The notes under the pieces: model-generated
Seen by the model: only the letters and a program-made list of their open reading frames with translations
Told to the model about the DNA's origin: nothing
Databases searched by the model: none
Shown: in pieces, positions 1-64,000 of the stretch
Layout of the letters: every line of letters starts with the position of its first letter
Numbering within the stretch: the first letter of the stretch is position 1
Origin: Escherichia coli
GTDB lineage: Bacteria; Pseudomonadota; Gammaproteobacteria; Enterobacterales; Enterobacteriaceae
DNA: 64,000 bases
Assembly (NCBI RefSeq): GCF_013315695.1
Contig: NZ_CP054353.1
Reading direction: 5' to 3' (one strand)
Made by a program: the position numbers and the translations under genes

Positions 1-783
1 GGCGGCGTGGAAATCGAAAAAGTGGCGGAAGAAACTCCGCACCTGATCCACAAAATTGCGCTTGATCCGCTGACTGGCCCGATGCCGTATCAGGGACGCG
101 AGCTGGCGTTCAAACTGGGTCTGGAAGGTAAACTGGTTCAGCAGTTCACCAAAATCTTCATGGGCCTGGCGACCATTTTCCTGGAGCGCGACCTGGCGCT
201 GATCGAAATCAACCCGCTGGTCATCACCAAACAGGGCGATCTGATTTGCCTCGACGGCAAACTGGGCGCTGATGGCAACGCACTGTTCCGCCAGCCTGAT
301 CTGCGCGAAATGCGTGACCAGTCGCAGGAAGATCCGCGTGAAGCACAGGCTGCACAGTGGGAACTGAACTACGTTGCGCTGGACGGTAACATCGGTTGTA
401 TGGTTAACGGCGCAGGCCTGGCGATGGGCACCATGGACATCGTTAAACTGCACGGCGGCGAACCAGCTAACTTCCTGGACGTTGGCGGCGGCGCAACCAA
501 AGAGCGCGTAACCGAAGCGTTCAAAATCATCCTCTCTGACGACAAAGTGAAAGCCGTTCTGGTTAACATCTTCGGCGGTATCGTTCGTTGCGACCTGATC
601 GCTGACGGTATCATCGGCGCGGTAGCGGAAGTGGGTGTTAACGTACCGGTCGTGGTACGTCTGGAAGGTAACAACGCCGAACTCGGCGCGAAGAAACTGG
701 CTGACAGCGGCCTGAATATTATTGCAGCAAAAGGTCTGACGGATGCAGCTCAGCAGGTTGTTGCCGCAGTGGAGGGGAAATAA
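1..783 (+). CDS. sucC: succinyl-CoA synthetase beta subunit, C-terminal part (5' end outside window)
   Basis: ORF open to window edge; translation matches the CoA-ligase C-terminal region of SucC; stop overlaps the sucD start (TAATG). Confidence 0.95.
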
Positions 784-1652
784 TGTCCATTTTAATTGAT
801 AAAAACACCAAGGTTATCTGCCAGGGCTTTACCGGTAGCCAGGGGACTTTCCACTCAGAACAGGCTATTGCATACGGCACTAAAATGGTTGGCGGCGTAA
901 CCCCAGGTAAAGGCGGCACCACCCACCTCGGCCTGCCGGTGTTCAACACCGTGCGTGAAGCTGTTGCTGCTACTGGCGCTACCGCTTCTGTTATCTACGT
1001 ACCAGCACCGTTCTGCAAAGACTCCATTCTGGAAGCTATTGATGCAGGCATCAAACTGATTATCACCATCACTGAAGGCATCCCGACGCTGGATATGCTG
1101 ACCGTGAAGGTGAAACTGGATGAAGCGGGCGTTCGCATGATCGGCCCGAACTGCCCGGGCGTTATCACTCCGGGTGAATGCAAAATCGGTATCCAGCCTG
1201 GTCACATTCACAAACCGGGTAAAGTGGGTATCGTTTCCCGTTCCGGTACACTGACCTATGAAGCGGTTAAACAGACCACGGATTACGGTTTCGGTCAGTC
1301 GACCTGTGTTGGTATCGGCGGCGACCCGATCCCTGGCTCTAACTTTATCGACATCCTCGAAATGTTCGAAAAAGATCCGCAGACCGAAGCGATCGTGATG
1401 ATCGGTGAGATCGGCGGTAGCGCTGAAGAAGAAGCGGCTGCGTACATCAAAGAGCACGTTACCAAGCCTGTTGTGGGTTACATCGCTGGTGTGACTGCGC
1501 CGAAAGGCAAACGTATGGGCCACGCGGGTGCCATCATTGCCGGTGGGAAAGGGACTGCGGATGAGAAATTTGCTGCTCTGGAAGCCGCAGGCGTGAAAAC
1601 CGTTCGCAGCCTGGCTGATATCGGTGAAGCACTGAAAACTGTTCTGAAATAA
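783..1652 (+). CDS. sucD: succinyl-CoA synthetase alpha subunit
   Basis: 289 aa; CoA-binding N-terminus [28 protein letters not shown] and phospho-His loop region; translationally coupled to sucC. Confidence 0.97.
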
Positions 1653-1752
1653 ATATCTGTAATAAGAAATAGCCCTCGCCGCTTCCCTCTACAGGAATGG
1701 CGAAGGGCTGTCGGTTTCGACATGGTTGGCCATCATATGATGGCCTTTTTTA
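1653..1752 (+). ncRNA. sdhX: 3'UTR-derived sRNA of the sdh-suc transcript (SdhX/RybD-like), ending at the sucD terminator
   Basis: Position immediately downstream of the sucD stop, two consecutive hairpins, the second followed by a T-run; assignment rests on recalled K-12 biology, exact 5' end not determinable from sequence. Confidence 0.5.
1728..1751 (+). terminator. rho-independent terminator of the sdh-suc operon
   Basis: Perfect palindrome ggccatcatatgatggcc followed by tttttt. Confidence 0.75.
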
Positions 1753-1857
1753 TTCGGGCACTAATCTGAAAAGTTTGCCCACTGCTTTTTTTCCCCATCC
1801 TCTGCGCAATAATGCCCGGCGAAATATCTCCTCTCCGTTCTGTAAAAGGATTTATAC

Positions 1858-3051
1858 ATGAAGAAAATTGTTCTGCCGGTTGCTCTGGCCCTGATGGGTA
1901 TAAATGCGGACGTTTATGCGGCCGATGTAAAGATCGATATTTTAAGTGCAACAGTGAAAGATAAACGCATTGAGGGGGCATCGGTGACGCTGCAACGCAA
2001 TGGCGCACAATCTGTTTCTGGCACCACAAATGCCTCGGGCAGCATTAATCTGGGCTCTTCCTTTGCCGATGATCAAGATGCTTTGTTAATCGTCAAAAAA
2101 GAGGGCTATTCTAATCTGGTGGTCAAATGCCCGTGTGCGGGCATGACTTATGCGATTAGTCCGGTAATGACTAGTCTGGATGGCATGCGTGTCGTATTGA
2201 GCTGGGGCGAAAAGCCTTTTGATCTTGATTCGCATTTGATCTTCCCTGGCGGACATATTTATTTTGATAGTAAAGAGGGGACTGATGCCAATCTGGATGT
2301 TGATGATACGGATAGCTATGGACCAGAAACTGTCACTATCAGCAAAAAGCATTTTGGCGAAAGTTACATCTATGCCGTGCAGGACTATAGCAATAAAGGG
2401 TTGCCCAACAGTAATTATCTCTCTGCCAGTAAGGCAAAAGTGTTTGTTTATGTAGGGGGCTCCCTGGTGCGTAGTTATAGTGTCCCTGCTGGAAAACGAG
2501 GGAACATCTGGACCGTGTTTAAACTCAATCCAAACGGCGAGTTTGAAGATATCAACTCTGTTACCACCGCCAATTTTAACGACACCACATTAGGCGTCAG
2601 GGATTTAGCCACTGTGATAATGCCTGCGACGGGTTCTTCAACTCCGGCTTCACCTGCGATGCAAAACAGTGGATATACTCAACTGGCAAGAAAATATAAT
2701 CGTGAAGGCGAAGCTGTTTACAAAACCGGTCAACTTGAGCAAGCCATTCAACTCTTCCAACAGGCAACAGAATTAGACGGCAATTACGGTCAGGCATTTA
2801 GTAACCTGGGTCTGGCTTATCAGAAAAATGGCAACATCGCGGAAGCGATTTGGGCAAATCGTAAAGCGATCTCGTTAGCCAGTGGAGCAAATGCGGCGAC
2901 AACGCGCGCTAACTCCTATTATAACATTGCCAAAATTTATGAAACTGCAGGACAGAACGCTGATGCATTGCAGCATTATCAACTCGCTTATGCGGAAAAA
3001 AATAAGCCCTCTTATGAAGAGGCCATCGCACGGGTAAAAGCGAAAATGTAG
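1858..3051 (+). CDS. exported protein of unknown function with C-terminal TPR repeats (middle region resembles a YfaP/DUF2135-like domain)
   Basis: 397 aa; N-terminal signal peptide MKKIVLPVALALMGINADVYAA; AAGGA RBS upstream; C-terminal TPR-like repeats; absent from the K-12 sucD-cydA interval as I recall it. Confidence 0.7.
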   Translation: MKKIVLPVALALMGINADVYAADVKIDILSATVKDKRIEGASVTLQRNGAQSVSGTTNASGSINLGSSFADDQDALLIVKKEGYSNLVVKCPCAGMTYAISPVMTSLDGMRVVLSWGEKPFDLDSHLIFPGGHIYFDSKEGTDANLDVDDTDSYGPETVTISKKHFGESYIYAVQDYSNKGLPNSNYLSASKAKVFVYVGGSLVRSYSVPAGKRGNIWTVFKLNPNGEFEDINSVTTANFNDTTLGVRDLATVIMPATGSSTPASPAMQNSGYTQLARKYNREGEAVYKTGQLEQAIQLFQQATELDGNYGQAFSNLGLAYQKNGNIAEAIWANRKAISLASGANAATTRANSYYNIAKIYETAGQNADALQHYQLAYAEKNKPSYEEAIARVKAKM

Positions 3052-3428
3052 CGGTTAGCAAACAGGAGGCTATGTGGTGTTAGCCTCCTTACCCCCAGGC
3101 CAGTGGGAATATAGTAATCATCGTTTTTAACATTCAACGTCCAGATTCTGCTTGAGCGTAAAAACAAGTCTTTAGATATTTTATAAATGATGAAGGGCTG
3201 GAAAGTGGTTGATGTCACCGACTCACGATCGTTATCGCCAGCAAAGCTTTTTTGCCATTGCACCAGACGCACCTTCAACCATTTTGGCGACGAATCAACT
3301 GCTACCGCCACCAGGCTTGTTTGCCATTTTCCCGTACCTAATTCGTCGCTTGCCGCACTGTTGGCTGTAATCAATGGCCCAATGCCCAACCAGATACTTC
3401 TATATCCGATTGGGTTTTGTTAATTGCG

Positions 3429-4025
3429 TTACCCCTTAAACGTTAACCTCGGTCGAAATCTGACCGCTGGCTGAATTAATCCGGCTTCTTGTTGGGCTTC
3501 GATAACCGGACCAATATCTTTATAAGCAGCTGGCGCTTCTTCAATACGCCGTTCTTCGCGCAATGTGACGCATTGCCACGGCAACGTTGACTCTGCAGTC
3601 GCGCGTGAGCGCATGGCCTGCCGACGCTGGCTGCGTCCTGCTCCGTGACTGCAAGACCACAGCCACTCCGGGTTGCCGCAACCAACCGCAAGCCAGGAAT
3701 AATCACCCATGGAACCGGGGATTAACGCCAGATCGCCCGCGCGTGCCGGTGTTGTGGCCACCACAGCGCCAACGGGGACGCCATTGCCGGGATGAAAATC
3801 TGGCGTCGCGCACGTCTGGCGCACATAACCTGGGTGGTCTGGTAGCTTCACTTCTGCAAAATCAAGCAGTTGTGTTACTGCTTTTTCTTCCAGCGGCAGT
3901 TCGTCCGGCAGCAGTACGCGGGCACTGGCACCTGATGGACGAGATAATGAAACAATATTGTTGGCGCGGGAAAGTTGGATCCCTTTGCGCAGAAAGGCTT
4001 TATCAAGCCTTGAAAGATGATGCAT
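3429..4025 (-). CDS. RtcB-family (RNA 3'-phosphate ligase) C-terminal domain protein; probably a truncated remnant
   Basis: 198 aa containing the RtcB C-terminal hallmarks PGSMG, SHGAGR and EAPAAYKDI...RP...KG; the N-terminal metal-binding half of the family is missing. Confidence 0.55.
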   Translation of the reverse strand: MHHLSRLDKAFLRKGIQLSRANNIVSLSRPSGASARVLLPDELPLEEKAVTQLLDFAEVKLPDHPGYVRQTCATPDFHPGNGVPVGAVVATTPARAGDLALIPGSMGDYSWLAVGCGNPEWLWSCSHGAGRSQRRQAMRSRATAESTLPWQCVTLREERRIEEAPAAYKDIGPVIEAQQEAGLIQPAVRFRPRLTFKG

Positions 4026-4276
4026 AACGCTGTCCTGAAATATAGACGTTAAACAACCCCCTGTATTGCGAGGGTAATTTTGTCTTTCCGGTCAGCAGCC
4101 AGCAAAAGGGAAAGAAAACGCGCGTAGTGTATGTGGCGATAGCAAGTTTTACAAGTGGTAAATCTGGCTTATTGTTAAAGAGGAATTATCTTTTGTGAAG
4201 TCTTTTAAGGCCATGACTCATTCAATTTAACCGGACATAGATAATATATAACATAGGGTATATAAATTTATCATTG

Positions 4277-4405
4277 TATACTTGTCATAATTCAAGTTGC
4301 ATGTGCTGCATCGATGTTCGCTCACCCAGGTCACTTACTTATGTAAGTTTCTGGAAATTCATTATTTGTTCCCTTCCTGCAACTTGACTTATTTAGAGTA
4401 TATTC
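4277..4405. repeat. ERIC/IRU intergenic repeat, degenerate copy
   Basis: Contains ttcaagttgcatgtgctgc and cgctcacccaggtcacttacttatgtaag; about 80% identical to the copy at 49934-50062, which matches the ERIC1R/ERIC2 primer sequences. Confidence 0.8.
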
Positions 4406-4614
4406 ATGTATATGAATAATATTCTTGCAATAATAGCTTTAAAGTATTGCATGCGGATAACTGAGGTGAAATTCCTGTTTTAGGATTATTGTCACTTTAT
4501 TTTCCTGGTTAGACATATAGCTGACTGGTTTGTTTATTTGAATTATGATATTCATTAGTGCTACTGTTTTTTATAAAATAATTTTTGAATTGTTATTTTT
4601 TCACGGACGGCATT

Positions 4615-5520
4615 ATGCGAGGAAAAATACCTAAAACGGAACTGCTGGTGACTTTTGAGGTCGTCGCACGTCATGAAAGTTATACCAGAGCGGCAGAGGA
4701 GTTAGCGTTAACCCAAAGTGCAGTATTCAGACAAGTAAGTGCGCTGGAGGAATTTTTACATACTCCGTTATTTTCACACTCTAAAAAACGCATTTTTCTT
4801 AATGATGCAGGGAAGTATTACCTGGGGATAGTAAAAGAAACATTAAATAAGCTGGAACGCGATACCAATACCATTATGACCTGGCAGCCTACGGTTCAGG
4901 TTATTGAACTTGCCGTTAATCCTACTTTTAGTACCCACTGGTTAATCCCAAATTTACATGAATTCACAAAGTTACATCCCGATATTATTGTTAATATTCA
5001 TTCTTTAGCTAATAACGGCGACTTTCTTAATCGGGAGTACGATGCTGTCATTATGCGCGAAAATTTTTGCGCGCCCTGGGCGGAAGTAGAGTATCTCTTT
5101 GAAGAGGAGATTTTGCCGGTATGCAGCGGCAGTTTGCTTGCAATGTCCGATCAAAAACTGTCAGTGGCAGAACTGCTTACTGAGTTACCACTTCTGCATC
5201 AAAGCACCCGTATTACTGGCTGGGAAGAGTGGTTTGCTTTATCTGGCGTTAGCAGTCCGCTGGTCAATAACGGACCACGTTTCGATTTGCTTTCAATGCT
5301 GATTGCCGCCGTGCGCTCTAATCTCGGCGTGGCGCTGTTACCACGGTTCGCTATTCAACATGATTTGGATAGTGGCGATATGGTGATTCCCTGTGATGTG
5401 CCTATTCGTACCGGTAATCGTTTTATTATGACGTGGCAGGAAGAGAAGTCTGACTCACCGCACTTGCAGCAATTTCGTGAATGGTTGCTGGCGAAATCGG
5501 TCGTACCGCAGGAGATGTAA
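4615..5520 (+). CDS. LysR-family transcriptional regulator
   Basis: N-terminal HTH (ESYTRAAEELALTQSAVFRQVSALE) plus substrate-binding domain; ATG at 4615 preferred over the TTG-extended ORF at 4585. Confidence 0.85.
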   Translation: MRGKIPKTELLVTFEVVARHESYTRAAEELALTQSAVFRQVSALEEFLHTPLFSHSKKRIFLNDAGKYYLGIVKETLNKLERDTNTIMTWQPTVQVIELAVNPTFSTHWLIPNLHEFTKLHPDIIVNIHSLANNGDFLNREYDAVIMRENFCAPWAEVEYLFEEEILPVCSGSLLAMSDQKLSVAELLTELPLLHQSTRITGWEEWFALSGVSSPLVNNGPRFDLLSMLIAAVRSNLGVALLPRFAIQHDLDSGDMVIPCDVPIRTGNRFIMTWQEEKSDSPHLQQFREWLLAKSVVPQEM

Positions 5521-5523
5521 AAC

Positions 5524-5550
5524 CTGCGCCTGGCGGGATGCCAGGCGCAG
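5524..5550. terminator. bidirectional hairpin between the convergent LysR and adenosyltransferase genes
   Basis: 10-bp perfect stem ctgcgcctgg / ccaggcgcag with 7-nt loop. Confidence 0.6.
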
Positions 5551-5553
5551 TTA

Positions 5554-6156
5554 TTACCAGTCGATACCCGGCTGGGCCTGAATGCCGTTATCAAAAGCAT
5601 GTTTGACGGGGCGGATTTCGCTTACCGTATCCGCCATTTTTAATATCTGACTGTGGCAACCGCGTCCGGTGACAATGACACTTTGTTGTGCCGGGCGGTT
5701 TTGCAGAGAAGCGATCACTTCTTCGGTGTCCAGATAATGGTAAGCCAGCATATAGGTCAGCTCATCAAGCACCACTAAGTCGTAACGCTTGTCAGCCAGC
5801 ATCCGTTTGCTTTCCGACCAGACCTCTTTCGCCGCGTCGATATCCGCTTGCCGGTTCTGTGTCTCCCAGGTAAAACCGGTTCCCATAATATGAAACTCAA
5901 CCCCCAGCGGCTGGAGAAGGTTGTATTCGCCGTTGTCCCATTGCCCCTTGATGTACTGCGCAACCCCCACCGTTTTGCCATGACCCACCGCGCGCGTCAC
6001 AGTACCAAACGCGGCAGTGGATTTCCCTTTGCCGTTGCCGGTGAAAACAATCAAGATCCCTTTTTTCTCTATCGCCGCCGCGACGCGCGTATCGACCTGT
6101 TCCTTCAATTTCTGCTGGCGCTGCACATGCCGTTCAGTTGAAATTCGCGCTTCCAT
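5554..6156 (-). CDS. ATP:cob(I)alamin adenosyltransferase (CobA/BtuR family), second copy
   Basis: 200 aa; P-loop VFTGNGKGKSTAAFG; near-colinear with E. coli BtuR as recalled. Confidence 0.85.
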   Translation of the reverse strand: MEARISTERHVQRQQKLKEQVDTRVAAAIEKKGILIVFTGNGKGKSTAAFGTVTRAVGHGKTVGVAQYIKGQWDNGEYNLLQPLGVEFHIMGTGFTWETQNRQADIDAAKEVWSESKRMLADKRYDLVVLDELTYMLAYHYLDTEEVIASLQNRPAQQSVIVTGRGCHSQILKMADTVSEIRPVKHAFDNGIQAQPGIDW

Positions 6157-6165
6157 TCATTTTCC

Positions 6166-7818
6166 TTAATGTCCCGCAGGGCAACTGGCGCAGCGGTGTT
6201 TCTGCTCAAACTGACTAAAGAAATTATTGCCTTTATCATCTACCAGGATGAATGCGGGTAAATTTTCCACTTCCATCATCCACACCGCTTCCATACCCAG
6301 CTCCGGGTATTCCAGGCAACGCAGACTTTTGACATATTCTTGCGCCAGTAACGCAGCTGCACCGCCAATACTTCCCAGATTGAAGCCGCCATGTTTGTGA
6401 CAGGCATCGGTGACCTGCTGGCTGCGGTTACCTTTCGATAACATCACCAGACTGCCGCCAGCCGCCTGGAAGGTATCGACATAACCGTCCATTCGACCGC
6501 CCGTGGTTGGACCCAGTGAACCGCAGGCCATGTTCTCCGGTGTTTTCGCCGGGCCAGCGTAATAGACAATATGATGCTTCAGGTAATCCGGCATCGGTTC
6601 GCCGCTATCCAGCCGCGCTTTTATTTTGGCGTGGGCGATATCGCGCGCCACTACGATGGGACCACTTAACGACACGCGGGTGCCTACCGGTAATCTGGCG
6701 AGATCCTGCATCACGTCACGCAACGGACGATTTAGATCCAGCTGTACATGTTGCGCGTGATTTTCTTCCCGCAGTGAGGCTGGAATATATTGCCCCGGAT
6801 TGTGTTCGAGTTTTTCCAGCCAGATACCGTGCTTGTTAATTTTTGCTTTGATATTGCGATCCGCAGAACAGGAGAGCGTCATAGCTATCGGGCAAGAGCC
6901 ACCGTGACGCGGCAGACGAATGACGCGAATATCATGAGCGAAATATTTACCCCCAAATTGCGCACCAATACCAAATTGCTGACTGGCCTCGAGCAATACT
7001 TTTTCCAGCTCAATATCACGGAATGCTTGTCCTTGCTCGTTTCCGCTGGTGGGCAAATTGTCGTAATATTTCGTTGAGGCCAGCTTGGCAACTTTTAAGG
7101 TTTGATCGGCTGAAAGCCCTCCGACGACAAAGGCGATGTGGTAAGGCGGGCAGGCAGCGGTGCCCAGCGATTTCATTTTTTCGATTAAAAATGCGGTCAG
7201 TTTTTCTGGTTGCAATAGGGATTGGGTTTCCTGATAAAGCGCGGCTTTATTGGCAGAGCCGCCCCCTTTATTAATACAGAGAAAATGGTACTCATCACCA
7301 GCGACGGCGCTGATATCAATCTGCGCCGGGAGATTGGTTTGCGTATTGACTTCGGTAAACATATCCAGTGGCGCATTTTGTGAAAAGCGCAGATTATTTT
7401 CCTGAAAAGTGGTGTAAATGCCTTTGCTTAAGGCTTCAGCGTCGTTACCTCCGGTCCATATCTGTTGCCCTTTACTGGCAACAATAGTTGCGGTGCCGGT
7501 ATCCTGACAGTTGGGTAATACCCCTTTTGCTGAGACTTCAGCATTACGTAATAACTGCAACGCAACGTATTTATCATTACTACTGGCGTGCGGATCGTTA
7601 AGAATGCTGGCGACCTGTTGCAAATGAGCGGAACGTAAGAAAAAAGAGGCTTCATAAAATGCCTGCCGGGCAAGCAGCGTTAATGCTTCAGGAGCGATTT
7701 TTATCACTTCTTCGCCGTCTAATTCCGTTACTGTAATATGTTGATCGCTAATTAATGTATATTCTGTACCGTCTTTATTTTGTAGAAACGGTTCTTGCCA
7801 GATAAATGGTTTGGACAT
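6166..7818 (-). CDS. fumD: class I (Fe-S) fumarate hydratase family; probable mesaconase/fumarase FumD
   Basis: 550 aa, FumA/FumB-like length and N-terminus ([11 protein letters not shown]...); lies in the methylaspartate operon. Confidence 0.8.
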
Positions 7819-7925
7819 ATTTCACTTTTCACCTTAAACGTTAGTTTTACTTAATTGCCGTCTAACTTCATGATCCGGCTTATAAAAATGCGTAGTCATT
7901 GGCTTCTGATTGCTTAAGATCCCCC

Positions 7926-9206
7926 TCAGGGCAGAGCAACGTTCGATTCATTGGGTTTTAATGCTTTACCCCGACAGCCCTCGCCGAAATGTTCGCCTTC
8001 CCACCGACTCACCATCGCAGCGCCCATTGCGTTGCTCATGACGTTTGTCGCGGAACGCCCCATATCAAGGAACGGATCAACGCCCATCAGCAAGATCAGC
8101 CCCGCTTCCGGAATATTGAACTGGTTGAGCGTGGCGGCGATAACCACCATTGAGGCGCGTGGTACGCCAGCCATTCCTTTCGAGGTCAACATCAGGATCA
8201 ACAGCATGGTGATTTGCTCACCGATGGATAAATGGATATTGCAGGCCTGGGCGATGAAAACTGTGGCGAAGGAGCAGTAGGCCATTGATCCAACGAGATT
8301 AAATGAGTAGCCAATGGGTAAGACAAAGCTGGCAATTTTGGGGGAAACGCCAAATTGCTCCAGTTTTTCAAGCGTTCCCGGAAAAGCCGCTTCAGAACTG
8401 GATGTGGTAAATGCCAGCAGGGCGGGTTCCGAAAGGGCACGGGTCAGGCGTCTGATGCAGGGGCCGACATAAACGATGGCCAGACCGATAAGCAGCACCC
8501 AAAGTAACAACATGGTGAAATAAAATTCACCCATAAAGATCCCGGCGCTCACCATAACTGCCAGTCCTCGTTCAGCAATCAATGCTGAAATAGCGGCGAA
8601 TACGGTCAGGGGAGCGAAGAGCATGACGTAGCCAGTGAGCTTTAACATGGCATGTGCCAGCGAATCTAAGGCGTGAACGATGGCGCTGCCTTTCTCACCA
8701 ATCGCCGTCAGGCTACAGCCGAGGAAAATTGAGAACACCACGATTTGCAAAATTTCATTGTGCGCCATGGCATCGACAATGCTGGTGGGGAAAGCATGCG
8801 AAATAAATACTTTTAGTGTAAAGGGTTCTGACGCGACCACTCCGGTGGTTTCGGCACCGTGTGCAACAAAATTAATTCCTGTGCCTGGCATGAAGAAATT
8901 TACCGTTATCAAGCCTAAGGCAATTGACAGCAATGAGGCGCAAATAAATAAAAAGAGTGTTTTAGAAAAAATACGACCAAGGGCTTTGGCATCTCCCATT
9001 TTAGCTATACCTACCACCAGGGTAGAGACCACTAACGGAGCGATAATCATTTTTATCAGTCGTAAGAAAATCGTCGTGAATATCGATATTTCTTGCGCAT
9101 AGAGTTTTGCGGTTTCCGGTGAAGCAGTGTTATTGAGCACTACGCCGATAATCATTCCAAGTACCAGCGCCAAAAGAATCATCGTGGTTAAACTTATTTT
9201 CTTCAT
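7926..9206 (-). CDS. DctA-like dicarboxylate/amino acid:cation symporter (DAACS family)
   Basis: Polytopic membrane protein of DctA-like length; start moved to the ATG at 9206, which is preceded by GGAGGA. Confidence 0.8.
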   Translation of the reverse strand: MKKISLTTMILLALVLGMIIGVVLNNTASPETAKLYAQEISIFTTIFLRLIKMIIAPLVVSTLVVGIAKMGDAKALGRIFSKTLFLFICASLLSIALGLITVNFFMPGTGINFVAHGAETTGVVASEPFTLKVFISHAFPTSIVDAMAHNEILQIVVFSIFLGCSLTAIGEKGSAIVHALDSLAHAMLKLTGYVMLFAPLTVFAAISALIAERGLAVMVSAGIFMGEFYFTMLLLWVLLIGLAIVYVGPCIRRLTRALSEPALLAFTTSSSEAAFPGTLEKLEQFGVSPKIASFVLPIGYSFNLVGSMAYCSFATVFIAQACNIHLSIGEQITMLLILMLTSKGMAGVPRASMVVIAATLNQFNIPEAGLILLMGVDPFLDMGRSATNVMSNAMGAAMVSRWEGEHFGEGCRGKALKPNESNVALP

Positions 9207-9251
9207 TTTTTCCTCCATCAGGTGCACGGCGATAAATCAGAATCAGGAGAA

Positions 9252-9283
9252 GTAGATGCCTGAATAGAGATTCAGGCATCTAC
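9252..9283 (-). other. intercistronic stem-loop (14-bp perfect stem, 4-nt loop) inside the operon
   Basis: gtagatgcctgaat agag attcaggcatctac; no U-run follows on the transcribed strand. Confidence 0.5.
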
Positions 9284-9366
9284 CTGCTATTACAACCTTA
9301 CAAATAGCTGAAGTGTTGAACTGCAATAAGTGACGGGATGTCAGTTGGCTAAAAGTATTCGGATTT

Positions 9367-9684
9367 TTACAAATCGAAACTCATATTTAATAAAGGTGCA
9401 TGTTGCTGTGCACCATAGACATCATTGTCACCTACATTCCCGGAGATAATATCTCGTGGCATGACGATTTTTACTGCGTTAGAAGGATCAAACCAGACAA
9501 TACGGTGAATAAAGTCAGGTTCAACATGATATAAGCGCGCAATCAGTTCTGGGGTTAATTGCCCTGATGATTTAACTCGCTCATAGTTTTCTTTCGTTTT
9601 AAATAAAATATCTAAAACCAGTTCGTAAGGTCCGGCATTTTTCGAACGAATGACTTGCGCCAGTGAGACAATTGACTGTTTCAT
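9367..9684 (-). CDS. small protein of unknown function (DUF4387/AtuB-like by recollection)
   Basis: 105 aa ORF whose start overlaps the stop of the upstream gene by 4 nt (translational coupling). Confidence 0.6.
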   Translation of the reverse strand: MKQSIVSLAQVIRSKNAGPYELVLDILFKTKENYERVKSSGQLTPELIARLYHVEPDFIHRIVWFDPSNAVKIVMPRDIISGNVGDNDVYGAQQHAPLLNMSFDL

Positions 9685-11051
9685 GCCTGAACTCCTTCTG
9701 GCGTCACCTGTTCAATATGGAAATCAAAACGCAGAGCGTCGTTGGCTTCAATCAGGTGATATATGGAAAATTCGTATACCGGCCCGCCCTGGATATCAGA
9801 AGGGGAGAACGGGAACGCCAGATTGCCTGCGGTAGCGATGCGGTTTTCATAGCCGTAGTGCAGCATGGTAGAGCGCACCAGCGAGCAAACGCTATTGGCA
9901 ATTTCCTGGGTCGGTGCAACTACATCAAGGACAATCCCCAGCTCATGCCCGGCAGTTTGCATCGGTTCATGGTCGCCCATCACCCCGTTTTTGCCGTACA
10001 GGTGGAAATTGATGCGAATGCTGTCATCGTCGAGCGACAGGTTACGCCAAACGCTGGTTTTGACTTCATCGATGATTTTATCGATCCCGGCGATCATGAT
10101 CGGGTCGCGCGTTCCTGCGATGGTCAGACAGCGGAAGCCCACCCGTCGCGCACCTTCCAGTTTCAGGGCATACGGCGTTTCTTCATGCTTAGAACCGCTG
10201 ACGTACACTTCGCCGTCATTGACCGCTTTAAATGTGCAGCCTTTCAGGTTCAACACGCCGCCAGGTCCAGGCAGGAAGTAGGGATCGGATTTCTCATACA
10301 GTGTGTGTGCAGCCGCTGACGTTTCGGTAAATTTACGCTTCGGATTAAATGTCTTCAGCGTAAAGCCGTTGTCATCAATGATGCCCATCGCACAGTCAGA
10401 GCCTGAGCCGGGCGTTGCGGCGATTGCCGCGCATTCAAGGATTTTCCCACAATGCAGCGCCAGACCTTCATCAAAGCCTTGCATGATCGGGAGCGCAGCA
10501 AAGCAGGCCGGGTCGTAAGCGCGCCCGCCCAGCACCACTTGCGCGCCTTCTTTCAGCGCCCGCTGGAAGGGTTCGATGCCCATTTGCGCGACGATATACG
10601 TACTTTCGTCAATCGCGTCGTGGGTTAACGGCGGGACAAAATCCAGCGCCGTGATTTTGCCGTTATCCAGCGCCTGGTGGACGATGGCTTTGTCAACGTC
10701 TGCCGGGATCAACGCCATCGAGAACGAGAGGTGCTCTTCCTGGGCAATCTCATGAATTATTTCTCGGCACCACTCCAGGTGTGGTGCGGCACCAGAACCG
10801 CCAGCTGTTCCGATCACCACCGGTATATTATTTTGCACGCCTGCGGTGATCATATAGCGCAGATCGCGCTTGACCCCTGCGCGATCGGTAAACGGTTTGC
10901 CTGCCCCGAGGTAGTGGGGGCCTGGATCGGAAGAGCCTGCATCAACGGCGATCAGATCGGGCGATTCTGCCATCGCTTTGCGGAAGCTCTCTTCCGGGAA
11001 TCCATACCCGAGGATTGCCGTTGGCGATAAGACTTTAAAAGAACGAGCCAT
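9681..11051 (-). CDS. DUF1446 (AtuA-like) family protein, function unknown
   Basis: 456 aa; family assignment is from memory of the N-terminal region and is unverified. Confidence 0.6.
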   Translation of the reverse strand: MARSFKVLSPTAILGYGFPEESFRKAMAESPDLIAVDAGSSDPGPHYLGAGKPFTDRAGVKRDLRYMITAGVQNNIPVVIGTAGGSGAAPHLEWCREIIHEIAQEEHLSFSMALIPADVDKAIVHQALDNGKITALDFVPPLTHDAIDESTYIVAQMGIEPFQRALKEGAQVVLGGRAYDPACFAALPIMQGFDEGLALHCGKILECAAIAATPGSGSDCAMGIIDDNGFTLKTFNPKRKFTETSAAAHTLYEKSDPYFLPGPGGVLNLKGCTFKAVNDGEVYVSGSKHEETPYALKLEGARRVGFRCLTIAGTRDPIMIAGIDKIIDEVKTSVWRNLSLDDDSIRINFHLYGKNGVMGDHEPMQTAGHELGIVLDVVAPTQEIANSVCSLVRSTMLHYGYENRIATAGNLAFPFSPSDIQGGPVYEFSIYHLIEANDALRFDFHIEQVTPEGVQA

Positions 11052-11054
11052 TTG

Positions 11055-12296
11055 TTAATCCTTAGCCTGCAACAGCGCGATAGTACGATTCATTTCGTTG
11101 AAGACGATATCGAGGCCTTCGTCAAAGCCCATCCCTGGCTTTACCAGCATACGCATAGGGCGAGCGGCAAGGGCGACGTGGACACAGGTGCGGGCACTGA
11201 CATCAGTTTCATTGCAGGTGCCGCCCTGGTACGCTTCCATGCTGTGGCTGTTGCAGTAAAGAACCGCATCGACGATGTTGTGAATACTGCCCAGATCCGG
11301 GGTTTTGATTTGCACCATGTGACAACTGGCGGCATCAGTGAAATCAACAATATCCTGGTAGGTGTTACACCATTCATCGGCCACAATTTTCACGCCGGAA
11401 CCGAGGCGCGTCAGCTCTTTGGTAATCGCGGTCAGCAGGCGAATTTGATCGGGCTTGTTACCGGCATCGACCGGCCCTTCAATGTAGAGCGGCAGGCCTT
11501 GCGCTTCTTTTTCCAGGCTGGCGATGTATTGCGCACAGCGAAGCGGATCCATATCGAAGATCAGGCCGATAGTGCCGTATACATCGATGTGCAGGGTTGG
11601 GTGGTAGCGTGCGCTGGTGCGCTTGCTCAGAATACGATCCGACAGCCAGCGGACATATTCGCGCAGTTTTTCACCTTTAAAGCCCAGTTTCTCTTCGACG
11701 TTATTAATCAGTGCATGGGGCAGCACGTCGATGCCCTTAAGGATCATCTTATCGACGGCGATATATCGATCGTCCCCGCTCTGACCAAATAATGGAATGG
11801 ATTCCGCCACGCGTGGCAACTGCCATTCATCACAGACCACTTCAGTTTTCAGACGGCCGGTTGCCAGCGCGGTAGCATCAAGCAGCGCCTGTGATAATCC
11901 GTAGCGCACGGCGGTATGCAGCAAGTTGCCGTCAATACGCAATTTGTCGAAGAAACGGGCATTCGGCAGGAAAGCATCCACATCGCGGCCTATCAGTAAT
12001 GGCTTGATATGGTCGTTGAGGAACGGAATAAAGTGCTCAGCGAGGAACAGTGGATCGCGACCACCTGCCCCGGAATACTGTACGGCAGCACAGTCACCTA
12101 CGGCGACCGCGCCGTTTTCCAGAATCAACTGTACCGATACGCACTCCCCGGCCTGACGAACGGCGTTAAACCCCTGTGTTACCGGCTCCCCGGTATAAAA
12201 AAAGCCGTCATGACCCGCTCCGTTTTTTATCGCCTGCTGGTCATCGAAATAGAATGAGGAGTAGCCAGCAGTGAACAGAGCCTGTTTTATTTTCAT
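11055..12296 (-). CDS. mal: methylaspartate ammonia-lyase (beta-methylaspartase)
   Basis: 413 aa; N-terminus MKIKQALFTAGYSSFYFDDQQAIKNGAGHDGF matches clostridial MAL. Confidence 0.9.
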   Translation of the reverse strand: MKIKQALFTAGYSSFYFDDQQAIKNGAGHDGFFYTGEPVTQGFNAVRQAGECVSVQLILENGAVAVGDCAAVQYSGAGGRDPLFLAEHFIPFLNDHIKPLLIGRDVDAFLPNARFFDKLRIDGNLLHTAVRYGLSQALLDATALATGRLKTEVVCDEWQLPRVAESIPLFGQSGDDRYIAVDKMILKGIDVLPHALINNVEEKLGFKGEKLREYVRWLSDRILSKRTSARYHPTLHIDVYGTIGLIFDMDPLRCAQYIASLEKEAQGLPLYIEGPVDAGNKPDQIRLLTAITKELTRLGSGVKIVADEWCNTYQDIVDFTDAASCHMVQIKTPDLGSIHNIVDAVLYCNSHSMEAYQGGTCNETDVSARTCVHVALAARPMRMLVKPGMGFDEGLDIVFNEMNRTIALLQAKD

Positions 12297-13741
12297 TATG
12301 GTCTTCCTATTAATTTACTGTGGGATACAGCATTGATGTCATCTACAACCATCTGGAATGTCGGTTGGCGTCCTTCAAAGCGTGCGCGTTCCGCAACGTA
12401 ATCGTGGTGGAGGTCGAGAATATCTTTTGGCAATGGAACGGCTCCGGCTTCCAGTACGCGTATCGCGCCGGTGTTGTCACGGACCGGAAGAATTTTGCCC
12501 GCGTTGCAGGCGGCTGGCGCAAACGGCACATCCAGTACGCCCGCTTCAAATGCCAGCACCGTACCGCGCGCAATATCACCATTACCCAGTTCGAACACTT
12601 TATTCAGTACCGCGTGAACCTCGCTCTTAATCAGTTCAATTTCCAGTTCAACCGCAGGGCACGGCGGGAATTTCTGCTCGTTGACCATGTTGAGCATCTG
12701 GCGGGAGGCTTTCAGCCCCTGAATGTTGGCAGCGGCAGTCGGGATGCCCCAGGCTTCGTGCGGACTTTTGGTGATGACTTTGGTGGCACCAGACATCCCC
12801 GCGACGGCTGCGCCCCAGGAGATAATAGCGAACGCTTTCGATTCGTCTTCCGGAAAGCCGCCCATCCACTGGTGAAACACGGTACTTAATTCATAGTCGG
12901 TATAGCCATAGCTCTGAAAATATTCGTGTGCAAGTTCACGCAGAGACTGGATCGCCGCAACATCCTGCGTCAGGCTGCCGACCTGTCCATAACCAACGGT
13001 GATAGATTTCACACCCTGTTCCAGCGCCAGTAATCCTTCGATTATCGCGATAGAGTGCGAGATAAACGGCGGGATCAGGGTACCCGTTAGTGGGCCAAAC
13101 GGTTCGCGGTTGATGCGGATCCCGTGTTCTTCATACATCCCCATTAAACGGTCGCAGTACTGCCAGTCGCGGATCGATTTTTCCAGCGTTACGCGCTTGG
13201 CATACGGAATGTTGTAGGAAATGCCGCCGCCTTCATAACTGGTAAAGCCGCTGGCCATCGAGATTTCAGCCAGCAGACGCGCATCTGGCGTGCCGTGGCG
13301 GATCTGTAGCGGTTTTTGCAAAGTTTCGGTGAGGCGACGGCAAGCTGCGACGCCGTGGTTAACGACCGGTAAACCGTTCAGTTTAGAGGTTCCGGCTTCG
13401 ATGGATTTTTTAATCCCTACAGCCGCTTCTTCGTACCGATTCAGACGGGTATATGCGTCGATGGTGCTCGGCAGCAGATCGCATTCTTCTTGTAGTGTTT
13501 TCAGTAGTTCGATGTGTTCGTCCATCAGCGCCACGCCTGCGCGCGGTTGGCTAAGAGTTTTACCTTCCTTGTCTGCTTTCAGCAGGGCAAGAGAGAAGCG
13601 TTTATGCTCAGGAATGGTTTGTTGGTATTTAACGCCATCTTCAAAGTTTTCAACATCCTTGCCGGTTTCCCAGGTTTTCAGTACCTGTTGCCGCTCGGTC
13701 ATGAATTCGTCATGGGTTAATTTCTTATTTCGAAGTTCCAT
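12296..13741 (-). CDS. glmE: glutamate mutase epsilon (E) subunit
   Basis: 481 aa; N-terminus MELRNKKLTHDEFMTERQQVLKTW resembles clostridial GlmE/MutE. Confidence 0.88.
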   Translation of the reverse strand: MELRNKKLTHDEFMTERQQVLKTWETGKDVENFEDGVKYQQTIPEHKRFSLALLKADKEGKTLSQPRAGVALMDEHIELLKTLQEECDLLPSTIDAYTRLNRYEEAAVGIKKSIEAGTSKLNGLPVVNHGVAACRRLTETLQKPLQIRHGTPDARLLAEISMASGFTSYEGGGISYNIPYAKRVTLEKSIRDWQYCDRLMGMYEEHGIRINREPFGPLTGTLIPPFISHSIAIIEGLLALEQGVKSITVGYGQVGSLTQDVAAIQSLRELAHEYFQSYGYTDYELSTVFHQWMGGFPEDESKAFAIISWGAAVAGMSGATKVITKSPHEAWGIPTAAANIQGLKASRQMLNMVNEQKFPPCPAVELEIELIKSEVHAVLNKVFELGNGDIARGTVLAFEAGVLDVPFAPAACNAGKILPVRDNTGAIRVLEAGAVPLPKDILDLHHDYVAERARFEGRQPTFQMVVDDINAVSHSKLIGRP

Positions 13742-13759
13742 TGATTGCAGCCTTAATTG

Positions 13760-15148
13760 TTATAGGGTTAAGCATTGAATACTGGTGCGCGCGGCGGCCA
13801 GCGGATCGACTCTGGCGACGTTTGCCAGCAGTGGTAATAGCCCCCGGGAATCGCGGTAATATTCAAATTCGGTCGGTAAGAGAATGCGTTTACCGTCGTC
13901 GTTTAACTCGCGGTATTTCAACCAGTGATGCATATCGAACTGACTGGCACGCGAGAGCCATCCGCCGGATCCGACGACTTTACGCACGGTTGTCAGGTCA
14001 CGTCCCATCTGTAAATCGACATTGCCGACGCAGGTGCAGACCTCTTTTTTGGTGCCCGCATGTCTTTCGGTGGCATAACCCACACACAGTCCGGCCAGGA
14101 CTGTATCGAAATATTTTTCTTCTGCATTCGCGGGTAAGTAGTCGGGATGAGCGACTAGATGACGGAGGTAATGATAAAAAGCGTCCAGCTGTGCGGGTTG
14201 CTGAGCAAAATTCACATTGACTAACTCTTTCGCACTTTCACCAACCACCATTGCCGAGACGCGCATTCCCAGATCGCCTTCCACCGTCCGTTTCACGAAG
14301 GGTTCCGGTACGCCGTGTAAAACGGTGTCGGGCGAGAGCGTGTTGGCACAGGCGGAATAGACATCGGTGGTTGCGCCACCCATGTCGATCAGTATGAACT
14401 CTTTCCAGCTGTGATCGACATTACTGATTGCCTTAACCAGTTCAAAGACTGTCCACGGTGTCGGCATTGGTTCTTCGCCTGTTTTATCAACAACGACATC
14501 CAGCCCTTTCCCTTTAACGATGCGTTTAAGGAATATGTCGCAGATAGCCTGGCGTGCAGCTAAAGGGTTCGGATGGTCAAGATCGGGCAGAACGTTGTCG
14601 ACGATGGTCAGGTCTTTATGCCCTAGGATCTCCTGCACCTCGTCCTGAATATCCCGGTTTCCGGCATAAATAATGGCGCAGTCGAGTTTGGATTCTGCCA
14701 GCACACGGGCGTTATTCAGGCCGTAGCTTTCTTCTCCGCCGTCGGTGCCGCCGGTGAACAAGAGAATATCGGGCTGCGTTTCTTCCAGTGCCTGGATATC
14801 ACGGCGGTTCAGCTTGTAGGAGTAATATTGCGCAATTTTAGCCCCCGCAGAGTGAGCGGTTACTTTCGCGGTTTCCAGGGTGATAGAAGGCACCAATCCC
14901 ATTGCGGCAACCGCCAGCCCACCTTTGGCAGAGGAGGAATACTTCAATGCAACCTCACCGTTGTTAAACAGGGGGAGGGTATTATCTACGTTTAACACCA
15001 GGTTCAGGCTGGAGAAAAACCCCTTCGCCAGATGATGGGTGGTGGTTGGGGTCAGTACGTGGTTAACCAACGTTAACGCGTCCCCCTCCCGGGCGAAGAG
15101 GGCTGCTTTGGTCCACGTCGATCCAATATCGACAGAGACGATTTGCAT
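13760..15148 (-). CDS. glmL: glutamate mutase L component (MutL/GlmL)
   Basis: 462 aa, the size of clostridial GlmL; sits between the S and E subunit genes. Confidence 0.8.
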   Translation of the reverse strand: MQIVSVDIGSTWTKAALFAREGDALTLVNHVLTPTTTHHLAKGFFSSLNLVLNVDNTLPLFNNGEVALKYSSSAKGGLAVAAMGLVPSITLETAKVTAHSAGAKIAQYYSYKLNRRDIQALEETQPDILLFTGGTDGGEESYGLNNARVLAESKLDCAIIYAGNRDIQDEVQEILGHKDLTIVDNVLPDLDHPNPLAARQAICDIFLKRIVKGKGLDVVVDKTGEEPMPTPWTVFELVKAISNVDHSWKEFILIDMGGATTDVYSACANTLSPDTVLHGVPEPFVKRTVEGDLGMRVSAMVVGESAKELVNVNFAQQPAQLDAFYHYLRHLVAHPDYLPANAEEKYFDTVLAGLCVGYATERHAGTKKEVCTCVGNVDLQMGRDLTTVRKVVGSGGWLSRASQFDMHHWLKYRELNDDGKRILLPTEFEYYRDSRGLLPLLANVARVDPLAAARTSIQCLTL

Positions 15149-15597
15149 CAGATTGCCTCTTCAAGAATACGAGTATCAACGTCATGACGTTGGTTGATAT
15201 CGTGTGCCATCAGCTGACAAACATCTTCTAAGTCATGACTTGGGGCAAAGACGCGATCAAATCCCATCTCTTTGAATTTGGTTTCCACGTCAGCGAAGTC
15301 ATGTTTTCCGACCACCAGGTTACCGCCCACATAGAGCAGGATGTCCCCCAGTCCACGCTCGATGCAGCGTTCGCGCATGCCCAGACAGTCGATATCGCCA
15401 TGCCCATAGATAGAGGAGACGACAATCGCGTCAGCGCCAGTTTCAATGGCCGCATCAATATATTCGTCCTGGCTGACCATTACGCCCAGATTAATGACTC
15501 TGAAGCCATGGTTGCTAAAAACGCGGTCCAGAACTTTATTGCCTACTGCATGGCAGTCCGCGCCAATAACGCCAATCACAAGTGTTGCTTTCTTCAT
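15148..15597 (-). CDS. glmS: glutamate mutase sigma (S) subunit, cobalamin-binding
   Basis: B12-binding domain; start taken at MKKATLV (15597), preceded by AAGGA, rather than the longer ORF from 15660. Confidence 0.85.
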
Positions 15598-16143
15598 GGG
15601 TAATCCTTTGTAAGACAGAGAGTAAAATAAGTTACACACGTCGTATTTATGGCCGTTCATAACGGCACAGGTTTAATATCACAGGAGTGTCTTTATCTGA
15701 CCGTAATGTTGCAATTGATCTATTTTCAAAATGTCTTTCGGGAAATGATTGTTTAAAGTATGTTGTTAAATTCTCATGTTAATTCAGTGTGTTATGTCAA
15801 CTAATGTCATGAATGTTAAATTTTTAAAATTAACTTGATTTGGTGTATTGAGGTATTTGTGATCTACTTCTAATTTGCATTTTAGTGATATGGGTTTAGC
15901 CATGAGTAAATGCATTTCATAAAATTTAAGTCGAATTTCACTGCAATTCATCTCTGCTTAATGTAAAAATAATGTTGAAAATAACAAATGGTTAATGATT
16001 CATGCGAATTATGACCTTAGTTAGCTCTTTTGATTTTTCGTAAAAAAGAGAGGTACATGAAGGTGCTACCAGTATGAGTAACGTTAATCAAAGGTTTTAT
16101 TACGTCTGGCAATAACGCAGGCCATTTTCGCGACTGGGTGGAT

Positions 16144-16566
16144 TTAATCAGTATAATCCTCATACAATAGTTCACGATTAACTGAACCGTTAACGGGGAT
16201 TTGGTGTTGAAATTTAGAAATGGCGGAGTCAATTAATGAAGACAATATCGAAAAAATGACAGTGTCAGAATTAATTTCAATTAATCCTTCTCGTTGTTGA
16301 CCAAAAAAGATATTTATCTTGATTTCATTTGTACTACGGCAATCAATATGTAGTAATTTTTGATCGCTGAGATTTTCTGTTTCATAAATGTTTTTGGCGA
16401 TAGTCGGATGTATTGATGCCAGACATCTGCTCAGATAAGCCAGATCCTTTAGGGAACACCCCGCTGAGTAGAGGATGTCAGAGAATTTTTGTGTGTTAAC
16501 TGTTGTCTCTGAAGCGTATGTTGCATTGACAGGAAGGGTGTTGAAAGAGATTTGAGATGGGAGCAT
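16144..16566 (-). CDS. hypothetical protein, no recognisable domain (AT-rich)
   Basis: 140 aa ORF, Ser/Thr/Asn-rich N-terminus; same strand and 80 bp downstream of the 314-aa ORF. Confidence 0.55.
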   Translation of the reverse strand: MLPSQISFNTLPVNATYASETTVNTQKFSDILYSAGCSLKDLAYLSRCLASIHPTIAKNIYETENLSDQKLLHIDCRSTNEIKINIFFGQQREGLIEINSDTVIFSILSSLIDSAISKFQHQIPVNGSVNRELLYEDYTD

Positions 16567-16646
16567 TATTTAAATCTTTCCGTGAGTAATAAAAATTAAT
16601 CCCCGGGCATTGTTTAGCAATATTTGCCACAGGTAATATATAAAAA

Positions 16647-17591
16647 TTAAAGTATTTGATTGGCATCGGTTAACTGATCAATAACCAGTGCCAGATTGGT
16701 AAACATTTTGAAAAAGCGATACTGGCTCGGAATATCTCTTTCAAAGACGAAACATTCAATGTCATTGTTTGAAAAATAAAGGACTAGTGTTGCTGATTCG
16801 TCAGGAAAAATATGGAAATATATCTGGTTACCAGAAGGAGGATAGTCCAGAAGAAGGGTATCTTTGCCCGTCACATACCTGTTGTGGTCGTGGATGCTGC
16901 GCTCACACTTCATCAGAGGTGTCATGATACTCATGTATTCATCTGATGTTAATATATTAAAATCACCATCCATTTTAAAGAAACGATAAAGTAACAGTAC
17001 ATCCTCTTGCGTAACCGGTTCGTTTGTTTTTAGAGGGAAATAAGTGGGAACCAGAAGATGAGGTTCTAATCTATTTTGTTGAGCGCTATAACTAAATTTG
17101 AACATAAATTCCGGATCGCTCATCAATTGAGCGACATAATTATGCCTGGCTTCAAAAATTTTAACTTTTATCAGGTTAAATAAGTCTGTTTCGTCATCCT
17201 GTATTAAAAGACATTGGCCATAGCAGCCAGGCTTTTTTTCATTATAAGCAGAAACGGTTATTCTGTCAGGAGTGTCAACGTTATATCCAAAAGCCAGATA
17301 GTGACCGTCCTCATCGAGATTTGTTTCCAGGTTATTTAAATTTATCACATGAAGTGTTTGCAATGCTGATTCAATGAGCTGTTGACTCTCTGAGGTAAAT
17401 GTTTCGCGCTGCGTTGTATAAAGTGTATCGATTCCAACGACTATCCGATATGGGTCAAGGATGGCGGCAATCATCTTTATTACCTGCACAGCCACGGGTG
17501 ATGTCATTGATTCGTTATCTGTTTTTAGAGGATCATTAGATGGCCAACCTGAGAAGCGATTGACAGCCGAACCGATATTATCAGGACTCAT
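16647..17591 (-). CDS. hypothetical protein, no recognisable domain (AT-rich)
   Basis: 314 aa ORF, acidic and Phe/Tyr-rich; GAGG RBS about 9 nt upstream of the ATG. Confidence 0.6.
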   Translation of the reverse strand: MSPDNIGSAVNRFSGWPSNDPLKTDNESMTSPVAVQVIKMIAAILDPYRIVVGIDTLYTTQRETFTSESQQLIESALQTLHVINLNNLETNLDEDGHYLAFGYNVDTPDRITVSAYNEKKPGCYGQCLLIQDDETDLFNLIKVKIFEARHNYVAQLMSDPEFMFKFSYSAQQNRLEPHLLVPTYFPLKTNEPVTQEDVLLLYRFFKMDGDFNILTSDEYMSIMTPLMKCERSIHDHNRYVTGKDTLLLDYPPSGNQIYFHIFPDESATLVLYFSNNDIECFVFERDIPSQYRFFKMFTNLALVIDQLTDANQIL

Positions 17592-17949
17592 AGCAGCAAC
17601 CTCATTGTAATCAAGCGAGGCGCTGAGCGTACTCGGCTATAGAAAAACTAACTTGCAAAAATCGCTCATTTTTCATTTATCAGGCGAAAGTGGTCTCTGT
17701 TCACTCAGAAACAATCACTCCCGCTAAGTCATACCTGTTTCATCGATACACTTAAGTGATTATTACTAATGAAACAATAACATAACGGGCTTACGGCCGG
17801 TGCTCATAAAGGCAACAATCAATTAACTTTGATAAAAATATGTTATGTAAAATAGCAACAAATTGGCTAATCTAATCAATTGGTATTATAAAAAGTGGAT
17901 AAGGCGGTTCTGTTAAATAAAACACTGGTTTTTTATCTATACCTTTTCA

Positions 17950-18396
17950 TTGTAATAATTGTGTTGCATAAATATTTCACAATAAATTAACAATAAAATC
18001 ACCAATGATCTATGGTTTATACATAATTAACATATTTGGTTGGTTTTGATATAAATCAATTTTTAATTCTTGAAAAAAATCTGCAAAACACGATAAATTG
18101 TCGTAGATCAAATTGGTGAGATCGTGACAATTTCGCTATAAATTGATCACTGTCGAAAAATGCAAATTTGCTCAATAAAAACCTGTTTATTGTAAGGATT
18201 TTGCGGCGTAATATAATTACGGGATCAATTTGGTTTATTCATTAACATATTTGTAACTTTTTTATCATTGTCTTTTCCTCTTTTGATGAAATGGCAACGA
18301 TAGAGGCGAGCAAATAATTTTGTATTGGGGCATGCGTGTGACCCTTTCTAACGGGGTTCACTCTCGGAGTCTTCATGCGATGAGCAAGGAGTCATG
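17950..18396 (+). promoter_or_regulatory. cydAB promoter/regulatory region
   Basis: Long AT-rich leader upstream of cydA with a repeated ggtttat-N-attaacatatttg motif (18014-18047 and 18229-18258) and TTGAT-like half sites; exact sites not resolved. Confidence 0.45.
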
Positions 18397-19965
18397 ATGT
18401 TAGATATAGTCGAACTGTCGCGCTTACAGTTTGCCTTGACCGCGATGTACCACTTCCTTTTTGTGCCACTGACGCTCGGTATGGCGTTCCTGCTGGCCAT
18501 TATGGAAACGGTCTACGTCCTTTCCGGCAAACAGATTTATAAAGATATGACCAAGTTCTGGGGCAAGTTGTTTGGTATCAACTTCGCTCTGGGTGTGGCT
18601 ACCGGTCTGACCATGGAGTTCCAGTTCGGGACTAACTGGTCTTACTATTCCCACTATGTAGGGGATATCTTCGGTGCGCCGCTGGCAATCGAAGGTCTAA
18701 TGGCCTTCTTCCTCGAATCCACCTTTGTAGGTCTGTTCTTCTTCGGTTGGGATCGTCTGGGTAAAGTTCAGCATATGTGTGTCACCTGGCTGGTGGCGCT
18801 CGGTTCAAACCTGTCCGCACTGTGGATTCTGGTTGCGAACGGCTGGATGCAAAACCCAATCGCGTCCGATTTCAACTTTGAAACTATGCGTATGGAGATG
18901 GTGAGCTTCTCCGAGCTGGTGCTTAACCCGGTTGCTCAGGTGAAATTCGTTCACACTGTAGCGTCTGGTTATGTGACTGGCGCGATGTTCATCCTCGGTA
19001 TCAGCGCATGGTATATGCTGAAAGGTCGTGACTTCGCCTTCGCTAAACGCTCCTTTGCTATCGCTGCCAGCTTCGGTATGGCTGCCGTTCTGTCTGTTAT
19101 TGTTCTGGGTGATGAATCTGGTTACGAAATGGGCGACGTGCAGAAAACCAAACTGGCTGCTATTGAAGCCGAGTGGGAAACGCAACCTGCGCCTGCTGCC
19201 TTTACTCTGTTCGGCATTCCTGATCAGGAAGAGGAGACGAACAAATTTGCGATCCAGATCCCTTACGCGCTGGGCATCATTGCAACGCGTTCCGTGGATA
19301 CTCCAGTTATCGGCCTGAAAGAACTGATGGTGCAGCATGAAGAACGCATTCGTAACGGGATGAAGGCGTACTCTCTGCTCGAGCAACTGCGTTCTGGTTC
19401 TACCGACCAGGCGGTTCGTGACCAGTTCAATAGCATGAAGAAAGACCTCGGTTACGGTCTGCTGCTGAAACGCTATACGCCAAACGTGGCTGATGCGACT
19501 GAAGCGCAGATTCAACAGGCAACCAAAGACTCCATTCCGCGTGTAGCGCCGCTGTACTTCGCGTTCCGTATTATGGTGGCGTGTGGCTTCCTGCTGCTGG
19601 CAATCATCGCGCTCTCTTTCTGGAGTGTCATCCGCAACCGCATTGGCGAGAAAAAATGGCTGCTGCGCGCCGCGCTGTACGGTATTCCGCTGCCGTGGAT
19701 TGCTGTAGAAGCGGGCTGGTTCGTGGCTGAATATGGCCGCCAACCGTGGGCTATCGGTGAAGTGCTGCCGACAGCTGTGGCGAACTCGTCACTGACCGCA
19801 GGCGATCTCATCTTCTCAATGGTGCTGATTTGCGGCCTGTATACCCTGTTCCTGGTGGCAGAATTGTTCTTAATGTTCAAGTTTGCACGCCTCGGCCCAA
19901 GCAGCCTGAAAACCGGTCGCTATCACTTTGAGCAGTCTTCCACGACTACTCAGCCGGCACGCTAA
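18397..19965 (+). CDS. cydA: cytochrome bd-I ubiquinol oxidase subunit I
   Basis: 522 aa from [28 protein letters not shown]. Confidence 0.97.
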
Positions 19966-19980
19966 GACAGGAGTCGTCAA

Positions 19981-21120
19981 ATGATCGATTATGAAGTATT
20001 GCGTTTTATCTGGTGGCTGCTGGTTGGCGTTCTGCTGATTGGTTTTGCAGTCACTGACGGTTTCGACATGGGGGTGGGCATGCTCACCCGTTTCCTCGGT
20101 CGTAACGACACCGAGCGTCGAATTATGATTAACTCCATTGCACCACACTGGGACGGTAACCAGGTTTGGCTGATCACCGCGGGCGGCGCACTCTTTGCTG
20201 CCTGGCCGATGGTCTATGCCGCTGCGTTCTCCGGCTTCTATGTGGCGATGATCCTCGTGCTGGCGTCTTTGTTCTTCCGTCCGGTCGGTTTTGACTACCG
20301 CTCCAAGATTGAAGAAACCCGCTGGCGTAACATGTGGGACTGGGGCATCTTCATTGGTAGCTTCGTTCCGCCGCTGGTGATTGGTGTGGCGTTCGGTAAC
20401 CTGTTGCAGGGCGTACCGTTCAACGTTGATGAATATCTGCGTCTGTACTACACCGGTAACTTCTTCCAGCTGCTTAACCCGTTCGGCCTGCTGGCAGGCG
20501 TGGTGAGCGTTGGGATGATCATTACTCAGGGCGCGACTTACCTGCAAATGCGTACCGTGGGCGAACTGCACCTGCGTACCCGTGCAACGGCTCAGCTGGC
20601 GGCACTGGTGACACTGGTCTGCTTCGCACTGGCTGGCGTATGGGTGATGTACGGTATCGATGGTTATGTCGTGAAATCGACAATGGACCATTACGCAGCC
20701 TCTAACCCGCTGAATAAAGAAGTGGTTCGTGAAGCTGGCGCATGGCTGGTTAACTTCAACAACACGCCGATTCTGTGGGCTATTCCTGCACTGGGTGTGG
20801 TTCTGCCGCTGCTGACCATCCTGACTGCACGTATGGATAAAGCCGCGTGGGCGTTTGTGTTCTCCTCCCTGACGCTGGCCTGCATCATCCTGACTGCCGG
20901 TATTGCAATGTTCCCGTTTGTGATGCCGTCCAGCACCATGATGAACGCAAGTCTGACAATGTGGGATGCAACTTCCAGCCAGCTGACGCTTAACGTCATG
21001 ACCTGGGTTGCGGTGGTTCTGGTACCGATCATTCTGCTCTACACCGCCTGGTGTTACTGGAAAATGTTCGGTCGTATCACCAAAGAAGATATTGAACGTA
21101 ACACCCACTCTCTGTACTAA
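19981..21120 (+). CDS. cydB: cytochrome bd-I ubiquinol oxidase subunit II
   Basis: 379 aa polytopic membrane protein directly after cydA. Confidence 0.97.
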   Translation: MIDYEVLRFIWWLLVGVLLIGFAVTDGFDMGVGMLTRFLGRNDTERRIMINSIAPHWDGNQVWLITAGGALFAAWPMVYAAAFSGFYVAMILVLASLFFRPVGFDYRSKIEETRWRNMWDWGIFIGSFVPPLVIGVAFGNLLQGVPFNVDEYLRLYYTGNFFQLLNPFGLLAGVVSVGMIITQGATYLQMRTVGELHLRTRATAQLAALVTLVCFALAGVWVMYGIDGYVVKSTMDHYAASNPLNKEVVREAGAWLVNFNNTPILWAIPALGVVLPLLTILTARMDKAAWAFVFSSLTLACIILTAGIAMFPFVMPSSTMMNASLTMWDATSSQLTLNVMTWVAVVLVPIILLYTAWCYWKMFGRITKEDIERNTHSLY

Positions 21121-21134
21121 GTAAGGAGCTAAAA

Positions 21135-21248
21135 ATGTGGTATTTCGCATGGATTCTGGGAACGCTTCTTGCCTGTTCGTTTGGGGTAATCACCGCGCTG
21201 GCGCTTGAGCACGTCGAATCAGGCAAAGCCGGTCAAGAAGACATCTGA
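21135..21248 (+). CDS. cydX: cytochrome bd-I small subunit CydX
   Basis: 37-aa ORF MWYFAWILGTLLACSFGVITALALEHVESGKAGQEDI with AGGAG RBS; missed by the ORF track. Confidence 0.9.
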   Translation: MWYFAWILGTLLACSFGVITALALEHVESGKAGQEDI

Positions 21249-21541
21249 TGAGTAAGATTATCGCAACCTTGTATGCGGTAATGGACAAGCGCCCCCTGCG
21301 GGCGCTTTCCTTCGTGATGGCGCTTCTGTTAGCAGGATGTATGTTTTGGGACCCATCACGTTTCGCCGCGAAGACCAGTGAACTGGAAATCTGGCATGGT
21401 TTATTGCTGATGTGGGCCGTCTGTGCTGGTGTGATTCACGGCGTGGGCTTTCGTCCGCAGAAGGTTCTTTGGCAAGGGATTTTTTGCCCATTGCTTGCCG
21501 ATATTGTTCTCATTGTCGGGCTGATTTTCTTCTTCTTTTAA
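21248..21541 (+). CDS. ybgE: small inner membrane protein YbgE
   Basis: 97 aa; start overlaps the cydX stop (TGATG). Confidence 0.9.
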   Translation: MSKIIATLYAVMDKRPLRALSFVMALLLAGCMFWDPSRFAAKTSELEIWHGLLLMWAVCAGVIHGVGFRPQKVLWQGIFCPLLADIVLIVGLIFFFF

Positions 21542-21564
21542 ATCAGAATTCTCTTTAAAAAATT

Positions 21565-21593
21565 ATGGGCCGCTCCAGGCCCATAAATTTTTA
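21565..21593 (+). terminator. terminator after cydABX-ybgE
   Basis: atgggcc gctcca ggcccat hairpin followed by aaattttta. Confidence 0.6.
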
Positions 21594-21690
21594 CGCTCCC
21601 TTAACTTGCCCTCATTCCCAAACCTCAATCGCGCGCGTATAGTAGCAGCGTTTAAAAGCTCTAACTTTTGTTGCATTACCGGGATGTAAA

Positions 21691-22784
<1,094 letters not shown>

Positions 22785-22787
22785 GCC

Positions 22788-23216
22788 ATGGCCAGAGCGC
22801 GTGGACGAGGTCGTCGCGATCTCAAGTCCGAAATCAACATTGTACCGTTGCTGGACGTACTGCTGGTGCTGTTGCTGATCTTTATGGCGACAGCGCCCAT
22901 CATCACCCAGAGCGTGGAGGTCGATCTGCCAGACGCTACTGAATCACAGGCGGTGAGCAGTAACGATAATCCGCCAGTGATTGTTGAAGTGTCTGGTATT
23001 GGTCAGTACACCGTGGTGGTTGAGAAAGATCGCCTGGAGCGTTTACCACCAGAGCAGGTGGTGGCGGAAGTGTCCAGCCGTTTCAAGGCCAACCCGAAAA
23101 CGGTCTTTCTGATCGGTGGCGCAAAAGATGTGCCTTACGATGAAATAATTAAAGCACTGAACTTGTTACATAGTGCGGGTGTGAAATCGGTTGGTTTAAT
23201 GACGCAGCCTATCTAA
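22788..23216 (+). CDS. tolR: Tol-Pal system protein TolR
   Basis: 142 aa with single TM segment. Confidence 0.97.
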   Translation: MARARGRGRRDLKSEINIVPLLDVLLVLLLIFMATAPIITQSVEVDLPDATESQAVSSNDNPPVIVEVSGIGQYTVVVEKDRLERLPPEQVVAEVSSRFKANPKTVFLIGGAKDVPYDEIIKALNLLHSAGVKSVGLMTQPI

Positions 23217-23280
23217 ACATCTGCGTTTCCCTTGCTTGAAAGAGAGCGGGTAACAGGCGAACAGTTTTTGGAAACCGAGA

Positions 23281-24531
23281 GTGTCAAAGGCAACCGAACA
23301 AAACGACAAGCTCAAGCGGGCGATAATTATTTCAGCAGTGCTGCATGTCATCTTATTTGCGGCGCTGATCTGGAGTTCGTTCGATGAGAATATAGAAGCT
23401 TCAGCCGGAGGCGGCGGTGGTTCGTCCATCGACGCTGTCATGGTTGATTCAGGTGCGGTAGTTGAGCAGTACAAACGCATGCAAAGCCAGGAATCAAGCG
23501 CGAAGCGTTCTGATGAGCAGCGCAAGATGAAGGAACAGCAGGCTGCTGAAGAGCTGCGTGAGAAACAAGCGGCTGAACAGGAACGCCTGAAGCAACTTGA
23601 GAAAGAGCGGTTAGCGGCTCAGGAGCAGAAAAAGCAGGCTGAAGAAGCCGCAAAACAGGCCGAGTTAAAGCAGAAGCAAGCGGAAGAGGCGGCAGCGAAA
23701 GCGGCGGCAGATGCTAAAGCGAAGGCTGAAGCGGATGCAAAAGCTGCGGAAGAAGCAGCGAAGAAAGCGGCTGCAGACGCGAAGAAAAAAGCAGAAGCAG
23801 AAGCCGCCAAAGCCGCAGCCGAAGCGCAGAAAAAAGCCGAGGCAGCCGCGGCGGCACTGAAGAAGAAAGCGGAAGCGGCAGAAGCAGCTGCAGCTGAAGC
23901 AAGAAAGAAAGCGGCAACTGAAGCTGCTGAAAAAGCCAAAGCAGAAGCTGAGAAGAAAGCGGCTGCTGAAAAGGCTGCAGCTGATAAGAAAGCGGCAGCC
24001 GACAAAAAAGCAGCAGAAAAAGCGGCTGCTGAAAAGGCAGCAGCTGATAAGAAAGCAGCGGCAGAAAAAGCCGCCGCAGACAAAAAAGCGGCAGCGGCAA
24101 AAGCAGCAGCTGAAAAAGCCGCTGCAGCAAAAGCTGCCGCAGAGGCAGATGATATTTTCGGTGAGCTAAGCTCTGGTAAGAATGCACCGAAAACGGGGGG
24201 AGGGGCGAAAGGGAACAATGCTTCGCCAGCCGGGAGTGGTAATACTAAAAACAATGGCGCATCAGGGGCCGATATCAATAACTATGCCGGGCAGATTAAA
24301 TCTGCTATCGAAAGTAAGTTCTATGACGCATCGTCCTATGCAGGCAAAACCTGTACGCTGCGCATAAAACTGGCACCCGATGGTATGTTACTGGATATCA
24401 AACCTGAAGGTGGCGATCCCGCACTTTGTCAGGCTGCGTTGGCAGCAGCTAAACTTGCGAAGATCCCGAAACCACCAAGCCAGGCAGTATATGAAGTGTT
24501 CAAAAACGCGCCATTGGACTTCAAACCGTAA
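23281..24531 (+). CDS. tolA: Tol-Pal system protein TolA
   Basis: 416 aa, GTG start, long Ala/Lys/Glu-rich helical domain II. Confidence 0.95.
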   Translation: MSKATEQNDKLKRAIIISAVLHVILFAALIWSSFDENIEASAGGGGGSSIDAVMVDSGAVVEQYKRMQSQESSAKRSDEQRKMKEQQAAEELREKQAAEQERLKQLEKERLAAQEQKKQAEEAAKQAELKQKQAEEAAAKAAADAKAKAEADAKAAEEAAKKAAADAKKKAEAEAAKAAAEAQKKAEAAAAALKKKAEAAEAAAAEARKKAATEAAEKAKAEAEKKAAAEKAAADKKAAADKKAAEKAAAEKAAADKKAAAEKAAADKKAAAAKAAAEKAAAAKAAAEADDIFGELSSGKNAPKTGGGAKGNNASPAGSGNTKNNGASGADINNYAGQIKSAIESKFYDASSYAGKTCTLRIKLAPDGMLLDIKPEGGDPALCQAALAAAKLAKIPKPPSQAVYEVFKNAPLDFKP

Positions 24532-24663
24532 TCGCGATGTTGACTGTTCCGACGGTCAACATCAGGCACCGGTTGCCACGGGGTTCTGGTAGTTTTGTGT
24601 ATTTTAGTTTGTTAACATTCTGCTAAATTATCGTGGGCCATCGGTCCAGATAAGGGAGATATG

Positions 24664-25956
24664 ATGAAGCAGGCATTACGAGTAGCATTTGGTTTTCTCA
24701 TACTGTGGGCATCAGTTCTGCATGCTGAAGTCCGCATTGTGATCGACAGCGGTGTAGATTCCGGTCGTCCTATTGGAGTTGTTCCTTTCCAGTGGGCGGG
24801 CCCTGGTGCGGCACCTGAAGATATTGGCGGCATCGTTGCTGCCGACTTGCGTAACAGCGGTAAATTTAATCCGTTAGATCGCGCTCGTCTGCCACAGCAG
24901 CCGGGTAGTGCGCAGGAAGTACAACCAGCTGCATGGTCCGCGCTGGGTATTGACGCTGTAGTTGTCGGTCAGGTCACTCCGAATCCGGATGGTTCTTACA
25001 ATGTTGCTTATCAACTTGTTGACACTGGCGGCGCACCGGGTACTGTACTTGCTCAGAACTCGTACAAAGTGAACAAGCAGTGGCTGCGTTATGCTGGTCA
25101 TACCGCCAGTGATGAAGTGTTTGAAAAACTGACCGGCATTAAAGGTGCGTTCCGTACCCGTATTGCCTACGTTGTTCAGACCAACGGCGGTCAGTTCCCG
25201 TATGAACTGCGCGTATCTGACTATGACGGTTACAACCAGTTTGTCGTTCACCGTTCACCGCAGCCGCTGATGTCTCCGGCGTGGTCACCAGACGGTTCTA
25301 AACTGGCTTATGTGACCTTCGAAAGCGGTCGTTCCGCGCTGGTCATCCAAACGCTGGCAAATGGCGCTGTACGTCAGGTGGCTTCATTCCCGCGTCACAA
25401 CGGTGCACCTGCATTCTCGCCAGACGGCAGCAAACTGGCATTCGCCTTGTCGAAAACCGGTAGTCTGAACCTGTACGTAATGGATTTGGCTTCTGGTCAG
25501 ATCCGCCAGGTGACTGATGGTCGCAGTAACAATACCGAACCGACCTGGTTCCCGGATAGCCAGAACCTGGCATTTACTTCTGACCAGGCCGGTCGTCCAC
25601 AGGTTTATAAAGTGAATATCAACGGCGGTGCGCCACAACGTATTACCTGGGAAGGTTCGCAGAACCAGGATGCGGATGTCAGCAGCGACGGTAAATTTAT
25701 GGTAATGGTCAGCTCCAATGGTGGGCAGCAGCACATTGCCAAACAAGATCTGGCAACGGGAGGCGTACAAGTTCTGTCGTCCACGTTCCTGGATGAAACG
25801 CCAAGTCTGGCACCTAACGGCACTATGGTAATCTACAGCTCTTCTCAGGGGATGGGATCCGTGCTGAATTTGGTTTCTACAGATGGGCGTTTCAAAGCGC
25901 GTCTTCCGGCAACTGATGGACAGGTCAAATTCCCTGCCTGGTCGCCGTATCTGTGA
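24664..25956 (+). CDS. tolB: Tol-Pal system periplasmic protein TolB
   Basis: 430 aa from [21 protein letters not shown], beta-propeller. Confidence 0.97.
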
Positions 25957-25966
25957 TAATAATTAA

Positions 25967-26512
<546 letters not shown>

Positions 26513-26521
26513 GAGAATTGC

Positions 26522-27313
26522 ATGAGCAGTAACTTCAGACATCAACTATTGAGTCTGTCGTTACTGGTTGGTATAGCGGCCCCCTGGGCCGCTTTTGCTC
26601 AGGCACCAATCAGTAGTGTCGGCTCAGGCTCGGTCGAAGACCGCGTCACTCAACTTGAGCGTATTTCTAATGCTCACAGCCAGCTTTTAACCCAACTCCA
26701 GCAACAACTCTCTGATAATCAATCCGATATTGATTCCCTGCGTGGTCAGATTCAGGAAAATCAGTATCAACTGAATCAGGTCGTGGAGCGGCAAAAGCAG
26801 ATCCTGTTGCAGATCGACAGCCTCAGCAGCGGTGGTGCAGCGGCGCAATCAACCAGCGGTGATCAAAGCGGTGCGGCGGCATCAACGACGCCGACAGCTG
26901 ATGCTGGTACTGCGAATGCTGGCGCGCCGGTGAAAAGCGGTGATGCAAACACGGATTACAATGCAGCTATTGCGCTGGTGCAGGATAAATCCCGCCAGGA
27001 TGACGCAATGGTGGCATTTCAGAATTTCATCAAAAATTACCCTGATTCAACTTTCCTGCCAAACGCCAATTATTGGCTGGGTCAGTTAAACTACAACAAG
27101 GGTAAAAAAGATGATGCGGCGTACTATTTTGCTTCGGTAGTGAAAAACTATCCGAAGTCACCAAAGGCTGCAGATGCGATGTTTAAAGTCGGCGTCATCA
27201 TGCAGGACAAAGGTGACACCGCAAAAGCGAAAGCCGTATACCAGCAGGTTATCAGTAAATACCCTGGTACTGATGGTGCTAAACAGGCGCAAAAACGTCT
27301 GAACGCGATGTAA
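26522..27313 (+). CDS. cpoB: cell division coordinator CpoB (YbgF)
   Basis: 263 aa with signal peptide, coiled coil and C-terminal TPR. Confidence 0.95.
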   Translation: MSSNFRHQLLSLSLLVGIAAPWAAFAQAPISSVGSGSVEDRVTQLERISNAHSQLLTQLQQQLSDNQSDIDSLRGQIQENQYQLNQVVERQKQILLQIDSLSSGGAAAQSTSGDQSGAAASTTPTADAGTANAGAPVKSGDANTDYNAAIALVQDKSRQDDAMVAFQNFIKNYPDSTFLPNANYWLGQLNYNKGKKDDAAYYFASVVKNYPKSPKAADAMFKVGVIMQDKGDTAKAKAVYQQVISKYPGTDGAKQAQKRLNAM

Positions 27314-27477
27314 TGCATAACACACGACCAGAAGTCGCATTATTTCTGGTCGTGTCGTGCGAATCATAAGCAGTTGAGTGATCTACATCGAAATTTTTGT
27401 TGCGCTCAAGTCTGAAATCAGTAATATATGCCGCCGTTGCCACGGGATATCAAACAAACCGAAAGCAACGAAAAAGT

Positions 27478-27553
27478 GGGTCGTTAGCTCAGTTGGTAGA
27501 GCAGTTGACTTTTAATCAATTGGTCGCAGGTTCGAATCCTGCACGACCCACCA
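27478..27553 (+). tRNA. lysT: tRNA-Lys (UUU)
   Basis: 76 nt gggtcgttagctcagttggtagagcagttgacttttaatcaattggtcgcaggttcgaatcctgcacgacccacca. Confidence 0.97.
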
Positions 27554-27688
27554 ATCGCTAAGGTGGAAGCGGTAGTAAAACGTGAAGGATAACGTTGCGT
27601 CAGCAACGGCCCGAAGGGCGAGACGAAGTCGAGTCATCCTGCACGACCCACCACTAACATAGTTAGTTGTAGTATCCAGCGTAGTATT

Positions 27689-27764
27689 GGGTGATTAGCT
27701 CAGCTGGGAGAGCACCTCCCTTACAAGGAGGGGGTCGGCGGTTCGATCCCGTCATCACCCACCA
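27689..27764 (+). tRNA. valT: tRNA-Val (UAC)
   Basis: 76 nt gggtgattagctcagctgggagagcacctcccttacaaggagggggtcggcggttcgatcccgtcatcacccacca. Confidence 0.97.
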
Positions 27765-27766
27765 CC

Positions 27767-27842
27767 GGGTCGTTAGCTCAGTTGGTAGAGCAGTTGACTT
27801 TTAATCAATTGGTCGCAGGTTCGAATCCTGCACGACCCACCA
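27767..27842 (+). tRNA. lysW: tRNA-Lys (UUU)
   Basis: Identical 76-nt Lys tRNA sequence. Confidence 0.97.
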
Positions 27843-27893
27843 CTAATGACGGTGGGTTCGGTGGAAGTAGTTTGTAGTATCCAGCGCAGTATC

Positions 27894-27969
27894 GGGTGAT
27901 TAGCTCAGCTGGGAGAGCACCTCCCTTACAAGGAGGGGGTCGGCGGTTCGATCCCGTCATCACCCACCA
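27894..27969 (+). tRNA. valZ: tRNA-Val (UAC)
   Basis: Identical 76-nt Val tRNA sequence. Confidence 0.97.
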
Positions 27970-27972
27970 CTC

Positions 27973-28048
27973 GGGTCGTTAGCTCAGTTGGTAGAGCAGT
28001 TGACTTTTAATCAATTGGTCGCAGGTTCGAATCCTGCACGACCCACCA
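27973..28048 (+). tRNA. lysY: tRNA-Lys (UUU)
   Basis: Identical 76-nt Lys tRNA sequence. Confidence 0.97.
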
Positions 28049-28096
28049 ATTTTAAAGATTGGTTCCGAGTAGAAATCTTTCAGGTAACACCCGTAT

Positions 28097-28172
28097 GGGT
28101 CGTTAGCTCAGTTGGTAGAGCAGTTGACTTTTAATCAATTGGTCGCAGGTTCGAATCCTGCACGACCCACCA
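28097..28172 (+). tRNA. lysZ: tRNA-Lys (UUU)
   Basis: Identical 76-nt Lys tRNA sequence. Confidence 0.97.
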
Positions 28173-28205
28173 TCCTGAATGATTAAAGCAGCATAATCCC
28201 GCAAG

Positions 28206-28281
28206 GGGTCGTTAGCTCAGTTGGTAGAGCAGTTGACTTTTAATCAATTGGTCGCAGGTTCGAATCCTGCACGACCCACCA
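28206..28281 (+). tRNA. lysQ: tRNA-Lys (UUU)
   Basis: Identical 76-nt Lys tRNA sequence. Confidence 0.97.
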
Positions 28282-28285
28282 ATGT

Positions 28286-28312
28286 AAAAAAGCGCCCTAA
28301 AGGCGCTTTTTT
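28286..28312 (+). terminator. rho-independent terminator after lysQ
   Basis: aaaaaagcgcc ctaa aggcgctttttt. Confidence 0.8.
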
Positions 28313-28416
28313 GCTATCTGCGATACTCAAAGATTCGAACCTGCTGCAGGTTCGAGTTGAGCGCAGCGAAACAACGGAGCCGCTCGCGGCGACGGCCCGT
28401 AGGGCGAGCGAAGCGT

Positions 28417-28471
28417 GTCATCCTGCACGACCCACCAATGTAAAAAAGCGCCCTAAAGGCGCTTTTTTGCT
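28417..28471 (+). repeat. direct repeat: tRNA 3'-end fragment plus second copy of the lysQ terminator
   Basis: gtcatcctgcacgacccaccaatgtaaaaaagcgccctaaaggcgcttttttgctat nearly duplicates 28262-28316. Confidence 0.8.
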
Positions 28472-28595
28472 ATTCAGGTATCCTCAATTTCACTTTGTAA
28501 ACCTGATGACATCGTCAGAGCTTACTGTGCAAGCAACTCTACGTCGGTGGAATTAGGCGTAATTCGAGTGACTTTTCCCCACCATTCGACTATCT

Positions 28596-28613
28596 TGTTT
28601 AGCATATAAAACA
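28596..28613 (+). promoter_or_regulatory. candidate NadR operator upstream of nadA
   Basis: tgtttagcatataaaaca, close to the TGTTTA-N6-TAAACA NAD box. Confidence 0.55.
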
Positions 28614-28685
28614 AATTTCACCGATAACAGCGAATATTACGCTCATGTCGGTTTTAACGTTAAGCCTGTAAAACGAGATGGTAAG

Positions 28686-29729
28686 ATGAGCGTGATGTTT
28701 GATCCAGACACGGCGATTTATCCTTTCCCCCCGAAGCCGACGCCGTTAAGCATTGATGAAAAAGCGTATTACCGCGAGAAGATAAAACGTCTGCTAAAAG
28801 AACGTAATGCGGTGATGGTTGCCCACTACTATACCGATCCCGAAATTCAACAACTGGCAGAAGAAACCGGTGGCTGTATTTCTGATTCTCTGGAAATGGC
28901 GCGCTTCGGTGCAAAGCATCCCGCTTCTACGTTATTAGTCGCTGGGGTGAGATTTATGGGAGAAACCGCCAAAATTCTCAGTCCGGAAAAAACAATTCTG
29001 ATGCCGACACTTCAGGCTGAATGTTCACTGGATCTCGGCTGCCCTGTTGAAGAATTTAACGCATTTTGCGATGCCCATCCCGATCGTACTGTCGTCGTCT
29101 ACGCCAACACTTCTGCTGCGGTAAAAGCGCGCGCAGATTGGGTGGTAACTTCAAGCATTGCCGTCGAACTTATTGATCATCTGGATAGTTTGGGTGAAAA
29201 AATCATCTGGGCACCCGACAAACATCTGGGGCGTTACGTGCAAAAACAGACGGGCGCAGACATTTTATGCTGGCAGGGTGCCTGCATTGTGCATGATGAA
29301 TTTAAGACTCAGGCGTTAACCCGCTTGCAAGAAGAATACCCGGATGCTGCCATACTGGTGCATCCAGAATCACCACAAGCTATTGTCGATATGGCGGATG
29401 CGGTCGGTTCCACCAGTCAACTGATCGCTGCTGCGAAAACATTGCCACATCAGCGGCTTATCGTGGCAACCGATCGGGGCATTTTCTACAAAATGCAGCA
29501 GGCGGTGCCATATAAAGAGTTACTGGAAGCACCAACCGCGGGTGAGGGCGCAACCTGCCGCAGCTGCGCGCATTGTCCGTGGATGGCCATGAATGGCCTT
29601 CAGGCTATCGCAGAGGCATTAGAACAGGAAGGAAGCAATCACGAGGTTCATGTTGATGAAAGGCTGCGAGAGAGGGCGCTGGTGCCGCTCAATCGTATGC
29701 TGGAATTTGCGGCTACACTACGTGGATAA
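28686..29729 (+). CDS. nadA: quinolinate synthase
   Basis: 347 aa, [22 protein letters not shown]. Confidence 0.97.
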
Positions 29730-29766
29730 CGAATAATAAGGCGTAACGTTACGCTTTGGGGGAAAG

Positions 29767-30486
29767 ATGGATTTTTTTAGTGTGCAGAATATCCTGGTAC
29801 ATATACCAATAGGGGCAGGCGGTTATGATCTCTCATGGATCGAAGCGGTAGGCACAATCGCCGGGTTGCTGTGTATTGGCCTTGCCAGTCTGGAGAAGAT
29901 CAGCAACTACTTTTTTGGCCTGATCAACGTCACCTTGTTTGGCATTATTTTCTTTCAGATTCAGCTGTATGCCAGCCTGCTATTACAGATGTTTTTCTTT
30001 GCCGCGAATATTTACGGCTGGTATGCGTGGTCGCGACAAACCAGTCAGAACGAGGCGGAGTTGAAAATTCGCTGGTTGCCATTGCCGAAGGCGCTAAGCT
30101 GGTTGGCGGTTTGCGTTGTTTCGATTGGTCTGATGACGGTATTTATCAATCCGGTGTTTGCATTTTTGACCCGCGTGGCAGTCATCATCATGCAAGCATT
30201 AGGATTACAGGTTGCGATGCCTGAACTGCAACCGGACGCTTTCCCGTTCTGGGATTCCTGCATGATGGTGTTATCTATCGTGGCAATGATTCTGATGACG
30301 CGTAAATATGTGGAAAACTGGCTGTTGTGGGTGATTATTAACGTGATTAGCGTCGTTATTTTTGCACTTCAGGGCGTTTACGCCATGTCTCTGGAGTACA
30401 TCATCCTGACCTTTATTGCGCTCAACGGCAGCCGGATGTGGATCAACAGCGCACGCGAAAGAGGCTCACGCGCGCTGTCCCATTAA
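29767..30486 (+). CDS. pnuC: nicotinamide riboside transporter
   Basis: 239 aa membrane protein downstream of nadA. Confidence 0.95.
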
Positions 30487-31424
30487 TGGTAATGATGTGA
30501 ATGGCCAGACACCCCTTCATTCAGGTGGCAGTCTGGCCCATGACAAGGTTGATATTCCATCTGAATGGTGGCGTGCTCAATCTGATAGTGATCCATCAGG
30601 TAGTGTTGGATCTGATCCAACAAGGCATCGTGATCGTGTGGCGGGATCACCTGCACATGCAGCGTCATCACCGGCTTCTCACCTACCATCCATACATGTA
30701 CATGGTGCACATTGCGGACTTCCGGGATTTCCCGGCACATACGACGCTTCAGTTCAGCGATATCCAGCGATACCGGTGCACCTTCAAGTAATTCATTCAC
30801 ACTATCTTTCAACAGTCGCCACGCGCTACGCAGAACCAGAAGCGACACCAGTATTGAGAGAATGGGGTCAGCAGGTGTCCAGCCGGTCCAGATAATAATC
30901 AACGCGGCAATAATAGCCCCAACCGAACCCAGCAGGTCCCCGAGCACATGCAGTGCCGCTGCTCGCACGTTGAGGTTTTTCTCTTCGCTGCCGTGATGAA
31001 GTAACCAGAAAGAAAGTATATTTGCCAGCAATCCAGCCACGGCAATTGCCATCATCATGCCGCCCTCGACCGGACGCGGCGTGCGGAAGCGTTCTATCGC
31101 CTCCCAGACAATCAAAATAGTAATCACCACCAGGGCGATGGCATTCACAAACGCCGCGAGCGTGGTCAATCTTAGCCAACCGAAAGTGTGGCGAATGGTG
31201 GGAGGTCGACGTGAAAATTGCACTGCGAGTAGGGCGAAAAGCAGGGCGGCAGTATCGGTCAACATATGACCCGCATCGGCCAGCAATGCCAGAGAACCGG
31301 AAAGAAAACCACCAATGACTTCTACGAGCATAAACCCGGCAGTCACGCCGAAAGCATACAACAAGCGACGAGCATTATTATCTTCTGGCAGGTGTGAGGA
31401 AGTGTGTGAGTGTGAGTGCGCCAT
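30483..31424 (-). CDS. zitB: zinc efflux transporter (cation diffusion facilitator)
   Basis: 313 aa, His-rich N-terminus [25 protein letters not shown] and CDF TM core; stop overlaps the pnuC stop. Confidence 0.95.
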
Positions 31425-31496
31425 GACGAGTCATCCCTTAATTATTCTCACTTAACTTTATGACATCATACTGCTTTTAGAAGGGAAAAATTAAAA

Positions 31497-31516
31497 GGGA
31501 GAGACTCCGCTCTCCC
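31497..31516 (-). terminator. ybgS terminator hairpin
   Basis: gggagag actccg ctctccc; on the minus strand it is followed by a U-rich run. Confidence 0.6.
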
Positions 31517-31537
31517 ATTATTGGCTATTTCGCAGGG

Positions 31538-31918
31538 TTACTGCGTGGTACCGTCGGTTTTGGTATCGACATCATTGTTGATGCCATCACCGGTTTGGAC
31601 TTTTTTATTGATATCCGGGCAGCGACCATCTTTGCACATGGTGTTCTTGTGCTCTTCATCTTTGGTCATGCCGTCATTGTTCATTGAAGAACCATCCGGA
31701 TGCAGCATTGTGCCGCCAGAACCGGTATTTACCCCGTTATTGTCGACGTTATTTGGCGCGACATTTTCACGGGCATCAGGGGCTACCTGGCCCGCATCAG
31801 CTGCGGCGTTTGCCTGGCCGTTATTGCTTTGCGCTCCGCTATCGGCAGCCAGTGCGGCACCGCTGGCAAGGCTTAGAGTGGCAGTCAAAAATAGTGTGGC
31901 CAGTTTTGTCATTTTCAT
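31538..31918 (-). CDS. ybgS: secreted protein YbgS
   Basis: 126 aa with signal peptide [24 protein letters not shown]. Confidence 0.9.
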
Positions 31919-32145
31919 AGGATGCTCCTGTTATGGTCGTTATGTCGGATAACCTCTTCCAACAGTGCATTTGCAGGTGAATATAAGGCAATGGTTTAAG
32001 ATTTCAGCCAGGCAAAGATACCCAGCAGAGAATCTTGAAATAATTAACAAACAAAGGAGTTACAGTTAGAAATTGTAGGAGAGATCTCGTTTTTCGCGAC
32101 AATCTGGCGTTTTTCTTGCTAATTCCAGGATTAATCCGTTCATAG

Positions 32146-32163
32146 TGTAAAACCCCGTTTACA
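32146..32163 (+). promoter_or_regulatory. TyrR box in the aroG promoter
   Basis: tgtaaa accccg tttaca, a perfect TGTAAA-N6-TTTACA. Confidence 0.7.
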
Positions 32164-32233
32164 CATTCTGACGGAAGATATAGATTGGAAGTATTGCATT
32201 CACTAAGATAAGTATGGCAACACTGGAACAGAC

Positions 32234-33286
32234 ATGAATTATCAGAACGACGATTTACGCATCAAAGAAATCAAAGAGTTACTTCCTCCTGTCGCATTGC
32301 TGGAAAAATTCCCCGCTACTGAAAATGCCGCGAATACGGTCGCCCATGCCCGAAAAGCGATCCATAAGATCCTGAAAGGTAATGATGATCGCCTGTTGGT
32401 GGTGATTGGCCCATGCTCAATCCATGATCCTGTCGCAGCAAAAGAGTATGCCACTCGCTTGCTGGCGCTGCGTGAAGAGCTGAAAGATGAGCTGGAAATC
32501 GTAATGCGCGTCTATTTTGAAAAGCCGCGTACAACGGTGGGCTGGAAAGGGCTGATTAACGATCCGCATATGGATAACAGCTTCCAGATCAACGACGGTC
32601 TGCGTATTGCCCGCAAATTGCTGCTCGATATTAACGACAGCGGTCTGCCAGCGGCGGGTGAATTCCTGGATATGATCACCCCACAATATCTCGCTGACCT
32701 GATGAGCTGGGGTGCAATTGGCGCACGTACTACGGAATCGCAGGTGCACCGCGAACTGGCGTCTGGTCTTTCTTGCCCGGTAGGCTTCAAAAATGGCACT
32801 GATGGTACGATTAAAGTGGCTATCGATGCTATTAATGCCGCCGGTGCGCCGCACTGCTTCCTGTCCGTAACGAAATGGGGGCATTCGGCGATTGTGAATA
32901 CCAGCGGTAACGGCGATTGCCATATCATTCTGCGCGGCGGTAAAGAGCCTAACTACAGCGCGAAGCACGTTGCTGAAGTGAAAGACGGGCTGAACAAAGC
33001 AGGTCTGCCAGCGCAGGTGATGATCGATTTCAGCCACGCCAACTCGTCCAAACAATTCAAAAAGCAGATGGATGTTTGTGCTGACGTTTGCCAGCAGATT
33101 GCCGGTGGCGAAAAGGCTATTATTGGCGTGATGGTGGAAAGCCATCTGGTGGAAGGCAATCAGAGCCTCGAGAGTGGGGAACCGCTGGCCTATGGCAAGA
33201 GCATCACCGATGCCTGCATTGGCTGGGATGATACCGATGCTCTGTTACGTCAACTGGCGAATGCAGTAAAAGCGCGTCGCGGGTAA
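32234..33286 (+). CDS. aroG: DAHP synthase, Phe-sensitive
   Basis: 350 aa, MNYQNDDLRIKEIKELLPPVALLEKFPATE. Confidence 0.97.
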   Translation: MNYQNDDLRIKEIKELLPPVALLEKFPATENAANTVAHARKAIHKILKGNDDRLLVVIGPCSIHDPVAAKEYATRLLALREELKDELEIVMRVYFEKPRTTVGWKGLINDPHMDNSFQINDGLRIARKLLLDINDSGLPAAGEFLDMITPQYLADLMSWGAIGARTTESQVHRELASGLSCPVGFKNGTDGTIKVAIDAINAAGAPHCFLSVTKWGHSAIVNTSGNGDCHIILRGGKEPNYSAKHVAEVKDGLNKAGLPAQVMIDFSHANSSKQFKKQMDVCADVCQQIAGGEKAIIGVMVESHLVEGNQSLESGEPLAYGKSITDACIGWDDTDALLRQLANAVKARRG

Positions 33287-33295
33287 AGTTTAATT

Positions 33296-33370
33296 GTCGG
33301 ATGCGCCGTCAGAGTGGCGTATCCGATTAATCACCGGAGGCCTGATAAGACGCGCAGCGTCGCATCAGGC
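33296..33370. repeat. REP/BIME element (two palindromic units)
   Basis: gtcggatgcgccgtc...ggcgtatccgat and aggcctgataagacgcgcagcgtcgcatcaggc. Confidence 0.8.
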
Positions 33371-33399
33371 AATGTGCTCCATTGTTAGCAACGACAAAC

Positions 33400-33440
33400 A
33401 AAAAAGCCGACTCACTTGCAGTCGGCTTTCTCATTTTTAA
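33400..33440. terminator. bidirectional terminator between aroG and gpmA
   Basis: aaaaaa gccgact cacttgc agtcggc tttctcattttt; A-run and T-run flank the stem. Confidence 0.75.
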
Positions 33441-33451
33441 ACGAATGACGT

Positions 33452-34204
33452 TTACTTCGCTTTACCCTGGTTCGCAACGGCTGCTGCTTTCGCCGCGATC
33501 TCATCAGCATTACCCAGATAATAGCGTTTCAGCGGTTTGAAGTTCTCGTCAAACTCATAAACCAGCGGCACGCCGGTCGGGATATTCAGCTCAAGAATCT
33601 CTTCTTCGCTCATGTTATCGAGATATTTCACCAGCGCACGTAACGAGTTACCGTGTGCAGCGATGATGACGCGCTCACCGCTCTTCATACGCGGCAGAAT
33701 GGTTTCATTCCAGTAAGGGATCACGCGGTCAATGGTCAGCGCCAGGCTTTCCGTCAGTGGCAGCTCTTTCTCGCTCAGTTTCGCGTAACGCGGATCGTGA
33801 CCCGGATAACGCTCATCATCTTTAGTCAGTTCCGGCGGAGTCACCGCAAAACCACGACGCCACTGTTTCACCTGCTCGTCGCCATACTTTTCAGCGGTTT
33901 CCGCTTTGTTCAGACCCTGCAATGCACCGTAGTGACGTTCGTTCAGTTTCCAGGATTTCTCAACGGGCAGCCATGCCTGATCCAGTTCGTCCAGCACATT
34001 CCATAGGGTATGAATAGCGCGTTTCAGCACAGAGGTGTAAGCAAAGTCAAAGCTGTAACCTTCCTCTTTCAGCAGCTTACCTGCTGCTTTTGCTTCGCTT
34101 ACGCCTTTCTCAGACAGATCCACGTCGTACCAACCGGTGAAACGGTTTTCTTTGTTCCACTGACTTTCGCCATGACGAACCAGAACCAGCTTAGTTACAG
34201 CCAT
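33452..34204 (-). CDS. gpmA: 2,3-bisphosphoglycerate-dependent phosphoglycerate mutase
   Basis: 250 aa from [25 protein letters not shown]. Confidence 0.97.
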
Positions 34205-34228
34205 ATACTTACTCCTCAAATCATCTTT

Positions 34229-34250
34229 TAATGATAATAATTCTCATTAT
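34229..34250. promoter_or_regulatory. candidate Fur box in the gpmA promoter
   Basis: aatgataataattctcattat resembles GATAATGATAATCATTATC. Confidence 0.55.
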
Positions 34251-34406
34251 ATTGCCGTGACGAAGCAACAGCAATGCTTACGCATAACCATAGCGAAAAT
34301 AGTGTCGCAGTGTAAGGTTGTTGTGAATATTGAGTTGCAAATATGTCGGTGTTTGCTGGTGATTTGAACAATATGAGGATAAAGCCCTCATGACGAGGGC
34401 TTAACA

Positions 34407-35447
34407 TTACTGAGCAATAAACTGATATTCCGTCAGGCTGGAATACTCTTCGCCAGGACGCAGGAAGCAGTCCGGTTGCGGCCATTCAGGGTGGTTCGGG
34501 CTGTCCGGCAGAAATTCGCTTTCCAGAGCCAGCCCTTGCCAGTCGGCGTAAGGTTCGGTTCCCCGCGACGGTGTGCCGCCGAGGAAGTTGCCGGAGTAGA
34601 ATTGCAGAGCCGGAGCGGTGGTGTAGACCTTCAGCTGCAATTTTTCATCTGCTGACCAGACATGCGCCGCCACTTTCTTGCCATCGCCTTTGGCCTGTAA
34701 CAAGAACGCGTGATCGTAACCTTTCACTTTGCGCTGATCGTCGTCGGCAAGAAACTCACTGGCGATGATTTTGGCGCTGCGGAAATCAAAAGAGGTTCCG
34801 GCGACAGATTTCAGACCGTCGTGCGGAATGCCGCCTTCATCAACCGGCAGATATTCGTCCGCCAGAATCTGCAACTTATGATTGCGCGCGTCAGACTGCT
34901 CGCCGTCAAGATTGAAATAGACGTGATTAGTCATATTCACCGGGCAAGGTTTATCAACTGTGGCGCGATAAGTAATGGAGATACGGTTATCGTCGGTCAG
35001 ACGATATTGCACCGTCGCGCCGAGATTACCCGGGAAGCCCTGATCGCCATCATCTGAACTCAGGGCAAATAGCACCTGACGATCATTCTGGTTCACAATC
35101 TGCCAGCGACGTTTGTCGAACCCTTCCGGGCCGCCGTGCAGCTGGTTAACGCCCTGACTTGGCGAAAGCGTCACGGTTTCACCGTCAAAGGTATAACGGC
35201 TATTGGCGATGCGGTTGGCATAACGACCAATAGAGGCCCCCAGAAATGCGGCCTGATCCTGATAGCATTCCGGGCTGGCGCAGCCAAGCAGCGCCTCGCG
35301 GACGCTGCCATCGGAAAGCGGAATACGGGCGGAAAGTAAAGTCGCACCCCAGTCCATCAGCGTGACTACCATCCCTGCGTTGTTACGCAAAGTTAACAGT
35401 CGGTACGGCTGACCATCGGGTGCCAGTGCGGGAGTTTCGTTCAGCAC
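34407..35447 (-). CDS. galM: aldose 1-epimerase (galactose mutarotase)
   Basis: 346 aa; 7-bp overlap with galK. Confidence 0.96.
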
Positions 35448-36589
35448 TGTCCTGCTCCTTGTGATGGTTTACAAACGTAAAAAGTCTCTTTAATACCTGT
35501 TTTTGCTTCATATTGTTCAGCGACAGCTTGCTGTACTGCAGGCACCAGCTCTTCCGGGATCAGCGCGACGATGCAGCCGCCAAATCCGCCGCCGGTCATG
35601 CGTACGCCACCTTTGTCGCCAATCACAGCTTTGACGATTTCTACCAGAGTGTCAATTTGCGGCACGGTGATTTCGAAATCATCGCGCATAGAGGCATGAG
35701 ACTCCGCCATCAACTCGCCCATACGTTTCAGGTCGCCTTGCTCCAGCGCGCTGGCAGCTTCAACGGTGCGGGCGTTTTCAGTCAGGATATGACGCACGCG
35801 TTTCGCCACGATTGGGTCCAGTTCATGCGCAACAGCGTTGAACTCTTCAATGGTGACATCGCGCAGCGCTGGCTGCTGGAAGAAACGCGCACCGGTTTCG
35901 CACTGTTCACGACGGGTGTTGTATTCGCTGCCAACCAGGGTACGTTTGAAGTTACTGTTGATGATGACGACAGCCACGCCTTTCGGCATGGAAACAGCTT
36001 TGGTCCCCAGTGAGCGGCAATCGATCAGCAAGGCATGATCTTTCTTGCCGAGCGCGGAAATCAGTTGATCCATGATTCCACAGTTACAGCCTACAAACTG
36101 GTTTTCTGCTTCCTGACCATTAAGCGCGATTTGTGCGCCGTCCAGCGGCAGATGATAAAGCTGCTGCAATACGGTTCCGACCGCGACTTCCAGTGAAGCG
36201 GAAGAACTTAACCCGGCTCCCTGCGGCACATTGCCGCTGATCACCATGTCCACACCGCCGAAGCTGTTGTTACGCAGTTGCAGATGTTTCACCACGCCAC
36301 GAACGTAGTTCGCCCATTGATAGTTTTCATGCGCGATAATGGGCGCATCAAGGGAAAACTCGTCGAGCTGATTTTCATAATCGGCTGCCATCACGCGAAC
36401 TTTACGGTCATCGCGTGGTGCACAACTGATCACGGTTTGATAATCAATCGCGCAGGGCAGAACGAAACCGTCGTTGTAGTCGGTGTGTTCACCAATCAAA
36501 TTCACGCGGCCAGGCGCCTGAATGGTGTGAGTGGCAGGGTAGCCAAATGCGTTGGCAAACAGAGATTGTGTTTTTTCTTTCAGACTCAT
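35441..36589 (-). CDS. galK: galactokinase
   Basis: 382 aa, GHMP kinase. Confidence 0.97.
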
Positions 36590-36592
36590 TTC

Positions 36593-37639
36593 TTACACTC
36601 CGGATTCGCGAAAATGGATATCGCTGACTGCGCGCAAACGCTCTGCTGCCTGTTCTGCGGTCAGGTCTCGCTGGGTTTCTGCCAGCATTTCATAACCAAC
36701 CATAAATTTACGTACGGTGGCGGAGCGCAACAGAGGCGGATAAAAGTGCGCGTGCAGCTGCCAGTGTTGATTCTCTTCGCCATTAAATGGCGCGCCGTGC
36801 CAGCCCATAGAGTAGGGGAAGGAGCACTGGAAGAGGTTGTCATAACGACTGGTCAGCTTTTTCAACGCCAGTGCCAAATCGCTGCGCTGGGCGTCGGTCA
36901 AATCGGTGATCCGCAAAACGTGGGCTTTGGGCAGCAGTAGCGTTTCGAACGGCCAGGCAGCCCAGTAAGGTACAACGGCTAACCAGTGTTCGGTTTCGAC
37001 AACGGTACGGCTACCGTCTGCCAGCTCGCGCTGAACATAATCCACCAGCATTGGCGATTTCTGCCCGGCAAAATATTCTTTTTGCAGGCGGTCTTCGCGC
37101 TCAGCTTCGTTAGGCAGGAAGCTATTTGCCCAAATCTGTCCGTGCGGATGCGGGTTAGAGCAGCCCATCGCCGCGCCTTTGTTTTCAAAGACCTGCACCC
37201 ATGGGTACGTTTTTCCCAGTTCTGCGGTTTGCTCCTGCCAGGTTTTGACGATTTCCGTCAATGCTGCAACGCTGAGCTCTGGCAGCGTTTTACTGTGATC
37301 CGGTGAAAAGCAGATCACCCGACTGGTGCCACGCGCGCTCTGGCAACGCATCAGCGGATCGTTGCTTTCTGGCGCATCTGGCGTGTCAGACATCAAGGCC
37401 GCAAAGTCATTAGTGAAAACGTAAGTCCCGGTGTAATCGGGGTTTTTATCGCCTGTCACCCGCACATTACCTGCGCAGAGGAAGCAATCTGGATCATGCG
37501 CAGGTAACACCTGTTTGGCTGGCGTTTCCTGCGCCCCCTGCCAGGGGCGCTTAGCGCGGTGCGGTGAAACCAGAATCCATTGCCCGGTGAGCGGGTTGTA
37601 GCGGCGATGTGGATGATCAACGGGATTAAATTGCGTCAT
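36593..37639 (-). CDS. galT: galactose-1-phosphate uridylyltransferase
   Basis: 348 aa, HIT-family. Confidence 0.97.
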
Positions 37640-37648
37640 GGTCGTTCC

Positions 37649-38665
37649 TTAATCGGGATATCCCTGTGGATGGCGTGACTGCCAGTGCCAGGTGTCCTGC
37701 GCCATTTCATCGAGTGTGCGCGTTACGCGCCAGTTCAGTTCACGGTCGGCTTTGCTGGCGTCCGCCCAGTAGGCCGGAAGGTCGCCCTCGCGACGCGGTG
37801 CAAAATGATAGTTAACTGGTTTGCCGCAGGCTTTGCTGAAGGCATTAACCACGTCCAGCACGCTGCTGCCTACGCCAGCGCCGAGGTTGTAGATGTGTAC
37901 GCCTGGCTTGTTCGCCAGTTTCTCCATCGCCACGACGTGACCGTCCGCCAGATCCATTACGTGGATGTAATCGCGCACGCCAGTACCGTCTTCGGTCGGA
38001 TAATCGTTACCAAAAATCGCCAGCGAGTCGCGACGGCCTACAGCAACCTGGGCGATGTATGGCATCAGGTTATTCGGAATGCCTTGCGGATCTTCGCCCA
38101 TATCGCCCGACGGATGCGCGCCAACTGGGTTGAAGTAGCGCAGCAGGGCAATGCTCCAGTCCGGCTGGGCTTTTTGCAGATCGGTGAGGATCTGTTCCAC
38201 CATCAGCTTGCTTTTGCCGTAAGGGCTTTGCGGTGTGCCGGTCGGGAAGCTTTCAACATATGGAATTTTGGGCTGATCGCCATAAACGGTGGCGGAGGAG
38301 CTAAAGATAAAGTTTTTGACGTTAGCGGCGCGCATGGCGCTAATCAGGCGCAGAGTACCGTTGACATTGTTGTCGTAATATTCCAGCGGTTTTTGTACCG
38401 ATTCGCCAACGGCTTTCAGCCCGGCGAAGTGGATCACGGTGTCGATAGCGTGATCGTGCAGGATCTCGGTCATCAACGCTTCGTTACGGATATCGCCTTC
38501 AACAAACGTTGGATGTTTGCCGCCTAAACGCTCGATAACAGGCAGTACGCTGCGCTTACTGTTACAGAGGTTATCAAGAATGATGACATCATGACCGTTT
38601 TGCAGTAATTGCACACAGGTATGACTTCCAATGTAACCGCTACCACCGGTAACCAGAACTCTCAT
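37649..38665 (-). CDS. galE: UDP-glucose 4-epimerase
   Basis: 338 aa from MRVLVTGGSGYIGSHT. Confidence 0.97.
   Translation of the reverse strand: MRVLVTGGSGYIGSHTCVQLLQNGHDVIILDNLCNSKRSVLPVIERLGGKHPTFVEGDIRNEALMTEILHDHAIDTVIHFAGLKAVGESVQKPLEYYDNNVNGTLRLISAMRAANVKNFIFSSSATVYGDQPKIPYVESFPTGTPQSPYGKSKLMVEQILTDLQKAQPDWSIALLRYFNPVGAHPSGDMGEDPQGIPNNLMPYIAQVAVGRRDSLAIFGNDYPTEDGTGVRDYIHVMDLADGHVVAMEKLANKPGVHIYNLGAGVGSSVLDVVNAFSKACGKPVNYHFAPRREGDLPAYWADASKADRELNWRVTRTLDEMAQDTWHWQSRHPQGYPD
38631..38646. promoter_or_regulatory. gal internal operator OI (GalR/GalS site) inside galE
   Basis: atgtaaccgctaccac, reverse complement of gtggtagcggttacat. Confidence 0.8.
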
Positions 38666-38689
38666 AATTCGCTCCATTAGGCTTTTGGT

Positions 38690-38712
38690 ATGAAATAACC
38701 ATAGCATAACAA
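38690..38712 (-). promoter_or_regulatory. gal P1/P2 overlapping promoters (-10 region)
   Basis: Minus strand reads ttgttatgctatggttatttcatacc, the recalled gal promoter sequence. Confidence 0.75.
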
Positions 38713-38744
38713 AGATGCGAAAAGTGTGACATGGAATAAATTAG

Positions 38745-38760
38745 TGGAATCGTTTACACA
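38745..38760. promoter_or_regulatory. gal external operator OE (GalR/GalS site)
   Basis: gtggaatcgtttacac, reverse complement of gtgtaaacgattccac. Confidence 0.8.
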
Positions 38761-38926
38761 AGAATTTAGCCGTTTTTTATGCGCGATTAAGTGATTATAA
38801 AACAGAGGGTTTATGAATGATTGCGCTTTTTATCTGAAAAAAAGACGCGGTTTCATGCCTGCATGCGTCAAACCGTTGGCCGGATAACACGTTTACGCCG
38901 CCTCCGGCACGGTCAGCACTACCGAC

Positions 38927-40399
38927 TCAGTTTATTTTTGTCAGCGCATAGCGATAAAAGTCACCGTCCGGCACGAACTCCAGACGATGGGTAATACAGG
39001 CAGGCGCATCTTCAGCGTGGTGCGAAACAAACAACAATTGCGTTTCACCTTCGCTAATCAGCACATCAACAAAACGGCGGATAAGCTGGCGATTGAGCGG
39101 ATCAAGCCCCTGTAGTGGTTCATCGAGAATAAGCAATGTCGGATGTTTCACTAGCGCACGGACGATCAGCGCCAGACGCTGCTGTCCCCAGGAAAGACTA
39201 TGGAAAGGAGCGTCAGCCGTGCGTTTATCAATGCCGAGAATATCCAGCCACTGCTGCACCAGTTTTTGCTGGCGATCCGATACGGCCTGATAAATGCCAA
39301 TCGAATCAAAATAGCCAGAAAGGATCACATTACGCACAGTAGTGCTGACCCGGTAATCCAGATGCAAACTACTGCTGACGTAACCGATATGCTTTTTGAT
39401 ATCCCAGATGGTTTCGCCGCTGCCGCGACGTCGTCCGAAAAGCGTCAAATCGTTGCTGTAACCTTGCGGATGATCGCCAGTAATCAGGCTTAATAACGTC
39501 GATTTTCCCGCGCCATTTGGCCCGACAATTTGCCAGTGTTCGCCTGGATTCACCTGCCAGCTAAGGTTATTAAGAATGGGGCGTTCGTTATAAGAAACCA
39601 CGCCATTGTTCAGCACAATGCGCGGTTCGTTGGCGGGTAAGGCGTGACGTGCTGAAGGTTCATCCGGCTCCGGCAGTTGCACACCTTCAAGCTGTTCGCT
39701 ATGCGCCAGTTGCGCGACGAGTGCTTGTTGGAGCAGTTCCTCTTTAGCGCCCGTTTCCGCTAACGTACAATCCGCCAGCACGCCAGCAAACTGGACAAAT
39801 TCCGGGATCTCATCGAAGCGATTGAGCACCAGTACCAGAGTAATACCGGACTGATGTAACGAGGCGAGTAGCTCAGCCAGTTGCTGACGTGAGGCAACAT
39901 CCAGGCCATCGAACGGCTCATCAAGAATCAACAAGTCAGGCTCCGACATCAGCGCCTGACACAGCAGGGTTTTTCGCGTCTCGCCAGTGGAAAGGTATTT
40001 AAAGCGTCGGTCGAGGAGGGCGGTAATACCGAACTGCTGTGCCAGTTGCATGCAGCGCGGTGCATCCTTTACTTCATCCTGAATAATCTCAGCCGTAGTG
40101 CGTCCGGTGTCATCTTCGCCAGGGTCGAGCATATCGGTGTTATTCCGCTGCCATTCGTCGCTGACGAGCTTTTGCAATTGCTCGAAGGAGAGACGAGTGA
40201 TGTGGGAAAACTGGCTTTGCCGTTCACCTTTCAAAAGCGGAAGTTCACCTGCCAGCGCGCGGGCCAGCGCCGATTTCCCGCTTCCATTCGAACCGACAAA
40301 CGCCCAACTATCACCCGCGTTTAACGTTAGCTGAGGCAATTGCAGCGTTTTTGTGTCGCTAAGACGAAACGTGCCTTGCAAAATTTGCAACGATGACAT
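38927..40399 (-). CDS. modF: ABC-type ATPase ModF (two ATP-binding cassettes)
   Basis: 490 aa from MSSLQILQGTFRLSD, two Walker A motifs GSNGSGKS and GPNGAGKS. Confidence 0.93.
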   Translation of the reverse strand: MSSLQILQGTFRLSDTKTLQLPQLTLNAGDSWAFVGSNGSGKSALARALAGELPLLKGERQSQFSHITRLSFEQLQKLVSDEWQRNNTDMLDPGEDDTGRTTAEIIQDEVKDAPRCMQLAQQFGITALLDRRFKYLSTGETRKTLLCQALMSEPDLLILDEPFDGLDVASRQQLAELLASLHQSGITLVLVLNRFDEIPEFVQFAGVLADCTLAETGAKEELLQQALVAQLAHSEQLEGVQLPEPDEPSARHALPANEPRIVLNNGVVSYNERPILNNLSWQVNPGEHWQIVGPNGAGKSTLLSLITGDHPQGYSNDLTLFGRRRGSGETIWDIKKHIGYVSSSLHLDYRVSTTVRNVILSGYFDSIGIYQAVSDRQQKLVQQWLDILGIDKRTADAPFHSLSWGQQRLALIVRALVKHPTLLILDEPLQGLDPLNRQLIRRFVDVLISEGETQLLFVSHHAEDAPACITHRLEFVPDGDFYRYALTKIN

Positions 40400-40466
40400 T
40401 TTATATCCCATTTTGTGCAGCGATTACTGACAGGGATACGTGTTTCATAACAAATTGTCAACACGC

Positions 40467-41255
40467 TTAGCACAGCGTGGCGATAATCACGCTGTCGGCA
40501 TTAAAGTAGGCCGTGACATTCTGTCCTTGCTGAAGAGAAGTCGCTTCATTTACCGGCACTGTGGCGCACAGTGTTTGCCCGTCGGGTAGCGCCATTAATA
40601 CTTCGCACTGCTCTGCGCCGCGCTCAATATGACTAATAATACCCGGTAATTGGTTGTCAGCGTTTTGCGCGACCGCCTCGTCCTGAGTAATCCCTACCCA
40701 CGGCGCTTTTAGCAATATCAACACTTCTTTGCCTTCATCCAGCCCCAGACGTGCGCCGCTTTGTGCGGTAATTGCGACTTTCAGGCGTGTTTTTCCATCA
40801 GCCAGTAAGACATCAACATGCTGTTGAACGTCATCATGATCGCGGGCGGTGATGGTACCGAACCACTGGTTACGGGCGCTGGTTTGCAGTGAAAAACGTG
40901 AGATCGCGGCCAGCAGGCTGTTCAGCGGCAGGGCGTCATCGTCACTTAACACATCAAAGGCTTTTTGCTGGATTTGCGCCAGTAAGTCATAGAGCTGAAT
41001 CAGTCGCTGACCATAGCGGGTCAGTACTGCGCCGCCGCCACCTTTACCGCCTGTTGCGCGCTCAACCAGAATATGCTCACTTAACTGATTCATCTCGTTA
41101 ATGGCATCCCAGGCGCTTTTATAGCTGATACCGGCATCTTTCGCTCCCTGGCTAATGGAACCGGAAAGCGCAATGTGTTTTAGTAGCGAAATGCGGCGCG
41201 GGTCGGCGAATAATTTTTGTTGGAGCTTAAGGGTGAGAAGGATTTCGGCCTGCAT
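40467..41255 (-). CDS. modE: molybdate-responsive transcriptional regulator ModE
   Basis: 262 aa, N-terminal HTH plus tandem Mop domains. Confidence 0.95.
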   Translation of the reverse strand: MQAEILLTLKLQQKLFADPRRISLLKHIALSGSISQGAKDAGISYKSAWDAINEMNQLSEHILVERATGGKGGGGAVLTRYGQRLIQLYDLLAQIQQKAFDVLSDDDALPLNSLLAAISRFSLQTSARNQWFGTITARDHDDVQQHVDVLLADGKTRLKVAITAQSGARLGLDEGKEVLILLKAPWVGITQDEAVAQNADNQLPGIISHIERGAEQCEVLMALPDGQTLCATVPVNEATSLQQGQNVTAYFNADSVIIATLC

Positions 41256-41365
41256 AACAATGTCCTGGCAAAAGTCTTATTGTGACGGAAAACGAACGCC
41301 ACGCAAAGCTGACCGCACAAAAGGGGAGTGCTTTTCTGTGCTTAGCGGTTAGAATAGTCTCATGA

Positions 41366-41533
<168 letters not shown>

Positions 41534-41540
41534 TTCCCTG

Positions 41541-41570
41541 AATGCCCGCTTAGTCGGGCATTTTCTTTTT
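41541..41570 (+). terminator. acrZ rho-independent terminator
   Basis: aatgcccgc ttag tcgggcatt ttcttttt. Confidence 0.8.
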
Positions 41571-41656
41571 CTCAACTTCCTGCTTTTCCTGCCGATATTT
41601 TTTCTCATCTACCTCACAAAGGTTAGCAATAACTGCTGGGAAAATTCCGAACTTGC

Positions 41657-41680
41657 CGTTATATTGACGCCTACATAACG
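41657..41680. promoter_or_regulatory. ModE operator in the modABC promoter
   Basis: cgttatattgacgcctacataacg, near-palindrome with TATAT-type half sites. Confidence 0.6.
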
Positions 41681-41699
41681 TTAGGTTAAGGGGTTACCA

Positions 41700-42473
41700 A
41701 TGGCTCGTAAATGGTTGAACTTGTTTACCGGGGCGGCACTCTCTTTCGCTGTTGCTGGCAATGCACTGGCAGATGAAGGGAAAATCACGGTGTTCGCCGC
41801 CGCATCACTGACTAACGCAATGCAGGACATTGCTACGCAGTATAAAAAAGAGAAAGGCGTGGATGTGGTTTCTTCTTTCGCTTCGTCATCTACTTTGGCC
41901 CGTCAGATTGAAGCGGGTGCGCCTGCGGATCTGTTTATTTCTGCCGATCAGAAATGGATGGATTATGCGGTTGATAAAAAAGCGATCGATACGGCTTCGC
42001 GCCAGACACTGCTCGGCAATAGCCTGGTCGTTGTAGCACCGAAAGCCAGCGAGCAGAAAGATTTCACCATCGACAGCAAAACCAACTGGACTTCGCTGCT
42101 GAATGGCGGTCGCCTCGCGGTTGGTGATCCGGAACATGTCCCTGCTGGCATTTATGCGAAAGAAGCACTGCAAAAACTGGGCGCATGGGATACGCTCTCC
42201 CCGAAACTGGCTCCGGCGGAAGATGTTCGTGGCGCGCTGGCGTTGGTCGAACGCAATGAAGCACCGCTGGGTATTGTTTACGGTTCTGACGCAGTTGCCA
42301 GCAAAGGGGTAAAAGTGGTTGCCACCTTCCCGGAAGATTCACATAAAAAAGTGGAATATCCGGTTGCTGTTGTGGAAGGGCATAACAATGCGACAGTGAA
42401 AGCATTTTATGATTATCTGAAGGGGCCGCAGGCTGCGGAAATCTTTAAACGTTACGGATTTACAACCAAGTAA
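41700..42473 (+). CDS. modA: molybdate ABC transporter periplasmic binding protein
   Basis: 257 aa with signal peptide. Confidence 0.97.
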   Translation: MARKWLNLFTGAALSFAVAGNALADEGKITVFAAASLTNAMQDIATQYKKEKGVDVVSSFASSSTLARQIEAGAPADLFISADQKWMDYAVDKKAIDTASRQTLLGNSLVVVAPKASEQKDFTIDSKTNWTSLLNGGRLAVGDPEHVPAGIYAKEALQKLGAWDTLSPKLAPAEDVRGALALVERNEAPLGIVYGSDAVASKGVKVVATFPEDSHKKVEYPVAVVEGHNNATVKAFYDYLKGPQAAEIFKRYGFTTK

Positions 42474-43162
42474 TGATACTGACCGATCCAGAATGGCAGG
42501 CGGTTTTACTAAGCCTGAAAGTTTCTTCCCTGGCTGTGCTGTTTAGCCTGCCGTTTGGGATCTTTTTTGCCTGGTTACTGGTGCGTTGCACGTTTCCGGG
42601 CAAAGCTCTGCTCGACAGCGTACTGCATCTACCGCTGGTGTTACCGCCCGTGGTCGTCGGTTACCTATTATTAGTTTCGATGGGACGGCGCGGATTTATC
42701 GGTGAACGTCTGTATGACTGGTTTGGTCTTTCTTTCGCGTTTAGCTGGCGTGGTGCGGTTCTCGCTGCCGCTGTCATGTCTTTTCCGCTGATGGTGCGGG
42801 CGATTCGTCTGGCGCTGGAAGGTGTTGATATCAAACTGGAGCAGGCCGCAAGAACGTTGGGTGCCGGGCGCTGGCGTGTCTTCTTCACTATTACCTTACC
42901 GCTGACGTTGCCGGGAATTATTGTTGGTACGGTACTGGCATTCGCTCGTTCGCTCGGTGAATTTGGCGCAACCATCACCTTTGTGTCGAACATTCCTGGT
43001 GAAACGCGAACCATTCCTTCTGCCATGTATACCCTGATCCAGACTCCCGGCGGGGAAAGTGGCGCGGCGAGACTGTGTATTATTTCTATTGCGCTGGCGA
43101 TGATCTCCCTGTTGATTTCAGAATGGCTGGCCAGAATCAGCCGTGAACGGGCGGGGCGCTAA
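42473..43162 (+). CDS. modB: molybdate ABC transporter permease
   Basis: 229 aa; start overlaps the modA stop. Confidence 0.97.
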
Positions 43163-43164
43163 TC

Positions 43165-44223
43165 ATGCTGGAACTGAATTTTTCCCAGACGTTGGGCAAC
43201 CATTGCCTGACCATTAATGAAACGCTGCCCGCCAATGGCATCACCGCTATTTTTGGTGTCTCTGGTGCCGGAAAAACCTCGCTGATTAACGCCATCAGTG
43301 GGCTGACACGTCCGCAAAAAGGGCGGATTGTCCTCAATGGTCGGGTACTAAATGACGCCGATAAAGGTATCTGCCTGACGCCGGAAAAGCGTCGCGTTGG
43401 CTATGTGTTTCAGGATGCACGGCTGTTTCCGCATTATAAAGTGCGTGGCAATTTGCGCTACGGCATGGCGAAAAGCATGGTCGATCAGTTCGATAAGCTG
43501 GTGACGCTTTTAGGCATTGAACCGTTGCTTGAGCGTTTACCGGGCAGCCTTTCCGGAGGCGAAAAACAGCGCGTGGCGATTGGTCGGGCTTTGCTGACAG
43601 CACCGGAATTGCTGTTGCTGGATGAACCGCTGGCGTCACTGGATATTCCGCGTAAACGCGAACTGTTGCCTTATCTGCAACGGCTGACACGGGAAATCAA
43701 CATTCCGATGTTGTATGTCAGCCATTCGCTGGATGAGATCCTCCATCTGGCAGACAGAGTGATGGTACTGGAAAACGGTCAGGTGAAAGCCTTTGGCGCG
43801 CTGGAGGAAGTGTGGGGCAGTAGCGTGATGAATCCGTGGCTGCCGAAAGAGCAACAAAGTAGCATTCTGAAAGTGACGGTGCTTGAGCATCATCCGCATT
43901 ACGCGATGACCGCGCTGGCGCTGGGCGATCAGCATTTGTGGGTCAATAAGCTGGACGAACCGCTGCAAGCTGCGCTACGTATCCGCATTCAGGCTTCCGA
44001 TGTTTCTCTGGTTTTACAACCGCCGCAGCAAACCAGCATTCGTAACGTATTGCGGGCAAAAGTTGTTAATAGTTATGACGACAACGGCCAGGTGGAAGTG
44101 GAGCTGGAAGTCGGCGGTAAAACGCTGTGGGCGCGTATCAGCCCGTGGGCCAGGGATGAACTGGCGATCAAACCAGGCCTGTGGCTGTACGCGCAAATTA
44201 AAAGTGTGTCGATAACCGCCTGA
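43165..44223 (+). CDS. modC: molybdate ABC transporter ATPase
   Basis: 352 aa, Walker [10 protein letters not shown]-terminal Mop domain. Confidence 0.97.
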
Positions 44224-45042
44224 TTAAATCAGGTGGCTATAAATGAACTGGGCAATGCTGTCGGTGGTGTTATCACCAATCACAATGTTGGCGCGCGCTT
44301 TTACCGCGTCATCGGCGTTGCCCATCGCCACGCCTGTACCAGCGGCTTCCAGCATACTGATATCATTAAAGTTATCGCCGAATGCCACGACGTTTTCCAT
44401 CGACCAACCTTGTGCCTCAACCCATTTCGTCAAACGTTTACCTTTGCTGTTGCCGCCGCGTGCAATATCAACCTGATCGTGCCAGGACCATTCACACTCC
44501 AGTCCCAGTTCATGTTCGACATGCTTACCAAAATGCTGCAATTGCGGCAGGTCATCGTGCGTCAGGGCGAACTTCCATACGGCGTTAACTTGTTGCGCCG
44601 TTTCAGCCAGAGAAGCGACTTGTGTGAAAGTCGGACGCTGTTCCGGCGGCAGGGTTTGCGCCCAGTTAGACGTGCGAATGACATGCCCGGTCGGGTGCTC
44701 ATAGACCATTGCATCATCGACATACATCAGACCGTGAATGTGGTGTTCATTCAGCATCTCAATGAGTTGCAGGGCTTTATTAACGGGCATTGGGTCCGCT
44801 TCCAGCACGGTTTTTGCATGATAATCATACAAATAGGTGCCATTACAGCAAATAGCAGGTGTATCCAGCGCCAGCGCCTGATAAAAAGGATGAATAGCGA
44901 CGTGATGGCGACCTGTGACGATGATTAATTGATAGCCTGCTTCGCGAGCGCGGGCCAGGGCTTCTATCGATGATGGAAGCAAGGTCTTTTTCGGGGTCAA
45001 TAAGGTGCCGTCTAAGTCGAGAGCAATCACGCGTGTGGTCAT
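44224..45042 (-). CDS. ybhA: HAD-family sugar/pyridoxal phosphatase YbhA
   Basis: 272 aa from MTTRVIALDLDGTLL. Confidence 0.93.
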   Translation of the reverse strand: MTTRVIALDLDGTLLTPKKTLLPSSIEALARAREAGYQLIIVTGRHHVAIHPFYQALALDTPAICCNGTYLYDYHAKTVLEADPMPVNKALQLIEMLNEHHIHGLMYVDDAMVYEHPTGHVIRTSNWAQTLPPEQRPTFTQVASLAETAQQVNAVWKFALTHDDLPQLQHFGKHVEHELGLECEWSWHDQVDIARGGNSKGKRLTKWVEAQGWSMENVVAFGDNFNDISMLEAAGTGVAMGNADDAVKARANIVIGDNTTDSIAQFIYSHLI

Positions 45043-45160
45043 GGCGTATTCCAGATTAAGGTTAAGAATTTTCGTCTGCGCGAATGGTACAACGATACCA
45101 CTATCGGACAAAATTCTGCGTTTTAATTCAGCATTCACCGCCAAAAGCGACTAATTTTAG

Positions 45161-46192
<1,032 letters not shown>

Positions 46193-46232
46193 CCGCTGAT
46201 TTACCCGGCGCAGTCTCTCCTGCGCCGGTGTA

Positions 46233-47187
46233 TTAACCTATCTCCTGTAACGCATGTCTCTGGCGTTCGACGATATTGGTCCACAAATTGTCTTTATCGT
46301 CAGTCCACAAATTAATCAGCAAGGCAAAAAAGCGTTCAGCTGCCGGAGAAAGCACGGCATCTTTGCGGCGAATAATCCCCAATGTCCGACGTATAACGGG
46401 TTCCACCAGTGGGATACCAATAATCGAAGAATAGGGCGCATGGGGCATTGCCAGGCCTGGAAGCGCCGAAATCCCCAGTCCTGCCTCCACCAGTCCTAAT
46501 GACGTCGAAAGATGACGCACTTCGTAAAACCAGTCCAGCTTCCAGGGCTTGTCGGCTAGCTGTTGTTCTATCAACAGTCGGTTGCCGCTGGAGGAGCGTA
46601 CGCCAATCATTTTGTAACCCACTAACTCCTGCCATTCTACAAGCTGCTTTTTGGCCAATGGATGGTCACGCCGACAGGCCAGCACGAACGGCTCGTTGAC
46701 CAGTGGGGTAAAATCGATGGATGAATTTGTGACGTTGTTCATGTTTATGCCAAAGTCTGATTCGTTACACAGCACCGATTCCATGCAATTATTCGTGCCT
46801 TGTTCCAGAATCCGCACTTTAATATTGGGATACAGCTCATTAAATTTACCGATTGCCAGCGGTAAAAAATAAAATACTGCGGTCGGAATACACGCTAACG
46901 TCACCATACCACGATGATAAGCATTCATATCACGAATATTAAAAAGTGTTTCATCGAATTTTTTTTATTAATTCCCGCGCCTCCGGGAGCAACCTTTTTC
47001 CTGCTTTTGTTAACGTAACCTTGCGAGTTGTACGCTCAAATAGTTGGATATGTAAATCTTCCTCCATCTTTTTTATTCTTCGCGTTAATGCAGGTTGCGT
47101 AATATTGAGTAATTTAGCGGCATTGTTAAATGAACTGGACTCTGCCAGTATGACAAATGCCTTCATACTTGATAATTCATGCTTCAT
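46233..47187 (-). pseudogene. ybhD: LysR-family regulator YbhD interrupted by a +1 frameshift in a homopolymer
   Basis: HTH-bearing N-terminal ORF ends ...ELIKKIR* at 46951; the other frame reads KKFDETLFNIRD straight into the 231-aa ORF from 46928; A8/T8 run at 46959-46966; removing one base gives a 317-aa ORF. Confidence 0.75.
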
Positions 47188-47370
47188 TATTACTCCGGAA
47201 AATGGAAGCGTCGATTTTGGGTGGCTGACCGTTAAAAATTTTAATTGCATTTAGCCAACTTAAATTAATGAAAAAATGTTATTAATCGTTGAGCTAAAGT
47301 CATTAGAGATGCTTTGCCCTTAATGTAACCATATCGCAATAAGTTATGTTTTTAAATTGAGGGCATTATT

Positions 47371-48423
47371 ATGAAAAAAATACCCTGCGTGATGATGCGA
47401 GGTGGAACCTCGAGGGGCGCGTTCCTGTTAGCGGAACATCTACCCGAAGATCAAACGCAGCGCGATAAAATATTGATGGCAATTATGGGTTCCGGTAACG
47501 ATCTGGAAATTGACGGTATTGGCGGCGGTAATCCGCTGACCAGTAAAGTCGCCATTATTAGCCGCTCCAGCGATCCGCGTGCAGATGTCGATTATCTGTT
47601 TGCTCAAGTTATCGTCCATGAGCAACGTGTCGATACCACGCCTAACTGCGGCAATATGCTGTCTGGCGTTGGGGCATTCGCCATTGAAAATGGTTTGATT
47701 GCAGCGACTTCGCCAGTTACCCGCGTACGTATCCGCAACGTCAATACGGGTACGTTCATCGAAGCTGATGTGCAAACGCCAAATGGTGTTGTCGAGTACG
47801 AGGGTAGCGCAAGAATTGACGGCGTACCGGGTACTGCCGCACCGGTTGCGCTCACTTTCCTGAATGCCGCCGGAACCAAAACCGGAAAAGTCTTCCCGAC
47901 AGATAATCAGATTGATTATTTTGACGATGTCCCGGTGACCTGTATCGATATGGCGATGCCAATTGTCATTATTCCTGCTGAATATCTGGGAAAAACAGGC
48001 TATGAATTACCGGCAGAGCTGGATGCCGACAAAGCATTATTAGCCCGCATTGAATCTATCCGTCTACAAGCGGGTAAAGCAATGGGCTTAGGCGATGTCA
48101 GTAATATGGTTATCCCTAAACCTGTACTTATTTCTCCAGCGCAGAAAGGCGGGGCAATTAATGTGCGTTATTTTATGCCGCATTCTTGCCATCGCGCTTT
48201 GGCGATAACCGGTGCTATTGCCATTTCCAGTAGTTGTGCATTGGAAGGCACCGTCACCCGACAAATCGTCCCTTCTGTAGGATACGGCAATATCAATATT
48301 GAACACCCCAGTGGTGCGCTCGACGTTCATTTAAGTAATGAAGGTCAGGATGCCACGACGTTACGCGCATCTGTTATTCGGACGACCAGAAAAATATTTT
48401 CCGGTGAAGTTTATCTTCCCTGA
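47371..48423 (+). CDS. ybhH: PrpF/AcnD-accessory family isomerase-like protein YbhH
   Basis: 350 aa, divergent from ybhD. Confidence 0.85.
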   Translation: MKKIPCVMMRGGTSRGAFLLAEHLPEDQTQRDKILMAIMGSGNDLEIDGIGGGNPLTSKVAIISRSSDPRADVDYLFAQVIVHEQRVDTTPNCGNMLSGVGAFAIENGLIAATSPVTRVRIRNVNTGTFIEADVQTPNGVVEYEGSARIDGVPGTAAPVALTFLNAAGTKTGKVFPTDNQIDYFDDVPVTCIDMAMPIVIIPAEYLGKTGYELPAELDADKALLARIESIRLQAGKAMGLGDVSNMVIPKPVLISPAQKGGAINVRYFMPHSCHRALAITGAIAISSSCALEGTVTRQIVPSVGYGNINIEHPSGALDVHLSNEGQDATTLRASVIRTTRKIFSGEVYLP

Positions 48424-48498
48424 AAAATTTTGTTGTCGTGATAATGACAATCAATAAAGGAATTCTGTATGAGTCATACAGAAAGAACAGGATATTAA

Positions 48499-49932
48499 AT
48501 GAATAAGAAATCGTTATGGAAGCTAATTCTGATATTAGCAATCCCATGTATTATTGGCTTTATGCCAGCTCCAGCAGGATTAAGCGAACTGGCGTGGGTG
48601 CTTTTTGGTATTTACCTGGCGGCCATTGTGGGGCTGGTTATCAAGCCTTTCCCGGAACCTGTCGTACTGTTAATTGCCGTTGCTGCCTCTATGGTGGTGG
48701 TCGGTAACTTATCCGACGGTGCGTTTAAGACCACCGCCGTATTAAGCGGTTACTCTTCCGGTACCACCTGGCTGGTGTTTTCTGCGTTTACTTTAAGCGC
48801 CGCGTTTGTAACCACAGGCTTAGGTAAACGTATTGCCTATCTGCTGATTGGTAAAATTGGTAGCACTACCCTGGGTCTGGGTTACGTTACGGTATTTCTC
48901 GATCTGGTACTGGCTCCGGCAACACCGTCTAACACCGCGCGTGCGGGCGGCATTGTGTTACCGATCATCAACAGCGTGGCGGTGGCTTTGGGGTCAGAAC
49001 CGGAAAAAAGTCCGCGTCGTGTCGGACATTACCTGATGATGTCCATTTACATGGTCACCAAAACCACCAGCTATATGTTCTTTACCGCAATGGCGGGGAA
49101 CATTCTGGCGCTGAAAATGATCAACGACATTCTGCACCTGCAAATTAGCTGGGGTGGATGGGCGCTAGCCGCCGGATTGCCTGGCATCATTATGCTGCTG
49201 GTCACCCCGCTGGTGATTTACACCATGTATCCACCAGAAATTAAGAAGGTGGATAACAAAACCATCGCTAAAGCGGGCCTTGCCGAACTGGGACCGATGA
49301 AAATCCGCGAAAAAATGCTGCTCGGTGTCTTTGTGCTGGCGCTGCTGGGCTGGATTTTCAGTAAGTCTCTGGGGGTTGATGAATCCACCGTGGCAATCGT
49401 TGTTATGGCAACTATGCTGCTGCTGGGTATCGTTACCTGGGAAGACGTGGTTAAAAATAAAGGCGGCTGGAATACCTTAATCTGGTACGGCGGTATTATC
49501 GGCTTAAGCTCCTTATTATCGAAAGTTAAATTCTTCGAATGGTTAGCTGAAGTCTTTAAAAATAACCTGGCATTTGATGGTCACGGTAACGTTGCTTTCT
49601 TCGTTATTATTTTCCTCAGCATCATCGTGCGTTATTTCTTCGCTTCTGGTAGTGCCTATATCGTTGCCATGTTACCGGTATTTGCCATGCTGGCGAACGT
49701 CTCCGGCGCACCGTTAATGTTAACCGCGCTGGCACTGTTGTTCTCTAACTCCTATGGCGGCATGGTTACTCACTATGGCGGCGCGGCAGGTCCGGTCATC
49801 TTTGGCGTGGGTTACAACGATATTAAATCCTGGTGGTTGGTCGGTGCGGTACTGACGATATTAACCTTCCTGGTGCATATCACCCTCGGCGTGTGGTGGT
49901 GGAATATGCTGATCGGCTGGAACATGCTGTAA
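48499..49932 (+). CDS. ybhI: DASS-family anion permease YbhI
   Basis: 477 aa polytopic membrane protein. Confidence 0.9.
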   Translation: MNKKSLWKLILILAIPCIIGFMPAPAGLSELAWVLFGIYLAAIVGLVIKPFPEPVVLLIAVAASMVVVGNLSDGAFKTTAVLSGYSSGTTWLVFSAFTLSAAFVTTGLGKRIAYLLIGKIGSTTLGLGYVTVFLDLVLAPATPSNTARAGGIVLPIINSVAVALGSEPEKSPRRVGHYLMMSIYMVTKTTSYMFFTAMAGNILALKMINDILHLQISWGGWALAAGLPGIIMLLVTPLVIYTMYPPEIKKVDNKTIAKAGLAELGPMKIREKMLLGVFVLALLGWIFSKSLGVDESTVAIVVMATMLLLGIVTWEDVVKNKGGWNTLIWYGGIIGLSSLLSKVKFFEWLAEVFKNNLAFDGHGNVAFFVIIFLSIIVRYFFASGSAYIVAMLPVFAMLANVSGAPLMLTALALLFSNSYGGMVTHYGGAAGPVIFGVGYNDIKSWWLVGAVLTILTFLVHITLGVWWWNMLIGWNML

Positions 49933-49933
49933 A

Positions 49934-50062
49934 TATACTCGTCATACTTCAAGTTGCATGTGCTGCGTCTGCGTTCGCTCACCCCAGTCACTTACTTATG
50001 TAAGCTCCTGGGGATTCACTCGCTTGTCGCCTTCCTGCAACTCGAATTATTTAGAGTATATC
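49934..50062. repeat. ERIC/IRU intergenic repeat
   Basis: Contains atgtaagctcctggggattcac (ERIC1R) and cgctcaccccagtcacttactt (reverse complement of ERIC2). Confidence 0.9.
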
Positions 50063-50111
50063 CATTTATTATCTTTCTGCGCACTTCACGGTTCGCAGAT
50101 ATCTGGAGCAT

Positions 50112-52376
50112 TTGATGATCAAGTTATCTGAAAAAGGCGTGTTTCTCGCCAGTAATAACGAAATAATTGCCGAAGAACATTTCACCGGCGAAATTAAAAA
50201 AGAAGAAGCCAAAAAAGGCACTATTGCCTGGTCTATTCTCTCTTCTCATAATACGTCCGGAAATATGGATAAACTTAAAATTAAGTTTGATTCATTAGCC
50301 TCTCACGATATTACCTTTGTTGGTATTGTACAGACCGCTAAAGCGTCCGGTATGGAACGTTTCCCGCTGCCGTATGTGCTGACCAACTGCCATAACTCAC
50401 TCTGCGCCGTCGGCGGCACTATTAACGGTGATGACCATGTTTTTGGTTTATCGGCGGCCCAGCGTTATGGTGGTATTTTTGTGCCTCCGCACATTGCGGT
50501 CATCCATCAATATATGCGTGAGATGATGGCAGGCGGCGGCAAAATGATCCTCGGGTCAGACAGCCATACCCGTTACGGTGCATTAGGGACAATGGCAGTC
50601 GGTGAGGGCGGCGGTGAGTTGGTAAAACAGCTGCTTAATGACACCTGGGATATCGACTATCCGGGCGTGGTTGCGGTGCATCTGACCGGAAAACCAGCGC
50701 CGTATGTGGGGCCACAGGATGTGGCGCTGGCTATCATCGGTGCCGTGTTCAAAAACGGCTACGTCAAAAACAAAGTGATGGAATTCGTAGGTCCCGGTGT
50801 TGCTGCGCTCTCTACCGATTTCCGTAACAGCGTTGACGTGATGACCACTGAAACGACCTGTTTAAGTTCTGTCTGGCAAACCGATGAAGAAGTCCATAAC
50901 TGGCTGGCGCTGCACGGTCGCGGCCAGGATTACTGCCAACTTAACCCTCAACCAATGGCGTACTACGATGGCTGCATCAGCGTTGATTTAAGCGCCATCA
51001 AACCAATGATTGCGCTGCCATTCCACCCGAGCAACGTGTATGAAATCGACACGCTGAACCAGAACCTGACCGACATTCTGCGTGAGATTGAAATTGAGTC
51101 CGAACGCGTGGCGCACGGTAAAGCCAAATTCTCGCTGCTGGATAAAGTGGAAAATGGTCGCCTGAAAGTGCAGCAGGGGATTATCGCGGGCTGTTCTGGC
51201 GGTAACTACGAAAACGTCATCGCGGCGGCGAATGTACTGCGCGGTCAATCCTGTGGCAATGACACCTTCTCGTTAGCGGTTTACCCGTCATCACAGCCCG
51301 TGTTTATGGATCTCGCCAAAAAAGGTGTGGTAGCAGATTTGATTGGCGCAGGCGCAATCATCAGAACCGCGTTCTGCGGCCCATGCTTTGGCGCGGGCGA
51401 TACGCCAATCAACAACGGTTTGAGTATTCGCCACACCACGCGAAACTTCCCGAATCGCGAAGGCTCTAAGCCAGCCAATGGGCAGATGTCAGCGGTGGCG
51501 TTGATGGACGCTCGTTCTATCGCTGCGACTGCGGCAAACGGTGGCTATTTAACCTCTGCCAGCGAGCTGGATTGCTGGGACAACGTGCCGGAGTACGCCT
51601 TCGATGTAACGCCGTATAAAAACCGTGTTTATCAGGGCTTTGTGAAAGGGGCGACCCAGCAACCGCTGATTTACGGACCGAACATTAAAGACTGGCCGGA
51701 ATTGGGTGCGCTGACTGACAATATCGTCCTCAAAGTGTGCTCGAAGATTCTCGACGAAGTGACCACCACCGACGAACTGATTCCTTCCGGTGAAACCTCT
51801 TCTTATCGTTCAAATCCGATTGGTCTGGCGGAGTTTACCCTGTCACGCCGCGATCCAGGTTATGTTGGCAGAAGTAAAGCGACTGCTGAGCTGGAAAATC
51901 AGCGTCTGGCGGGAAATGTCAGCGAGCTGACAGAGGTGTTTGCGCGCATTAAGCAGATTGCTGGTCAGGAGCATATTGATCCGCTGCAAACTGAAATTGG
52001 CAGCATGGTCTATGCGGTGAAACCAGGCGATGGTTCTGCGCGTGAGCAGGCGGCGAGCTGTCAGCGTGTGATTGGCGGTCTGGCGAATATTGCCGAGGAG
52101 TACGCGACTAAACGCTACCGTTCTAACGTCATCAACTGGGGGATGTTACCGCTGCAAATGGCGGAAGCACCGAACTTTGACGTAGGTGATTACATTTACA
52201 TCCCTGGCATTAAAGCAGCGCTGGATAATCCGGGTACGACGTTTAAAGGTTATGTGATCCATGAAGATGCGCCGGTAACAGAGATTACGCTCTATATGGA
52301 AAGTCTGACTGCTGAAGAGCGCGAGATTATCAAGGCGGGTAGTTTGATTAACTTCAATAAAAACCGTCAGATGTAA
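50112..52376 (+). CDS. ybhJ: aconitase-family protein YbhJ
   Basis: 754 aa (753 if the second ATG is used); aconitase-family call is from recalled K-12 synteny and length, not a motif I can point to. Confidence 0.9.
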
Positions 52377-52408
52377 AAAAAGGCGCTATGAAATATAGCG
52401 CCCTGTTT
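52375..52408. terminator. bidirectional terminator between ybhJ and ybhC
   Basis: aaaaaaa ggcgctat gaaa tatagcgcc ctgttt. Confidence 0.75.
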
Positions 52409-52445
52409 CATTAACCCGATGGTTCAGACTATCGGGTTTTCTTTT

Positions 52446-53729
52446 TTACTTCTTCGCCTCTGCAACCACTTTACTACCCACGCCGCGGTTATTGTATTCC
52501 CACATGCGGTTGTAGTTAGTGTCATTCAGATTGCGCTGTACTTCGTCGTTATCATCAACGCTGCCGGTGTTACCCGCAAACGGACGATTAGAGATCACCG
52601 CATCAGCCCACGGTTTGGCTGTGTTAAAACCTTCGTTGATGGCGCTATCACGGATCACTACCTGACCGTTGGTATTGGCATCAACATCCAGCGAGCGGCC
52701 CAGTTGCGCCACGCCATCACCGGAAGCATTGAAACGGCTGTTTACGGCGAGGAAACCGTAGTAAATGTTGGACAGCGTAGCCGGTGCAAACACATACGCT
52801 TCTTGCTGGGTACGGGAGTTCACCACGCGGAATTCGGTGTTATCGAACACCACTGCGCCGCGACCAGAAACGATATCCACATCCCCTTCAATGTAACTGT
52901 TGGTCACCAGAGTACGCGGCTGACGGTTGGTTTCCAGACGGTTTTGCACACCACTGTTGGTGACAAAGAAGGTATTCTGACGACCGAGAATGTTGACGTT
53001 ATTGATCTGCACTTTGTCGCCATCAGTACGCAGTGCCACCGCCGGATGGTTACCCGCATCTACGCTATCGCCCAGCGTGTTTTCGATGGTCAGGTTTTGC
53101 AGTTGCAGGCCATTGTTTTGTGACCAGAAGACCGCAGAGCAGAGAACACCGATACTATCGCTGCGTTTACTCTGGCAGCTATCGTACATATACCACGCCG
53201 GTTTACCTGGCATATATTTGCCGCGCGGGTTGACGTCGTGACGCCAGTCGGCAGGGCTCATGCCACCATCAAGGGAAAGCCCAATCTTCACATCAATCGG
53301 TTTTTCACCTGTACCGTACAGAGTAATTCCACCCGGAGCGGCAGGGACATACACCGTTCCCTGATACTCACCAGGCATCACGGCAATATACTGGCGCTTG
53401 TTGGTACGCTTGATAATTGCCGCATCTACCGCCGCCTGAATCGTGGTATGCGTTACACCTTGAGTACCCGCCGGGCCGACAACAAAGTCAGGTTGTGCAG
53501 GCAGGGTAATCGGGGAAGGATTCCACGCTGCAGCACCTGGTGTCAGGGATGCAAAATAGTGTTGAGCATCGAAATTCTGCGCTTCTTTTGCCGACAGAAT
53601 CGGGCGAGAAGAGGTACCAGGCGCGGTTTGATCAGAAGGACGTTGATCGGGCGGTGTTGAGCTACAGGCGGTCAGCGTCACGCCAAAAGCCAATGCCAGC
53701 GCCAGACGGGAAACTGAAAATGTGTTCAC
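52446..53729 (-). CDS. ybhC: pectinesterase-family outer membrane lipoprotein YbhC
   Basis: 427 aa with lipobox LTACSS. Confidence 0.9.
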   Translation of the reverse strand: MNTFSVSRLALALAFGVTLTACSSTPPDQRPSDQTAPGTSSRPILSAKEAQNFDAQHYFASLTPGAAAWNPSPITLPAQPDFVVGPAGTQGVTHTTIQAAVDAAIIKRTNKRQYIAVMPGEYQGTVYVPAAPGGITLYGTGEKPIDVKIGLSLDGGMSPADWRHDVNPRGKYMPGKPAWYMYDSCQSKRSDSIGVLCSAVFWSQNNGLQLQNLTIENTLGDSVDAGNHPAVALRTDGDKVQINNVNILGRQNTFFVTNSGVQNRLETNRQPRTLVTNSYIEGDVDIVSGRGAVVFDNTEFRVVNSRTQQEAYVFAPATLSNIYYGFLAVNSRFNASGDGVAQLGRSLDVDANTNGQVVIRDSAINEGFNTAKPWADAVISNRPFAGNTGSVDDNDEVQRNLNDTNYNRMWEYNNRGVGSKVVAEAKK

Positions 53730-53880
53730 AGGTTGCTCCGGGCTATGAAATAGAAAAATGAATCCGTTGAAGCCTGCTTTTTTATACTAACTTTAGCGAA
53801 ACGGGAAGGTAAAAAGACAAAAAGTTGTTTTTAATACCTTTAAGTGATACCAGATGGCATTGCGCCATCTGGCAGAGTGA

Positions 53881-54357
53881 TTAACTAAACATCGCAGTAA
53901 TCGAGGCTCTCGCCAGAGAGTGAAAATGAACGTTAAACCCGACCATCGCGCCGCTGGCACCTTCATCGACATCAATACGTTCTACATCCAGCGCGTGAAC
54001 GGTAAAAATGTAGCGATGGGTTTCGCCTTTCGGCGGCGCTGCACCATCGTACCCGGTTTTACCAAAGTCGGTACGCGTCTGCAAAACGCCGTCTGGCATT
54101 GCTACCAGACCAGAGCCAAACCCTTGCGGTAATACGCGGGTATCCGCGGGTAAATTAACAACTACCCAGTGCCACCAGCCGGAGCCAGTTGGCGCATCCG
54201 GGTCGTAGCAGGTGACAACAAAACTTTTCGTTCCCACAGGAACATCATCCCACGCCAGATGCGGTGAAATATTATCGCCATCGTAACCCATGCCGTTAAA
54301 GACATGACGATGCGGCAGCTTATCGCCATCGCGTAAATCATTACTGATGAGTTTCAT
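53881..54357 (-). CDS. ybhB: PEBP-family protein YbhB
   Basis: 158 aa with conserved DPDAP...G..H motif. Confidence 0.9.
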   Translation of the reverse strand: MKLISNDLRDGDKLPHRHVFNGMGYDGDNISPHLAWDDVPVGTKSFVVTCYDPDAPTGSGWWHWVVVNLPADTRVLPQGFGSGLVAMPDGVLQTRTDFGKTGYDGAAPPKGETHRYIFTVHALDVERIDVDEGASGAMVGFNVHFHSLARASITAMFS

Positions 54358-54415
54358 GAGCCCTCCTTTCTTGTTTGCAGAAAGTGTAGCCAGAAACCCT
54401 CACTCTGACTTCCCG

Positions 54416-55705
54416 TTATTGGCAAAAAAATGTTTCATCCTGCACCGCACGATTAACCGCTGCGGTCAGACGCTGCAACTGTTGCGGGAGAATAATATAG
54501 GGCGGCATCAGGTAAATCAGTTTGCCAAAAGGCCGGATCCAGACACCCTGTTCGACAAAGAATTTTTGCAGCGCTGCCATATTCACCGGACGAGTGGTTT
54601 CGACCACGCCGATTGCCCCCAGTACGCGCACATCGGCAACCATTTCGGCGTCACAGGCGGGGGCAAGTTGCTCGCGTAGCTGCCCTTCAATAGCCGCCAC
54701 CTGATGCTGCCAGTCGCCAGATTCGAGAATCGCCAGGCTGGCGTTTGCTGCTGCGCAGGCCAGCGGATTGCCCATAAAAGTTGGCCCATGCATAAAGCAG
54801 CCGGCTTCGCCGTTACTGATGGTTTCCGCAACCTCGCGCGTGGTGAGCGTGGCGGAAAGGGTCATTGTGCCGCCGGTTAAGGCTTTACCGAGACACAAAA
54901 TATCCGGCGCGATTTCTGCATGTTCACAGGCAAACAGTTTGCCGGTACGACCAAATCCGGTGGCGATCTCGTCGGCAATCAGCAAGATACCTTCGCGATC
55001 GCACATTTTGCGGATTCGTTTTAACCATTCCGGATGGTACATGCGCATCCCGCCTGCGCCCTGGACAATCGGTTCAATGATCACTGCGGCGATTTCATGA
55101 CGATGCGCCGCCATCAGGCGGGCAAAGCCCACCATATCGCGTTCATCCCATTCACCATCCAGGCGGCTTTGCGGGGCGGGAGCAAACAAGTTTTCTGGCA
55201 GATAGCCTTTCCACAGGCTGTGCATTGAGTTGTCCGGATCGCACACCGACATCGCGCCAAAGGTATCGCCATGATAACCATTGCGGAAGGTCAGAAAACG
55301 CTGGCGCGCTTCGCCTTTGGCCTGCCAGTACTGCAACGCCATTTTCATCGCCACTTCTACCGCTACGGAGCCGGAGTCCGCGAGAAAAACGCACTCCAGC
55401 GGTTGCGGCGTCATTGCCACCAATTTGCGGCACAGCTCAATGGCGGGCGCATGGGTGATACCGCCAAACATCACATGCGACATAGCATCAATTTGCGATT
55501 TCATCGCCGCATTAAGCTGCGGGTGATTGTAACCGTGGATCGCCGCCCACCAGGACGACATACCGTCAACAAGGCGTCTGCCGTCAGACAAAATTAGCTC
55601 GCAACCTTCGGCGCTCGCCACCGGATAAACCGGTAGCGGGGAGGTCATGGATGTGTATGGGTGCCAGATATGGCGTTGGTCAAAGGCAAGATCGTCCGTT
55701 GTCAT
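54416..55705 (-). CDS. bioA: adenosylmethionine-8-amino-7-oxononanoate aminotransferase
   Basis: 429 aa from [19 protein letters not shown]. Confidence 0.97.
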
Positions 55706-55713
55706 AATCGACT

Positions 55714-55747
55714 TGTAAACCAAATTGAAAAGATTTAGGTTTACGAG
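55714..55747. promoter_or_regulatory. bio operator (BirA site) between divergent bioA and bioBFCD
   Basis: ttgtaaaccaaattgaaaagatttaggtttacgag, imperfect palindrome. Confidence 0.8.
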
Positions 55748-55791
55748 TCTACACCGAATTAACAACAAAAAACACGTTTTGGAGAAGCCCC

Positions 55792-56832
55792 ATGGCTCAC
55801 CGCCCACGCTGGACATTGTCGCAAGTCACAGAATTATTTGAAAAACCGTTGCTGGATCTGCTGTTTGAAGCGCAGCAGGTGCATCGTCAGCATTTCGATC
55901 CTCGTCAGGTGCAGGTCAGCACTTTGCTGTCGATTAAGACCGGAGCTTGTCCGGAAGATTGCAAATATTGCCCGCAAAGCTCGCGCTACAAAACCGGGCT
56001 GGAAGCCGAGCGGTTGATGGAAGTTGAACAGGTGCTGGAGTCGGCGCGCAAAGCGAAAGCGGCAGGATCGACGCGCTTCTGCATGGGCGCGGCGTGGAAG
56101 AATCCCCACGAACGCGATATGCCCTACCTGGAACAAATGGTGCAGGGAGTAAAAGCGATGGGGCTGGAGGCGTGTATGACGCTGGGTACGTTGAGTGAAT
56201 CTCAGGCGCAGCGCCTTGCGAACGCCGGGCTGGATTACTACAACCACAACCTCGACACCTCGCCGGAGTTTTACGGCAATATCATCACCACACGCACTTA
56301 TCAGGAACGCCTCGATACGCTGGAAAAAGTGCGCGATGCCGGGATCAAAGTCTGCTCAGGTGGCATTGTGGGCTTAGGCGAAACGGTGAAAGATCGCGCC
56401 GGATTATTACTGCAACTGGCAAACCTGCCGACGCCGCCGGAAAGCGTGCCAATCAACATGCTGGTGAAGGTGAAAGGCACGCCGCTGGCGGATAACGATG
56501 ATGTCGATGCCTTTGATTTTATTCGCACCATTGCAGTTGCGCGGATCATGATGCCGACCTCTTACGTACGCCTTTCTGCCGGACGCGAGCAGATGAACGA
56601 ACAGACTCAGGCGATGTGCTTTATGGCTGGCGCAAACTCGATTTTCTACGGTTGCAAACTGCTGACCACGCCGAATCCGGAAGAAGATAAAGACCTGCAA
56701 CTGTTCCGCAAACTGGGGCTAAATCCGCAGCAAACTGCCGTGCTGGCGGGCGATAACGAACAACAGCAGCGTCTGGAGCAGGCGCTGATGACCCCGGACA
56801 CTGACGAATATTACAACGCGGCAGCACTATGA
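55792..56832 (+). CDS. bioB: biotin synthase
   Basis: 346 aa radical-SAM enzyme with CxxxCxxC (CPEDCKYC). Confidence 0.97.
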
Positions 56833-57983
56833 GCTGGCAGGAGAAAATCAACGCGGCGCTCGATGCGCGGCGTGCTGCCGATGCCCTGCGTCGCCGTTAT
56901 CCAGTGGCGCAAGGAGCCGGACGCTGGCTGGTGGCGGACGATCGCCAGTATCTGAACTTTTCCAGTAACGATTATTTAGGTTTAAGCCATCATCCGCAAA
57001 TTATCCGTGCCTGGAAGCAGAGTGCGGAGCAATTTGGCGTCGGTAGCGGCGGCTCCGGTCACGTCAGCGGTTATAGCGTGGCGCATCAGGCGCTGGAAGA
57101 AGAACTGGCCGAGTGGCTGGGCTATTCGCGGGCACTGCTGTTTATCTCTGGTTTTGCCGCTAATCAGGCCGTCATTGCCGCGATGATGGCAAAAGAGGAC
57201 CGCATTGTTGCTGACCGGCTTAGCCATGCCTCATTGCTGGAAGCTGCCAGTTTAAGCCCGTCGCAGCTTCGCCGTTTTGCTCATAACGATGTCACTCATC
57301 TGGCGCGACTGCTTGCTTCCCCCTGTCCGGGGCAGCAACTGGTGGTGACAGAAGGCGTGTTCAGCATGGACGGCGATAGTGCGCCACTGGCGGAAATCCA
57401 GCAGGTAACGCAACAGCACGATGGCTGGTTGATGGTCGATGACGCCCACGGCACGGGCGTTATCGGGGAGCAGGGGCGTGGCAGCTGCTGGCTGCAAAAG
57501 GTAAAACCAGAATTGCTGGTGGTGACTTTTGGCAAAGGATTTGGCGTCAGCGGGGCAGCGGTGCTTTGCTCCAATACGGTGGCGGATTATCTGCTGCAAT
57601 TCGCCCGCCATCTTATCTACAGCACCAGTATGCCGCCCGCTCAGGCGCAGGCATTACGTGCGTCGCTGGCGGTCATTCGCAGTGATGAGGGTGATGCACG
57701 GCGCGAAAAACTGGCGGCACTCATTACGCGTTTTCGTGCCGGAGTGCAGGATTTGCCGTTTACGCTTGCTGATTCATGGAGCGCCATCCAGCCATTGATC
57801 GTCGGTGATAACAGCCGTGCGTTACAACTGGCAGAAAAACTGCGCCAGCAAGGTTGCTGGGTCACGGCGATTCGCCCGCCAACCGTACCCGCTGGTACTG
57901 CGCGACTGCGCTTAACGCTAACCGCAGCGCATGAAATGCAGGATATCGATAGTCTGCTGGAGGTGCTGCATGACAACGGTTAA
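56829..57983 (+). CDS. bioF: 8-amino-7-oxononanoate synthase
   Basis: 384 aa; overlaps bioB by 4 nt. Confidence 0.97.
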
Positions 57984-58725
57984 TAAACAAGCCATTGCAG
58001 CGGCATTTGGTCGGGCAGCCGCGCACTATGAGCAACATGCGGATCTACAGCGCCAGAGTGCTGACGTCTTACTGGCAATGCTCCCACAGCGTAAATACAC
58101 CCACGTACTGGATGCGGGTTGTGGACCTGGCTGGATGAGCCGTCATTGGCGGGAACGTCACGCGCAGGTGACGGCGTTAGATCTCTCGCCGCCAATGCTT
58201 ATTCAGGCACGCCAGAAGGATGCAGCAGACCATTATCTGGCGGGAGATATCGAATCCCTGCCGTTAGCGACTGCGACGTTCGATCTTGCATGGAGCAATC
58301 TCGCGGTGCAGTGGTGCGGTAATTTATCCACGGCACTTCGCGAGCTGTATCGCGTGGTGCGCCCCGGAGGCGTGGTCGCGTTTACCACGCTGGTGCAGGG
58401 ATCGCTCCCTGAATTACATCAGGCGTGGCAGGCGGTGGACGAGCGCCCGCATGCTAATCGCTTTTTACCGCCAGATGAAATCGAACAGTCGCTGAACGGC
58501 CTGCATTATCAACATCATATTCAGCCCATCACGCTGTGGTTTGATGATGCGCTCAGTGCCATGCGTTCGCTGAAAGGCATCGGTGCCACGCATCTTCATG
58601 AAGGGCGCGACCCGCGGATATTAACGCGTTCGCAGTTGCAGCGATTGCAACTGGCCTGGCCACAAAAACAGGGGCGATATCCTCTGACGTATCATCTTTT
58701 TTTGGGAGTGATTGCTCGTGAGTAA
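57970..58725 (+). CDS. bioC: malonyl-ACP O-methyltransferase
   Basis: 251 aa from [27 protein letters not shown] motif LDAGCGPG. Confidence 0.95.
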
Positions 58726-59395
58726 ACGTTATTTTGTCACCGGAACGGATACCGAAGTGGGGAAAACCGTCGCCAGTTGTGCACTTTTACAAGCCGCAAA
58801 GGCAGCAGGCTACCGGACGGCAGGTTACAAACCGGTGGCCTCTGGCAGCGAAAAGACCCCGAAAGGCTTACGTAATAGTGACGCGCTGGCGTTACAGCGC
58901 AACAGTAGCCTGCAGCTGGATTACGCAACGGTAAATCCTTACACCTTCGCAGAACCCACCTCGCCGCACATCATCAGCGCACAAGAGGGCAGGCCGATAG
59001 AATCATTGGTAATGAGCGCCGGATTACGCGCGCTTGAACAACAGGCTGACTGGGTGTTAGTGGAAGGTGCTGGCGGCTGGTTTACGCCGCTTTCTGACAC
59101 TTTCACTTTTGCGGATTGGGTAACACAGGAACAACTGCCGGTGATACTGGTAGTTGGTGTGAAACTCGGCTGTATTAATCACGCGATGTTGACTGCACAG
59201 GCTGTGCAGCAAGCCGGACTCACTCTGGTGGGTTGGGTAGCGAACGATGTCACTCCACCGGGCAAGCGTCACGCTGAATATATGACCACGCTCACCCGCA
59301 TGATTCCCGCGCCGTTGCTGGGCGAAATTCCCTGGCTTGCAGAAAATCCAGAAAATGCGGCAACCGGAAAGTACATAAACCTTGCCTTGTTGTAG
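58718..59395 (+). CDS. bioD: dethiobiotin synthetase
   Basis: 225 aa, GTG start, P-loop GTDTEVGKT. Confidence 0.95.
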
Positions 59396-59554
59396 CCATC
59401 CTGTATTTGGTTAAATTGCGAGCGAGATCGCGTCTTCGGTTGACTGCAATTTAACCAATTAAATTCTAAAATAATCACGAAAAAAATTTTACTTCCGCAT
59501 CATGCGGTGGATGTGGGAATTGCCCAGGCGGCGGGGGATAGGGGCTGCAGACAG

Positions 59555-59577
59555 TTATCCACTATTCCTGTGGATAA
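59555..59577. promoter_or_regulatory. pair of inverted DnaA boxes upstream of uvrB
   Basis: ttatccact ... tgtggataa. Confidence 0.6.
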
Positions 59578-59881
59578 CCATGTGTATTAGAGTTAGAAAA
59601 CACGAGGCAAGCGAGAGAATACGCGGCTTGCACGCGAATTGGCGTTAAAGACGGCTCAAAGAAATATCTTTTATTTTTTAACTGGTTAGATAATTGCAAT
59701 GGCAGTCACTGAAGAGGCATCTCTTGCCATAAAACTGTCATCACTCATCTTGACAAATGTTAAAAAAGCCGTTGCTTTGGGGATAACCCGGTAAGGCCGG
59801 AGTTTTATCTCGCCACAGAGTAAATTTTGCTCATGATTGACAGCTGAGTTTACGCTGTAACAGAAATATTATGGTGAGAAA

Positions 59882-59897
59882 CTGTTTTTTTATCCAG
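59882..59897. promoter_or_regulatory. LexA (SOS) box in the uvrB promoter
   Basis: ctgtttttttatccag (CTGT-N8-CCAG) immediately followed by -10 tataat. Confidence 0.8.
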
Positions 59898-59973
59898 TAT
59901 AATTTGTTGGCATAATTAAGTACGACGAGTAAAATTACATACCTGCCCGCCCAACTCCTTCAGGTAGCGACTC

Positions 59974-61995
59974 ATGAGTAAACCGTTCAAACTGAATTCC
60001 GCTTTTAAACCTTCTGGCGATCAGCCAGAGGCGATTCGACGTCTCGAAGAGGGGCTGGAAGATGGCCTGGCGCACCAGACGTTACTTGGCGTGACTGGCT
60101 CCGGGAAAACCTTCACCATTGCCAATGTCATTGCTGACCTTCAGCGCCCTACCATGGTACTTGCGCCCAACAAAACGCTGGCGGCCCAGTTGTATGGCGA
60201 AATGAAAGAATTCTTCCCGGAAAACGCGGTGGAATATTTCGTCTCCTACTACGACTACTATCAGCCGGAAGCCTATGTACCGAGTTCCGACACCTTCATT
60301 GAGAAAGATGCCTCGGTAAACGAACATATCGAGCAGATGCGTTTGTCCGCCACCAAAGCGATGCTGGAGCGGCGTGATGTGGTTGTGGTGGCATCGGTTT
60401 CCGCGATTTATGGTCTGGGCGATCCTGATTTATATCTCAAGATGATGCTCCATCTCACGGTCGGTATGATTATCGATCAGCGCGCGATTCTGCGCCGACT
60501 GGCGGAGCTGCAATACGCTCGTAATGATCAGGCATTCCAGCGCGGTACTTTCCGCGTTCGTGGTGAGGTGATAGATATCTTCCCGGCAGAATCGGATGAC
60601 ATTGCACTTCGCGTGGAACTGTTTGACGAGGAAGTGGAACGATTGTCGTTATTTGACCCGCTGACCGGGCAGATTGTTTCCACTATTCCACGTTTTACCA
60701 TCTACCCGAAAACGCACTACGTCACGCCGCGCGAGCGCATCGTACAGGCGATGGAAGAGATCAACGAAGAACTGGCCGCCAGACGCAAAGTGCTGTTGGA
60801 GAACAACAAGTTGCTTGAAGAGCAGCGGCTGACCCAGCGTACCCAGTTTGATCTGGAGATGATGAACGAGCTGGGCTACTGTTCCGGGATTGAGAACTAC
60901 TCGCGCTTCCTCTCCGGTCGTGGACCGGGTGAGCCACCGCCGACGCTGTTTGATTACCTGCCTGCCGATGGGCTGCTGGTCGTCGACGAATCTCACGTCA
61001 CCATTCCACAAATTGGTGGCATGTATCGCGGTGACCGGGCGCGTAAAGAGACACTGGTGGAGTATGGCTTCCGCCTGCCATCAGCGCTGGATAACCGTCC
61101 GCTTAAGTTTGAAGAGTTCGAAGCATTAGCGCCGCAAACCATCTATGTTTCGGCGACGCCGGGTAATTACGAGCTGGAAAAATCCGGCGGCGATGTGGTG
61201 GATCAGGTGGTGCGTCCAACAGGCTTACTTGACCCGATTATTGAAGTGCGTCCGGTAGCGACACAGGTGGATGATCTTCTATCGGAGATTCGTCAGCGAG
61301 CGGCAATTAACGAACGCGTACTGGTTACAACTCTGACCAAGCGGATGGCGGAAGATCTCACTGAATATCTCGAAGAACACGGTGAGCGCGTGCGTTATCT
61401 TCACTCAGATATCGACACCGTCGAACGTATGGAGATTATCCGCGACTTGCGTCTGGGTGAGTTCGACGTATTGGTAGGGATCAACTTACTGCGCGAAGGT
61501 CTGGATATGCCGGAAGTGTCGCTGGTGGCGATCCTCGACGCTGACAAAGAAGGCTTCCTGCGTTCCGAACGTTCGTTGATCCAGACCATTGGTCGTGCGG
61601 CACGTAACGTTAACGGTAAAGCGATTCTCTACGGCGATAAGATCACCCCATCAATGGCGAAAGCGATTGGCGAAACCGAACGTCGCCGCGAGAAACAGCA
61701 GAAGTACAACGAGGAACACGGCATTACGCCGCAAGGCTTGAACAAGAAAGTGGTCGATATCCTGGCGCTGGGGCAGAACATTGCCAAAACCAAAGCGAAG
61801 GGCAGAGGAAAATCGCGCCCGATTGTTGAGCCGGATAATGTGCCGATGGATATGTCGCCTAAAGCGTTGCAGCAGAAAATCCATGAGCTGGAAGGGTTGA
61901 TGATGCAACACGCGCAGAATCTGGAGTTCGAAGAAGCGGCGCAAATTCGTGACCAGTTGCATCAGTTGCGTGATTTGTTTATTGCCGCGTCGTGA
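59974..61995 (+). CDS. uvrB: excinuclease ABC subunit B
   Basis: 673 aa, Walker A GVTGSGKT, helicase motifs. Confidence 0.98.
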
Positions 61996-62002
61996 CAAGA
62001 TG

Positions 62003-62031
62003 ACGAAGCCGGAATATTCTTCCGGCTTCGT
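62003..62031. terminator. hairpin between convergent uvrB and ybhK
   Basis: 11-bp stem acgaagccgga / tccggcttcgt; no clear U-run on either side. Confidence 0.5.
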
Positions 62032-62032
62032 G

Positions 62033-63001
<969 letters not shown>

Positions 63002-63138
63002 TTAACCTGCCAATATTGAGGATACAAACTATTTTCTTCTACCTCTAAAGGACGATGTACGCTATGCCTTCCTGATGATGTATATCAAAGTAAAACCGCC
63101 ATTTTCCCTTATTCTGTAGCGAAATAGCACGATCATGA

Positions 63139-63162
63139 CGCTATATACATGATTGCATAGCG
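63139..63162. promoter_or_regulatory. candidate ModE site in the moaA promoter
   Basis: cgctatatacatgattgcatagcg, near-palindrome similar to the modA operator. Confidence 0.5.
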
Positions 63163-63169
63163 AAAGTGT

Positions 63170-63330
63170 GGATGGTAAAAATCTCATTTACACGCTAGTA
63201 TCGGCTTAACCACTAAACACTCTAGCCTCTGCACCTGGGTCAACTGATACGGTGCTTTGGCCGTGACAATGCTCGTAAAGATTGCCACCAGGGCGAAGGA
63301 AGAAATGACTTCGCCTCCCGTATCTGGAAA
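63170..63330 (+). promoter_or_regulatory. moaA 5' leader; candidate molybdenum-cofactor (Moco) riboswitch
   Basis: Long structured leader ending in gcctccc ... ggaaagg before the ATG; position matches the recalled Moco RNA motif; boundaries approximate. Confidence 0.5.
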
Positions 63331-63337
63331 GGTGTAC

Positions 63338-64000
63338 ATGGCTTCACAACTGACTGATGCATTTGCGCGTAAGTTTTACTACTTGCGCCTGTCGATTACC
63401 GATGTGTGTAACTTTCGTTGCACCTACTGCCTGCCGGATGGCTACAAACCGAGCGGCGTCACCAATAAAGGCTTTCTTACCGTCGATGAAATTCGCCGGG
63501 TTACGCGCGCCTTCGCCAGTCTGGGCACCGAAAAAGTCCGTCTGACGGGCGGTGAGCCGTCTTTACGCCGCGACTTTACCGATATCATCGCCGCTGTGCG
63601 AGAAAACGACGCTATCCGCCAGATTGCGGTCACCACCAATGGTTACCGTCTGGAACGCGATGTGGCGAACTGGCGCGATGCTGGACTTACTGGCATCAAC
63701 GTCAGCGTTGATAGCCTTGACGCTCGCCAGTTTCATGCCATTACCGGGCAGGATAAATTCAACCAGGTCATGGCAGGAATCGATGCTGCATTTGAGGCCG
63801 GTTTTGAGAAGGTCAAAGTCAATACCGTGCTGATGCGTGATGTTAATCATCATCAGCTCGACACCTTTCTGAACTGGATCCAGCATCGTCCCATCCAGCT
63901 GCGTTTCATCGAACTGATGGAGACGGGCGAGGGCAGCGAGCTCTTCCGTAAGCATCACATCTCTGGTCAGGTTCTGCGTGACGAGTTACTGCGTCGCGGC
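63338..64000 (+). CDS. moaA: GTP 3',8-cyclase MoaA, N-terminal part (3' end outside window)
   Basis: [31 protein letters not shown] radical-SAM motif; open to window end, so absent from the ORF track. Confidence 0.95.

Follow-up and report, generated by a model that had tools for sequence, protein, structure and literature searches.

A methylaspartate operon of Escherichia coli predicted to encode a complete route from L-glutamate to pyruvate, acetate and ammonia

The interval 5554-15660 of a 64,000-nt stretch of Escherichia coli DNA (hereafter the window) very probably represents the known enterobacterial methylaspartate (mesaconate) operon, a chromosomal island encoding every step from L-glutamate to pyruvate, acetate and ammonia. 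A first-pass annotation of the same DNA had the route end at mesaconate or citramalate. This end point has to be revised: two overlooked genes inside the interval match the solved citramalate lyase CmlAB, so the encoded route would continue to pyruvate and acetate. The operon itself is already known, the FumD cluster having been described in 2015 (Kronen and Berg, PMC4682846), and the first-pass annotation was right to call it not novel.

Organization of the operon

The minus-strand gene array was present across the whole interval and comprised nine full-length, co-directional genes (Table 1). From glmS to cmlB, neighbouring starts and stops overlapped or lay 3-18 nt apart; the glmL start overlaps the glmS stop, and cmlB starts within cmlA, with 4 nt in common. 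Profile matches and conserved catalytic residues bore out the label of every gene that had been named before, and the earlier list was incomplete in omitting cmlA and cmlB. NCBIfam curated cut-offs were exceeded by GlmS, GlmL, GlmE, methylaspartate ammonia-lyase (MAL), the fumarase and CobO, and the transporter fell below its cut-offs. Plus-strand ORFs inside the operon, such as that at 11052-11792 (246 aa), were interpreted as shadow ORFs opposite the minus-strand genes.

Table 1. Features of the methylaspartate island and its surroundings. Bit scores are followed by the cut-off of the model where there is one.
Feature	Description	Length	Coordinates	Strand	Evidence
Operon	glmS-glmL-glmE-mal-cmlA-cmlB-SDF transporter-fumD-cobO, intact, tightly packed	nine genes	5554-15660	minus	
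glmS	glutamate (methylaspartate) mutase, B12-binding subunit S	149 aa	15148..15597	minus	NCBIfam NF002612, 253 bits (110)
glmL (mutL)	glutamate mutase accessory/reactivating protein	462 aa	13760..15148	minus	NCBIfam accessory_GlmL, 508.6 bits (475); glmL_fam, 884 bits
glmE	glutamate mutase, catalytic subunit E	481 aa	12296..13741	minus	TIGR01503, 864 bits (390)
mal	3-methylaspartate ammonia-lyase	413 aa	11055..12296	minus	TIGR01502, 544 bits (286)
cmlA	predicted citramalate lyase large subunit, AtuA/DUF1446 family	456 aa	9681..11051	minus	PDB 9ERQ/9EVF match; Pfam PF07287
cmlB	predicted citramalate lyase small subunit, DUF4387	105 aa	9367..9684	minus	9ERQ_B match; Pfam PF14330
SDF transporter	dicarboxylate/amino acid:cation symporter, SDF family	426 aa	7926..9206	minus	NCBIfam, below cut-offs
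fumD	class I (Fe-S) fumarase/mesaconase	550 aa	6166..7818	minus	NF011921 (class I fumarate hydratase PRK15392), 1279 bits (1060)
cobO	cobO/cobA-type cob(I)alamin adenosyltransferase	200 aa	5554..6156	minus	NF004637, 296 bits (185)
LysR gene	LysR-type regulator (GcvA-like), convergent with cobO	301 aa	4615..5520	plus	GcvA subfamily model, 221 bits (288)
Hairpin	terminator-like, directly after the cobO stop, common to the convergent LysR gene		5524..5550	minus	fold
Stem-loop	perfect 16-bp stem, in the 160-nt cmlB-transporter spacer		9250..9285	minus	fold
Upstream region	AT-rich, upstream of glmS, GC about 35-43%	546 bp	15598..16143	minus	

The likeness to the FumD cluster of O157:H7, which had been pointed out before, was close. 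Gene content, order, orientation and the sucD-cydA site were the same as in Sakai, and the proteins were 97.8-100% identical to ECs_0755-0764. As in the published cluster, fumD was found together with glmS, glmL, glmE, mal, the DUF1446 gene, a GltP-like transporter, CobA and an LTTR. The island is situated between sucD/sdhX and cydA, and the upstream orphan genes of Sakai, ECs_0766 and ECs_0767, are present as well. The window differs in that sdhX and the LysR gene, 547 bp apart in Sakai, are separated by an extra 2.8 kb (1754-4596) with genes for a TPR protein and a hypothetical protein as well as an RtcB fragment. The annotated region of strain MSB1_4I was 100% identical to the window.

From glutamate to citramalate

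Glutamate mutase is dependent on adenosylcobalamin. GlmS matched PDB entries 1I9C/1CCW (E 1e-50) and retained the cobalamin-binding DxHxxG motif as D14, H16 and G19. GlmE was 58.8% identical to the C. cochlearium protein (6H9E_B; E 5e-190), with all of the substrate-binding residues kept: the arginine claw formed by R66, R100 and R149, as well as E171, Y177 and Y181 (C. cochlearium numbering). Both the S-subunit motif and the E-subunit residues expected of an adenosylcobalamin-dependent glutamate mutase were thus present. MAL could be aligned without gaps to the enzyme of Citrobacter amalonaticus (1KKO; E 5e-270), and retained catalytic K331 and H194, the Mg ligands D238, E273 and D307, and residues Q172, Q329, T360, C361 and L384. 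Loss of similarity or of catalytic residues, which would have spoken against the earlier annotation, was accordingly not seen in GlmE, GlmS or MAL. The glmS start is most likely the ATG at 15597, which follows an AAGGA ribosome-binding site at a distance of 7 nt, coincides with the RefSeq start and agrees with a profile alignment beginning at residue 22 of the 170-aa ORF; by the same evidence, the ATG at 15660, which opens that longer ORF, is an unlikely start.

CobO matched Salmonella CobA (1G5R; E 2.5e-88) and contained the P-loop GNGKGKST. In FumD, C104, C223 and C317 were conserved, in three motifs that align with the conserved cysteine motifs of L. major FH. FumD was 98.0% identical to the characterized ECs_0757 (ECs0757), for which kcat/Km was 2x10^6 with mesaconate versus 7.5x10^5 with fumarate (PMC4682846). 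On the strength of this identity to a measured enzyme, FumD is predicted to be a mesaconase.

According to family assignment and the catalytic residues, GlmS and GlmE together with adenosylcobalamin would convert glutamate to (2S,3S)-3-methylaspartate. From what is known of their families, GlmL would maintain the activity of the mutase and CobO would re-adenosylate salvaged cobalamin. MAL would then yield mesaconate and ammonia from methylaspartate, and FumD would convert mesaconate to (S)-citramalate, as measured for the 98%-identical O157:H7 protein. E. coli does not synthesize B12 de novo, and the route would therefore require an external corrinoid.

Distribution, regulation and maintenance of the island

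The module had been described as unusual for Escherichia. This was overstated, as the operon is carried by 1138 of 5426 complete E. coli genomes (21%), and in 1117 of the carriers 80% or more of the surrounding 12-kb query stretch is present. Beyond E. coli, the order glmS-glmL-glmE-mal-cmlA-cmlB recurs in three distant lineages, with CmlA identities of 62-66%; it is also found in Yersinia, Aeromonas and Pseudescherichia, where an SDF gene likewise follows cmlB. Two co-directional genes upstream of the operon (16144-17591) were rejected as parts of the pathway. They are absent from the clusters of Pseudescherichia, Yersinia and Aeromonas and had no match in padloc, NCBIfam, PHROG or Pfam, and the 314-aa gene of the pair is unrelated to the ~315-aa conserved gene that follows cmlB in distant clusters.

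In Sakai, Yersinia, Aeromonas and Pseudescherichia, too, a LysR gene is found with the cluster, and Kronen and Berg list the regulator as an LTTR (PMC4682846). It is presumed to regulate the operon, whose expression probably needs this adjacent regulator plus a signal. The hairpin at the end of cobO has an 11-bp stem, 9 pairs of which are G-C, followed by GUUUU (-28.1 kcal/mol, z = -4.9). The stem-loop between cmlB and the transporter gene, in an 86-nt context of -28.8 kcal/mol (z = -4.3; 0 of 200 shuffles were as stable), may be a partial terminator or an mRNA-stabilizing element. Upstream of glmS, the region at 15598-16143 contained no sigma-70-like site on the operon strand and no FNR site within 2 mismatches. 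The best CRP-like site there had 2 mismatches, and CRP-, sigma-54- and ArcA-like matches were weak only. An Rfam search of positions 1-20000 (E ≤ 1) returned no match, and thus no cobalamin riboswitch upstream of glmS.

Between the window and Sakai, the nine genes have accumulated 112 synonymous and 30 non-synonymous differences, corresponding to a pN/pS of 0.08. The operon is under purifying selection. This ratio between two diverged E. coli lineages, together with nine full-length genes and the retention of the island in so many genomes, makes it unlikely that the operon is intact but cryptic, a silenced, horizontally acquired island without a physiological role, even though the upstream region is AT-rich and without a consensus promoter, the pathway is reliant on external B12, and the O157:H7 genes were expressed under no tested condition, the strain not growing anaerobically on glutamate with or without cobalamins and displaying no detectable MAL activity (PMC4682846). 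MAL activity was, moreover, reported by Kato and Asano, as cited in PMC4682846, to be widespread among enterobacteria. With the operon, a fifth of complete E. coli genomes, O157:H7 included, hold the genetic means for the fermentation of glutamate, which is abundant in the gut, by a route that relies on corrinoids from other microbes. This is relevant to competition for niches and may matter for the fitness of pathogens.

The transporter and the entry substrate

The SDF-family transporter matched DctA (314 bits, cut-off 513) and GltP (304 bits, cut-off 638) about equally, both below cut-off. Its start was placed at the RefSeq position, 9206, rather than at the GTG at 9227. Kronen and Berg name this transporter GltP (PMC4682846). 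It is presumed to be a glutamate importer, and as such would perform the first step of the pathway. The slightly higher score for DctA would also suit a pathway in which the main substrate is taken up as a C5-dicarboxylate or amino acid (mesaconate, citramalate or methylaspartate, for example) and the mutase is only a side entry, and according to a 2026 preprint mesaconate can be used with no more than FumD and CmlAB. Such a role is quite unlikely, however, for an operon in which four of nine genes (glmS, glmL, glmE and cobO) serve the glutamate-methylaspartate step only and which is headed by glmS-glmL-glmE in every lineage examined.

The predicted citramalate lyase CmlAB

CmlA and CmlB were, respectively, 92.5% and 84.6% identical to the subunits deposited as 'Citramalate lyase subunit A/B (cmlA/cmlB)' in PDB entries 9ERQ/9EVF, the comparison for CmlB being with chain 9ERQ_B, 'Citramalate lyase, subunit B (cmlB)'. 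These entries were released in October 2025, and their titles describe complexes with AMPPNP and citramalate and with ADP and pyruvate. CmlB matched Pfam DUF4387 (E 3e-39), and the match of CmlA to AtuA was moderate (E 1e-18, 68 bits, residues 63-394); CmlA as modelled here had no solved structural relative. In combining a large subunit of the AtuA family with a neighbouring small DUF4387 subunit, the pair has the arrangement of the solved enzyme. CmlA orthologues form a tight group, with >60% identity across phyla and always accompanied by DUF4387 and mal, and the cmlAB pair directly follows mal in every cluster examined. According to NCBIfam, none of the nine operon products matched the CitD/E/F families of citrate or citramalate lyases.

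A literature search found no primary publication on CmlAB, only the 2026 preprint, which describes use of the Raoultella planticola Cml (Berg laboratory) as a citramalate lyase in vivo. The assignment is thus based on PDB titles, the methods of one preprint and synteny. On these grounds, the E. coli proteins are predicted to be the orthologue and to split (S)-citramalate into pyruvate and acetate, the last step of the proposed pathway.

It is very improbable that the pathway instead stops at mesaconate or (S)-citramalate with the AtuA/DUF4387 pair unrelated to citramalate cleavage: in 2015, the DUF1446 gene was without known function, the fate of citramalate was called unclear and citramalate lyase activity was not found in O157:H7 extracts (PMC4682846), but those extracts came from cells in which the operon was unexpressed, no ATP is named among the assay components described (PMC4682846), and the identities, the Raoultella enzyme and the position after mal all point to a lyase. 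CmlAB as the missing citramalate lyase would answer the question of the fate of citramalate raised in 2015. In public records, the pair is still labelled 'AtuA family protein' and 'DUF4387' (RefSeq) or '3-methylaspartate ammonia-lyase' and 'acyl-CoA synthetase' (Sakai), and the practical value of the present assignment is a corrected annotation of cmlA and cmlB. All of this is already familiar to the specialists behind the deposited structures.

The AMPPNP-citramalate and ADP-pyruvate complexes suggest that cleavage is nucleotide-dependent, possibly through an acyl-phosphate. More tentatively, and as a combination that we regard as possible but doubtful, CmlAB would be ATP-coupled, the AtuA family at large would consist of nucleotide-dependent lyases, and the silence of the operon in the laboratory would reflect a requirement for a gut signal acting via the LysR regulator. 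In that case, CmlAB would phosphorylate citramalate to yield pyruvate and acetyl phosphate, from which acetate kinase or Pta could recover ATP or make acetyl-CoA, and the enterobacterial pathway would differ from the clostridial one in mechanism and energetics. The answer on ATP coupling is probably already known to the depositors of 9ERQ/9EVF. AtuA of the acyclic terpene utilization cluster of Pseudomonas belongs to the same Pfam family as CmlA, PF07287, to which the match is moderate. AtuA was once proposed to be a lyase that releases acetate from a 3-hydroxy-3-alkyl acid, a chemistry that would be analogous; if the combined reading is true, AtuA-family proteins including that of Pseudomonas would be nucleotide-dependent acetate-releasing lyases.

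Comparison with the clostridial pathway

In C. tetanomorphum and C. cochlearium, the cluster comprises glmS-mutL-glmE-mal, mesAB and a citDEF-type citramalate lyase (PMC4682846). The two systems share their chemistry from glutamate as far as citramalate, and GlmS, GlmE and MAL are homologous with conserved catalytic residues. The description of the route as clostridial-type is therefore apt for its first three steps. By contrast, the combination of MesAB and a CitDEF-like lyase was not found in the window: instead of the two-subunit MesAB there is one FumA-type chain of 550 aa as the mesaconase, and citramalate cleavage is assigned to the AtuA/DUF4387 heteromer CmlAB, predicted to bind a nucleotide, and not to a CitDEF-like acyl-carrier complex. 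The island also has its own adenosyltransferase and SDF transporter, and its regulator is of the LysR type instead of the clostridial GntR.

Layout and enzymes of the operon

The window is part of the E. coli chromosome, and its positions 5000-17000 match strain MSB1_4I at 100% identity. The operon for glutamate conversion that the first-pass annotation had recognised is real, comprising nine co-directional ORFs on the minus strand at 5554-15660. The genes that it named were right, but two, lying between mal and the transporter gene, had been left out. These are cmlA and cmlB; these names and fumD are our usage and do not appear in the RefSeq record. The start of glmS is most likely the ATG at 15597 rather than 15660.

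Positions of the operon genes, their neighbours and a gene of related clusters
Feature	Coordinates	Strand	Remark
TPR protein, 385 aa	1894-3051	+	2.8-kb segment
hypothetical protein, 125 aa	3012-3389	-	2.8-kb segment
RtcB fragment, 198 aa	3429-4025	-	2.8-kb segment
LysR-type regulator	4615-5520		convergent with cobO
cobO	5554-6156	-	RefSeq: cob(I)yrinic acid a,c-diamide adenosyltransferase
fumD	6166-7818	-	RefSeq: class I fumarate hydratase
transporter	7926-9206	-	RefSeq: dicarboxylate/amino acid:cation symporter
cmlB	9367-9684	-	RefSeq: DUF4387 domain-containing protein
cmlA	9681-11051	-	RefSeq: acyclic terpene utilization AtuA family protein
mal	11055-12296	-	RefSeq: methylaspartate ammonia-lyase
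glmE	12296-13741	-	RefSeq: methylaspartate mutase subunit E
glmL	13760-15148	-	RefSeq: mutase accessory protein
glmS	15148-15597	-	RefSeq: methylaspartate mutase subunit S (strain MSB1_4I)
orphan gene, 140 aa	16144-16566	-	just upstream of glmS, co-directional
orphan gene, 314 aa	16647-17591	-	just upstream of glmS, co-directional
post-cmlB gene, 313-318 aa	L006:11677-12618, L004:11698-12654, L007:11712-12665		non-enterobacterial clusters

Each named enzyme scored above the curated cut-off of an equivalog or subfamily model in NCBIfam. Compared with characterised enzymes, GlmS, GlmE, the ammonia-lyase, FumD and CobO keep their catalytic motifs, the residues counted as catalytic being those we take to be so from published structures. 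GlmS has the DxHxxG motif (D14, H16, G19), and GlmE, which shares 58.8% identity with its C. cochlearium counterpart, retains R66, R100, R149, E171, Y177 and Y181. The ammonia-lyase aligns without gaps to Citrobacter 1KKO, with K331, H194, Q329 and the Mg ligands in place. In FumD, all three cysteine motifs aligned with the Leishmania class I enzyme are conserved, and CobO has the CobA P-loop. The transporter, previously described as DctA-like, does resemble DctA, but it resembles GltP equally and reached the NCBIfam cut-off for neither.

From glmS to cmlB, the junctions are gene overlaps or gaps of 3-18 nt, and the spacers upstream of the transporter gene (160 nt) and fumD (107 nt) are longer. 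The GC content of the operon is mostly about 50-56%, near that of the flanking core genes, falling to about 43-45% at these two spacers; the adjoining sequence is AT-rich (35-38% GC). The cmlB-transporter spacer holds a perfect 16-bp stem-loop (9250-9285, minus strand; -28.8 kcal/mol and z = -4.3 for its 86-nt context); the U-rich tail behind it is not of the canonical terminator type. At this stem-loop the operon might be divided in two, with the catabolic core on one side and transporter-fumD-cobO on the other. A strong hairpin (5524-5550) lies between cobO and the LysR gene.

Relation to the published cluster

The operon had been called not novel, and this holds. Kronen and Berg described the O157:H7 cluster in 2015, including the DUF1446 gene, GltP, FumD, CobA and an LTTR, and reported it in 26.5% of E. 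coli strains (PMC4682846). The O157:H7 Sakai locus (ECs_0755-0764) shares the layout and site of the operon, with proteins 97.8-100% identical and a pN/pS of 0.08, indicating purifying selection. Given the published cluster and the matching Sakai locus, the finding is already known. Mesaconase activity of the O157:H7 FumD is known from the literature, its preference for mesaconate having been measured; the same authors could not find an expressing condition and called the fate of citramalate unclear (PMC4682846).

Citramalate lyase genes

The first-pass annotation ended the pathway at mesaconate/citramalate; cmlA and cmlB move this end point. The cmlA and cmlB products match AtuA (PF07287) and DUF4387, respectively, in Pfam and nothing in NCBIfam, which has no model for either. 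CmlA and CmlB are 92.5% and 84.6% identical, respectively, to chains A and B of PDB 9ERQ/9EVF, which the depositors named 'Citramalate lyase, subunit A (cmlA)' and 'subunit B (cmlB)'. Judged by sequence, FumD is an orthologue of the characterised FumD, and CmlAB of the solved CmlAB. According to the literature, Cml splits citramalate into pyruvate and acetate. The citramalate question left by the 2015 paper has since been closed through the 2025 structure depositions. A literature search returned no primary paper on the CmlAB enzyme; a 2026 preprint made use of the enzyme of Raoultella planticola, supplied as a gift by I. Berg.

The Sakai record (31934-33618 of the Sakai stretch, L003) labels cmlA '3-methylaspartate ammonia-lyase' and cmlB 'acyl-CoA synthetase'. 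Public annotation of both lyase genes (9367-11051 in the window), in Sakai and RefSeq, is misleading.

In the structures, citramalate is bound together with AMPPNP and pyruvate together with ADP; these ligand pairs are the sole hint that ATP would have a catalytic role in CmlAB. More speculatively, the reaction might proceed from citramalyl-phosphate to acetyl-phosphate. For the 2015 citramalate lyase assay, the mixture as described names no ATP, and the extracts used did not express the operon (PMC4682846); its negative result is therefore no argument against CmlAB. The SDF-type transporter would carry glutamate, and the LysR protein would regulate the operon.

Conservation of gene order

The order glmS-glmL-glmE-mal-cmlA-cmlB is found in three unrelated contexts whose CmlA homologues are only 62-66% identical: one Rifleibacterium genome and two organisms of metagenomic origin. 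In Yersinia, Aeromonas and Pseudescherichia the genes stand in this order too, with an SDF transporter gene after cmlB and a LysR gene near each cluster; fumD is present in the Yersinia and Pseudescherichia clusters and cobO in that of Aeromonas. Because the order recurs across these lineages, the cmlAB pair is, on comparative grounds, part of the conserved core of the pathway and no passenger.

In non-enterobacterial clusters, a conserved gene follows cmlB. Its product carries the Walker A motif GVIGAEGAGKSTLI, and copies from three distant lineages are 61-62% identical. It had no Pfam match and only P-loop-level matches in NCBIfam and PDB, and the E. coli window contains no homologue (best tblastn E 0.1). 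The protein could serve the mutase or the lyase as an accessory NTPase.

Island site and neighbouring genes

The island (1752-18020; 16.3 kb) replaces mngR-mngA-mngB of K-12 (765150-771085; 2650-8585 of the K-12 stretch, L002), extending from where sdhX ends to 373 bp upstream of cydA. Among 5426 complete genomes, 3884 have mngAB and 1138 (21%) the glm island; these separate counts are consistent with the two being alternative occupants. The sucD/sdhX-cydA interval is a replacement hotspot.

After sucD, positions ~1653-1751 align at 98% to K-12 sequence that bears the annotation of the sRNA SdhX. Despite this match, Rfam gave no hit over 1-20000 at E <= 1, so SdhX seems to lie outside the Rfam models. 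Between sdhX and the LysR gene is a 2.8-kb segment (1754-4596), in place of which Sakai has 547 bp. The RtcB fragment in this segment is probably a gene remnant, since it covers just the C-terminal ~110 of 379 RtcB model positions.

The two orphan genes lie in sequence of 35-38% GC. Searches of padloc, NCBIfam, PHROGs and Pfam found nothing for their products. Sakai has the two genes as ECs_0766 and ECs_0767, whereas the clusters of Yersinia, Aeromonas and Pseudescherichia lack both. In a set of 5.8 billion proteins, relatives of the 314-aa protein form only five clusters, the sole named one being from E. coli. In the comparison with Sakai, pN/pS is 0.61 for the 314-aa gene and 0.08 for the operon.

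Follow-up and report, generated by a model that had tools for sequence, protein, structure and literature searches.

In E. coli operons, the best-documented role of stable stem-loops is to stop 3'-5' exonucleases once an endonuclease has cut the mRNA, which leaves the operon segments with different stabilities, as at malE-malF; REP elements stabilise the mRNA upstream of them. At papB-papA, RNase E cuts upstream of a hairpin, which then protects the downstream mRNA. The structures of protective operon stem-loops are conserved among enterobacteria, and most of the examples assembled genome-wide by Dar & Sorek lie within the downstream coding region (Dar & Sorek 2018, PMC5927463). Here we describe a hairpin in a long intercistronic spacer of the methylaspartate (glutamate-fermentation) operon of E. 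coli, located in a 64-kb stretch of DNA that was analysed as a whole and is referred to below as the window. Comparison of sequences across genera indicates that the enterobacterial methylaspartate-operon transcript contains a structured RNA spacer, conserved and locus-specific, in which this hairpin forms the dominant helix.

The glutamate-fermentation cluster has been described by Kronen & Berg, whose account does not mention the spacer (PMC4682846). In E. coli it is an accessory locus, found in 1124 of 5426 genomes, O157:H7 included, and the region surrounding the hairpin (8700-9900) shows 100% identity to many complete genomes. The gene string, read from the ORF map and from the RefSeq annotation of an identical strain, runs along the minus strand as glmS-glmL-glmE-mal-atuA-DUF4387 and, beyond the spacer, as symporter-fumD-cobO (Table 1); it bears out the placement of the hairpin, in the initial annotation, between a DUF4387 gene and a transporter gene of a co-directional string. 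The six upstream genes, from glmS to the DUF4387 gene (9367-15597), have ends that overlap or nearly abut. We predict that the whole string from glmS to cobO forms one operon, because the genes share a strand and the spacer holds no sense-strand promoter-like or terminator-like site. No sense-strand sigma-70-like promoter was found in the E. coli, Citrobacter or Yersinia spacers; an internal promoter for the symporter gene was rejected on this ground, and sigma-54 and CRP-like motifs, sought by eye, gave no fit. The terminator-like hairpin 3' of cobO is likely the end of the operon. Between the symporter gene and fumD the operon has another long spacer (7819-7925, minus strand), which folds no better than its shuffled versions (z = +1.6), in contrast to the DUF4387-symporter spacer.

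Table 1. Features of the methylaspartate operon and of the DUF4387-symporter spacer, in order of transcription (positions in the window).
Feature	Position	Strand	Remarks
glmS	15148-15597	minus	
glmL	13760-15148	minus	
glmE	12296-13741	minus	
Methylaspartate ammonia-lyase (mal)	11055-12296	minus	
atuA/DUF1446	9681-11051	minus	
DUF4387 gene	9367-9684 (CDS)	minus	Final gene of the upstream enzyme block
Intercistronic spacer, DUF4387-symporter	9207-9366	minus	160 nt
Small upstream hairpin H1'	9308-9326	minus	UUGCAGU-UCAAC-ACUUCAG; from model alignment
P2' 5' strand	9291-9297	minus	GGUUGUA; counterpart of GGUUGGU in other genera
Main hairpin H3	9251-9284	minus	14 Watson-Crick pairs plus closing G9284·U9251; loop CUCU at 9266-9269
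P2' 3' strand	9228-9234	minus	UAUCGCC; imperfect pairing with 9291-9297, two non-standard pairs
Shine-Dalgarno sequence of symporter gene	9212-9216	minus	GGAGG
Symporter gene, dicarboxylate/amino acid:cation, GltP-like	7926-9206	minus	First gene 3' of the hairpin; ATG at 9204-9206
fumD, mesaconase/class I fumarase	6166-7818	minus	
cobO, adenosyltransferase	5554-6156	minus	
Terminator-like hairpin 3' of cobO	5524-5550	minus	Tail GUUUUAC; positive comparison for terminator score

Annotations of the locus vary between genomes. In O157:H7 Sakai (NC_002695.2; locus L065, 21934-23618), the DUF4387 gene ECs_0759 is named 'acyl-CoA synthetase' and the atuA/DUF1446 gene ECs_0760 is named '3-methylaspartate ammonia-lyase', and both names conflict with those that PGAP gives to the identical proteins elsewhere. 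The annotation of strain M114 (L003) lists atuA as a pseudogene, with a stop inside the gene. A contig labelled as a Collinsella sp. MAG (JAIJJM010000101.1, L007) most likely reached its actinobacterial bin as E. coli contamination, because its DUF4387 protein is 100% identical to that of E. coli and its spacer matches the spacer of the window. At the 3' end of the spacer, an AUGGAG block is invariant in all 37 aligned spacers. In E. coli, an in-frame AUG (within GAUGGAGG, 9218-9216, minus strand) stands 4 codons 5' of the annotated symporter start and a GUG (9227-9225, minus strand) stands 7 codons 5' of it; the corresponding AUG of other genera is not in frame; it opens a short frame, AUG GAG UAC ACA UGA, whose UGA overlaps the true symporter start.

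On the plus strand, positions 9252-9283 read GTAGATGCCTGAAT AGAG ATTCAGGCATCTAC, a perfect 14-bp inverted repeat with a 4-nt spacer, and the perfect stem and 4-nt loop originally called there were confirmed both by reading the sequence and by separate inverted-repeat detection. The RNA of the transcribed (minus) strand is G-GUAGAUGCCUGAAU-CUCU-AUUCAGGCAUCUAC-U, in which the closing G·U adds a 15th pair; the plus strand, with A·C at that place, lacks it. The 15-bp stem contains 6 G-C pairs, and the hairpin folds with a dG of -22.8 kcal/mol on the sense strand and -22.4 kcal/mol on the antisense strand. It begins 82 nt past the DUF4387 stop codon and finishes 45 nt short of the symporter ATG. 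No other perfect 14-bp stem with a loop of 3-10 nt occurs in the 64-kb window, none appeared in 10 shuffles, and the analytic chance expectation for such stems is 0.0019 per 64 kb. Typical RNase III substrates are RNA duplexes of roughly 20 bp or more, about two helical turns; the E. coli stem of 15 bp and the Citrobacter stem of 15-16 bp are shorter than these.

Scanning 100,044 species genomes for the DUF4387 protein returned 58 loci, and in nearly all of the Enterobacterales among them the symporter gene lies 120-240 nt after the DUF4387 gene. A hairpin of different sequence (e.g. GCGUGCGUCUGAGC...GCUCAGGCGCACGC) stands at the homologous place in 33 other species of Enterobacteriaceae, drawn from Citrobacter, Klebsiella, Enterobacter, Salmonella (arizonae, diarizonae), Buttiauxella, Lelliottia, Pluralibacter and Raoultella. 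Between E. coli and Citrobacter braakii, the 14 pairs differ by 7 double substitutions and one change of C-G to U·G, and all 14 are kept. In an alignment of 37 sequences (A2 columns 90-130), 13 of the 15 pairs of the main helix have changed on both sides; 93.6% of cells are paired, compared with 28-41% when the 3' partners are slid, and the observed covariation was reached in none of 500 shuffles. The same helix contains 59 G·U cells and 13 A·C cells, an excess which argues that pairing is preserved on the sense transcript of the operon and not on the opposite strand or in DNA alone. As judged from these alignments, it is the pairing of the hairpin, and not its sequence, that is under selection on the transcribed strand, as would be expected of an RNA-level stabiliser or processing signal. 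The two sides of the H3 stem (identity 0.74-0.76) and its loop (0.65) drift near the neutral rate, codon position 3 standing at 0.67.

In every enterobacterial lineage, the DUF4387 gene is followed by at least one hairpin, of -12 to -33 kcal/mol, and the sequences of these hairpins are unrelated, as seen in Yersinia, Morganella, E. whittamii and Escherichia sp. E1V33. In the last two (loci L010 and L009, respectively, 4318-4610), the symporter gene is absent and 268-290 nt separate the DUF4387 gene from fumD; this spacer is of unrelated sequence, yet it begins with a hairpin of -17 to -19 kcal/mol. In Morganella morganii and M. psychrotolerans (L044-L051, ~4355-4400), the hairpin after the DUF4387 gene has a constant outer stem (UCGGUGUGG...CCACAUCGA) around an inner 20-25 nt that is wholly different among species and strains and always self-complementary.

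Within E. coli, alleles of the hairpin were tallied by exact-match counts over 1123 genomes, with dG calculated on a 36-nt construct. The perfect stem (dG -23.2) is carried by 610 genomes. An A>G change in the 3' arm, giving a U·G wobble (dG -22.5), occurs in 316, and an A>G change in the 5' arm, giving a G·U wobble, in 96. Rarer are A>U, with a U·U mismatch (30 genomes, dG -19.2), and U>C, with an A·C mismatch (17 genomes, dG -18.6), so that about 4% of E. coli genomes carry one internal mismatch through these two minor stem-breaking variants. A further 18 genomes have other alleles with 1 difference from that of the window, and 37 have alleles with 2-4 differences, one of which, when sampled, combined a G·U pair with two loop changes. 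For the common 3'-arm variant, the loss of stability is 0.7 kcal/mol on the sense strand versus 4.7 kcal/mol on the antisense strand. This pattern fits purifying selection on the RNA stem, as weak evidence, because no more than four mutational events lie behind the counts and the species is clonal. In one genome, that of strain 100416 (L002, 3178-3997; corresponding to ~9277-9680 of the window), IS1 is inserted at the hairpin: homology to the window stops at 9276, within a hairpin arm, the remaining spacer and the entire DUF4387 gene are deleted, and atuA directly adjoins.

The initial annotation was correct on the hairpin itself and missed that it is the central helix of a conserved structured spacer of ~155 nt. 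Outside Escherichia, this spacer comprises four elements, namely the hairpin H1, the helix P2, the main hairpin H3, and a block, UUAUCCGAUGGAG, that holds the Shine-Dalgarno sequence. In H1, 5 of 8 pairs show compensatory change. In P2, an invariant GGUUGGU pairs with ACCARCC around the main hairpin; 94-96% of its cells are paired, and its changes are mostly one-sided, with one G-C to U·G. Several blocks are conserved far beyond the 0.67 identity found at codon position 3 of the adjacent gene: GGTTGGTC has an identity of 1.00, and, in the non-Escherichia spacers, so does the unpaired GGUUGGUC, with CCCUAC at 0.92 and the Shine-Dalgarno block at 0.98. The motif GCUGUAUCAC in the H1 loop, also unpaired, is likewise conserved above synonymous sites in the non-Escherichia set.

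A covariance model (R1) built from 33 non-Escherichia spacers alone, whose source members score 112-182 bits, weakly matches the E. coli window at 9204-9334 on the minus strand (27 bits; E ~1e-4 in 230 kb, 3.5e-7 locally). In the resulting alignment of the E. coli spacer, H3 is complete and H1' and P2' are aligned, H1' being a reduced counterpart of the H1 of other genera without their conserved 19-nt loop. Escherichia sp. MOD1 scores 28 bits and the Pseudescherichia group 22-27 bits, the latter with H1 and P2 present and H3 deleted. Hairpin strength is traded between H1 and H3 across lineages: H1 is stronger in the Pseudescherichia group, which lacks H3, and in E. coli a weak H1' accompanies a perfect H3. 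The E. coli spacer is a diverged and simplified member of the group, without the H1 loop and CCCUAC and with the most perfect H3. Neither the rest of the 64-kb window nor the other loci gave a further R1 match. When metagenomes were scanned for the conserved block, 82 stretches were returned, 38 of them real according to the model (at least 114 bits); all 38 sit between DUF4387 and symporter genes, and the spacer element is therefore locus-specific.

Further pairings and insertions were seen in the spacer. A long-range E. coli helix, AAAUCCGAAU/AUUCUGAUUU, that appeared in the minimum-free-energy fold was rejected, as it is not conserved in Escherichia sp. MOD1. Two genomes and several metagenome contigs (e.g. 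L096, L088, L108, L113) carry insertions of ~110-210 nt in the homologous spacer, in the form of long imperfect palindromes that resemble ERIC/IRU elements. In Klebsiella oxytoca (L029, 4319-4515), such a palindromic insertion precedes H1, and in Citrobacter amalonaticus S646 (L018, ~4440-4570), an insertion lies inside the 3' internal loop and splits P2.

What might such a spacer do? We tentatively prefer, without giving it quite an even chance, the reading that it acts as a stable barrier in the intercistronic RNA, or as a processing element, in the manner of malE-malF, and would so set differential expression of the two parts of the operon. The stem-loop would act post-transcriptionally to uncouple the fates of the two halves of the mRNA. 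An endonuclease, probably RNase E, would cut in the downstream part, the hairpin would then block 3'-to-5' exonucleases, and the glmSLE-mal-atuA-DUF4387 mRNA would outlast the symporter-fumD-cobO segment. A mirror version, as in papBA, would have the hairpin cap the 5' end of the downstream segment. The direction and the mechanism we infer only from the anatomy of the locus. That a strong hairpin is present in every lineage despite unrelated sequence suggests a generic need for a stable stem-loop to end the enzyme block. The selected pairing on the sense strand, the negative terminator and promoter scans and the unstructured symporter-fumD spacer also favour this reading. Counted against the barrier reading are the Pseudescherichia group, which does without the helix, and the internal mismatch tolerated by a small fraction of E. 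coli genomes. A plain exonuclease barrier, moreover, does not need conserved unpaired blocks; because the unpaired GGUUGGUC, CCCUAC and the H1 loop all exceed synonymous-site conservation, a more specific function is hinted at, and in Citrobacter, Klebsiella and Enterobacter the spacer as a whole may serve as a specific regulatory RNA. A search of the literature and its supplements for usable transcript data on the locus (ECs0757-0762, Z0887-0892; EHEC Term-seq) found none.

It is unlikely, although less so than the remaining alternatives, that the spacer is instead a Rho-dependent intercistronic attenuator, in which the hairpin lies between unstructured, C-rich and G-poor tracts that act as a rut site. 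Poor translation of the symporter gene would then lead to termination downstream and lower symporter-fumD-cobO expression, the hairpin serving to join the tracts or to pause polymerase. Composition is the main argument for this: outside Escherichia, G makes up only 3% of the unpaired 5' leader and of the 3' internal loop, whose C/G ratios are 5 and 11.5, a conserved CCCUACAC follows directly 3' of the helix, and in E. coli, 78-nt windows upstream of the hairpin have C/G ratios of 1.7-1.9. The 160-nt untranslated gap would give Rho access, and in composition the layout resembles the rutA-boxB-rutB arrangement of lambda tR1. However, depletion of G would equally keep any spacer unpaired, Rho sites normally need no covarying 15-bp helix, and the E. 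coli region 3' of the hairpin is U-rich rather than C-rich (C/G 2.0, 53% U).

That the E. coli hairpin is a leaky intrinsic terminator, its strong stem and the tail UUCUCCUGAUUC halting some polymerases, we consider improbable. On the transcript this tail (also taken as UUCUCCUG) has 3-4 U in its first 8 nt, 4 if the closing G·U is open, and together with the stability of the stem this is what the idea has in its favour. The terminator scan, which asks for at least 5 U of 8, does not call the hairpin, and its absence from the terminator-like list upholds the earlier remark that no U-run follows the stem. The hairpin was also scored with a discriminant that combines hairpin and U-tract, by a formula that is reportedly that of d'Aubenton-Carafa from 1990. 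The E. coli hairpin scores -22.6, versus +2.0 for the operon-end terminator, and the score is negative in 37 of 37 aligned spacers, that of E. coli included. In most orthologues the tail has ~1 U in its first 8 nt, and the helix is followed by the C-rich CCCUACAC instead of U. A canonical intrinsic terminator was rejected because none of the 37 aligned versions has a usable U-tract, stable as the stem is. Selection has kept the stem across genera without any U-tract, which also counts against a leaky version. The different hairpin that follows the DUF4387 gene of Yersinia alsatica and Y. frederiksenii does have a U-run and is listed as terminator-like, in line with leaky termination at this place. 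The choice left by the initial annotation, between a stabiliser or processing element and a partial terminator, is narrowed by these results: a role at the RNA level is supported by covariation and strand asymmetry, and the terminator option is weakened by the uniformly negative discriminants.

A small probability likewise attaches to the hairpin being one helix of a specific regulatory leader of the symporter gene, responsive to a ligand, protein or sRNA, whose ~155-nt fold gates the ribosome-binding site. Covarying stems occur here together with unpaired blocks conserved well above synonymous sites, the element is always directly upstream of the symporter gene, and P2 closes the fold ~10 nt from the Shine-Dalgarno sequence. 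An alternative pairing of CCAUUGG with CCGAUGG, 93% paired, overlaps the Shine-Dalgarno sequence; it shows no compensatory change and competes with the covarying H1. Against a leader of this type, a search of Rfam 15 with permissive filters and with the cobalamin classes included gave no family match to the E. coli or Citrobacter spacer (E<=10), the best hits being eukaryotic miRNA and snoRNA models with E of at least 1 and far under their gathering scores. An all-against-all covariation scan of 54 distinct sequences gave no pseudoknot or extra contiguous helix, only isolated clade-driven pairs. The H1 loop and CCCUAC have been lost in E. coli, where H3 is nonetheless perfect, Pseudescherichia lacks H3, and the Escherichia species without the symporter gene keep a hairpin after the DUF4387 gene. 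Equally doubtful is the fuller proposal that the spacer is an undescribed cis-regulatory RNA that senses glutamate, methylaspartate, mesaconate or adenosylcobalamin, or binds a protein or sRNA, and so switches on the transporter-mesaconase-adenosyltransferase half of the operon. In that case E. coli would have a simplified version, with the hairpin as its surviving core.

Readings at the level of DNA were considered as well. A 36-nt query matched a single locus in each of 1123 E. coli genomes, reported as two 'places' because the palindrome matches on both strands, and no second copy of the hairpin lies within the 64-kb window. A search with the REP consensus (GTAGGCCKGATAAGRCG...), allowing up to 3 mismatches, found the canonical REP element GGAGGCCTGATAAGACGCGCAGCGTCGCATCAGGCAATG at 33336-33370, which served as a comparison, and did not match the hairpin. 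A REP/BIME or other dispersed repeat was rejected because the hairpin is single-copy in each genome, and also for want of a consensus match and for being bound to one locus in metagenomes; an operator for the neighbouring LysR-type regulator was rejected because the sequence varies while the pairing is kept. Elsewhere in the window, two identical perfect hairpins (AAAAAAGCGCC-N5-GGCGCTTTTTT), 156 bp apart at 28286-28312 and 28442-28468, have the shape of bidirectional terminators. That the hairpin is a palindrome in DNA without an RNA role (operator, cruciform or REP-like relic), or a product of chance, is very improbable: it is a perfect DNA palindrome, starts with GTAG, has GCCTGA/TCAGGC in common with the canonical REP and received IS1 in one strain, but its pairing outlasts its sequence, G·U cells greatly outnumber A·C cells, the common E. 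coli variants are cheap on the sense strand alone, it is a single-copy sequence that the REP search misses, and the chance expectation is about 0.002.

About one in five complete E. coli genomes and many opportunistic Enterobacteriaceae carry the methylaspartate cluster as an accessory trait, and its regulation and physiological role are unknown (PMC4682846). The hairpin, with its compensatory evolution, marks the one site in the operon at which the enzyme block and the transporter-mesaconase-B12-adenosyltransferase block are likely uncoupled, and its 15-bp stem offers a precise and small mutational target. Altogether, the spacer is a clean, covariation-supported intercistronic RNA element, outside current RNA-family catalogues, that was found by sequence alone.

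Set beside known systems, the element shares features with several. With lambda tR1 (rutA-boxB-rutB) it has in common, in composition only, a hairpin between unstructured C-rich, G-poor tracts. Like intrinsic terminators and attenuators, it places a strong stem-loop in the nascent transcript inside a transcription unit; unlike terminators, it lacks the U-tract, with 3-4 U of 8 in E. coli and ~1 of 8 in nearly all orthologues. It resembles REP/BIME elements in being an extragenic palindrome of ~32-35 nt with a GTAG start and a GCCTGA...TCAGGC core, yet it is perfect, single-copy in 1123 genomes, and vertically inherited with compensatory changes at one locus. As at papB-papA, an intercistronic hairpin is flanked by A/U-rich single strands and the downstream segment could begin with a 5' stem-loop; at papB-papA, however, the downstream genes are stabilised, and nothing here indicates this. 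With malE-malF and the Dar & Sorek set, the locus shares a stable hairpin, no U-tract, and the juxtaposition of an upstream block for soluble proteins with a downstream gene for a membrane transporter. The structure of the hairpin, as in the Dar & Sorek set, is conserved between related enterobacteria. The REP hairpins of malE-malF differ in that the present hairpin is single-copy and has a sequence of its own. Unlike the majority of the Dar & Sorek stem-loops, it lies in a long spacer and, outside E. coli, within a larger fold with conserved unpaired blocks.

Follow-up and report, generated by a model that had tools for sequence, protein, structure and literature searches.

A probable two-subunit (S)-citramalate lyase, CmlAB, at the end of the methylaspartate pathway encoded on an Escherichia coli accessory island

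Introduction

Classical citrate and citramalate lyases work by acetyl-thioester exchange on an acyl carrier protein; cleavage of an unactivated carboxylate needs an acetate dianion equivalent, and the classical enzymes therefore use thioesters. ATP-citrate lyase uses ATP and proceeds via an acyl-phosphate intermediate. A citramalate/citrate lyase of the CitDEF type is described from Clostridium tetanomorphum (Buckel & Bobi 1976, as cited in PMC4682846) and consists of three subunits, namely a lyase, an acyl transferase and an acyl carrier protein that bears a thiol prosthetic group; the activation genes citCXG come in addition. In a further route, formed by succinyl-CoA:citramalate CoA-transferase and citramalyl-CoA lyase, the carboxylate is activated before C-C cleavage, as it is in ATP-citrate lyase.

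For E. coli O157:H7, FumD, which is encoded on the island studied here, was characterised as a mesaconase, and the fate of the resulting citramalate was left open (Kronen & Berg 2015, PMC4682846). In that study, no citramalate cleavage was seen in extracts of cells induced for citrate lyase, isocitrate lyase or the methylcitrate pathway, extracts of E. coli ATCC 700728 contained no citramalate lyase activity, the operon could not be induced, and the citramalate assays were run without ATP. It was also noted there that a DUF1446 gene invariably comes next after mal.

More recently, a preprint from the Erb laboratory (10.64898/2026.01.16.699985) reported that cmlAB of Raoultella planticola, cloned as two subunits, turns citramalate into pyruvate and acetate in vivo, i.e. 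growth of an acetyl-CoA auxotroph required both mesaconate and the cmlAB plasmid, and isotope tracing was included. The preprint describes CmlAB as CoA-independent and acetate-yielding, attributes better growth to higher Acs and gives R. planticola as the source of the enzyme, which came from the Berg laboratory, and cites no paper for Cml. A full-text literature search for a primary paper on the enzyme returned none, the relevant items being this preprint and Kronen & Berg 2015 only. The function of cmlAB rests on names given by the depositors of PDB entries and on one preprint, and is thus public yet thinly documented. Here, we describe the cmlAB pair found in a window of 64 000 nucleotides from E. 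coli (GCF_013315695.1, NZ_CP054353.1), with all coordinates counted from the first letter of this stretch, and compare it with the crystallised enzyme and with other systems.

Results and discussion

Organization of the operon and of the gene pair

The genes of the pathway are located on the minus strand of the window and are given here in the direction of transcription, together with the signals around the pair:

12296..15597, minus strand: glmS-glmL-glmE, B12-dependent glutamate mutase and accessory protein (NCBIfam equivalogs above cut-off for all three; RefSeq)
11055..12296, minus strand: mal, methylaspartate ammonia-lyase (TIGR01502, 544 bits against a cut-off of 286; RefSeq)
9681..11051, minus strand: cmlA, 456 aa, ATG start (ORF listing), probable citramalate lyase large subunit, divergent AtuA/DUF1446 protein
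9692..9698, minus strand: GAAGGAG Shine-Dalgarno sequence of cmlB, within the 3' end of cmlA and separated from the ATG by 7 nt (read off the sequence)
9681..9684, minus strand: ATGA start/stop overlap of cmlA and cmlB, indicating translational coupling (read off the sequence)
9367..9684, minus strand: cmlB, 105 aa, ATG start (ORF), DUF4387 protein, probable citramalate lyase small subunit, counterpart of PDB chain B
9251..9284, minus strand: perfect 15-bp hairpin with a 4-nt loop, within the 160 nt that separate cmlB from the transporter gene
7926..9206, minus strand: DctA/GltP-family dicarboxylate/amino acid:cation symporter (NCBIfam DctA/GltP matches below equivalog cut-offs; RefSeq)
6166..7818, minus strand: fumD, class I fumarate hydratase/mesaconase, predicted supplier of (S)-citramalate (NF011921, 1279 bits against a cut-off of 1060)
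5554..6156, minus strand: cobO/cobA, corrinoid adenosyltransferase, predicted supplier of the mutase cofactor (TIGR00708, 246.6 bits against a cut-off of 167.75)

The ATG of cmlB (9684-9682) and the TGA of cmlA (9683-9681) share 4 nt in the context ...GGC ATG A..., and coupled translation across this overlap would produce both subunits of one enzyme together. The sequence also places the cmlA ATG 3 nt past the mal stop codon, with an AAGGA of its own at 11063-11059. In Pfam, CmlB matched DUF4387 (PF14330) at an i-Evalue of 2.9e-39 over model positions 2-97 of 98, while residues 63-394 of CmlA matched positions 61-397 of the 437 of AtuA (PF07287, formerly DUF1446) at 9.6e-19; given this weak HMM match, CmlA is best placed as a divergent branch of Pfam AtuA. 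The preliminary description of this DNA, which had put a 456-aa and a 105-aa gene with a 4-nt overlap between mal and the transporter gene and had likened their products to AtuA and to its small-partner family, agrees in the former point with the ORFs and the sequence and in the latter with both Pfam matches. Since the pair retains at least 57 % identity in many phyla (see below), cmlA and cmlB can be taken as real genes and no chance ORFs.

Downstream of cmlB, the minus-strand RNA of 9225-9370, which covers the hairpin, folds at -38.8 kcal/mol (z = -4.2), and the hairpin may be a putative transcript-end or stabiliser element. Scans of the operon gave no excess of signals over shuffled sequences, neither for promoters (3 promoter-like sites, 12.5 expected) nor for terminators (14 terminator-like sites, 12.4 in the shuffles). 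The simple terminator scan caught just a 5-pair part (9286-9273) of the hairpin stem.

RefSeq annotates an identical E. coli locus (NZ_LR898874), in which the accessory island carrying cmlAB sits between sucCD and cydAB and the genes run glmS-glmL-glmE-mal-[AtuA family]-[DUF4387]-symporter-class I fumarate hydratase-cobO, a LysR-type regulator being located further on. A CitDEF-type lyase is absent from the RefSeq annotation of the operon neighbourhood at this identical locus. NCBIfam and RefSeq annotation thereby bear out what had been read from the operon beforehand, i.e. that it encodes glutamate mutase, methylaspartase and mesaconase and lacks a citramalate lyase (of the CitDEF type).

Relation to the crystallised citramalate lyase

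The closest described system is the R. planticola enzyme in PDB entries 9ERQ ('Citramalate lyase - AMPPNP - citramalate complex', released 2025-10-22) and 9EVF ('Citramalate lyase - ADP - pyruvate complex', released 2025-10-08), the chains of which were named 'Citramalate lyase, subunit A (cmlA)' and 'subunit B (cmlB)' by the depositors. By phmmer, CmlA aligned with chain A of both entries from residue 1 to residue 456 of either protein (E 9e-293), with 422 of the 456 residues identical (92.5 %), and CmlB aligned with chain B over its full length (E 5.2e-57), with 88 of 104 residues identical (84.6 %). CmlA shares the three-dimensional fold of 9ERQ/9EVF, and besides these two entries no further significant relative of this fold was found in the PDB. 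Based on an alignment of 25 sequences of the CmlA subfamily (61-89 % identity), 164 columns are invariant, all of which are intact in the CmlA of the window and none of which differs from the PDB chain. The 34 substitutions that separate CmlA from the crystallised protein all lie off these columns, D148E being the sole one at a column conserved to at least 90 %, and CmlB differs from the crystallised chain B by 16 substitutions.

Hence, the homologous large subunit, the adjoining small subunit, the fold, the invariant residues and the linkage to mal and mesaconase of the R. planticola system are all matched, whereas the host is E. coli, 34 + 16 residues are substituted, and catalysis, which for the Raoultella enzyme is known from the ligands and titles of the PDB entries and from the in vivo data of the preprint, is predicted for the E. 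coli pair. We put the probability at about 0.9 that cmlAB encodes a two-subunit (S)-citramalate lyase which completes the methylaspartate route of glutamate breakdown without CoA or an acyl carrier protein. The preliminary description had regarded the pair as candidates for the missing step after mesaconase, and both the names and ligands of 9ERQ/9EVF and the preprint (10.64898/2026.01.16.699985) speak for this; its remark that neither family had a known biochemical function has been out of date since the PDB releases of October 2025. The citramalate lyase function of cmlAB is already public, and our result is a rediscovery from the sequence without novelty in this respect.

Genomic context across phyla

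For the analysis of genomic context, one genome per species was scanned, which gave at least 576 relatives; the best 80 loci, which reach at least 57 % identity and represent the close CmlA subfamily only, were kept and compared with the window proteins by tblastn. These best 80 of at least 576 loci come from Enterobacterales, Betaproteobacteria, Riflebacteria, Spirochaetes, Aminicenantes, Holophagae, Lentisphaerae, Firmicutes, Deltaproteobacteria, Chloroflexi and Fibrobacteres. Among them, cmlB lies directly 3' of cmlA in 79 of 80, the exception running off its contig, and the junction of the two genes is -4 in 39 loci. Directly upstream of cmlA, mal is present in 70 of the 73 loci of this set that have enough upstream DNA (median distance 15 nt), and glmS, glmE and mal are found together in 58 of the 62 with at least 4.8 kb upstream, so that the co-occurrence with glmES and mal named earlier as a check on the pair was indeed found. 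Of the same 80 loci, 47 also carry a class I fumarase-like gene.

Three of the 73 informative loci lack mal, i.e. L034, L046 and L070. In L046, which is one of the 47 with a fumarase-like gene, cmlAB is linked to a two-subunit hydratase of the class I fumarase/mesaconase type, an arrangement that would fit a mesaconate to citramalate to pyruvate module working without the mutase. In L034 and L070, cmlAB are orphans amid unrelated genes, without pathway context. Clustering of the ORFs in the best 80 of at least 576 loci yielded no CitDEF-like family among the recurrent neighbours, and the additional recurrent families were glutaminase, uroporphyrinogen methyltransferase, regulators and housekeeping flanks. 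In 33 non-enterobacterial loci of this set, cmlB is followed by a gene for a P-loop protein, which in L037 has 317 aa (11694-12647); beyond the Walker A motif, no Pfam, NCBIfam or PDB relative was found for it.

The context also bears on the names under which CmlA is currently filed. RefSeq calls it 'acyclic terpene utilization AtuA family protein' and several homologues are labelled '3-methylaspartate ammonia-lyase', as though it were an AtuA protein of terpene degradation or a second methylaspartate ammonia-lyase. However, at E 9.6e-19 the match to Pfam AtuA is a weak one compared with more than 57 % identity inside the mal-linked subfamily, no atuB-H genes lie near the pair in RefSeq at the identical E. 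coli locus, and the Mal equivalog TIGR01502 is matched by the adjacent gene only. Neither CmlA nor CmlB matched any model of NCBIfam (June 2026), the ammonia-lyase name had already been flagged as unexplained by Kronen & Berg (PMC4682846), and the solved structures hold citramalate and pyruvate (9ERQ, 9EVF). We therefore give the annotated functions next to no credence.

A different question is whether the E. coli copy could be a cryptic or drifted orthologue, either inactive on citramalate or using another hydroxy acid, as might be thought from the operon that was not inducible, from the ATCC 700728 extracts without citramalate lyase activity (PMC4682846) and from the presence of the island in just 1125 of 5426 complete E. 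coli genomes, i.e. around a fifth. Against this stand the 92.5 % identity to the crystallised enzyme with no change in any of the 164 invariant columns, the intact ORFs and the tight operon architecture that is kept across loci. Furthermore, the pair is found at 95-100 % DNA identity in the carrier genomes, 1121 of the 1125 hold 80 % or more of its length, and the 1685-bp pair is 100 % identical in several complete E. coli chromosomes. The negative assays, for their part, were carried out without ATP and on cells in which the operon was not expressed (PMC4682846). Loss or change of function in the E. coli copy is therefore very improbable.

CmlA and CmlB as one unit

An exhaustive search with CmlB gave 1162 representative clusters, mostly of stand-alone proteins of around 105 aa, together with several proteins of 600-670 aa that bear DUF4387 at their C-terminus. 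In fungal fusion proteins, from Lojkania, Tremella, Sporothrix and a Xylariaceae species, an alignment with full-length CmlA (31-40 % identity) is followed by DUF4387. Since fungal fusion, translational coupling and co-crystal agree, CmlA and CmlB act as one.

The residues conserved between CmlA and the fungal proteins comprise GYG (15-17), DxGSxDxGP (37-45), GGxG...H (84-91), GRxYDP (176-181), HxGKIxEC (200-207), AAHTLYEK (247-254), GPGG (262-265), R393, H398 and GN (409-410). In CmlB, the residues conserved throughout the DUF4387 family are all present, i.e. R13, S14, K15, N16, D25, K72, R77, D88 and Q93, and so many conserved charged residues in a small subunit suggest that CmlB may contribute to the active site or to the substrate-binding interface. 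Among the best-conserved parts of CmlA are three invariant glycine-rich loops, namely DxGSxDPGP (37-45), GTAGGSG (81-87) and PGSGSD (214-219). The structural model of CmlA has low-confidence segments at 41-54 and 212-217 only, both of them glycine-rich loops, and low model confidence at these places would be typical of loops that become ordered upon ligand binding.

Proposed pathway and role of ATP

In the proposed pathway, GlmSE, with GlmL and CobO, would convert glutamate into methylaspartate, which Mal would deaminate to mesaconate and FumD would then supply as (S)-citramalate by hydration. CmlAB would cleave citramalate into pyruvate and a C2 unit that is finally obtained as acetate, and would thereby complete the methylaspartate route in Enterobacteria.

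Considering that the complex with the substrate was obtained with the non-hydrolysable AMPPNP and the one with the product contains ADP, ATP is probably a co-substrate of CmlAB and no bystander. In such a reaction, ATP would phosphorylate one citramalate carboxylate to an acyl phosphate, which would undergo retro-aldol/retro-Claisen cleavage without a thioester to pyruvate and acetyl phosphate; acetate would then be formed from acetyl phosphate via acetate kinase, by back-transfer to ADP or by hydrolysis. We favour this activation of the carboxylate via an acyl phosphate, at roughly even odds. ATP-citrate lyase and the citramalyl-CoA route serve as the working analogy, and neither the enzymes of that route nor ATP-citrate lyase showed a sequence or fold relation to CmlAB in the PDB comparison. 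Both need CoA and produce acetyl-CoA, whereas CmlAB is described as CoA-independent and acetate-yielding (10.64898/2026.01.16.699985).

The invariant glycine-rich loops and the fact that the assays of 2015 were free of ATP (PMC4682846) are consistent with an acyl phosphate. Acetyl phosphate, on the other hand, fits less well than free acetate with the preprint, which names acetate and higher Acs; pta, ackA and acetyl phosphate are not mentioned there, and the up-regulation is that of Acs only (10.64898/2026.01.16.699985).

Alternatively, CmlAB could be a citramalate lyase in which the nucleotide is merely structural or allosteric, e.g. as a sensor of energy charge, and in which a plain retro-aldol cleavage releases free acetate without phosphoryl transfer. 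The equilibria of citrate and citramalate lyases are such that cleavage needs no ATP thermodynamically, which counts in favour of such an effector role. So do the lack of a clearly recognisable kinase fold in CmlA in the PDB fold comparison, which took in the likeness of the N-terminal alpha/beta domain to the amino-acid kinase family (carboxylate kinases such as aspartokinase, NAGK and carbamate kinase), and the preprint, with its direct cleavage to pyruvate and acetate and its Acs-linked growth (10.64898/2026.01.16.699985). However, pairing AMPPNP with citramalate and ADP with pyruvate is the usual way of trapping an ATP site that is competent for turnover, and the invariant glycine-rich loops at 37-45, 81-87 and 214-219 rank with the best-conserved parts of CmlA. 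Moreover, established enzymology would demand an acetate dianion equivalent from the unactivated carboxylate. A purely regulatory or structural nucleotide thus appears rather unlikely.

Comparison with other lyases and with AtuA

CmlAB and CitDEF have the net reaction in common, and both stand last in the methylaspartate pathway (PMC4682846). In contrast to CitDEF, CmlAB has its own fold and, lacking an acyl carrier protein, binds an adenine nucleotide, and no Pfam or NCBIfam homology was found between CmlAB and CitD, CitE or CitF, i.e. the acyl carrier protein, the HpcH/CitE-type lyase and the CitF transferase. By these comparisons, CmlAB is to be regarded as a non-orthologous replacement of the clostridial CitDEF-type lyase, functionally analogous and unrelated. 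The TIM-barrel fold of the DRE-TIM metallolyases (HMG-CoA lyase type) was not found in CmlA. Likeness of CmlA to HMG-CoA lyase and to CitE was at noise level in the PDB comparison.

With AtuA from the acyclic terpene cluster of Pseudomonas and Thauera, CmlA shares Pfam PF07287 and the motifs that are invariant throughout the family. If the reaction is assigned as proposed, AtuA would release acetate from a tertiary 3-hydroxy acid, as in citramalate cleavage, but this assignment is disputed, the step having been given to LiuE instead (PMC4097962). Thauera AtuA has 615 aa, a length that would fit a fused AtuA+DUF4387 protein, and the substrate of AtuA is a CoA ester. CmlA, on its part, reaches the family HMM at just E 9.6e-19 and belongs to a glutamate, not a terpene, gene cluster. 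Since the chemistry of AtuA would equal citramalate cleavage, it is plausible that CmlAB can serve as a biochemical anchor for the whole AtuA family.

It is tempting to speculate, though the idea in its full extent is doubtful, that AtuA+DUF4387 proteins, split as in CmlAB and fused in fungi and probably in Pseudomonas AtuA, are widespread nucleotide-dependent, thioester-independent C-C lyases that free a C2 unit from tertiary 3-hydroxy acids via an acyl phosphate. E. coli CmlAB would then yield acetyl phosphate, from which acetate kinase would recover the ATP, and the P-loop protein encoded after cmlB in the 33 non-enterobacterial loci would be a third component of the system.

Conclusions

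The main conclusion is one that was already known, as the structures became public in October 2025 and metabolic engineering already makes use of the enzyme. Annotation lags behind, i.e. RefSeq and NCBIfam (June 2026) remain at 'AtuA family' and 'DUF4387' and some records at methylaspartate ammonia-lyase, names which are misleading. As a citramalate lyase, CmlAB would close the gap of 2015 as to what becomes of citramalate in the methylaspartate pathway of enterobacteria (PMC4682846), and the island in around a fifth of complete E. coli genomes would then encode a full route from glutamate to pyruvate and acetate. It would represent a second, unrelated solution to citramalate cleavage, with its own fold and with an adenine nucleotide replacing the acyl carrier protein, and would give a first biochemical anchor to two large families of unknown function, AtuA/DUF1446 and DUF4387.

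Annotation errors and a probable binning error

Several public records name homologues of CmlA '3-methylaspartate ammonia-lyase', i.e. those from Salmonella (P0002), Riflebacteria (P0059), Lentisphaerae (P0073) and Tremella (P0377), and none of these four proteins shows similarity to Mal. The label is an annotation error propagated through gene adjacency, and this naming was already commented on by Kronen & Berg, 2015 (PMC4682846). Another probable database problem concerns L002, a related locus on a 7.3-kb contig (JAIJJM010000101.1) in the metagenome-assembled genome of an actinobacterium, 'Collinsella sp.'. It carries mal-cmlA-cmlB-transporter-fumD-cobO with 98–100 % protein identity to E. 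coli, and is most likely an E. coli contig mis-binned as Collinsella.

Island edges and mobility

Between glmS and cydA, window positions 16001–18000 show a GC content of 36.7 %, compared to around 50 % elsewhere. This stretch at the island edge appears to have been acquired separately and contains two ORFs, both annotated only as hypothetical:

16144..16566, minus strand, hypothetical protein
16647..17591, minus strand, hypothetical protein

The opposite edge, adjoining sucD (1858–4025), harbours the following:

1858..3051, TPR-repeat protein gene
within 1858–4025, hypothetical ORF of 125 aa
within 1858–4025, ORF of 198 aa annotated as 'RNA-splicing ligase RtcB'

The last of these is far below normal RtcB length and probably a fragment. 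Among complete E. coli genomes, one of the 1126 places matching cmlAB lies on a plasmid rather than on the chromosome, and one E. coli genome within this set holds two copies. The island is now and then mobile or duplicated.

Hairpin downstream of cmlB

A structural feature occupies part of the 160 nt that separate cmlB from the transporter gene:

9251–9284, minus strand, perfect hairpin with a 15-bp stem and a 4-nt loop

RNA folding of this region gave an energy of −38.8 kcal/mol (z = −4.2), and the tail is rich in T, without a canonical U-run. The hairpin might mark a boundary between two transcription units within the cluster, or else stabilise the 3′ end of the glmS-cmlB mRNA.

Fusion proteins and a putative third partner of the lyase

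Five fungal homologues (P0346, P0349, P0355, P0377 and P0388; from Lojkania, Tremella, Sporothrix and Xylariaceae) combine a full-length AtuA-like region and DUF4387 in one chain. One of them, P0355 (1096 aa), has an additional C-terminal region resembling a family III (CaiB/BaiF) CoA-transferase. The UniRef name of two fungal proteins related to P0355 is 'CaiB/BaiF family enzyme'. This hints that, in fungi, this lyase family is connected with acyl-CoA metabolism. The metagenomic P0345 (735 aa), in which a CmlA-like region is followed first by an incomplete second copy of the C-terminal half of CmlA and then by a fused DUF4387, is a fusion or duplication variant of the bacterial type.

Among the best 80 of at least 576 loci related to cmlA, 33 non-enterobacterial ones harbour a conserved ORF of around 317 aa directly 3′ of cmlB, with a spacing of −17 to +153 nt at the junctions open to measurement, i.e. 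28 loci besides these five (locus:positions):

L029:9857-10780, P-loop ORF
L037:11694-12647, P-loop ORF
L046:11367-12338, P-loop ORF
L061:7575-8519, P-loop ORF
L075:9570-10493, P-loop ORF

In L069 and L071 it lies around 7 kb upstream, not directly after cmlB, and neither the E. coli window nor any Enterobacterales locus among the 80 has it. The product contains a Walker A motif (GxEGSGKSTLIxGLFPGLELTNDD) and the conserved motifs YAPRGR, RRVVVEHFDL, MAHSAED, HSDVKHGF and CTGxRTHV; comparison with Pfam, NCBIfam and PDB revealed no relative except the P-loop itself. L046, which lacks mal and glm, retains the ORF. The lyase may have a third partner in the P-loop protein, perhaps one with a connection to the nucleotide bound by the lyase.

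Follow-up and report, generated by a model that had tools for sequence, protein, structure and literature searches.

The glutamate fermentation cluster of Escherichia coli O157:H7 (Sakai ECs0755-ECs0764) raises the question of what controls an operon for which no condition of expression is known. Kronen & Berg 2015 (PMC4682846) report the cluster from ~91% of O157:H7 strains and from numerous opportunistic enterobacteria; they found no condition for its expression in E. coli O157:H7 and detected no methylaspartase activity. The same cluster lies in a 64-kb stretch of E. coli DNA, hereafter the window. An initial annotation of the window had suggested that the operon may be cryptic, in agreement with the published lack of an expressing condition (PMC4682846), and had attributed this to silencing of the AT-rich DNA upstream of the cluster's first gene, glmS, by the protein H-NS. 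The same H-NS argument could be made for any AT-rich intergenic DNA, and this first reading passed over a more specific likely cause of silence, namely a weak activator-dependent promoter together with a dedicated LysR-type regulator in the island. Here we analyze the tract upstream of glmS by comparing it to related loci. We find it to be an unremarkable control region, not characterised before, that belongs to the glutamate mutase/methylaspartase operon.

The operon and its genomic context

In this locus, glmS encodes the S subunit of methylaspartate (glutamate) mutase, not glucosamine-6-P synthase. According to the annotation of an identical record, the operon runs on the minus strand in the order glmS-glmL-glmE-mal-atuA-DUF4387-symporter-fumD-cobO, where mal encodes methylaspartate ammonia-lyase, atuA an AtuA-family protein, the next named gene a dicarboxylate/amino-acid symporter, and fumD a class I fumarase (FumD mesaconase). 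Upstream of glmS, past two hypothetical genes, cydA is transcribed in the opposite direction from 18397. Positions 15000-18500 of the window are 100% identical to E. coli strain MS 21-1 and close relatives. The clusters of Klebsiella, Lelliottia and Hafnia have a glutaminase gene after the symporter gene (at 14677-15678, 14443-15444 and 14628-15686 of loci L085, L093 and L092, respectively), and the E. coli cluster does not. The features discussed in this work are collected in Table 1.

Table 1. Positions in the window of genes, predicted control elements and segments of the intergenic tract
Feature	Coordinates	Strand	Remarks
LysR-type regulator, 301 aa, GcvA-like	4615-5520	+	at the operon's far end, convergent with cobO
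glmS	15148-15597	-	149 aa, first operon gene; start codon backed by orthologue alignment
Conserved control region	15598-15750	-	from comparison of loci
Predicted leader, 82 nt	15598-15679	-	+1 at A15679 (+/-2), inferred from the -10 position
Shine-Dalgarno AGGA	15604-15607	-	6 nt before ATG; in conserved block A(G/A)AGGATT (30-sequence alignment)
Leader hairpin GCCGTT-ATG-AACGGC	15652-15666	-	E. coli-type sequences only
Predicted -10 hexamer GACACT	15691-15686	-	3/6 match to TATAAT
Predicted -35 hexamer TTGCAA	15714-15709	-	TTG invariant; 17-nt spacer to -10
Conserved putative operator, 31 bp	15745-15715	-	-66 to -36, abuts -35
Fast-evolving AT-rich DNA, no conserved element	15750-16003		Escherichia only; holds spurious 55-aa ORF
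3' flank of orphan two-gene insertion	16004-16143	-	E. whittamii homology break; no intrinsic terminator
Orphan gene, 140 aa	16144-16566	-	annotation of identical DNA
Orphan gene, 314 aa	16647-17591	-	annotation of identical DNA

The cluster is carried by 21% of complete E. coli genomes. Relative to K-12, window positions 1752-18020 stand in for mngR-mngA-mngB and 473 bp of the mngB-cydA spacer, so that the sequence shared upstream of cydA is limited to the proximal 373 bp. The tract was initially assigned to an AT-rich, horizontally acquired region. This description is apt only for the base composition of the intergenic DNA and of the orphan two-gene insertion; the operon itself has a genome-like GC content (53%), and synteny with cydA extends to several genera. 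The cluster adjoins cydA in Klebsiella, Citrobacter, Salmonella arizonae and other Escherichia species, and glmS faces cydA directly, 810-1380 bp apart, in K. oxytoca, C. youngae, S. arizonae and Pseudescherichia vulneris. This position beside cydA in several genera suggests an old locus that many E. coli have lost, and not a recent import.

Limits and composition of the tract

The initial annotation described a non-coding, AT-rich region of ~480 bp upstream of glmS. Such a region is real, AT-rich and non-coding, but its edge had been misplaced by 63 bp. The RefSeq annotation of identical DNA starts glmS at 15597 (MKKATLV...) and places the stop of the 140-aa gene at 16144. Since glmS starts at 15597, and not at 15660, the true gap is 15598-16143, a minus-strand tract of 546 bp between the 140-aa orphan gene and glmS. 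The earlier left edge, 15661, derives from an in-frame upstream ATG (15660-15658). The N-terminal extension from this ATG is not conserved, the K. oxytoca ORF begins exactly at the MKK codon, and AGAGGATT...ATG before MKK or MQK is kept in all orthologues in our alignment.

The GC content is 0.326 over 15598-16143 and 0.319 over the span annotated initially, compared with 0.505 for the window and 0.532 for the operon; 1.15% of 546-bp windows have a GC content this low. The AT-rich block exceeds the gap, running from ~15430 to ~18520 and taking in both orphan genes (36-39% GC) and the DNA upstream of cydA. A second AT-rich segment (3991-5017, GC <0.36) comprises the region upstream of the LysR gene and the 5' end of this gene, and adjoins an RtcB fragment and a TPR gene not present in Sakai.

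The sole sizeable ORF within the gap (15784-15951, minus strand, 55 aa) is not a gene, because it is disrupted by a frameshift or stop codon in E. coli MFDS1019527, Escherichia sp. MOD1-EC7003, E. whittamii and Escherichia sp. E1V33, and because amino acids are altered at many positions in its intact alleles. In Sakai (NC_002695.2), the tag ECs_0765 is absent from the current annotation between ECs_0764 and ECs_0766, which is the equivalent of 15598-16143. This tag may have belonged to a small ORF in the gap, possibly the spurious 55-aa ORF, that was once called and then withdrawn. Repeats in the gap consist of short matches only, as chance predicts.

Conservation of the tract

Comparison of 80 loci encoding GlmS relatives divides the tract into three segments (Table 1). 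Outside Escherichia, only 15598 to ~15796 is recognisable. Among five E. coli alleles, 3 sites vary in the 150 bp of 15598-15747, versus ~20% of sites in 15748-16147. Judged by these alignments, conserved function is limited to the promoter-proximal ~150 bp of the tract.

E. whittamii shares 15500-16003 with the window, and its homology returns from 17752/17756. Escherichia sp. E1V33 shares 15500-15894, a 42-bp piece reaching 16003, and then the sequence from 17752/17756 onward. Because 16004-17751 is missing from both, the orphan genes are an insertion into an older glmS-cydA divergent intergenic region. We saw this insertion in E. coli-type sequences only. Its two genes had no match in Pfam, NCBIfam or PADLOC, and only a non-significant one in PHROG. 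In Escherichia sp. MOD1-EC7003 (L029), the 314-aa gene is diverged (80% identity) and most of the 140-aa gene is missing. In strains 2016C-3878 and AR Bank #0349, an IS1 element interrupts the matched span, at ~16170-16185 of the window; in 2016C-3878 it falls within the last part of the 140-aa gene, immediately upstream of the gap.

A predicted promoter

We applied phylogenetic footprinting to 54 Enterobacterales loci, and calculated an information-content profile from the 50 unique sequences. The motif ATCA[AT]TTG is found upstream of glmS in all 54 loci, 92-288 nt from the ATG, and despite this variable distance the geometry TTGnnn-17 nt-nAnAnT is fixed in every one of them. The information content has its maxima at TTG (-35 to -33), A-11, A-9 and T-7, while the spacer is uninformative and positions -66 to -36 are strongly conserved. 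Among the 50 unique orthologous sequences, TTG, A-11 and T-7 are invariant, and A-9 is invariant or nearly so. Peaks at -35 and -10, a flat spacer and a conserved -66 to -36 region make up the pattern that is expected of a promoter with an activator site.

We predict that 15714-15686 is a weak sigma-70 promoter. It has hexamers related to those of sigma-70 promoters, a 17-nt spacer, selective conservation of the key bases and a spacer that is free to vary. The sequence TTGCAA-17-GACACT agrees with the sigma-70 consensus at 7 of 12 positions, which is under the 9/12 threshold of our first promoter scan, and the best sigma-70 candidate anywhere in the gap reaches no more than 8/12. Because the match to the consensus is only 7/12, the promoter should need an activator. 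The initial expectation that the tract holds the operon promoter is borne out to the extent that footprinting places a predicted promoter region at 15686-15745.

An additional element, TATTAA (15673-15678, minus strand; predicted +2 to +7), is conserved in the Enterobacteriaceae group, but this conservation does not extend to Yersinia, Hafnia or Morganella. The element may serve as an alternative -10 or as a second operator. As a -10, it would move all promoter positions by 13 nt.

A conserved putative operator

The conserved region upstream of the predicted -35 hexamer consists of a T-tract, (C/G)AAGA and the dyad TTGA-N7-TCAA (15729-15715), a T-N11-A box. Within the dyad, the conserved positions are T-49, G-48 and A-47 in one half and T-39, C-38 and A-37 in the other. 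The 18-mer TGAAAATAGATCAATTGC (15728-15711) is invariant in 30 aligned Enterobacteriaceae sequences, although neighbouring DNA has diverged; these sequences represent Escherichia, Klebsiella, Citrobacter, Salmonella, Enterobacter, Lelliottia, Pluralibacter, Buttiauxella, Pseudescherichia and relatives. In the Enterobacteriaceae group, the invariant operator includes a GATC (Dam methylation) site at 15717-15720, in place of which more distant genera have ATATC or AAATC.

The putative operator is rare. A position-weight scan of the window finds a single site, and the 18-mer likewise occurs once. Outside the glmS position, Yokenella and Enterobacter sp. ENT03 have a second copy, identical at 25 of 28 positions, in the intergenic region divergent from the regulator gene. 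This copy is upstream of a cobalamin-type (BtuCDF/BtuB-like) uptake system, comprising a FecCD permease, an ABC ATPase, a TonB-dependent receptor and a periplasmic binding protein. Of five Yersinia species, four have a related copy ~140 nt upstream of fumD, and in K. oxytoca the exact 11-mer AATAGATCAAT occurs 112 nt upstream of the regulator gene. Beyond six glmS sites and two extra copies, 237 kb of strand positions contained no further site that reached score 14. Position-weight and motif scans found no operator copy near the E. coli LysR gene.

We also compared the operator by eye with the consensus sequences of FNR, CRP, ArcA, IHF, Fur, ArgR, Lrp, RcsB and sigma-54/32, and none fits; an FNR site fails by one base of spacing.

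A candidate regulator

The island encodes a LysR-type regulator (LTTR) that is already shown as a putative regulator in Fig 5 of Kronen & Berg (PMC4682846). Its domains are HTH_1 and LysR_substrate, its best NCBIfam match is the GcvA subfamily, at 221 bits versus a 288-bit cut-off, and its closest solved relative is GcvA (8y6u). Because it is below the GcvA cut-off, we consider the protein to be a paralogue, and not GcvA. Both the window and O157 Sakai encode an intact regulator. Strain MS 21-1 is otherwise near-identical to the window (8 differences in 21.5 kb), but in its regulator gene W90 is changed to a stop codon, and the gene is annotated as a pseudogene.

Orthologues of the regulator occupy the same convergent position in K. 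oxytoca and Lelliottia. In Yersinia, the regulator heads a leftward regulator-fumD-cobO unit, in Yokenella an orthologue lies upstream, and in Aromatoleum and Rhodoferax the gene and glmS diverge directly from each other. Compared across genera, it is fumD-cobO, rather than glmS, that the LysR gene accompanies. The operator is retained in Hafnia and, in a somewhat degenerate form, in Morganella, and we did not find a LysR gene, fumD or cobO within 10 kb of their loci. In these two genera the binder could be encoded elsewhere, or could be a different, more widespread factor.

Two hallmarks of LTTR control are present in the window: a T-N11-A dyad that overlaps or lies upstream of the -35, and a linked LTTR gene. 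A divergent regulator gene, which is a further hallmark, is not; the regulator is convergent and 10 kb from the promoter, and this hallmark is seen only in Rhodoferax and Aromatoleum. Given the cluster-linked orthologues and the extra operator copies that occur only inside glm clusters, the cluster's regulator is the best candidate, and we infer that it is the likeliest protein to bind the operator. Overall, it is probable, on the comparative evidence, that the control region combines a weak sigma-70 promoter with an operator bound by the island's GcvA-like LysR activator.

The control that we propose would operate as follows. The GcvA-like regulator (4615-5520) would bind the operator at 15745-15715 and, with a co-inducer derived from the pathway, would recruit RNA polymerase to a promoter that is too weak alone. 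Without the inducer, the operon would be silent, which would account for the failure to find conditions of expression. The other ~400 bp of the tract, consisting of fast-evolving AT-rich DNA and the insertion tail, contain no conserved element and are a plausible platform for H-NS, which as a second layer of silencing is speculation on our part.

Alternative explanations

The proposed activation by the island's LysR protein has to be weighed against other ways in which the operon might be controlled. The closest to it keeps the operator but changes its binder: another regulator, global or encoded elsewhere, would bind the site, and the LysR protein would control only fumD-cobO. The Hafnia and Morganella operators that have no linked LysR gene, the linkage of this gene to fumD-cobO rather than glmS across genera, and the lack of an operator copy adjacent to the E. 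coli LysR gene all speak for such a binder. Nevertheless, we consider it unlikely, given that inspection by eye shows a misfit with the consensus sequences of FNR, CRP, ArcA, IHF, Fur and ArgR, that the operator occurs once in 64 kb, and that its extra copies are only in glm clusters, one of them in a promoter region divergent from a LysR gene. A little less doubtful, although still not our preferred reading, is that H-NS is the main control, polymerising over a 2.8-kb AT-rich block (15598-18393) and occluding the glmS promoter so that the operon is cryptic. The GC content is 32.6% in the gap and 35% over this block, versus 50.5% in the window, and A/T tracts are 3.6 times and TpA steps ~2 times as frequent in the gap as in the operon. 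The cydA control region reportedly binds H-NS in K-12, according to work ascribed to Govantes and colleagues in 2000. In O157 Sakai, ChIP-chip data (E-TABM-818/819) show that ~440 low-GC loci averaging 1.6 kb bind H-NS (PMC4764244), and the failure to find an expressing condition (PMC4682846) is likewise in line with H-NS silencing. The gap thus has the high AT content over several hundred bp of an H-NS target, but not the curvature, phased A-tracts or motifs, which are supportive and not obligatory: its A-tracts have no helical phasing, there is no 10-11 bp periodicity of AA/TT, and the high-affinity motif TCGATAAATT is not enriched, with only two 8/10 matches in the gap. Moreover, the distal AT-rich DNA is missing from most genera that keep the same promoter, and the conserved operator and weak promoter account for silence without H-NS. 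A literature search on locus tags ECs0761-0766 and Z0892-0897, or on H-NS with glutamate mutase, returned nothing relevant. We conclude that H-NS silencing is plausible in view of the base composition, that a weak promoter with an uninduced activator explains crypticity at least as well, and that the two could act together.

There are two further alternatives. The main source of glmS transcripts might be not a dedicated promoter but read-through from the orphan module, or promoter-like sequences inside the AT-rich DNA. The initial annotation had supposed that the tract holds the terminator of the module; this is not supported, as two scans, one of them fold-based, found no intrinsic terminator (GC-rich hairpin and U-tract) between 16143 and the promoter (~15700). 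Read-through from the orphan module is therefore possible, and the 314-aa gene contains strong sigma-70-like matches directed toward glmS on the minus strand, at 17269-17241 (11/12) and 16952-16924 (10/12). Such promoter-like sequences are frequent in AT-rich acquired DNA. The module is absent from most genera, yet the promoter and operator are kept there, and the proximal 150 bp are strongly constrained within E. coli; as the main source of glmS transcription, read-through is improbable. Finally, since the mutase requires adenosylcobalamin, a cis-acting leader RNA (a cobalamin riboswitch or an attenuator) might be imagined to control this B12-dependent operon. The E. coli leader does have a hairpin (15666-15652), followed by a U-rich stretch, and a fold z-score of -2.0; the ATG in the loop of this hairpin is the codon that was initially taken as the start of glmS. 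In other genera, however, z-scores are near 0, and the average for 30 orthologous leaders is -0.23. An RNAalifold run with 25 leaders gave no consensus structure, with 3 trivial pairs and 0 compensatory changes, and the hairpins that can be spotted in the leaders of several genera do not exceed chance expectation. An Rfam scan of 15400-18500 (E<=10) returned only chance matches of eukaryotic snoRNA/miRNA type, with no cobalamin riboswitch and no sRNA. The predicted leader is, in addition, a mere 82 nt in length. Control by a leader RNA therefore seems extremely improbable.

Implications

In the main text of Kronen & Berg 2015 (PMC4682846), the words 'promoter' and 'operon' are absent and no promoter, operator or intergenic region is described; 'regulator' appears only as two figure-legend labels. 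Relative to that main text, the promoter and operator presented here are new predictions. Base-level predictions of a promoter, operator and candidate regulator provide handles on an operon that has resisted expression, namely 15686-15745, the regulator, and pathway intermediates as inducers.

More tentatively, we regard it as an open possibility, with the chances slightly against it, that the operator marks a dedicated regulon for B12-dependent glutamate breakdown, which is under the control of the cluster's LysR regulator and conserved across Enterobacterales. If true, this regulon would bring together glutamate mutase and methylaspartase, mesaconase and cobalamin adenosyltransferase, joined in some genera by a cobalamin-type uptake system. 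The pathway could then be switched on in enterohaemorrhagic E. coli by overexpressing the regulator or once its co-inducer is found, and one could test directly whether glutamate fermentation is important in the gut.

Comparison with known systems

The locus has features of two well-known kinds of system. As in H-NS-silenced DNA such as the LEE, bgl and AT-rich islands, an AT-rich block (35% GC, 2.8 kb) flanks a silent operon. Unlike H-NS-silenced islands, the operon's coding DNA is genome-like in GC content (53%), synteny with cydA is found in several genera, and A-tracts are unphased.

The resemblance to LTTR activator-dependent promoters, e.g., those controlled by GcvA at gcvT and by MetR at metE and metH, lies in a predicted weak sigma-70 promoter that follows a T-N11-A dyad. 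The MetR box is TGAA-N5-TTCA. GcvA site 1 at gcvT extends from -69 to -34, and the putative operator here has a similar extent, approximately -66 to -36; a literature search for the GcvA cryo-EM paper gave no confirmation of the GcvA site positions. In addition, a GcvA-like LTTR is encoded in the cluster. There are also differences from the usual arrangement. The E. coli regulator gene is convergent and 10 kb away, unlike at usual LTTR promoters, and whereas the textbook position of a LysR recognition site is near -65, the dyad here is centred at approximately -43, nearer to the promoter.

Follow-up and report, generated by a model that had tools for sequence, protein, structure and literature searches.

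A two-copy motif upstream of cydAB in a non-K-12 Escherichia coli allele is likely two pieces of known ArcA-binding architecture

The motif that occurs twice upstream of cydA in the window (the whole 64,000-nucleotide stretch of DNA that was analyzed) likely represents, judging from the sequence, two pieces of known ArcA-binding architecture that have come to look alike over 23 to 26 nt by happenstance in this allele lineage. The ArcA half-site of each copy sits at mapped K-12 sites, which argues for ordinary known promoter architecture rather than a novel repeat. What is conserved in each copy is one ArcA direct-repeat (DR) element, which is therefore probably the functional part. Read on the bottom strand, the functional unit of each copy is probably the ArcA DR ATGTTAAT. 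The similarity of the two copies outside this core is best read as incidental, although a shuffle P of about 0.02 to 0.07 weighs somewhat against that reading.

The preliminary description had placed the motif in an AT-rich region upstream of cydAB, and this was borne out. The intergenic region 5' of cydA is 805 bp long and 67% A+T, and it ends at the cydA start at position 18397.

18397..19965, plus strand: the gene cydA (cytochrome bd-I subunit I)

The cydA DNA is 99.0% identical to that of K-12 cydA, with no amino acid differences. On the 3' side, cydA is followed by cydB, cydX, ybgE, and then the tol genes. The 5' neighbor is a minus-strand hypothetical gene (16647-17591) on the margin of a methylaspartate-mutase island; K-12 has mngB at this position. 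The segment from 17592 to 18420 is 100% identical to E. coli strain MS 21-1. For the cydAB control region, the window carries an E. coli allele other than that of K-12. The window-like allele lineage comprises approximately 1,100 of 5,425 complete genomes at an identity of at least 95%.

We also noted that the cydAB promoter region is hyperdivergent among E. coli lineages, with transcription factor sites and their spacing kept. Between 17997 and 18316 (about -400 to -81 from cydA), identity to K-12 is 42 to 97% per 40-bp block, and the last 80 nt before the cydA ATG are 95 to 100% identical to K-12. The 5,425 genomes include 934 at an identity of at least 99%, 188 at 95 to 99%, 1,122 at 90 to 95%, and 3,181 at 80 to 90%. 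The alleles go with three different upstream neighbors: mngB, the methylaspartate-mutase island, and a TPR protein. Because the intervening DNA diverges by 20 to 58% among E. coli lineages and the transcription factor sites and spacing do not change, this promoter is a good natural experiment in which functional positions can be separated from filler.

The repeat itself was delimited as follows.

18013..18038, plus strand: repeat copy 1, TGGTTTATACATAATTAACATATTTG; ends 8 bp upstream of the Fnr-1 orthologue
18231..18253, plus strand: repeat copy 2, TGGTTTATTCATTAACATATTTG; carries a 3-nt deletion relative to copy 1

The copies match at 22 of 23 aligned bases with one 3-nt indel and lie 215 to 218 bp apart. 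Both contain TGGTTTAT, then CAT, and then the exact 13-mer ATTAACATATTTG, which occupies 18026-18038 in copy 1 and 18241-18253 in copy 2. The motif had originally been assigned to 18014-18047 and 18229-18258; the repeat is real, but these limits are 1 to 2 nt off and take in extra flank. The stretch tggtttata, thought to begin both copies, is exact in copy 1, but copy 2 reads tggtttatt, so that only TGGTTTAT is shared. Likewise, the spacer that was thought to be common differs by 3 nt, and what the copies do have in common after it is the exact 13-mer.

When the 805-bp intergenic region was aligned locally with itself, copy 1 with copy 2 was the top-scoring pair. The same generic gapped score was reached by 36 of 500 dinucleotide-preserving shuffles (7%), and an exact direct repeat of at least 13 nt was present in 41 of 2,000 (2%). 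A two-block statistic (8 exact bases, a spacer of at most 6, and 11 exact bases), which was tailored post hoc and on which no conclusion was based, was matched by 1 of 2,000 shuffles. Since 2 to 7% of the dinucleotide shuffles equal it on the unbiased measures, the repeat is only modestly nonrandom; we regard it as real and somewhat, not strongly, beyond chance. Allowing one mismatch, the 13-mer was found in the 64-kb window only at the two copies, with 0.06 occurrences expected. With two occurrences in 64 kb, it does not behave as a dispersed repeat or a mobile element remnant of the REP or MITE type. No inverted-repeat structure associated with the repeat was found, and inspection of the copies by eye gave no convincing consensus match for IHF, the NarL heptamer, PdhR, or Cra.

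To score ArcA elements, an 18-bp ArcA box PWM was rebuilt from 115 of the 128 boxes in Table S3 of Park 2013. The rebuilt PWM gave scores of 20.3, 13.0, and 15.3 for the three K-12 cydA boxes, compared with published scores of 19.8, 12.7, and 15.3. An ArcA box was taken to be 18 bp with two DR elements 11 bp apart, center to center, and a score of at least 9 bits. Such boxes are present at both copies, with a weak second DR at copy 1.

17976..18004, minus strand: three phased DR elements with T0 at 17979, 17990, and 18001; orthologue of cydA2 DR3-DR5
18016..18033, minus strand: ArcA-box-like match ATGTTAATTATGTATAAA, 18 bp, 16.2 bits; overlaps copy 1
18027..18033, minus strand: consensus ArcA DR element ATGTTAA inside copy 1; 10.5 bits, the maximum of the 7-mer PWM
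18242..18259, minus strand: canonical two-DR ArcA box AAGTTACAAATATGTTAA, 20.6 bits; its DR2 is the copy 2 core; cydA3 orthologue

Seven of the ten boxes of at least 14 bits in the 64-kb window fall inside the 805-bp intergenic region, and the distal boxes of the cydA2 orthologue, both on the minus strand, score 20.6 bits (17976-17993) and 14.5 bits (17987-18004). On the bottom strand, the shared 13-mer reads CAAAT, an A/T-rich spacer, followed by ATGTTAAT, a DR of maximal score (10.5 bits). Each copy thus holds one strong DR on the strand opposite to the motif (ATGTTAAT; top strand, ATTAACAT). The sides on which the partner DRs lie differ. At copy 2, the partner, AAGTTAC, is 11 bp away and outside the repeated motif (18253-18259). 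At copy 1, the equivalent side reads ACCAACC (-4.2 bits), and the sole neighboring DR, on the other side at a distance of 9 bp, is the weaker ATGTATA, which lies within the TGGTTTATACAT part of the motif and at the position of cydA2 DR1. We consider the second DR of copy 1 in the 11-bp register to be weak, since a box in that register scores 6.2 bits in the K-12 orthologue and has a median of 8.3 bits across 34 species. The suggestion that the motif resembles ArcA-type direct repeats therefore needs dividing. A consensus DR is present in each copy, on or adjoining a K-12 ArcA site, but the motif as such is no ArcA direct repeat, in which elements of about 10 bp recur every 11 bp rather than 215 to 218 bp apart.

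Other ArcA-box matches were observed away from the copies. Two lie at 17812-17829 (minus strand, 14.0 bits) and 17829-17846 (plus strand, 17.3 bits), at the same distance from cydA as K-12 cydA1, in DNA that is not alignable with K-12. The latter holds, at 17836-17845, a third and inverted copy of the 10-mer AAATATGTTA, which fits the idea that the ArcA-preferred arrangement of an A/T spacer plus ATGTTA generates look-alikes. A strong match, ATGTAAAAATAATGTTGA (18.8 bits), is found at 15961-15978, in the intergenic DNA upstream of the minus-strand glmS-glmL-methylaspartate mutase operon; this box hints at ArcA control of the glutamate fermentation island.

Three ArcA ChIP-seq regions, each with a predicted site, have been reported upstream of K-12 cydA (Park 2013, PMC3798270; PLoS Genet 9:e1003839). 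The sites, which were defined by ChIP-seq plus PWM, are cydA1 (770081-770111, plus strand), cydA2 (770260-770311, minus strand, with five DR elements), and cydA3 (U00096.2 770526-770556, minus strand, GCGTAAAGAAAGGTTGCAAACATGTTAATAA) (Park 2013, PMC3798270). The ArcA ChIP peaks are said there to agree with the DNase I footprints of Lynch and Lin 1996 and Cotter 1997, and cydA2 is described as consistent with the footprint of Lynch and Lin 1996 (Park 2013, PMC3798270). We located the K-12 sites in NC_000913.3 (offset from U00096.2, +777), where they lie at -600 to -570 (cydA1), -421 to -370 (cydA2), and -155 to -125 (cydA3) relative to the cydA ATG. A comparison with mapped K-12 sites together with a motif scan had been proposed as a check of the ArcA assignment, and the outcome was favorable: the copies align to the edge of cydA2 and to cydA3, with boxes of 16.2 and 20.6 bits. 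Both are orthologous to K-12 regions that ArcA occupies in vivo, as determined by ChIP-seq.

By alignment, copy 2 is the orthologue of K-12 cydA3. They agree in strand and in having the DR2/DR3 pair at an 11-bp spacing, and the box lies at -155 to -138 from the cydA ATG in the window, compared with -152 to -135 for K-12 cydA3. The window box AAGTTACAAATATGTTAA is nearer to the consensus than the K-12 cydA3 box aggttgcaaacatgttaa (20.6 versus 15.3 bits). Immediately 5' of the core, the top strand reads GGTTTATTC in the window and GAGTT-TTT in K-12, and the likeness of copy 2 to copy 1 arises from this difference. The ChIP peak of K-12 cydA3 is weak (3.1- to 3.7-fold) and centered 48 bp from the predicted site (Park 2013, PMC3798270).

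Copy 1, also by alignment, straddles the promoter-proximal edge of the cydA2 orthologue. Its first half aligns with cydA2 DR1 (K-12, ATGTTTCAAT; window, ATGTATAAAC), and the three distal DRs of cydA2 are kept in the window at 17976-18004 with the same 20-bp and 11-bp internal spacings. The half that contains the 13-mer corresponds to K-12 770313-770326, within the 21 bp that separate cydA2 from Fnr-1. The K-12 orthologue of the copy 1 DR core occupies 770313-770320, whereas cydA2 as drawn ends at 770311, about 1 to 2 bp short of it. The copy 1 DR ATGTTAAT, which is 9 bp rather than 11 bp from DR1, has no place in Park's cydA2 model.

The FNR sites and promoters of the region were placed relative to the copies.

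18046..18059, no strand assigned: Fnr-1 orthologue TTGATATAAATCAA, a perfect FNR consensus with 0 mismatches
18070..18099, plus strand: P1-like sigma-70 promoter, TTGAAA-18-TAAATT, from a consensus scan; start predicted at about 18106
18098..18111, no strand assigned: Fnr-2 orthologue TTGTCGTAGATCAA, 2 mismatches; 52 bp downstream of Fnr-1
18190..18217, plus strand: proximal promoter-like element, TTGTAA-16-TATAAT, matching 10 of 12 consensus positions; start at about 18224

Fnr-1 and Fnr-2 reportedly lie at -53.5 and -1.5 of P1 (Cotter 1997 and Govantes 2000). From this Fnr-1/Fnr-2 geometry, we infer that the promoter at 18070..18099 is P1. These positions fit the 52-bp Fnr spacing and would put the copy 1 DR at about -76 from P1. 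Both K-12 FNR sites are kept in the window, 52 bp apart as in K-12, where the sites at 770333 (TTGATATTTATCAA) and 770385 (TTGTTCTCGATCAA) lie under one FNR ChIP peak (Myers 2013, PMC3688515; PLoS Genet 9:e1003565). A search for TTGAT-N4-ATCAA with at most one mismatch gave no match inside either copy, and the FNR sites are separate from the repeat. The link to FNR control that had been drawn for the motif thus holds for the region, through the sites at 18046-18059 and 18098-18111, and not for the copies, neither of which is an FNR site.

In K-12, sigma-70 ChIP peaks are found at 770039 and 770509 (Myers 2013, PMC3688515). By conversion of the coordinate offset, the peak at 770509 maps to the proximal promoter, an element that is near-invariant across 34 species. 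Relative to the proximal start, copy 2 would lie at about +8 to +30 and its ArcA box at +19 to +36. Copy 1 would thus be upstream of P1, and copy 2 would be inside the P1 transcript, just downstream of the proximal promoter; the location in the cydA leader that had been given for both would therefore apply to copy 2 but not to copy 1. Five cydAB promoters have been described, with P1 to P4 under the control of O2, ArcA, and FNR.

Additional sequence blocks were noted near these elements. The block GGGATCAATTTG (18221-18232), which is kept in most of the 34 species, is at the predicted proximal start, overlaps the first bases of copy 2, and resembles the right half of Fnr-2 (GATCAAATTGG). An H-NS-type motif, CGATAAATT, at 18091-18099 overlaps the predicted P1 -10 element and lies outside both copies, and a similar H-NS-like motif, GCTATAAATTG, is found at about 18134. 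We take CGATAAATT to match the high-affinity H-NS motif tCGATAAATT. The presence of the two motifs is in keeping with reports that H-NS represses cydAB. ArcA activates cydAB by an anti-H-NS action, and FNR represses it (Park 2013, PMC3798270); H-NS binding has also been flagged in the mngB-cydA spacer (Shimada 2014).

The conservation of the copies was assessed by scanning species-representative genomes with a degenerate CydA N-terminus pattern, which yielded 120 Enterobacterales loci, and by aligning 34 Enterobacteriaceae sequences as a phylogenetic footprint. In the 34 sequences, conservation was confined to the TTAAC(A) cores and the partners phased with them, and it covered only 7 to 8 nt of each copy. 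The TTAAC core was present at copy 1 in 32 of 34 sequences and at copy 2 in all 34; TTAAC(A) corresponds on the bottom strand to wTGTTAA, which is the ArcA DR. The flanks TGGTTTAT and ATTTG matched the window in only 20 to 40% of the sequences at copy 1. Conserved columns in the copy 1 region read ACA..TTAACA..TyAC....AAACA..TTAACA followed by Fnr-1, and those in the copy 2 region comprise the promoter (TTTATTGTAAGG...GCGGCGTAATATA), then GGGATCAATTTG, and then ATTAAC-N6-GTAAC. The copy 2 box was found in every one of the 34 sequences (median, 17.8 bits; minimum, 11.7 bits), as was its partner DR, GTTAC or GTTGC, 11 bp away. Spacing was likewise constrained: 19 bp from the copy 1 core to Fnr-1 (33/34), 52 bp from Fnr-1 to Fnr-2 (31/34 species), and 93 bp from Fnr-2 to the proximal -35 element (29/34), with a core-to-core distance of 213 to 217 bp across genera. 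The DR cores and their phasing are thus under purifying selection in related species.

In the wider set, TTAAC-N6-GyAAC was found at -150 to -170 in 38 of 109 Enterobacterales loci; of the shuffles, 0.2% had it at any position in the region. Most of the non-Enterobacteriaceae loci scanned (Yersiniaceae, Erwiniaceae, Morganellaceae, Pasteurellaceae, and Orbaceae) lacked the strict patterns TTAAC-N12-19-FNR and TTAAC-N6-GyAAC, and we therefore limit the claim of conservation to the Enterobacteriaceae. The E. coli alleles compared retain TTAACATA (copy 1) and ATTAACA..TTTG.AAC (copy 2) but differ in the TGGTTTAT and ATTTG flanks. The corresponding K-12 sequences are TTATTGAAACATGATTAACATAATTTG (copy 1) and GAGTTTTTATTAACATGTTTG (copy 2). 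The similarity beyond the core is found neither in K-12 nor in other genera and is specific to the E. coli allele lineage of the window. The whole 23- to 26-nt motif was considered as a recognition unit and rejected: conservation covers only 7 to 8 nt, the two copies have their partner DRs on opposite sides, and the flanks vary among E. coli alleles and among genera.

These features suggest how the two copies might act. Copy 2 would supply DR2 of the predicted 18-bp ArcA box at 18242-18259, about 19 to 36 nt downstream of the proximal start. Copy 1 would supply the promoter-proximal DR of a multi-DR ArcA site at 17976-18033, the cydA2 orthologue, at about -76 from P1. On the mechanism described in the literature, phosphorylated ArcA would bind the DR arrays at low oxygen and raise cydAB transcription, mainly by countering H-NS silencing, and under full anaerobiosis FNR at Fnr-1 and Fnr-2 would repress cydAB. 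The analysis itself shows the sequence, its orthology to K-12 sites, the PWM scores, and conserved cores and spacing; occupancy by ArcA-P in this strain, the promoter assignments, and the sign of regulation at the downstream site are presumed.

A more tentative proposal concerns the copy 1 DR (18027-18033; K-12 770313-770320). It is possible, though we think it rather less probable than not, that this DR is an unrecognized sixth repeat of ArcA site II; in this allele lineage, it could be paired with the near-identical downstream site via ArcA-P oligomers. If so, an ArcA subunit would sit about two helical turns from FNR at -53.5, and this could be the setting point of a three-way ArcA/FNR/H-NS switch at cydAB.

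Several other explanations of the repeat were weighed. One is that the whole 23- to 26-nt motif is a functional paired operator that loops out about 215 bp containing P1, the FNR sites, and the proximal promoter, with ArcA-P oligomers or another factor reading the full motif. ArcA-P does form higher oligomers (PMC3998891), the tailored two-block statistic is rare (1/2,000 shuffles), no other place in the 64 kb has the 13-mer, and the core-to-core distance is held to 213 to 217 bp across genera. That distance, however, is explained by the conserved elements lying in between, and neither K-12 nor other E. coli alleles nor other genera have kept the flanks that make the copies match. The 3-nt indel shifts the register between the blocks, 215 bp corresponds to about 20.5 helical turns and would place the cores on opposite faces of the helix, and the unbiased shuffle statistics are borderline; we consider such an operator improbable. 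We give slightly less credence still to the notion that the copies serve H-NS as nucleation or binding sequences in curved, AT-rich DNA and that ArcA is not their reader. The region is 67% A+T and has an H-NS-type motif (CGATAAATT, 18091-18099), and H-NS binds the mngB-cydA spacer (Shimada 2014) and represses cydAB (Park 2013). Nevertheless, that motif is outside both copies, and what is conserved is not generic AT-richness but discrete TGTTAA-type cores in an 11-bp phase with ArcA PWM scores of 17 to 20 bits. Moreover, binding by H-NS and binding by ArcA are compatible, the published model being that ArcA displaces H-NS.

It is very improbable that the copies are a chance resemblance in AT-rich DNA and that both are functionless. 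The shuffles lend this some weight, since 7% reach the gapped score and 2% hold an exact 13-mer repeat. However, the cores are kept with fixed spacing in 34 Enterobacteriaceae and coincide with K-12 ArcA sites, which contradicts chance for the cores and leaves it standing only for the noncore similarity. Least probable of all, in our estimation, is an RNA-level motif in the long cydA leader, such as a repeated sRNA- or protein-binding site. Copy 2 would be inside transcripts from both P1 and the proximal promoter, and transcription of both copies from far upstream is conceivable, given the sigma-70 peak at K-12 770039 and the five published promoters. Against this, conservation takes the form of DNA half-sites in helical phase at fixed distances from promoter hexamers and FNR sites, no Rfam family matched, and copy 1 would lie upstream of the main promoter. 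We thus favor the reading of the copies as parts of two known ArcA sites.

The cydA leader shows features of its own. The cydA leader appears, on modeling, to be a conserved, structured RNA. In the 5' untranslated region (18327-18396), the tail GGAGUCUUCAUGCGAUGAGCAAGGAGUCAUG (also given as GTCGGAGTCTTCMTGCGAKGAGCAAGGAGTCAWGATG) hardly varies among 46 Enterobacterales. RNAalifold predicts pairing of CUUC with the Shine-Dalgarno GGAG; as these pairs are invariant, they provide no covariation evidence. An upstream hairpin, GUGUGACCC/GGGGUUCAC at 18336-18361, has compensatory changes at five pairs, each changed on both sides in 12 to 15 of the 46 sequences, for a total of 68 both-side-changed cells versus 27 ± 7 in shuffles. 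Folding of the single leader sequence gave no signal (z = 0.5), and a search of Rfam with 17592-18500 at a permissive E value returned only eukaryotic miRNA and snoRNA noise (E values of 0.5 to 9, far below gathering scores). A palindrome, CCTCT...AGAGG, occupies 18277-18306 in the leader. K-12 and other genera have unrelated palindromes at this place (for example, TTCTTC..GAAGAA and TTTCCT..AGGAAA), which suggests that a hairpin is kept here by structure and not by sequence. The leader also holds two GGA motifs. CsrA activates cydABX translation 3.5-fold in Salmonella (Potts et al. 2019).

Control of cydAB by ArcA and FNR is textbook knowledge, and genome-wide maps of the sites date from 2013; the repeat is known biology and changes little. 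What the published K-12 site model is missing is the conserved consensus half-site adjoining Fnr-1. A generic ArcA box is 18 bp with two DRs 11 bp apart, center to center, and ArcA sites have two to five DRs. The repeat unit first described here (23 to 26 nt, recurring 218 bp apart on the top strand) differs from that ArcA repeat unit. Like the generic ArcA box, both copies hold a DR of maximal score, and copy 2 contributes to a full box.

Follow-up and report, generated by a model that had tools for sequence, protein, structure and literature searches.

tolA and the tol-pal cluster

The window, by which we mean the whole stretch of 64,000 nucleotides of Escherichia coli DNA that was analysed, contains a complete tol-pal cluster (ybgC-tolQ-tolR-tolA-tolB-pal-cpoB) in which tolA lies between tolR and tolB. 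The tolA coding sequence was identified from the list of open reading frames and from profile matches: its product matches the NCBIfam equivalog NF007065 (552.6 bits against a cut-off of 213) and TIGR02794 (307.8 bits against a cut-off of 59.45) over the full length, and its C-terminus matches Pfam PF06519 with an E value of 1.9e-38 over profile positions 1-96 of 96. RefSeq calls the same open reading frame tolA in the near-identical genome of E. coli MS 21-1 (WP_016234563.1, 1251 nt), and a tolA annotation is present in 5,425 E. coli genomes. The neighbouring genes were assigned from their open reading frames and the K-12 and MS 21-1 annotation, and the repeat tract within tolA was delimited by a codon-by-codon comparison. 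The features that concern us here are as follows.

22092-22784, plus strand: tolQ, directly upstream and in the same operon as tolA
22788-23216, plus strand: tolR, directly upstream and in the same operon as tolA
23281-24531, plus strand: coding sequence of tolA, with GTG as start codon and 416 codons before the stop
23953-24144, plus strand: domain II repeat tract (codons 225-288), with 12 imperfect tandem units that are 15 or 18 bp long
23986-24003, plus strand: hybrid unit KKAAAD, which stands for K-12 units 3 and 4 (KKAAAE and KAAAD), a net difference of -15 bp or 5 amino acids
23987-23999, plus strand: junction with a single copy of AGAAAGCGGCAGC, the finest resolution of the putative deletion end points
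24238-24522, plus strand: TolA C-terminal domain (domain III), residues 320-414, matched by PF06519 and the same as in K-12
24664-27313, plus strand: tolB, pal and cpoB (ybgF), the genes of the cluster that follow tolA

The membrane anchor, domain I, is that of the K-12 protein, with residues 1-236 identical in the protein alignment, and its hydrophobic stretch, read from the sequence, is AIIISAVLHVILFAALIW. Levengood et al. are said to have placed the boundaries of domain II at residues 48-310 of K-12 TolA in 1991.

A single 15-bp difference from K-12

The tolA gene of MG1655 (b0739, NP_415267.1) is 1266 nt long and encodes 421 amino acids from a GTG start, as in the window. The original prediction had read the window protein as 416 amino acids from its GTG, had given the K-12 protein as having 421, and had placed the difference in the Ala/Lys/Glu-rich repeat domain, where the number of repeats would vary by slippage. 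Both lengths proved right, the first in the open reading frame at 23281-24531 and the second in b0739, and the pairwise alignment proposed there as a check returned proteins of different length (416 vs 421) that are separated by a single gap. The window protein agrees with K-12 TolA at every one of its 416 residues, and the 5-residue gap corresponds to K-12 residues of about 237-241. At the DNA level there is likewise one in-frame gap of 15 bp, the placement of which is ambiguous within 23987-23999, together with 12 SNPs, every one of which is synonymous. The sole gap thus falls both inside the region that had been singled out (23640-24130) and inside the domain II tract, and the variation in repeat number that had been suggested amounts to exactly one 15-bp unit.

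In K-12 the tract covers codons 225-293 (69 codons) and comprises 13 units. The 12 units of the window read KKAAAE KAAAD KKAAAD KKAAE KAAAE KAAAD KKAAAE KAAAD KKAAAA KAAAE KAAAA KAAAE, and Tandem Repeats Finder reported an array at 23938-24134 with a period of 15 and 12.3 copies. No change affects the final repeats of domain II in the window. MG1655 and the window therefore share the GTG start, the operon, domains I and III and the last domain II repeats of TolA, and differ in having 13 and 12 units, respectively, and in the 12 synonymous SNPs.

In MG1655 the same tract has been described, within the C-terminal portion of domain II, as a run of 13 imperfect repeats that are each 15 or 18 bp long (Zhou, Michiels & Aertsen, PLoS One 2012, PMC3477136). 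As far as the underlying survey is cited in that paper, the number of units ranged from 8 to 16 among 234 isolates, of which 66% had 13 units. The window tract has the features by which this locus was defined, namely units that are imperfect and 15 or 18 bp long, a change by a whole in-frame unit, and a number of units (12) within the range of 8-16. We conclude that the tolA gene of the window represents a polymorphism that has already been described, that is, ordinary strain-to-strain variation. More specifically, we consider that it is a form of this known variable repeat with 12 units and that it arose by the loss of one 15-bp unit, and we put the probability of this reading at roughly 90%.

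Length variation of tolA among genomes

A survey of intragenic tandem-repeat polymorphism in tolA was reportedly published by Zhou, Vanoirbeek, Aertsen and Michiels in Res Microbiol in 2012. In our own systematic sample, a 13-unit tract was present in 28 of 39 full-length tolA matches (72%). The length alleles that we compared were the following.

394 amino acids, 8 units: O157 ATCC 43894, differing from K-12 by 81 nt in the tract
404 amino acids, 10 units: O157:H7 TX 265-1, differing from K-12 by 51 nt in the tract
416 amino acids, 12 units: the window
421 amino acids, 13 units: K-12
432 amino acids, 15 units: E686, differing from K-12 by 33 nt in the tract
436 amino acids, 16 units: 1162T7, differing from K-12 by 45 nt in the tract

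In addition, the tolA gene of NC101 (419 amino acids) lacks 6 bp, in frame, within domain II (alignment columns 604-609); since this loss lies upstream of the 15/18-bp tract and outside it, length variation of tolA extends beyond the published repeat region.

Sequence at the site of the probable unit loss

The nearest 13-unit allele on the background of the window is that of strain 2014C-3075, which differs from the window allele by four SNPs, all upstream of the tract, and whose tract is that of the window base for base except for the 15 bp. At the site in question 2014C-3075 reads GAT AAG AAA GCG GCA GCA GAG AAA GCG GCA GCC GAC, in which AGAAAGCGGCAGC occurs twice without a mismatch, at a distance of 15 nt. 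These 13 nt form the longest perfect direct repeat at a 15-nt spacing in domain II of 2014C-3075, the next best being 7 nt long. When one copy of AGAAAGCGGCAGC and the two intervening bases are removed from 2014C-3075, the exact window sequence is obtained, which is the signature expected of a misalignment between adjacent units. In the scheme that we propose, an ancestor with the common 13-unit tract would have lost one 15-bp unit when the two copies of AGAAAGCGGCAGC, 15 nt apart, misaligned via replication slippage or unequal recombination, and units 3 and 4 would have fused into one hybrid unit with the reading frame kept. The direction of the change, from 13 to 12 units, is the one that we infer from the comparisons below.

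The sole experimental study of the tract (PMC3477136) reported contractions at a frequency of 6.9e-5 in a clonal population, mostly as deletions of five units. In a recA mutant the frequency was 15% of the parental value, and contraction was therefore largely RecA-dependent; in a uvrD mutant it rose 3.3-fold. That study consequently points to RecA-dependent recombination rather than to simple slippage. The polymorphism that it describes is like that of the window in its locus, its 15/18-bp units, its in-frame change and its range, but the contraction in the window is of a single unit, at units 3/4, and most of those obtained in the laboratory removed five. A homology of 13 nt is short for a RecA-dependent exchange, which in our view favours slippage as a plausible route to this single-unit loss. 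The slippage invoked in the original prediction has thus gained its expected signature, the 13-nt direct repeat, while slippage itself is plausible and has a published alternative in unequal recombination.

Carriers of the 12-unit allele

The frequency of the 12-unit allele among complete E. coli genomes was determined with a 49-nt junction probe, for which 13-unit alleles cannot supply the 28-nt seed, and matches were counted at a coverage of at least 80%. The window-type junction was found exactly in 141 of 5,426 complete genomes, and a further 6 genomes had a junction that differs by one base (referred to as A12-type, after the strain A12 discussed below), giving both types together a frequency of 2.7% (about 147/5,426). 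A gene 100% identical to the window tolA occurs in five complete genomes. Among the other carriers are the type strain ATCC 11775 and the strains S88, IHE3034, UM146, NU14 and APEC O18. The TolA protein of these six strains (416 amino acids, WP_000030655.1) has the length, the tract and the junction of the window, whereas their gene differs from the window by 16 SNPs elsewhere in tolA, has another protein accession and belongs to a background of the CFT073/NC101 type. The 12-unit tolA is accordingly a minority length allele, and could serve as a typing marker.

Two other signals were discarded as indicators of the deletion. A 91-nt junction query was rejected as a carrier count, as 13-unit genomes gave places of '100%' composed of two joined perfect pieces. 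Partial matches of 35 nt in about 1,060 other genomes were likewise rejected as deletion junctions; their source is the second repeat copy in those 13-unit alleles that have G at the polymorphic site.

Probable recurrence of the one-unit loss

The 12-unit alleles were compared with the nearest 13-unit alleles, which placed them on three SNP backgrounds.

Window allele: nearest 13-unit allele 2014C-3075, 4 SNPs
A12 (from sheep) and five others: nearest 13-unit allele K-12, 0 SNPs
ATCC 11775: nearest 13-unit alleles NC101 and CFT073, 0 and 1 SNPs, respectively

The window allele itself is 12 SNPs away from K-12 and 16-17 SNPs away from the B2-type alleles (ATCC 11775, NC101, CFT073). The junction of A12 retains a T that is specific to K-12 (AAG AAA GCT GCA GCC), which places the crossover within the leftmost 7 nt of the repeat and so marks a separate event; judged by these bases, the loss in A12 is demonstrably distinct from that in the window. 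The identical 15-bp loss on three SNP backgrounds probably reflects recurrent contraction, and three independent contractions would be the most parsimonious account. What is mildly new here is that the loss of one unit recurs at the best 15-nt-spaced direct repeat of the domain, on at least two backgrounds and probably on three. The locus thus offers an example of recurrent, homology-guided loss of a repeat unit, which leaves the understanding of Tol-Pal unchanged.

We considered whether homologous recombination could instead have brought the 12-unit tract into the window lineage, on a short patch from a donor with 12 units, for example a B2 strain of the ATCC 11775/S88 type. The window tract is base for base that of ATCC 11775, and the nearest SNPs that separate the two alleles lie at 23871 and 24228, so that the exchange of a patch no longer than about 356 bp would have left no trace. 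Such an import is not needed to explain the window sequence, however, because the tract of 2014C-3075, on the window's own background, is identical apart from the 15 bp; moreover, contractions arise spontaneously at about 7e-5 (PMC3477136), and a recurrence of the event, with another crossover point, is seen in the A12 lineage. We therefore regard import as quite unlikely. An imported patch of this size in the window lineage would nevertheless bear on the count of events, as the three might then not be independent.

The polarity of the change could also be the reverse, with the 12-unit form ancestral on the window background and the 13-unit form derived from it by a 15-bp duplication. Duplicating AGAAAGCGGCAGCCG in the window does yield the 13-unit sequence save for one synonymous base (GCC vs GCA). 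Against this, the codons GCA GAG are common to all the 13-unit alleles that we examined (K-12, CFT073, 2014C-3075 and 300444) and are also present in the longer allele of E686; the 13-unit form is in the majority, at about 70%; and the 12-unit alleles are 0-4 SNPs away from a 13-unit allele on each of the three backgrounds. Furthermore, no expansions were found among 150 colonies screened in the experimental study (PMC3477136). Taken together, these observations make a duplication on the window background highly improbable, and favour the loss of a unit from a 13-unit tract.

Short-read assemblies are prone to collapse repeat tracts, but there is only a minute chance that an error of this kind, in sequencing or assembly, accounts for the 15-bp difference, given that five independently assembled complete genomes are 100% identical, that the exact junction occurs in 141, that the reading frame is intact and that unit-number variation at tolA has been confirmed by PCR sizing and sequencing (PMC3477136).

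A stronger version of recurrent contraction would hold that units 3/4 are a preferred contraction hotspot, at which the loss has arisen independently at least three times, and that the 12-unit product has been positively selected in some lineages. The contraction is found in every one of the genomes listed for the B2-type 416-amino-acid allele. We regard this version as doubtful; if true, it would mean that the length of the tract is shaped by selection, for example via the interaction with bile or with filamentous phage, rather than by neutral length drift.

Likely consequence for TolA

The helical linker formed by domain II, which carries domain III across the periplasm, would be shorter by five residues in the window protein, and if this segment is a continuous alpha-helix the shortening would be about 7.5 A. 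The consequences of unit number have been studied with engineered MG1655 strains that have 2, 6, 8, 13, 26 or 39 units (PMC3477136). In these strains tolerance to deoxycholate increased with unit number, and phage fd plated on the 2-, 6-, 8-, 26- and 39-unit variants at 28-43% of the 13-unit value. In the same study the 12th and 13th units were never part of the contractions that were recovered, and these units were linked to the last 31 residues of domain II, which are needed for binding of YbgF (CpoB). The units that match these last, YbgF (CpoB)-linked repeats are intact in the window. As 12 units lie within the natural range of 8-16, the effect of having 12 rather than 13 units is expected to be small at most; by analogy with the engineered strains, the tolerance to bile salt (deoxycholate) or the susceptibility to filamentous phage might be slightly shifted.

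Other features of the window

Over its full length (1-64000) the window is ~99.9% identical to E. coli MS 21-1 (NZ_CP146670.1), with scattered SNPs and two structural differences. In MS 21-1 an insertion of IS903B cuts a gene for an anion symporter of the DASS family in two, at a site that corresponds to window positions of about 49409-49427; the window is without this insertion of roughly 1 kb, and its symporter gene should therefore be intact. A gene for a LysR-type regulator (4615-5520, plus strand) is an unbroken open reading frame of 301 codons in the window, and its copy in MS 21-1 is annotated as a pseudogene with an internal stop.

Downstream of the tol-pal cluster lies an array of Lys and Val tRNA genes (27478-28281) whose seven members are those of K-12 (lysT valT lysW valZ lysY lysZ lysQ). 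The spacers among the last three Lys tRNA genes are 48 and 33 nt long in the window, compared to 146 and 132 nt in K-12. A perfect direct repeat of 54 nt is present at 28264-28317 and 28420-28473, with a spacing of 156 nt, and each copy consists of the last 18 nt of tRNA-Lys and a terminator-like hairpin (AAAAAAGCGCCCTAAAGGCGCTTTTTT). MS 21-1 does not have the additional 156 nt at this repeat. The repeat may be a remnant of a rearrangement of the tRNA array or of an element that had integrated at tRNA-Lys.

Between sucCD and cydAB, on the minus strand at about 5554-15597, the window carries a methylaspartate-pathway cluster. Its genes encode glutamate mutase (glmS/glmL/glmE), methylaspartate ammonia-lyase, an AtuA-family protein, a DUF4387 protein, a dicarboxylate symporter, a class I fumarate hydratase and cobO. 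This cluster is an accessory region that occurs in 1,120 of 5,426 complete E. coli genomes, O157:H7 included, and the 6.6 kb from 9000 to 15600 of the window are 100% identical to strain MSB1_4I.
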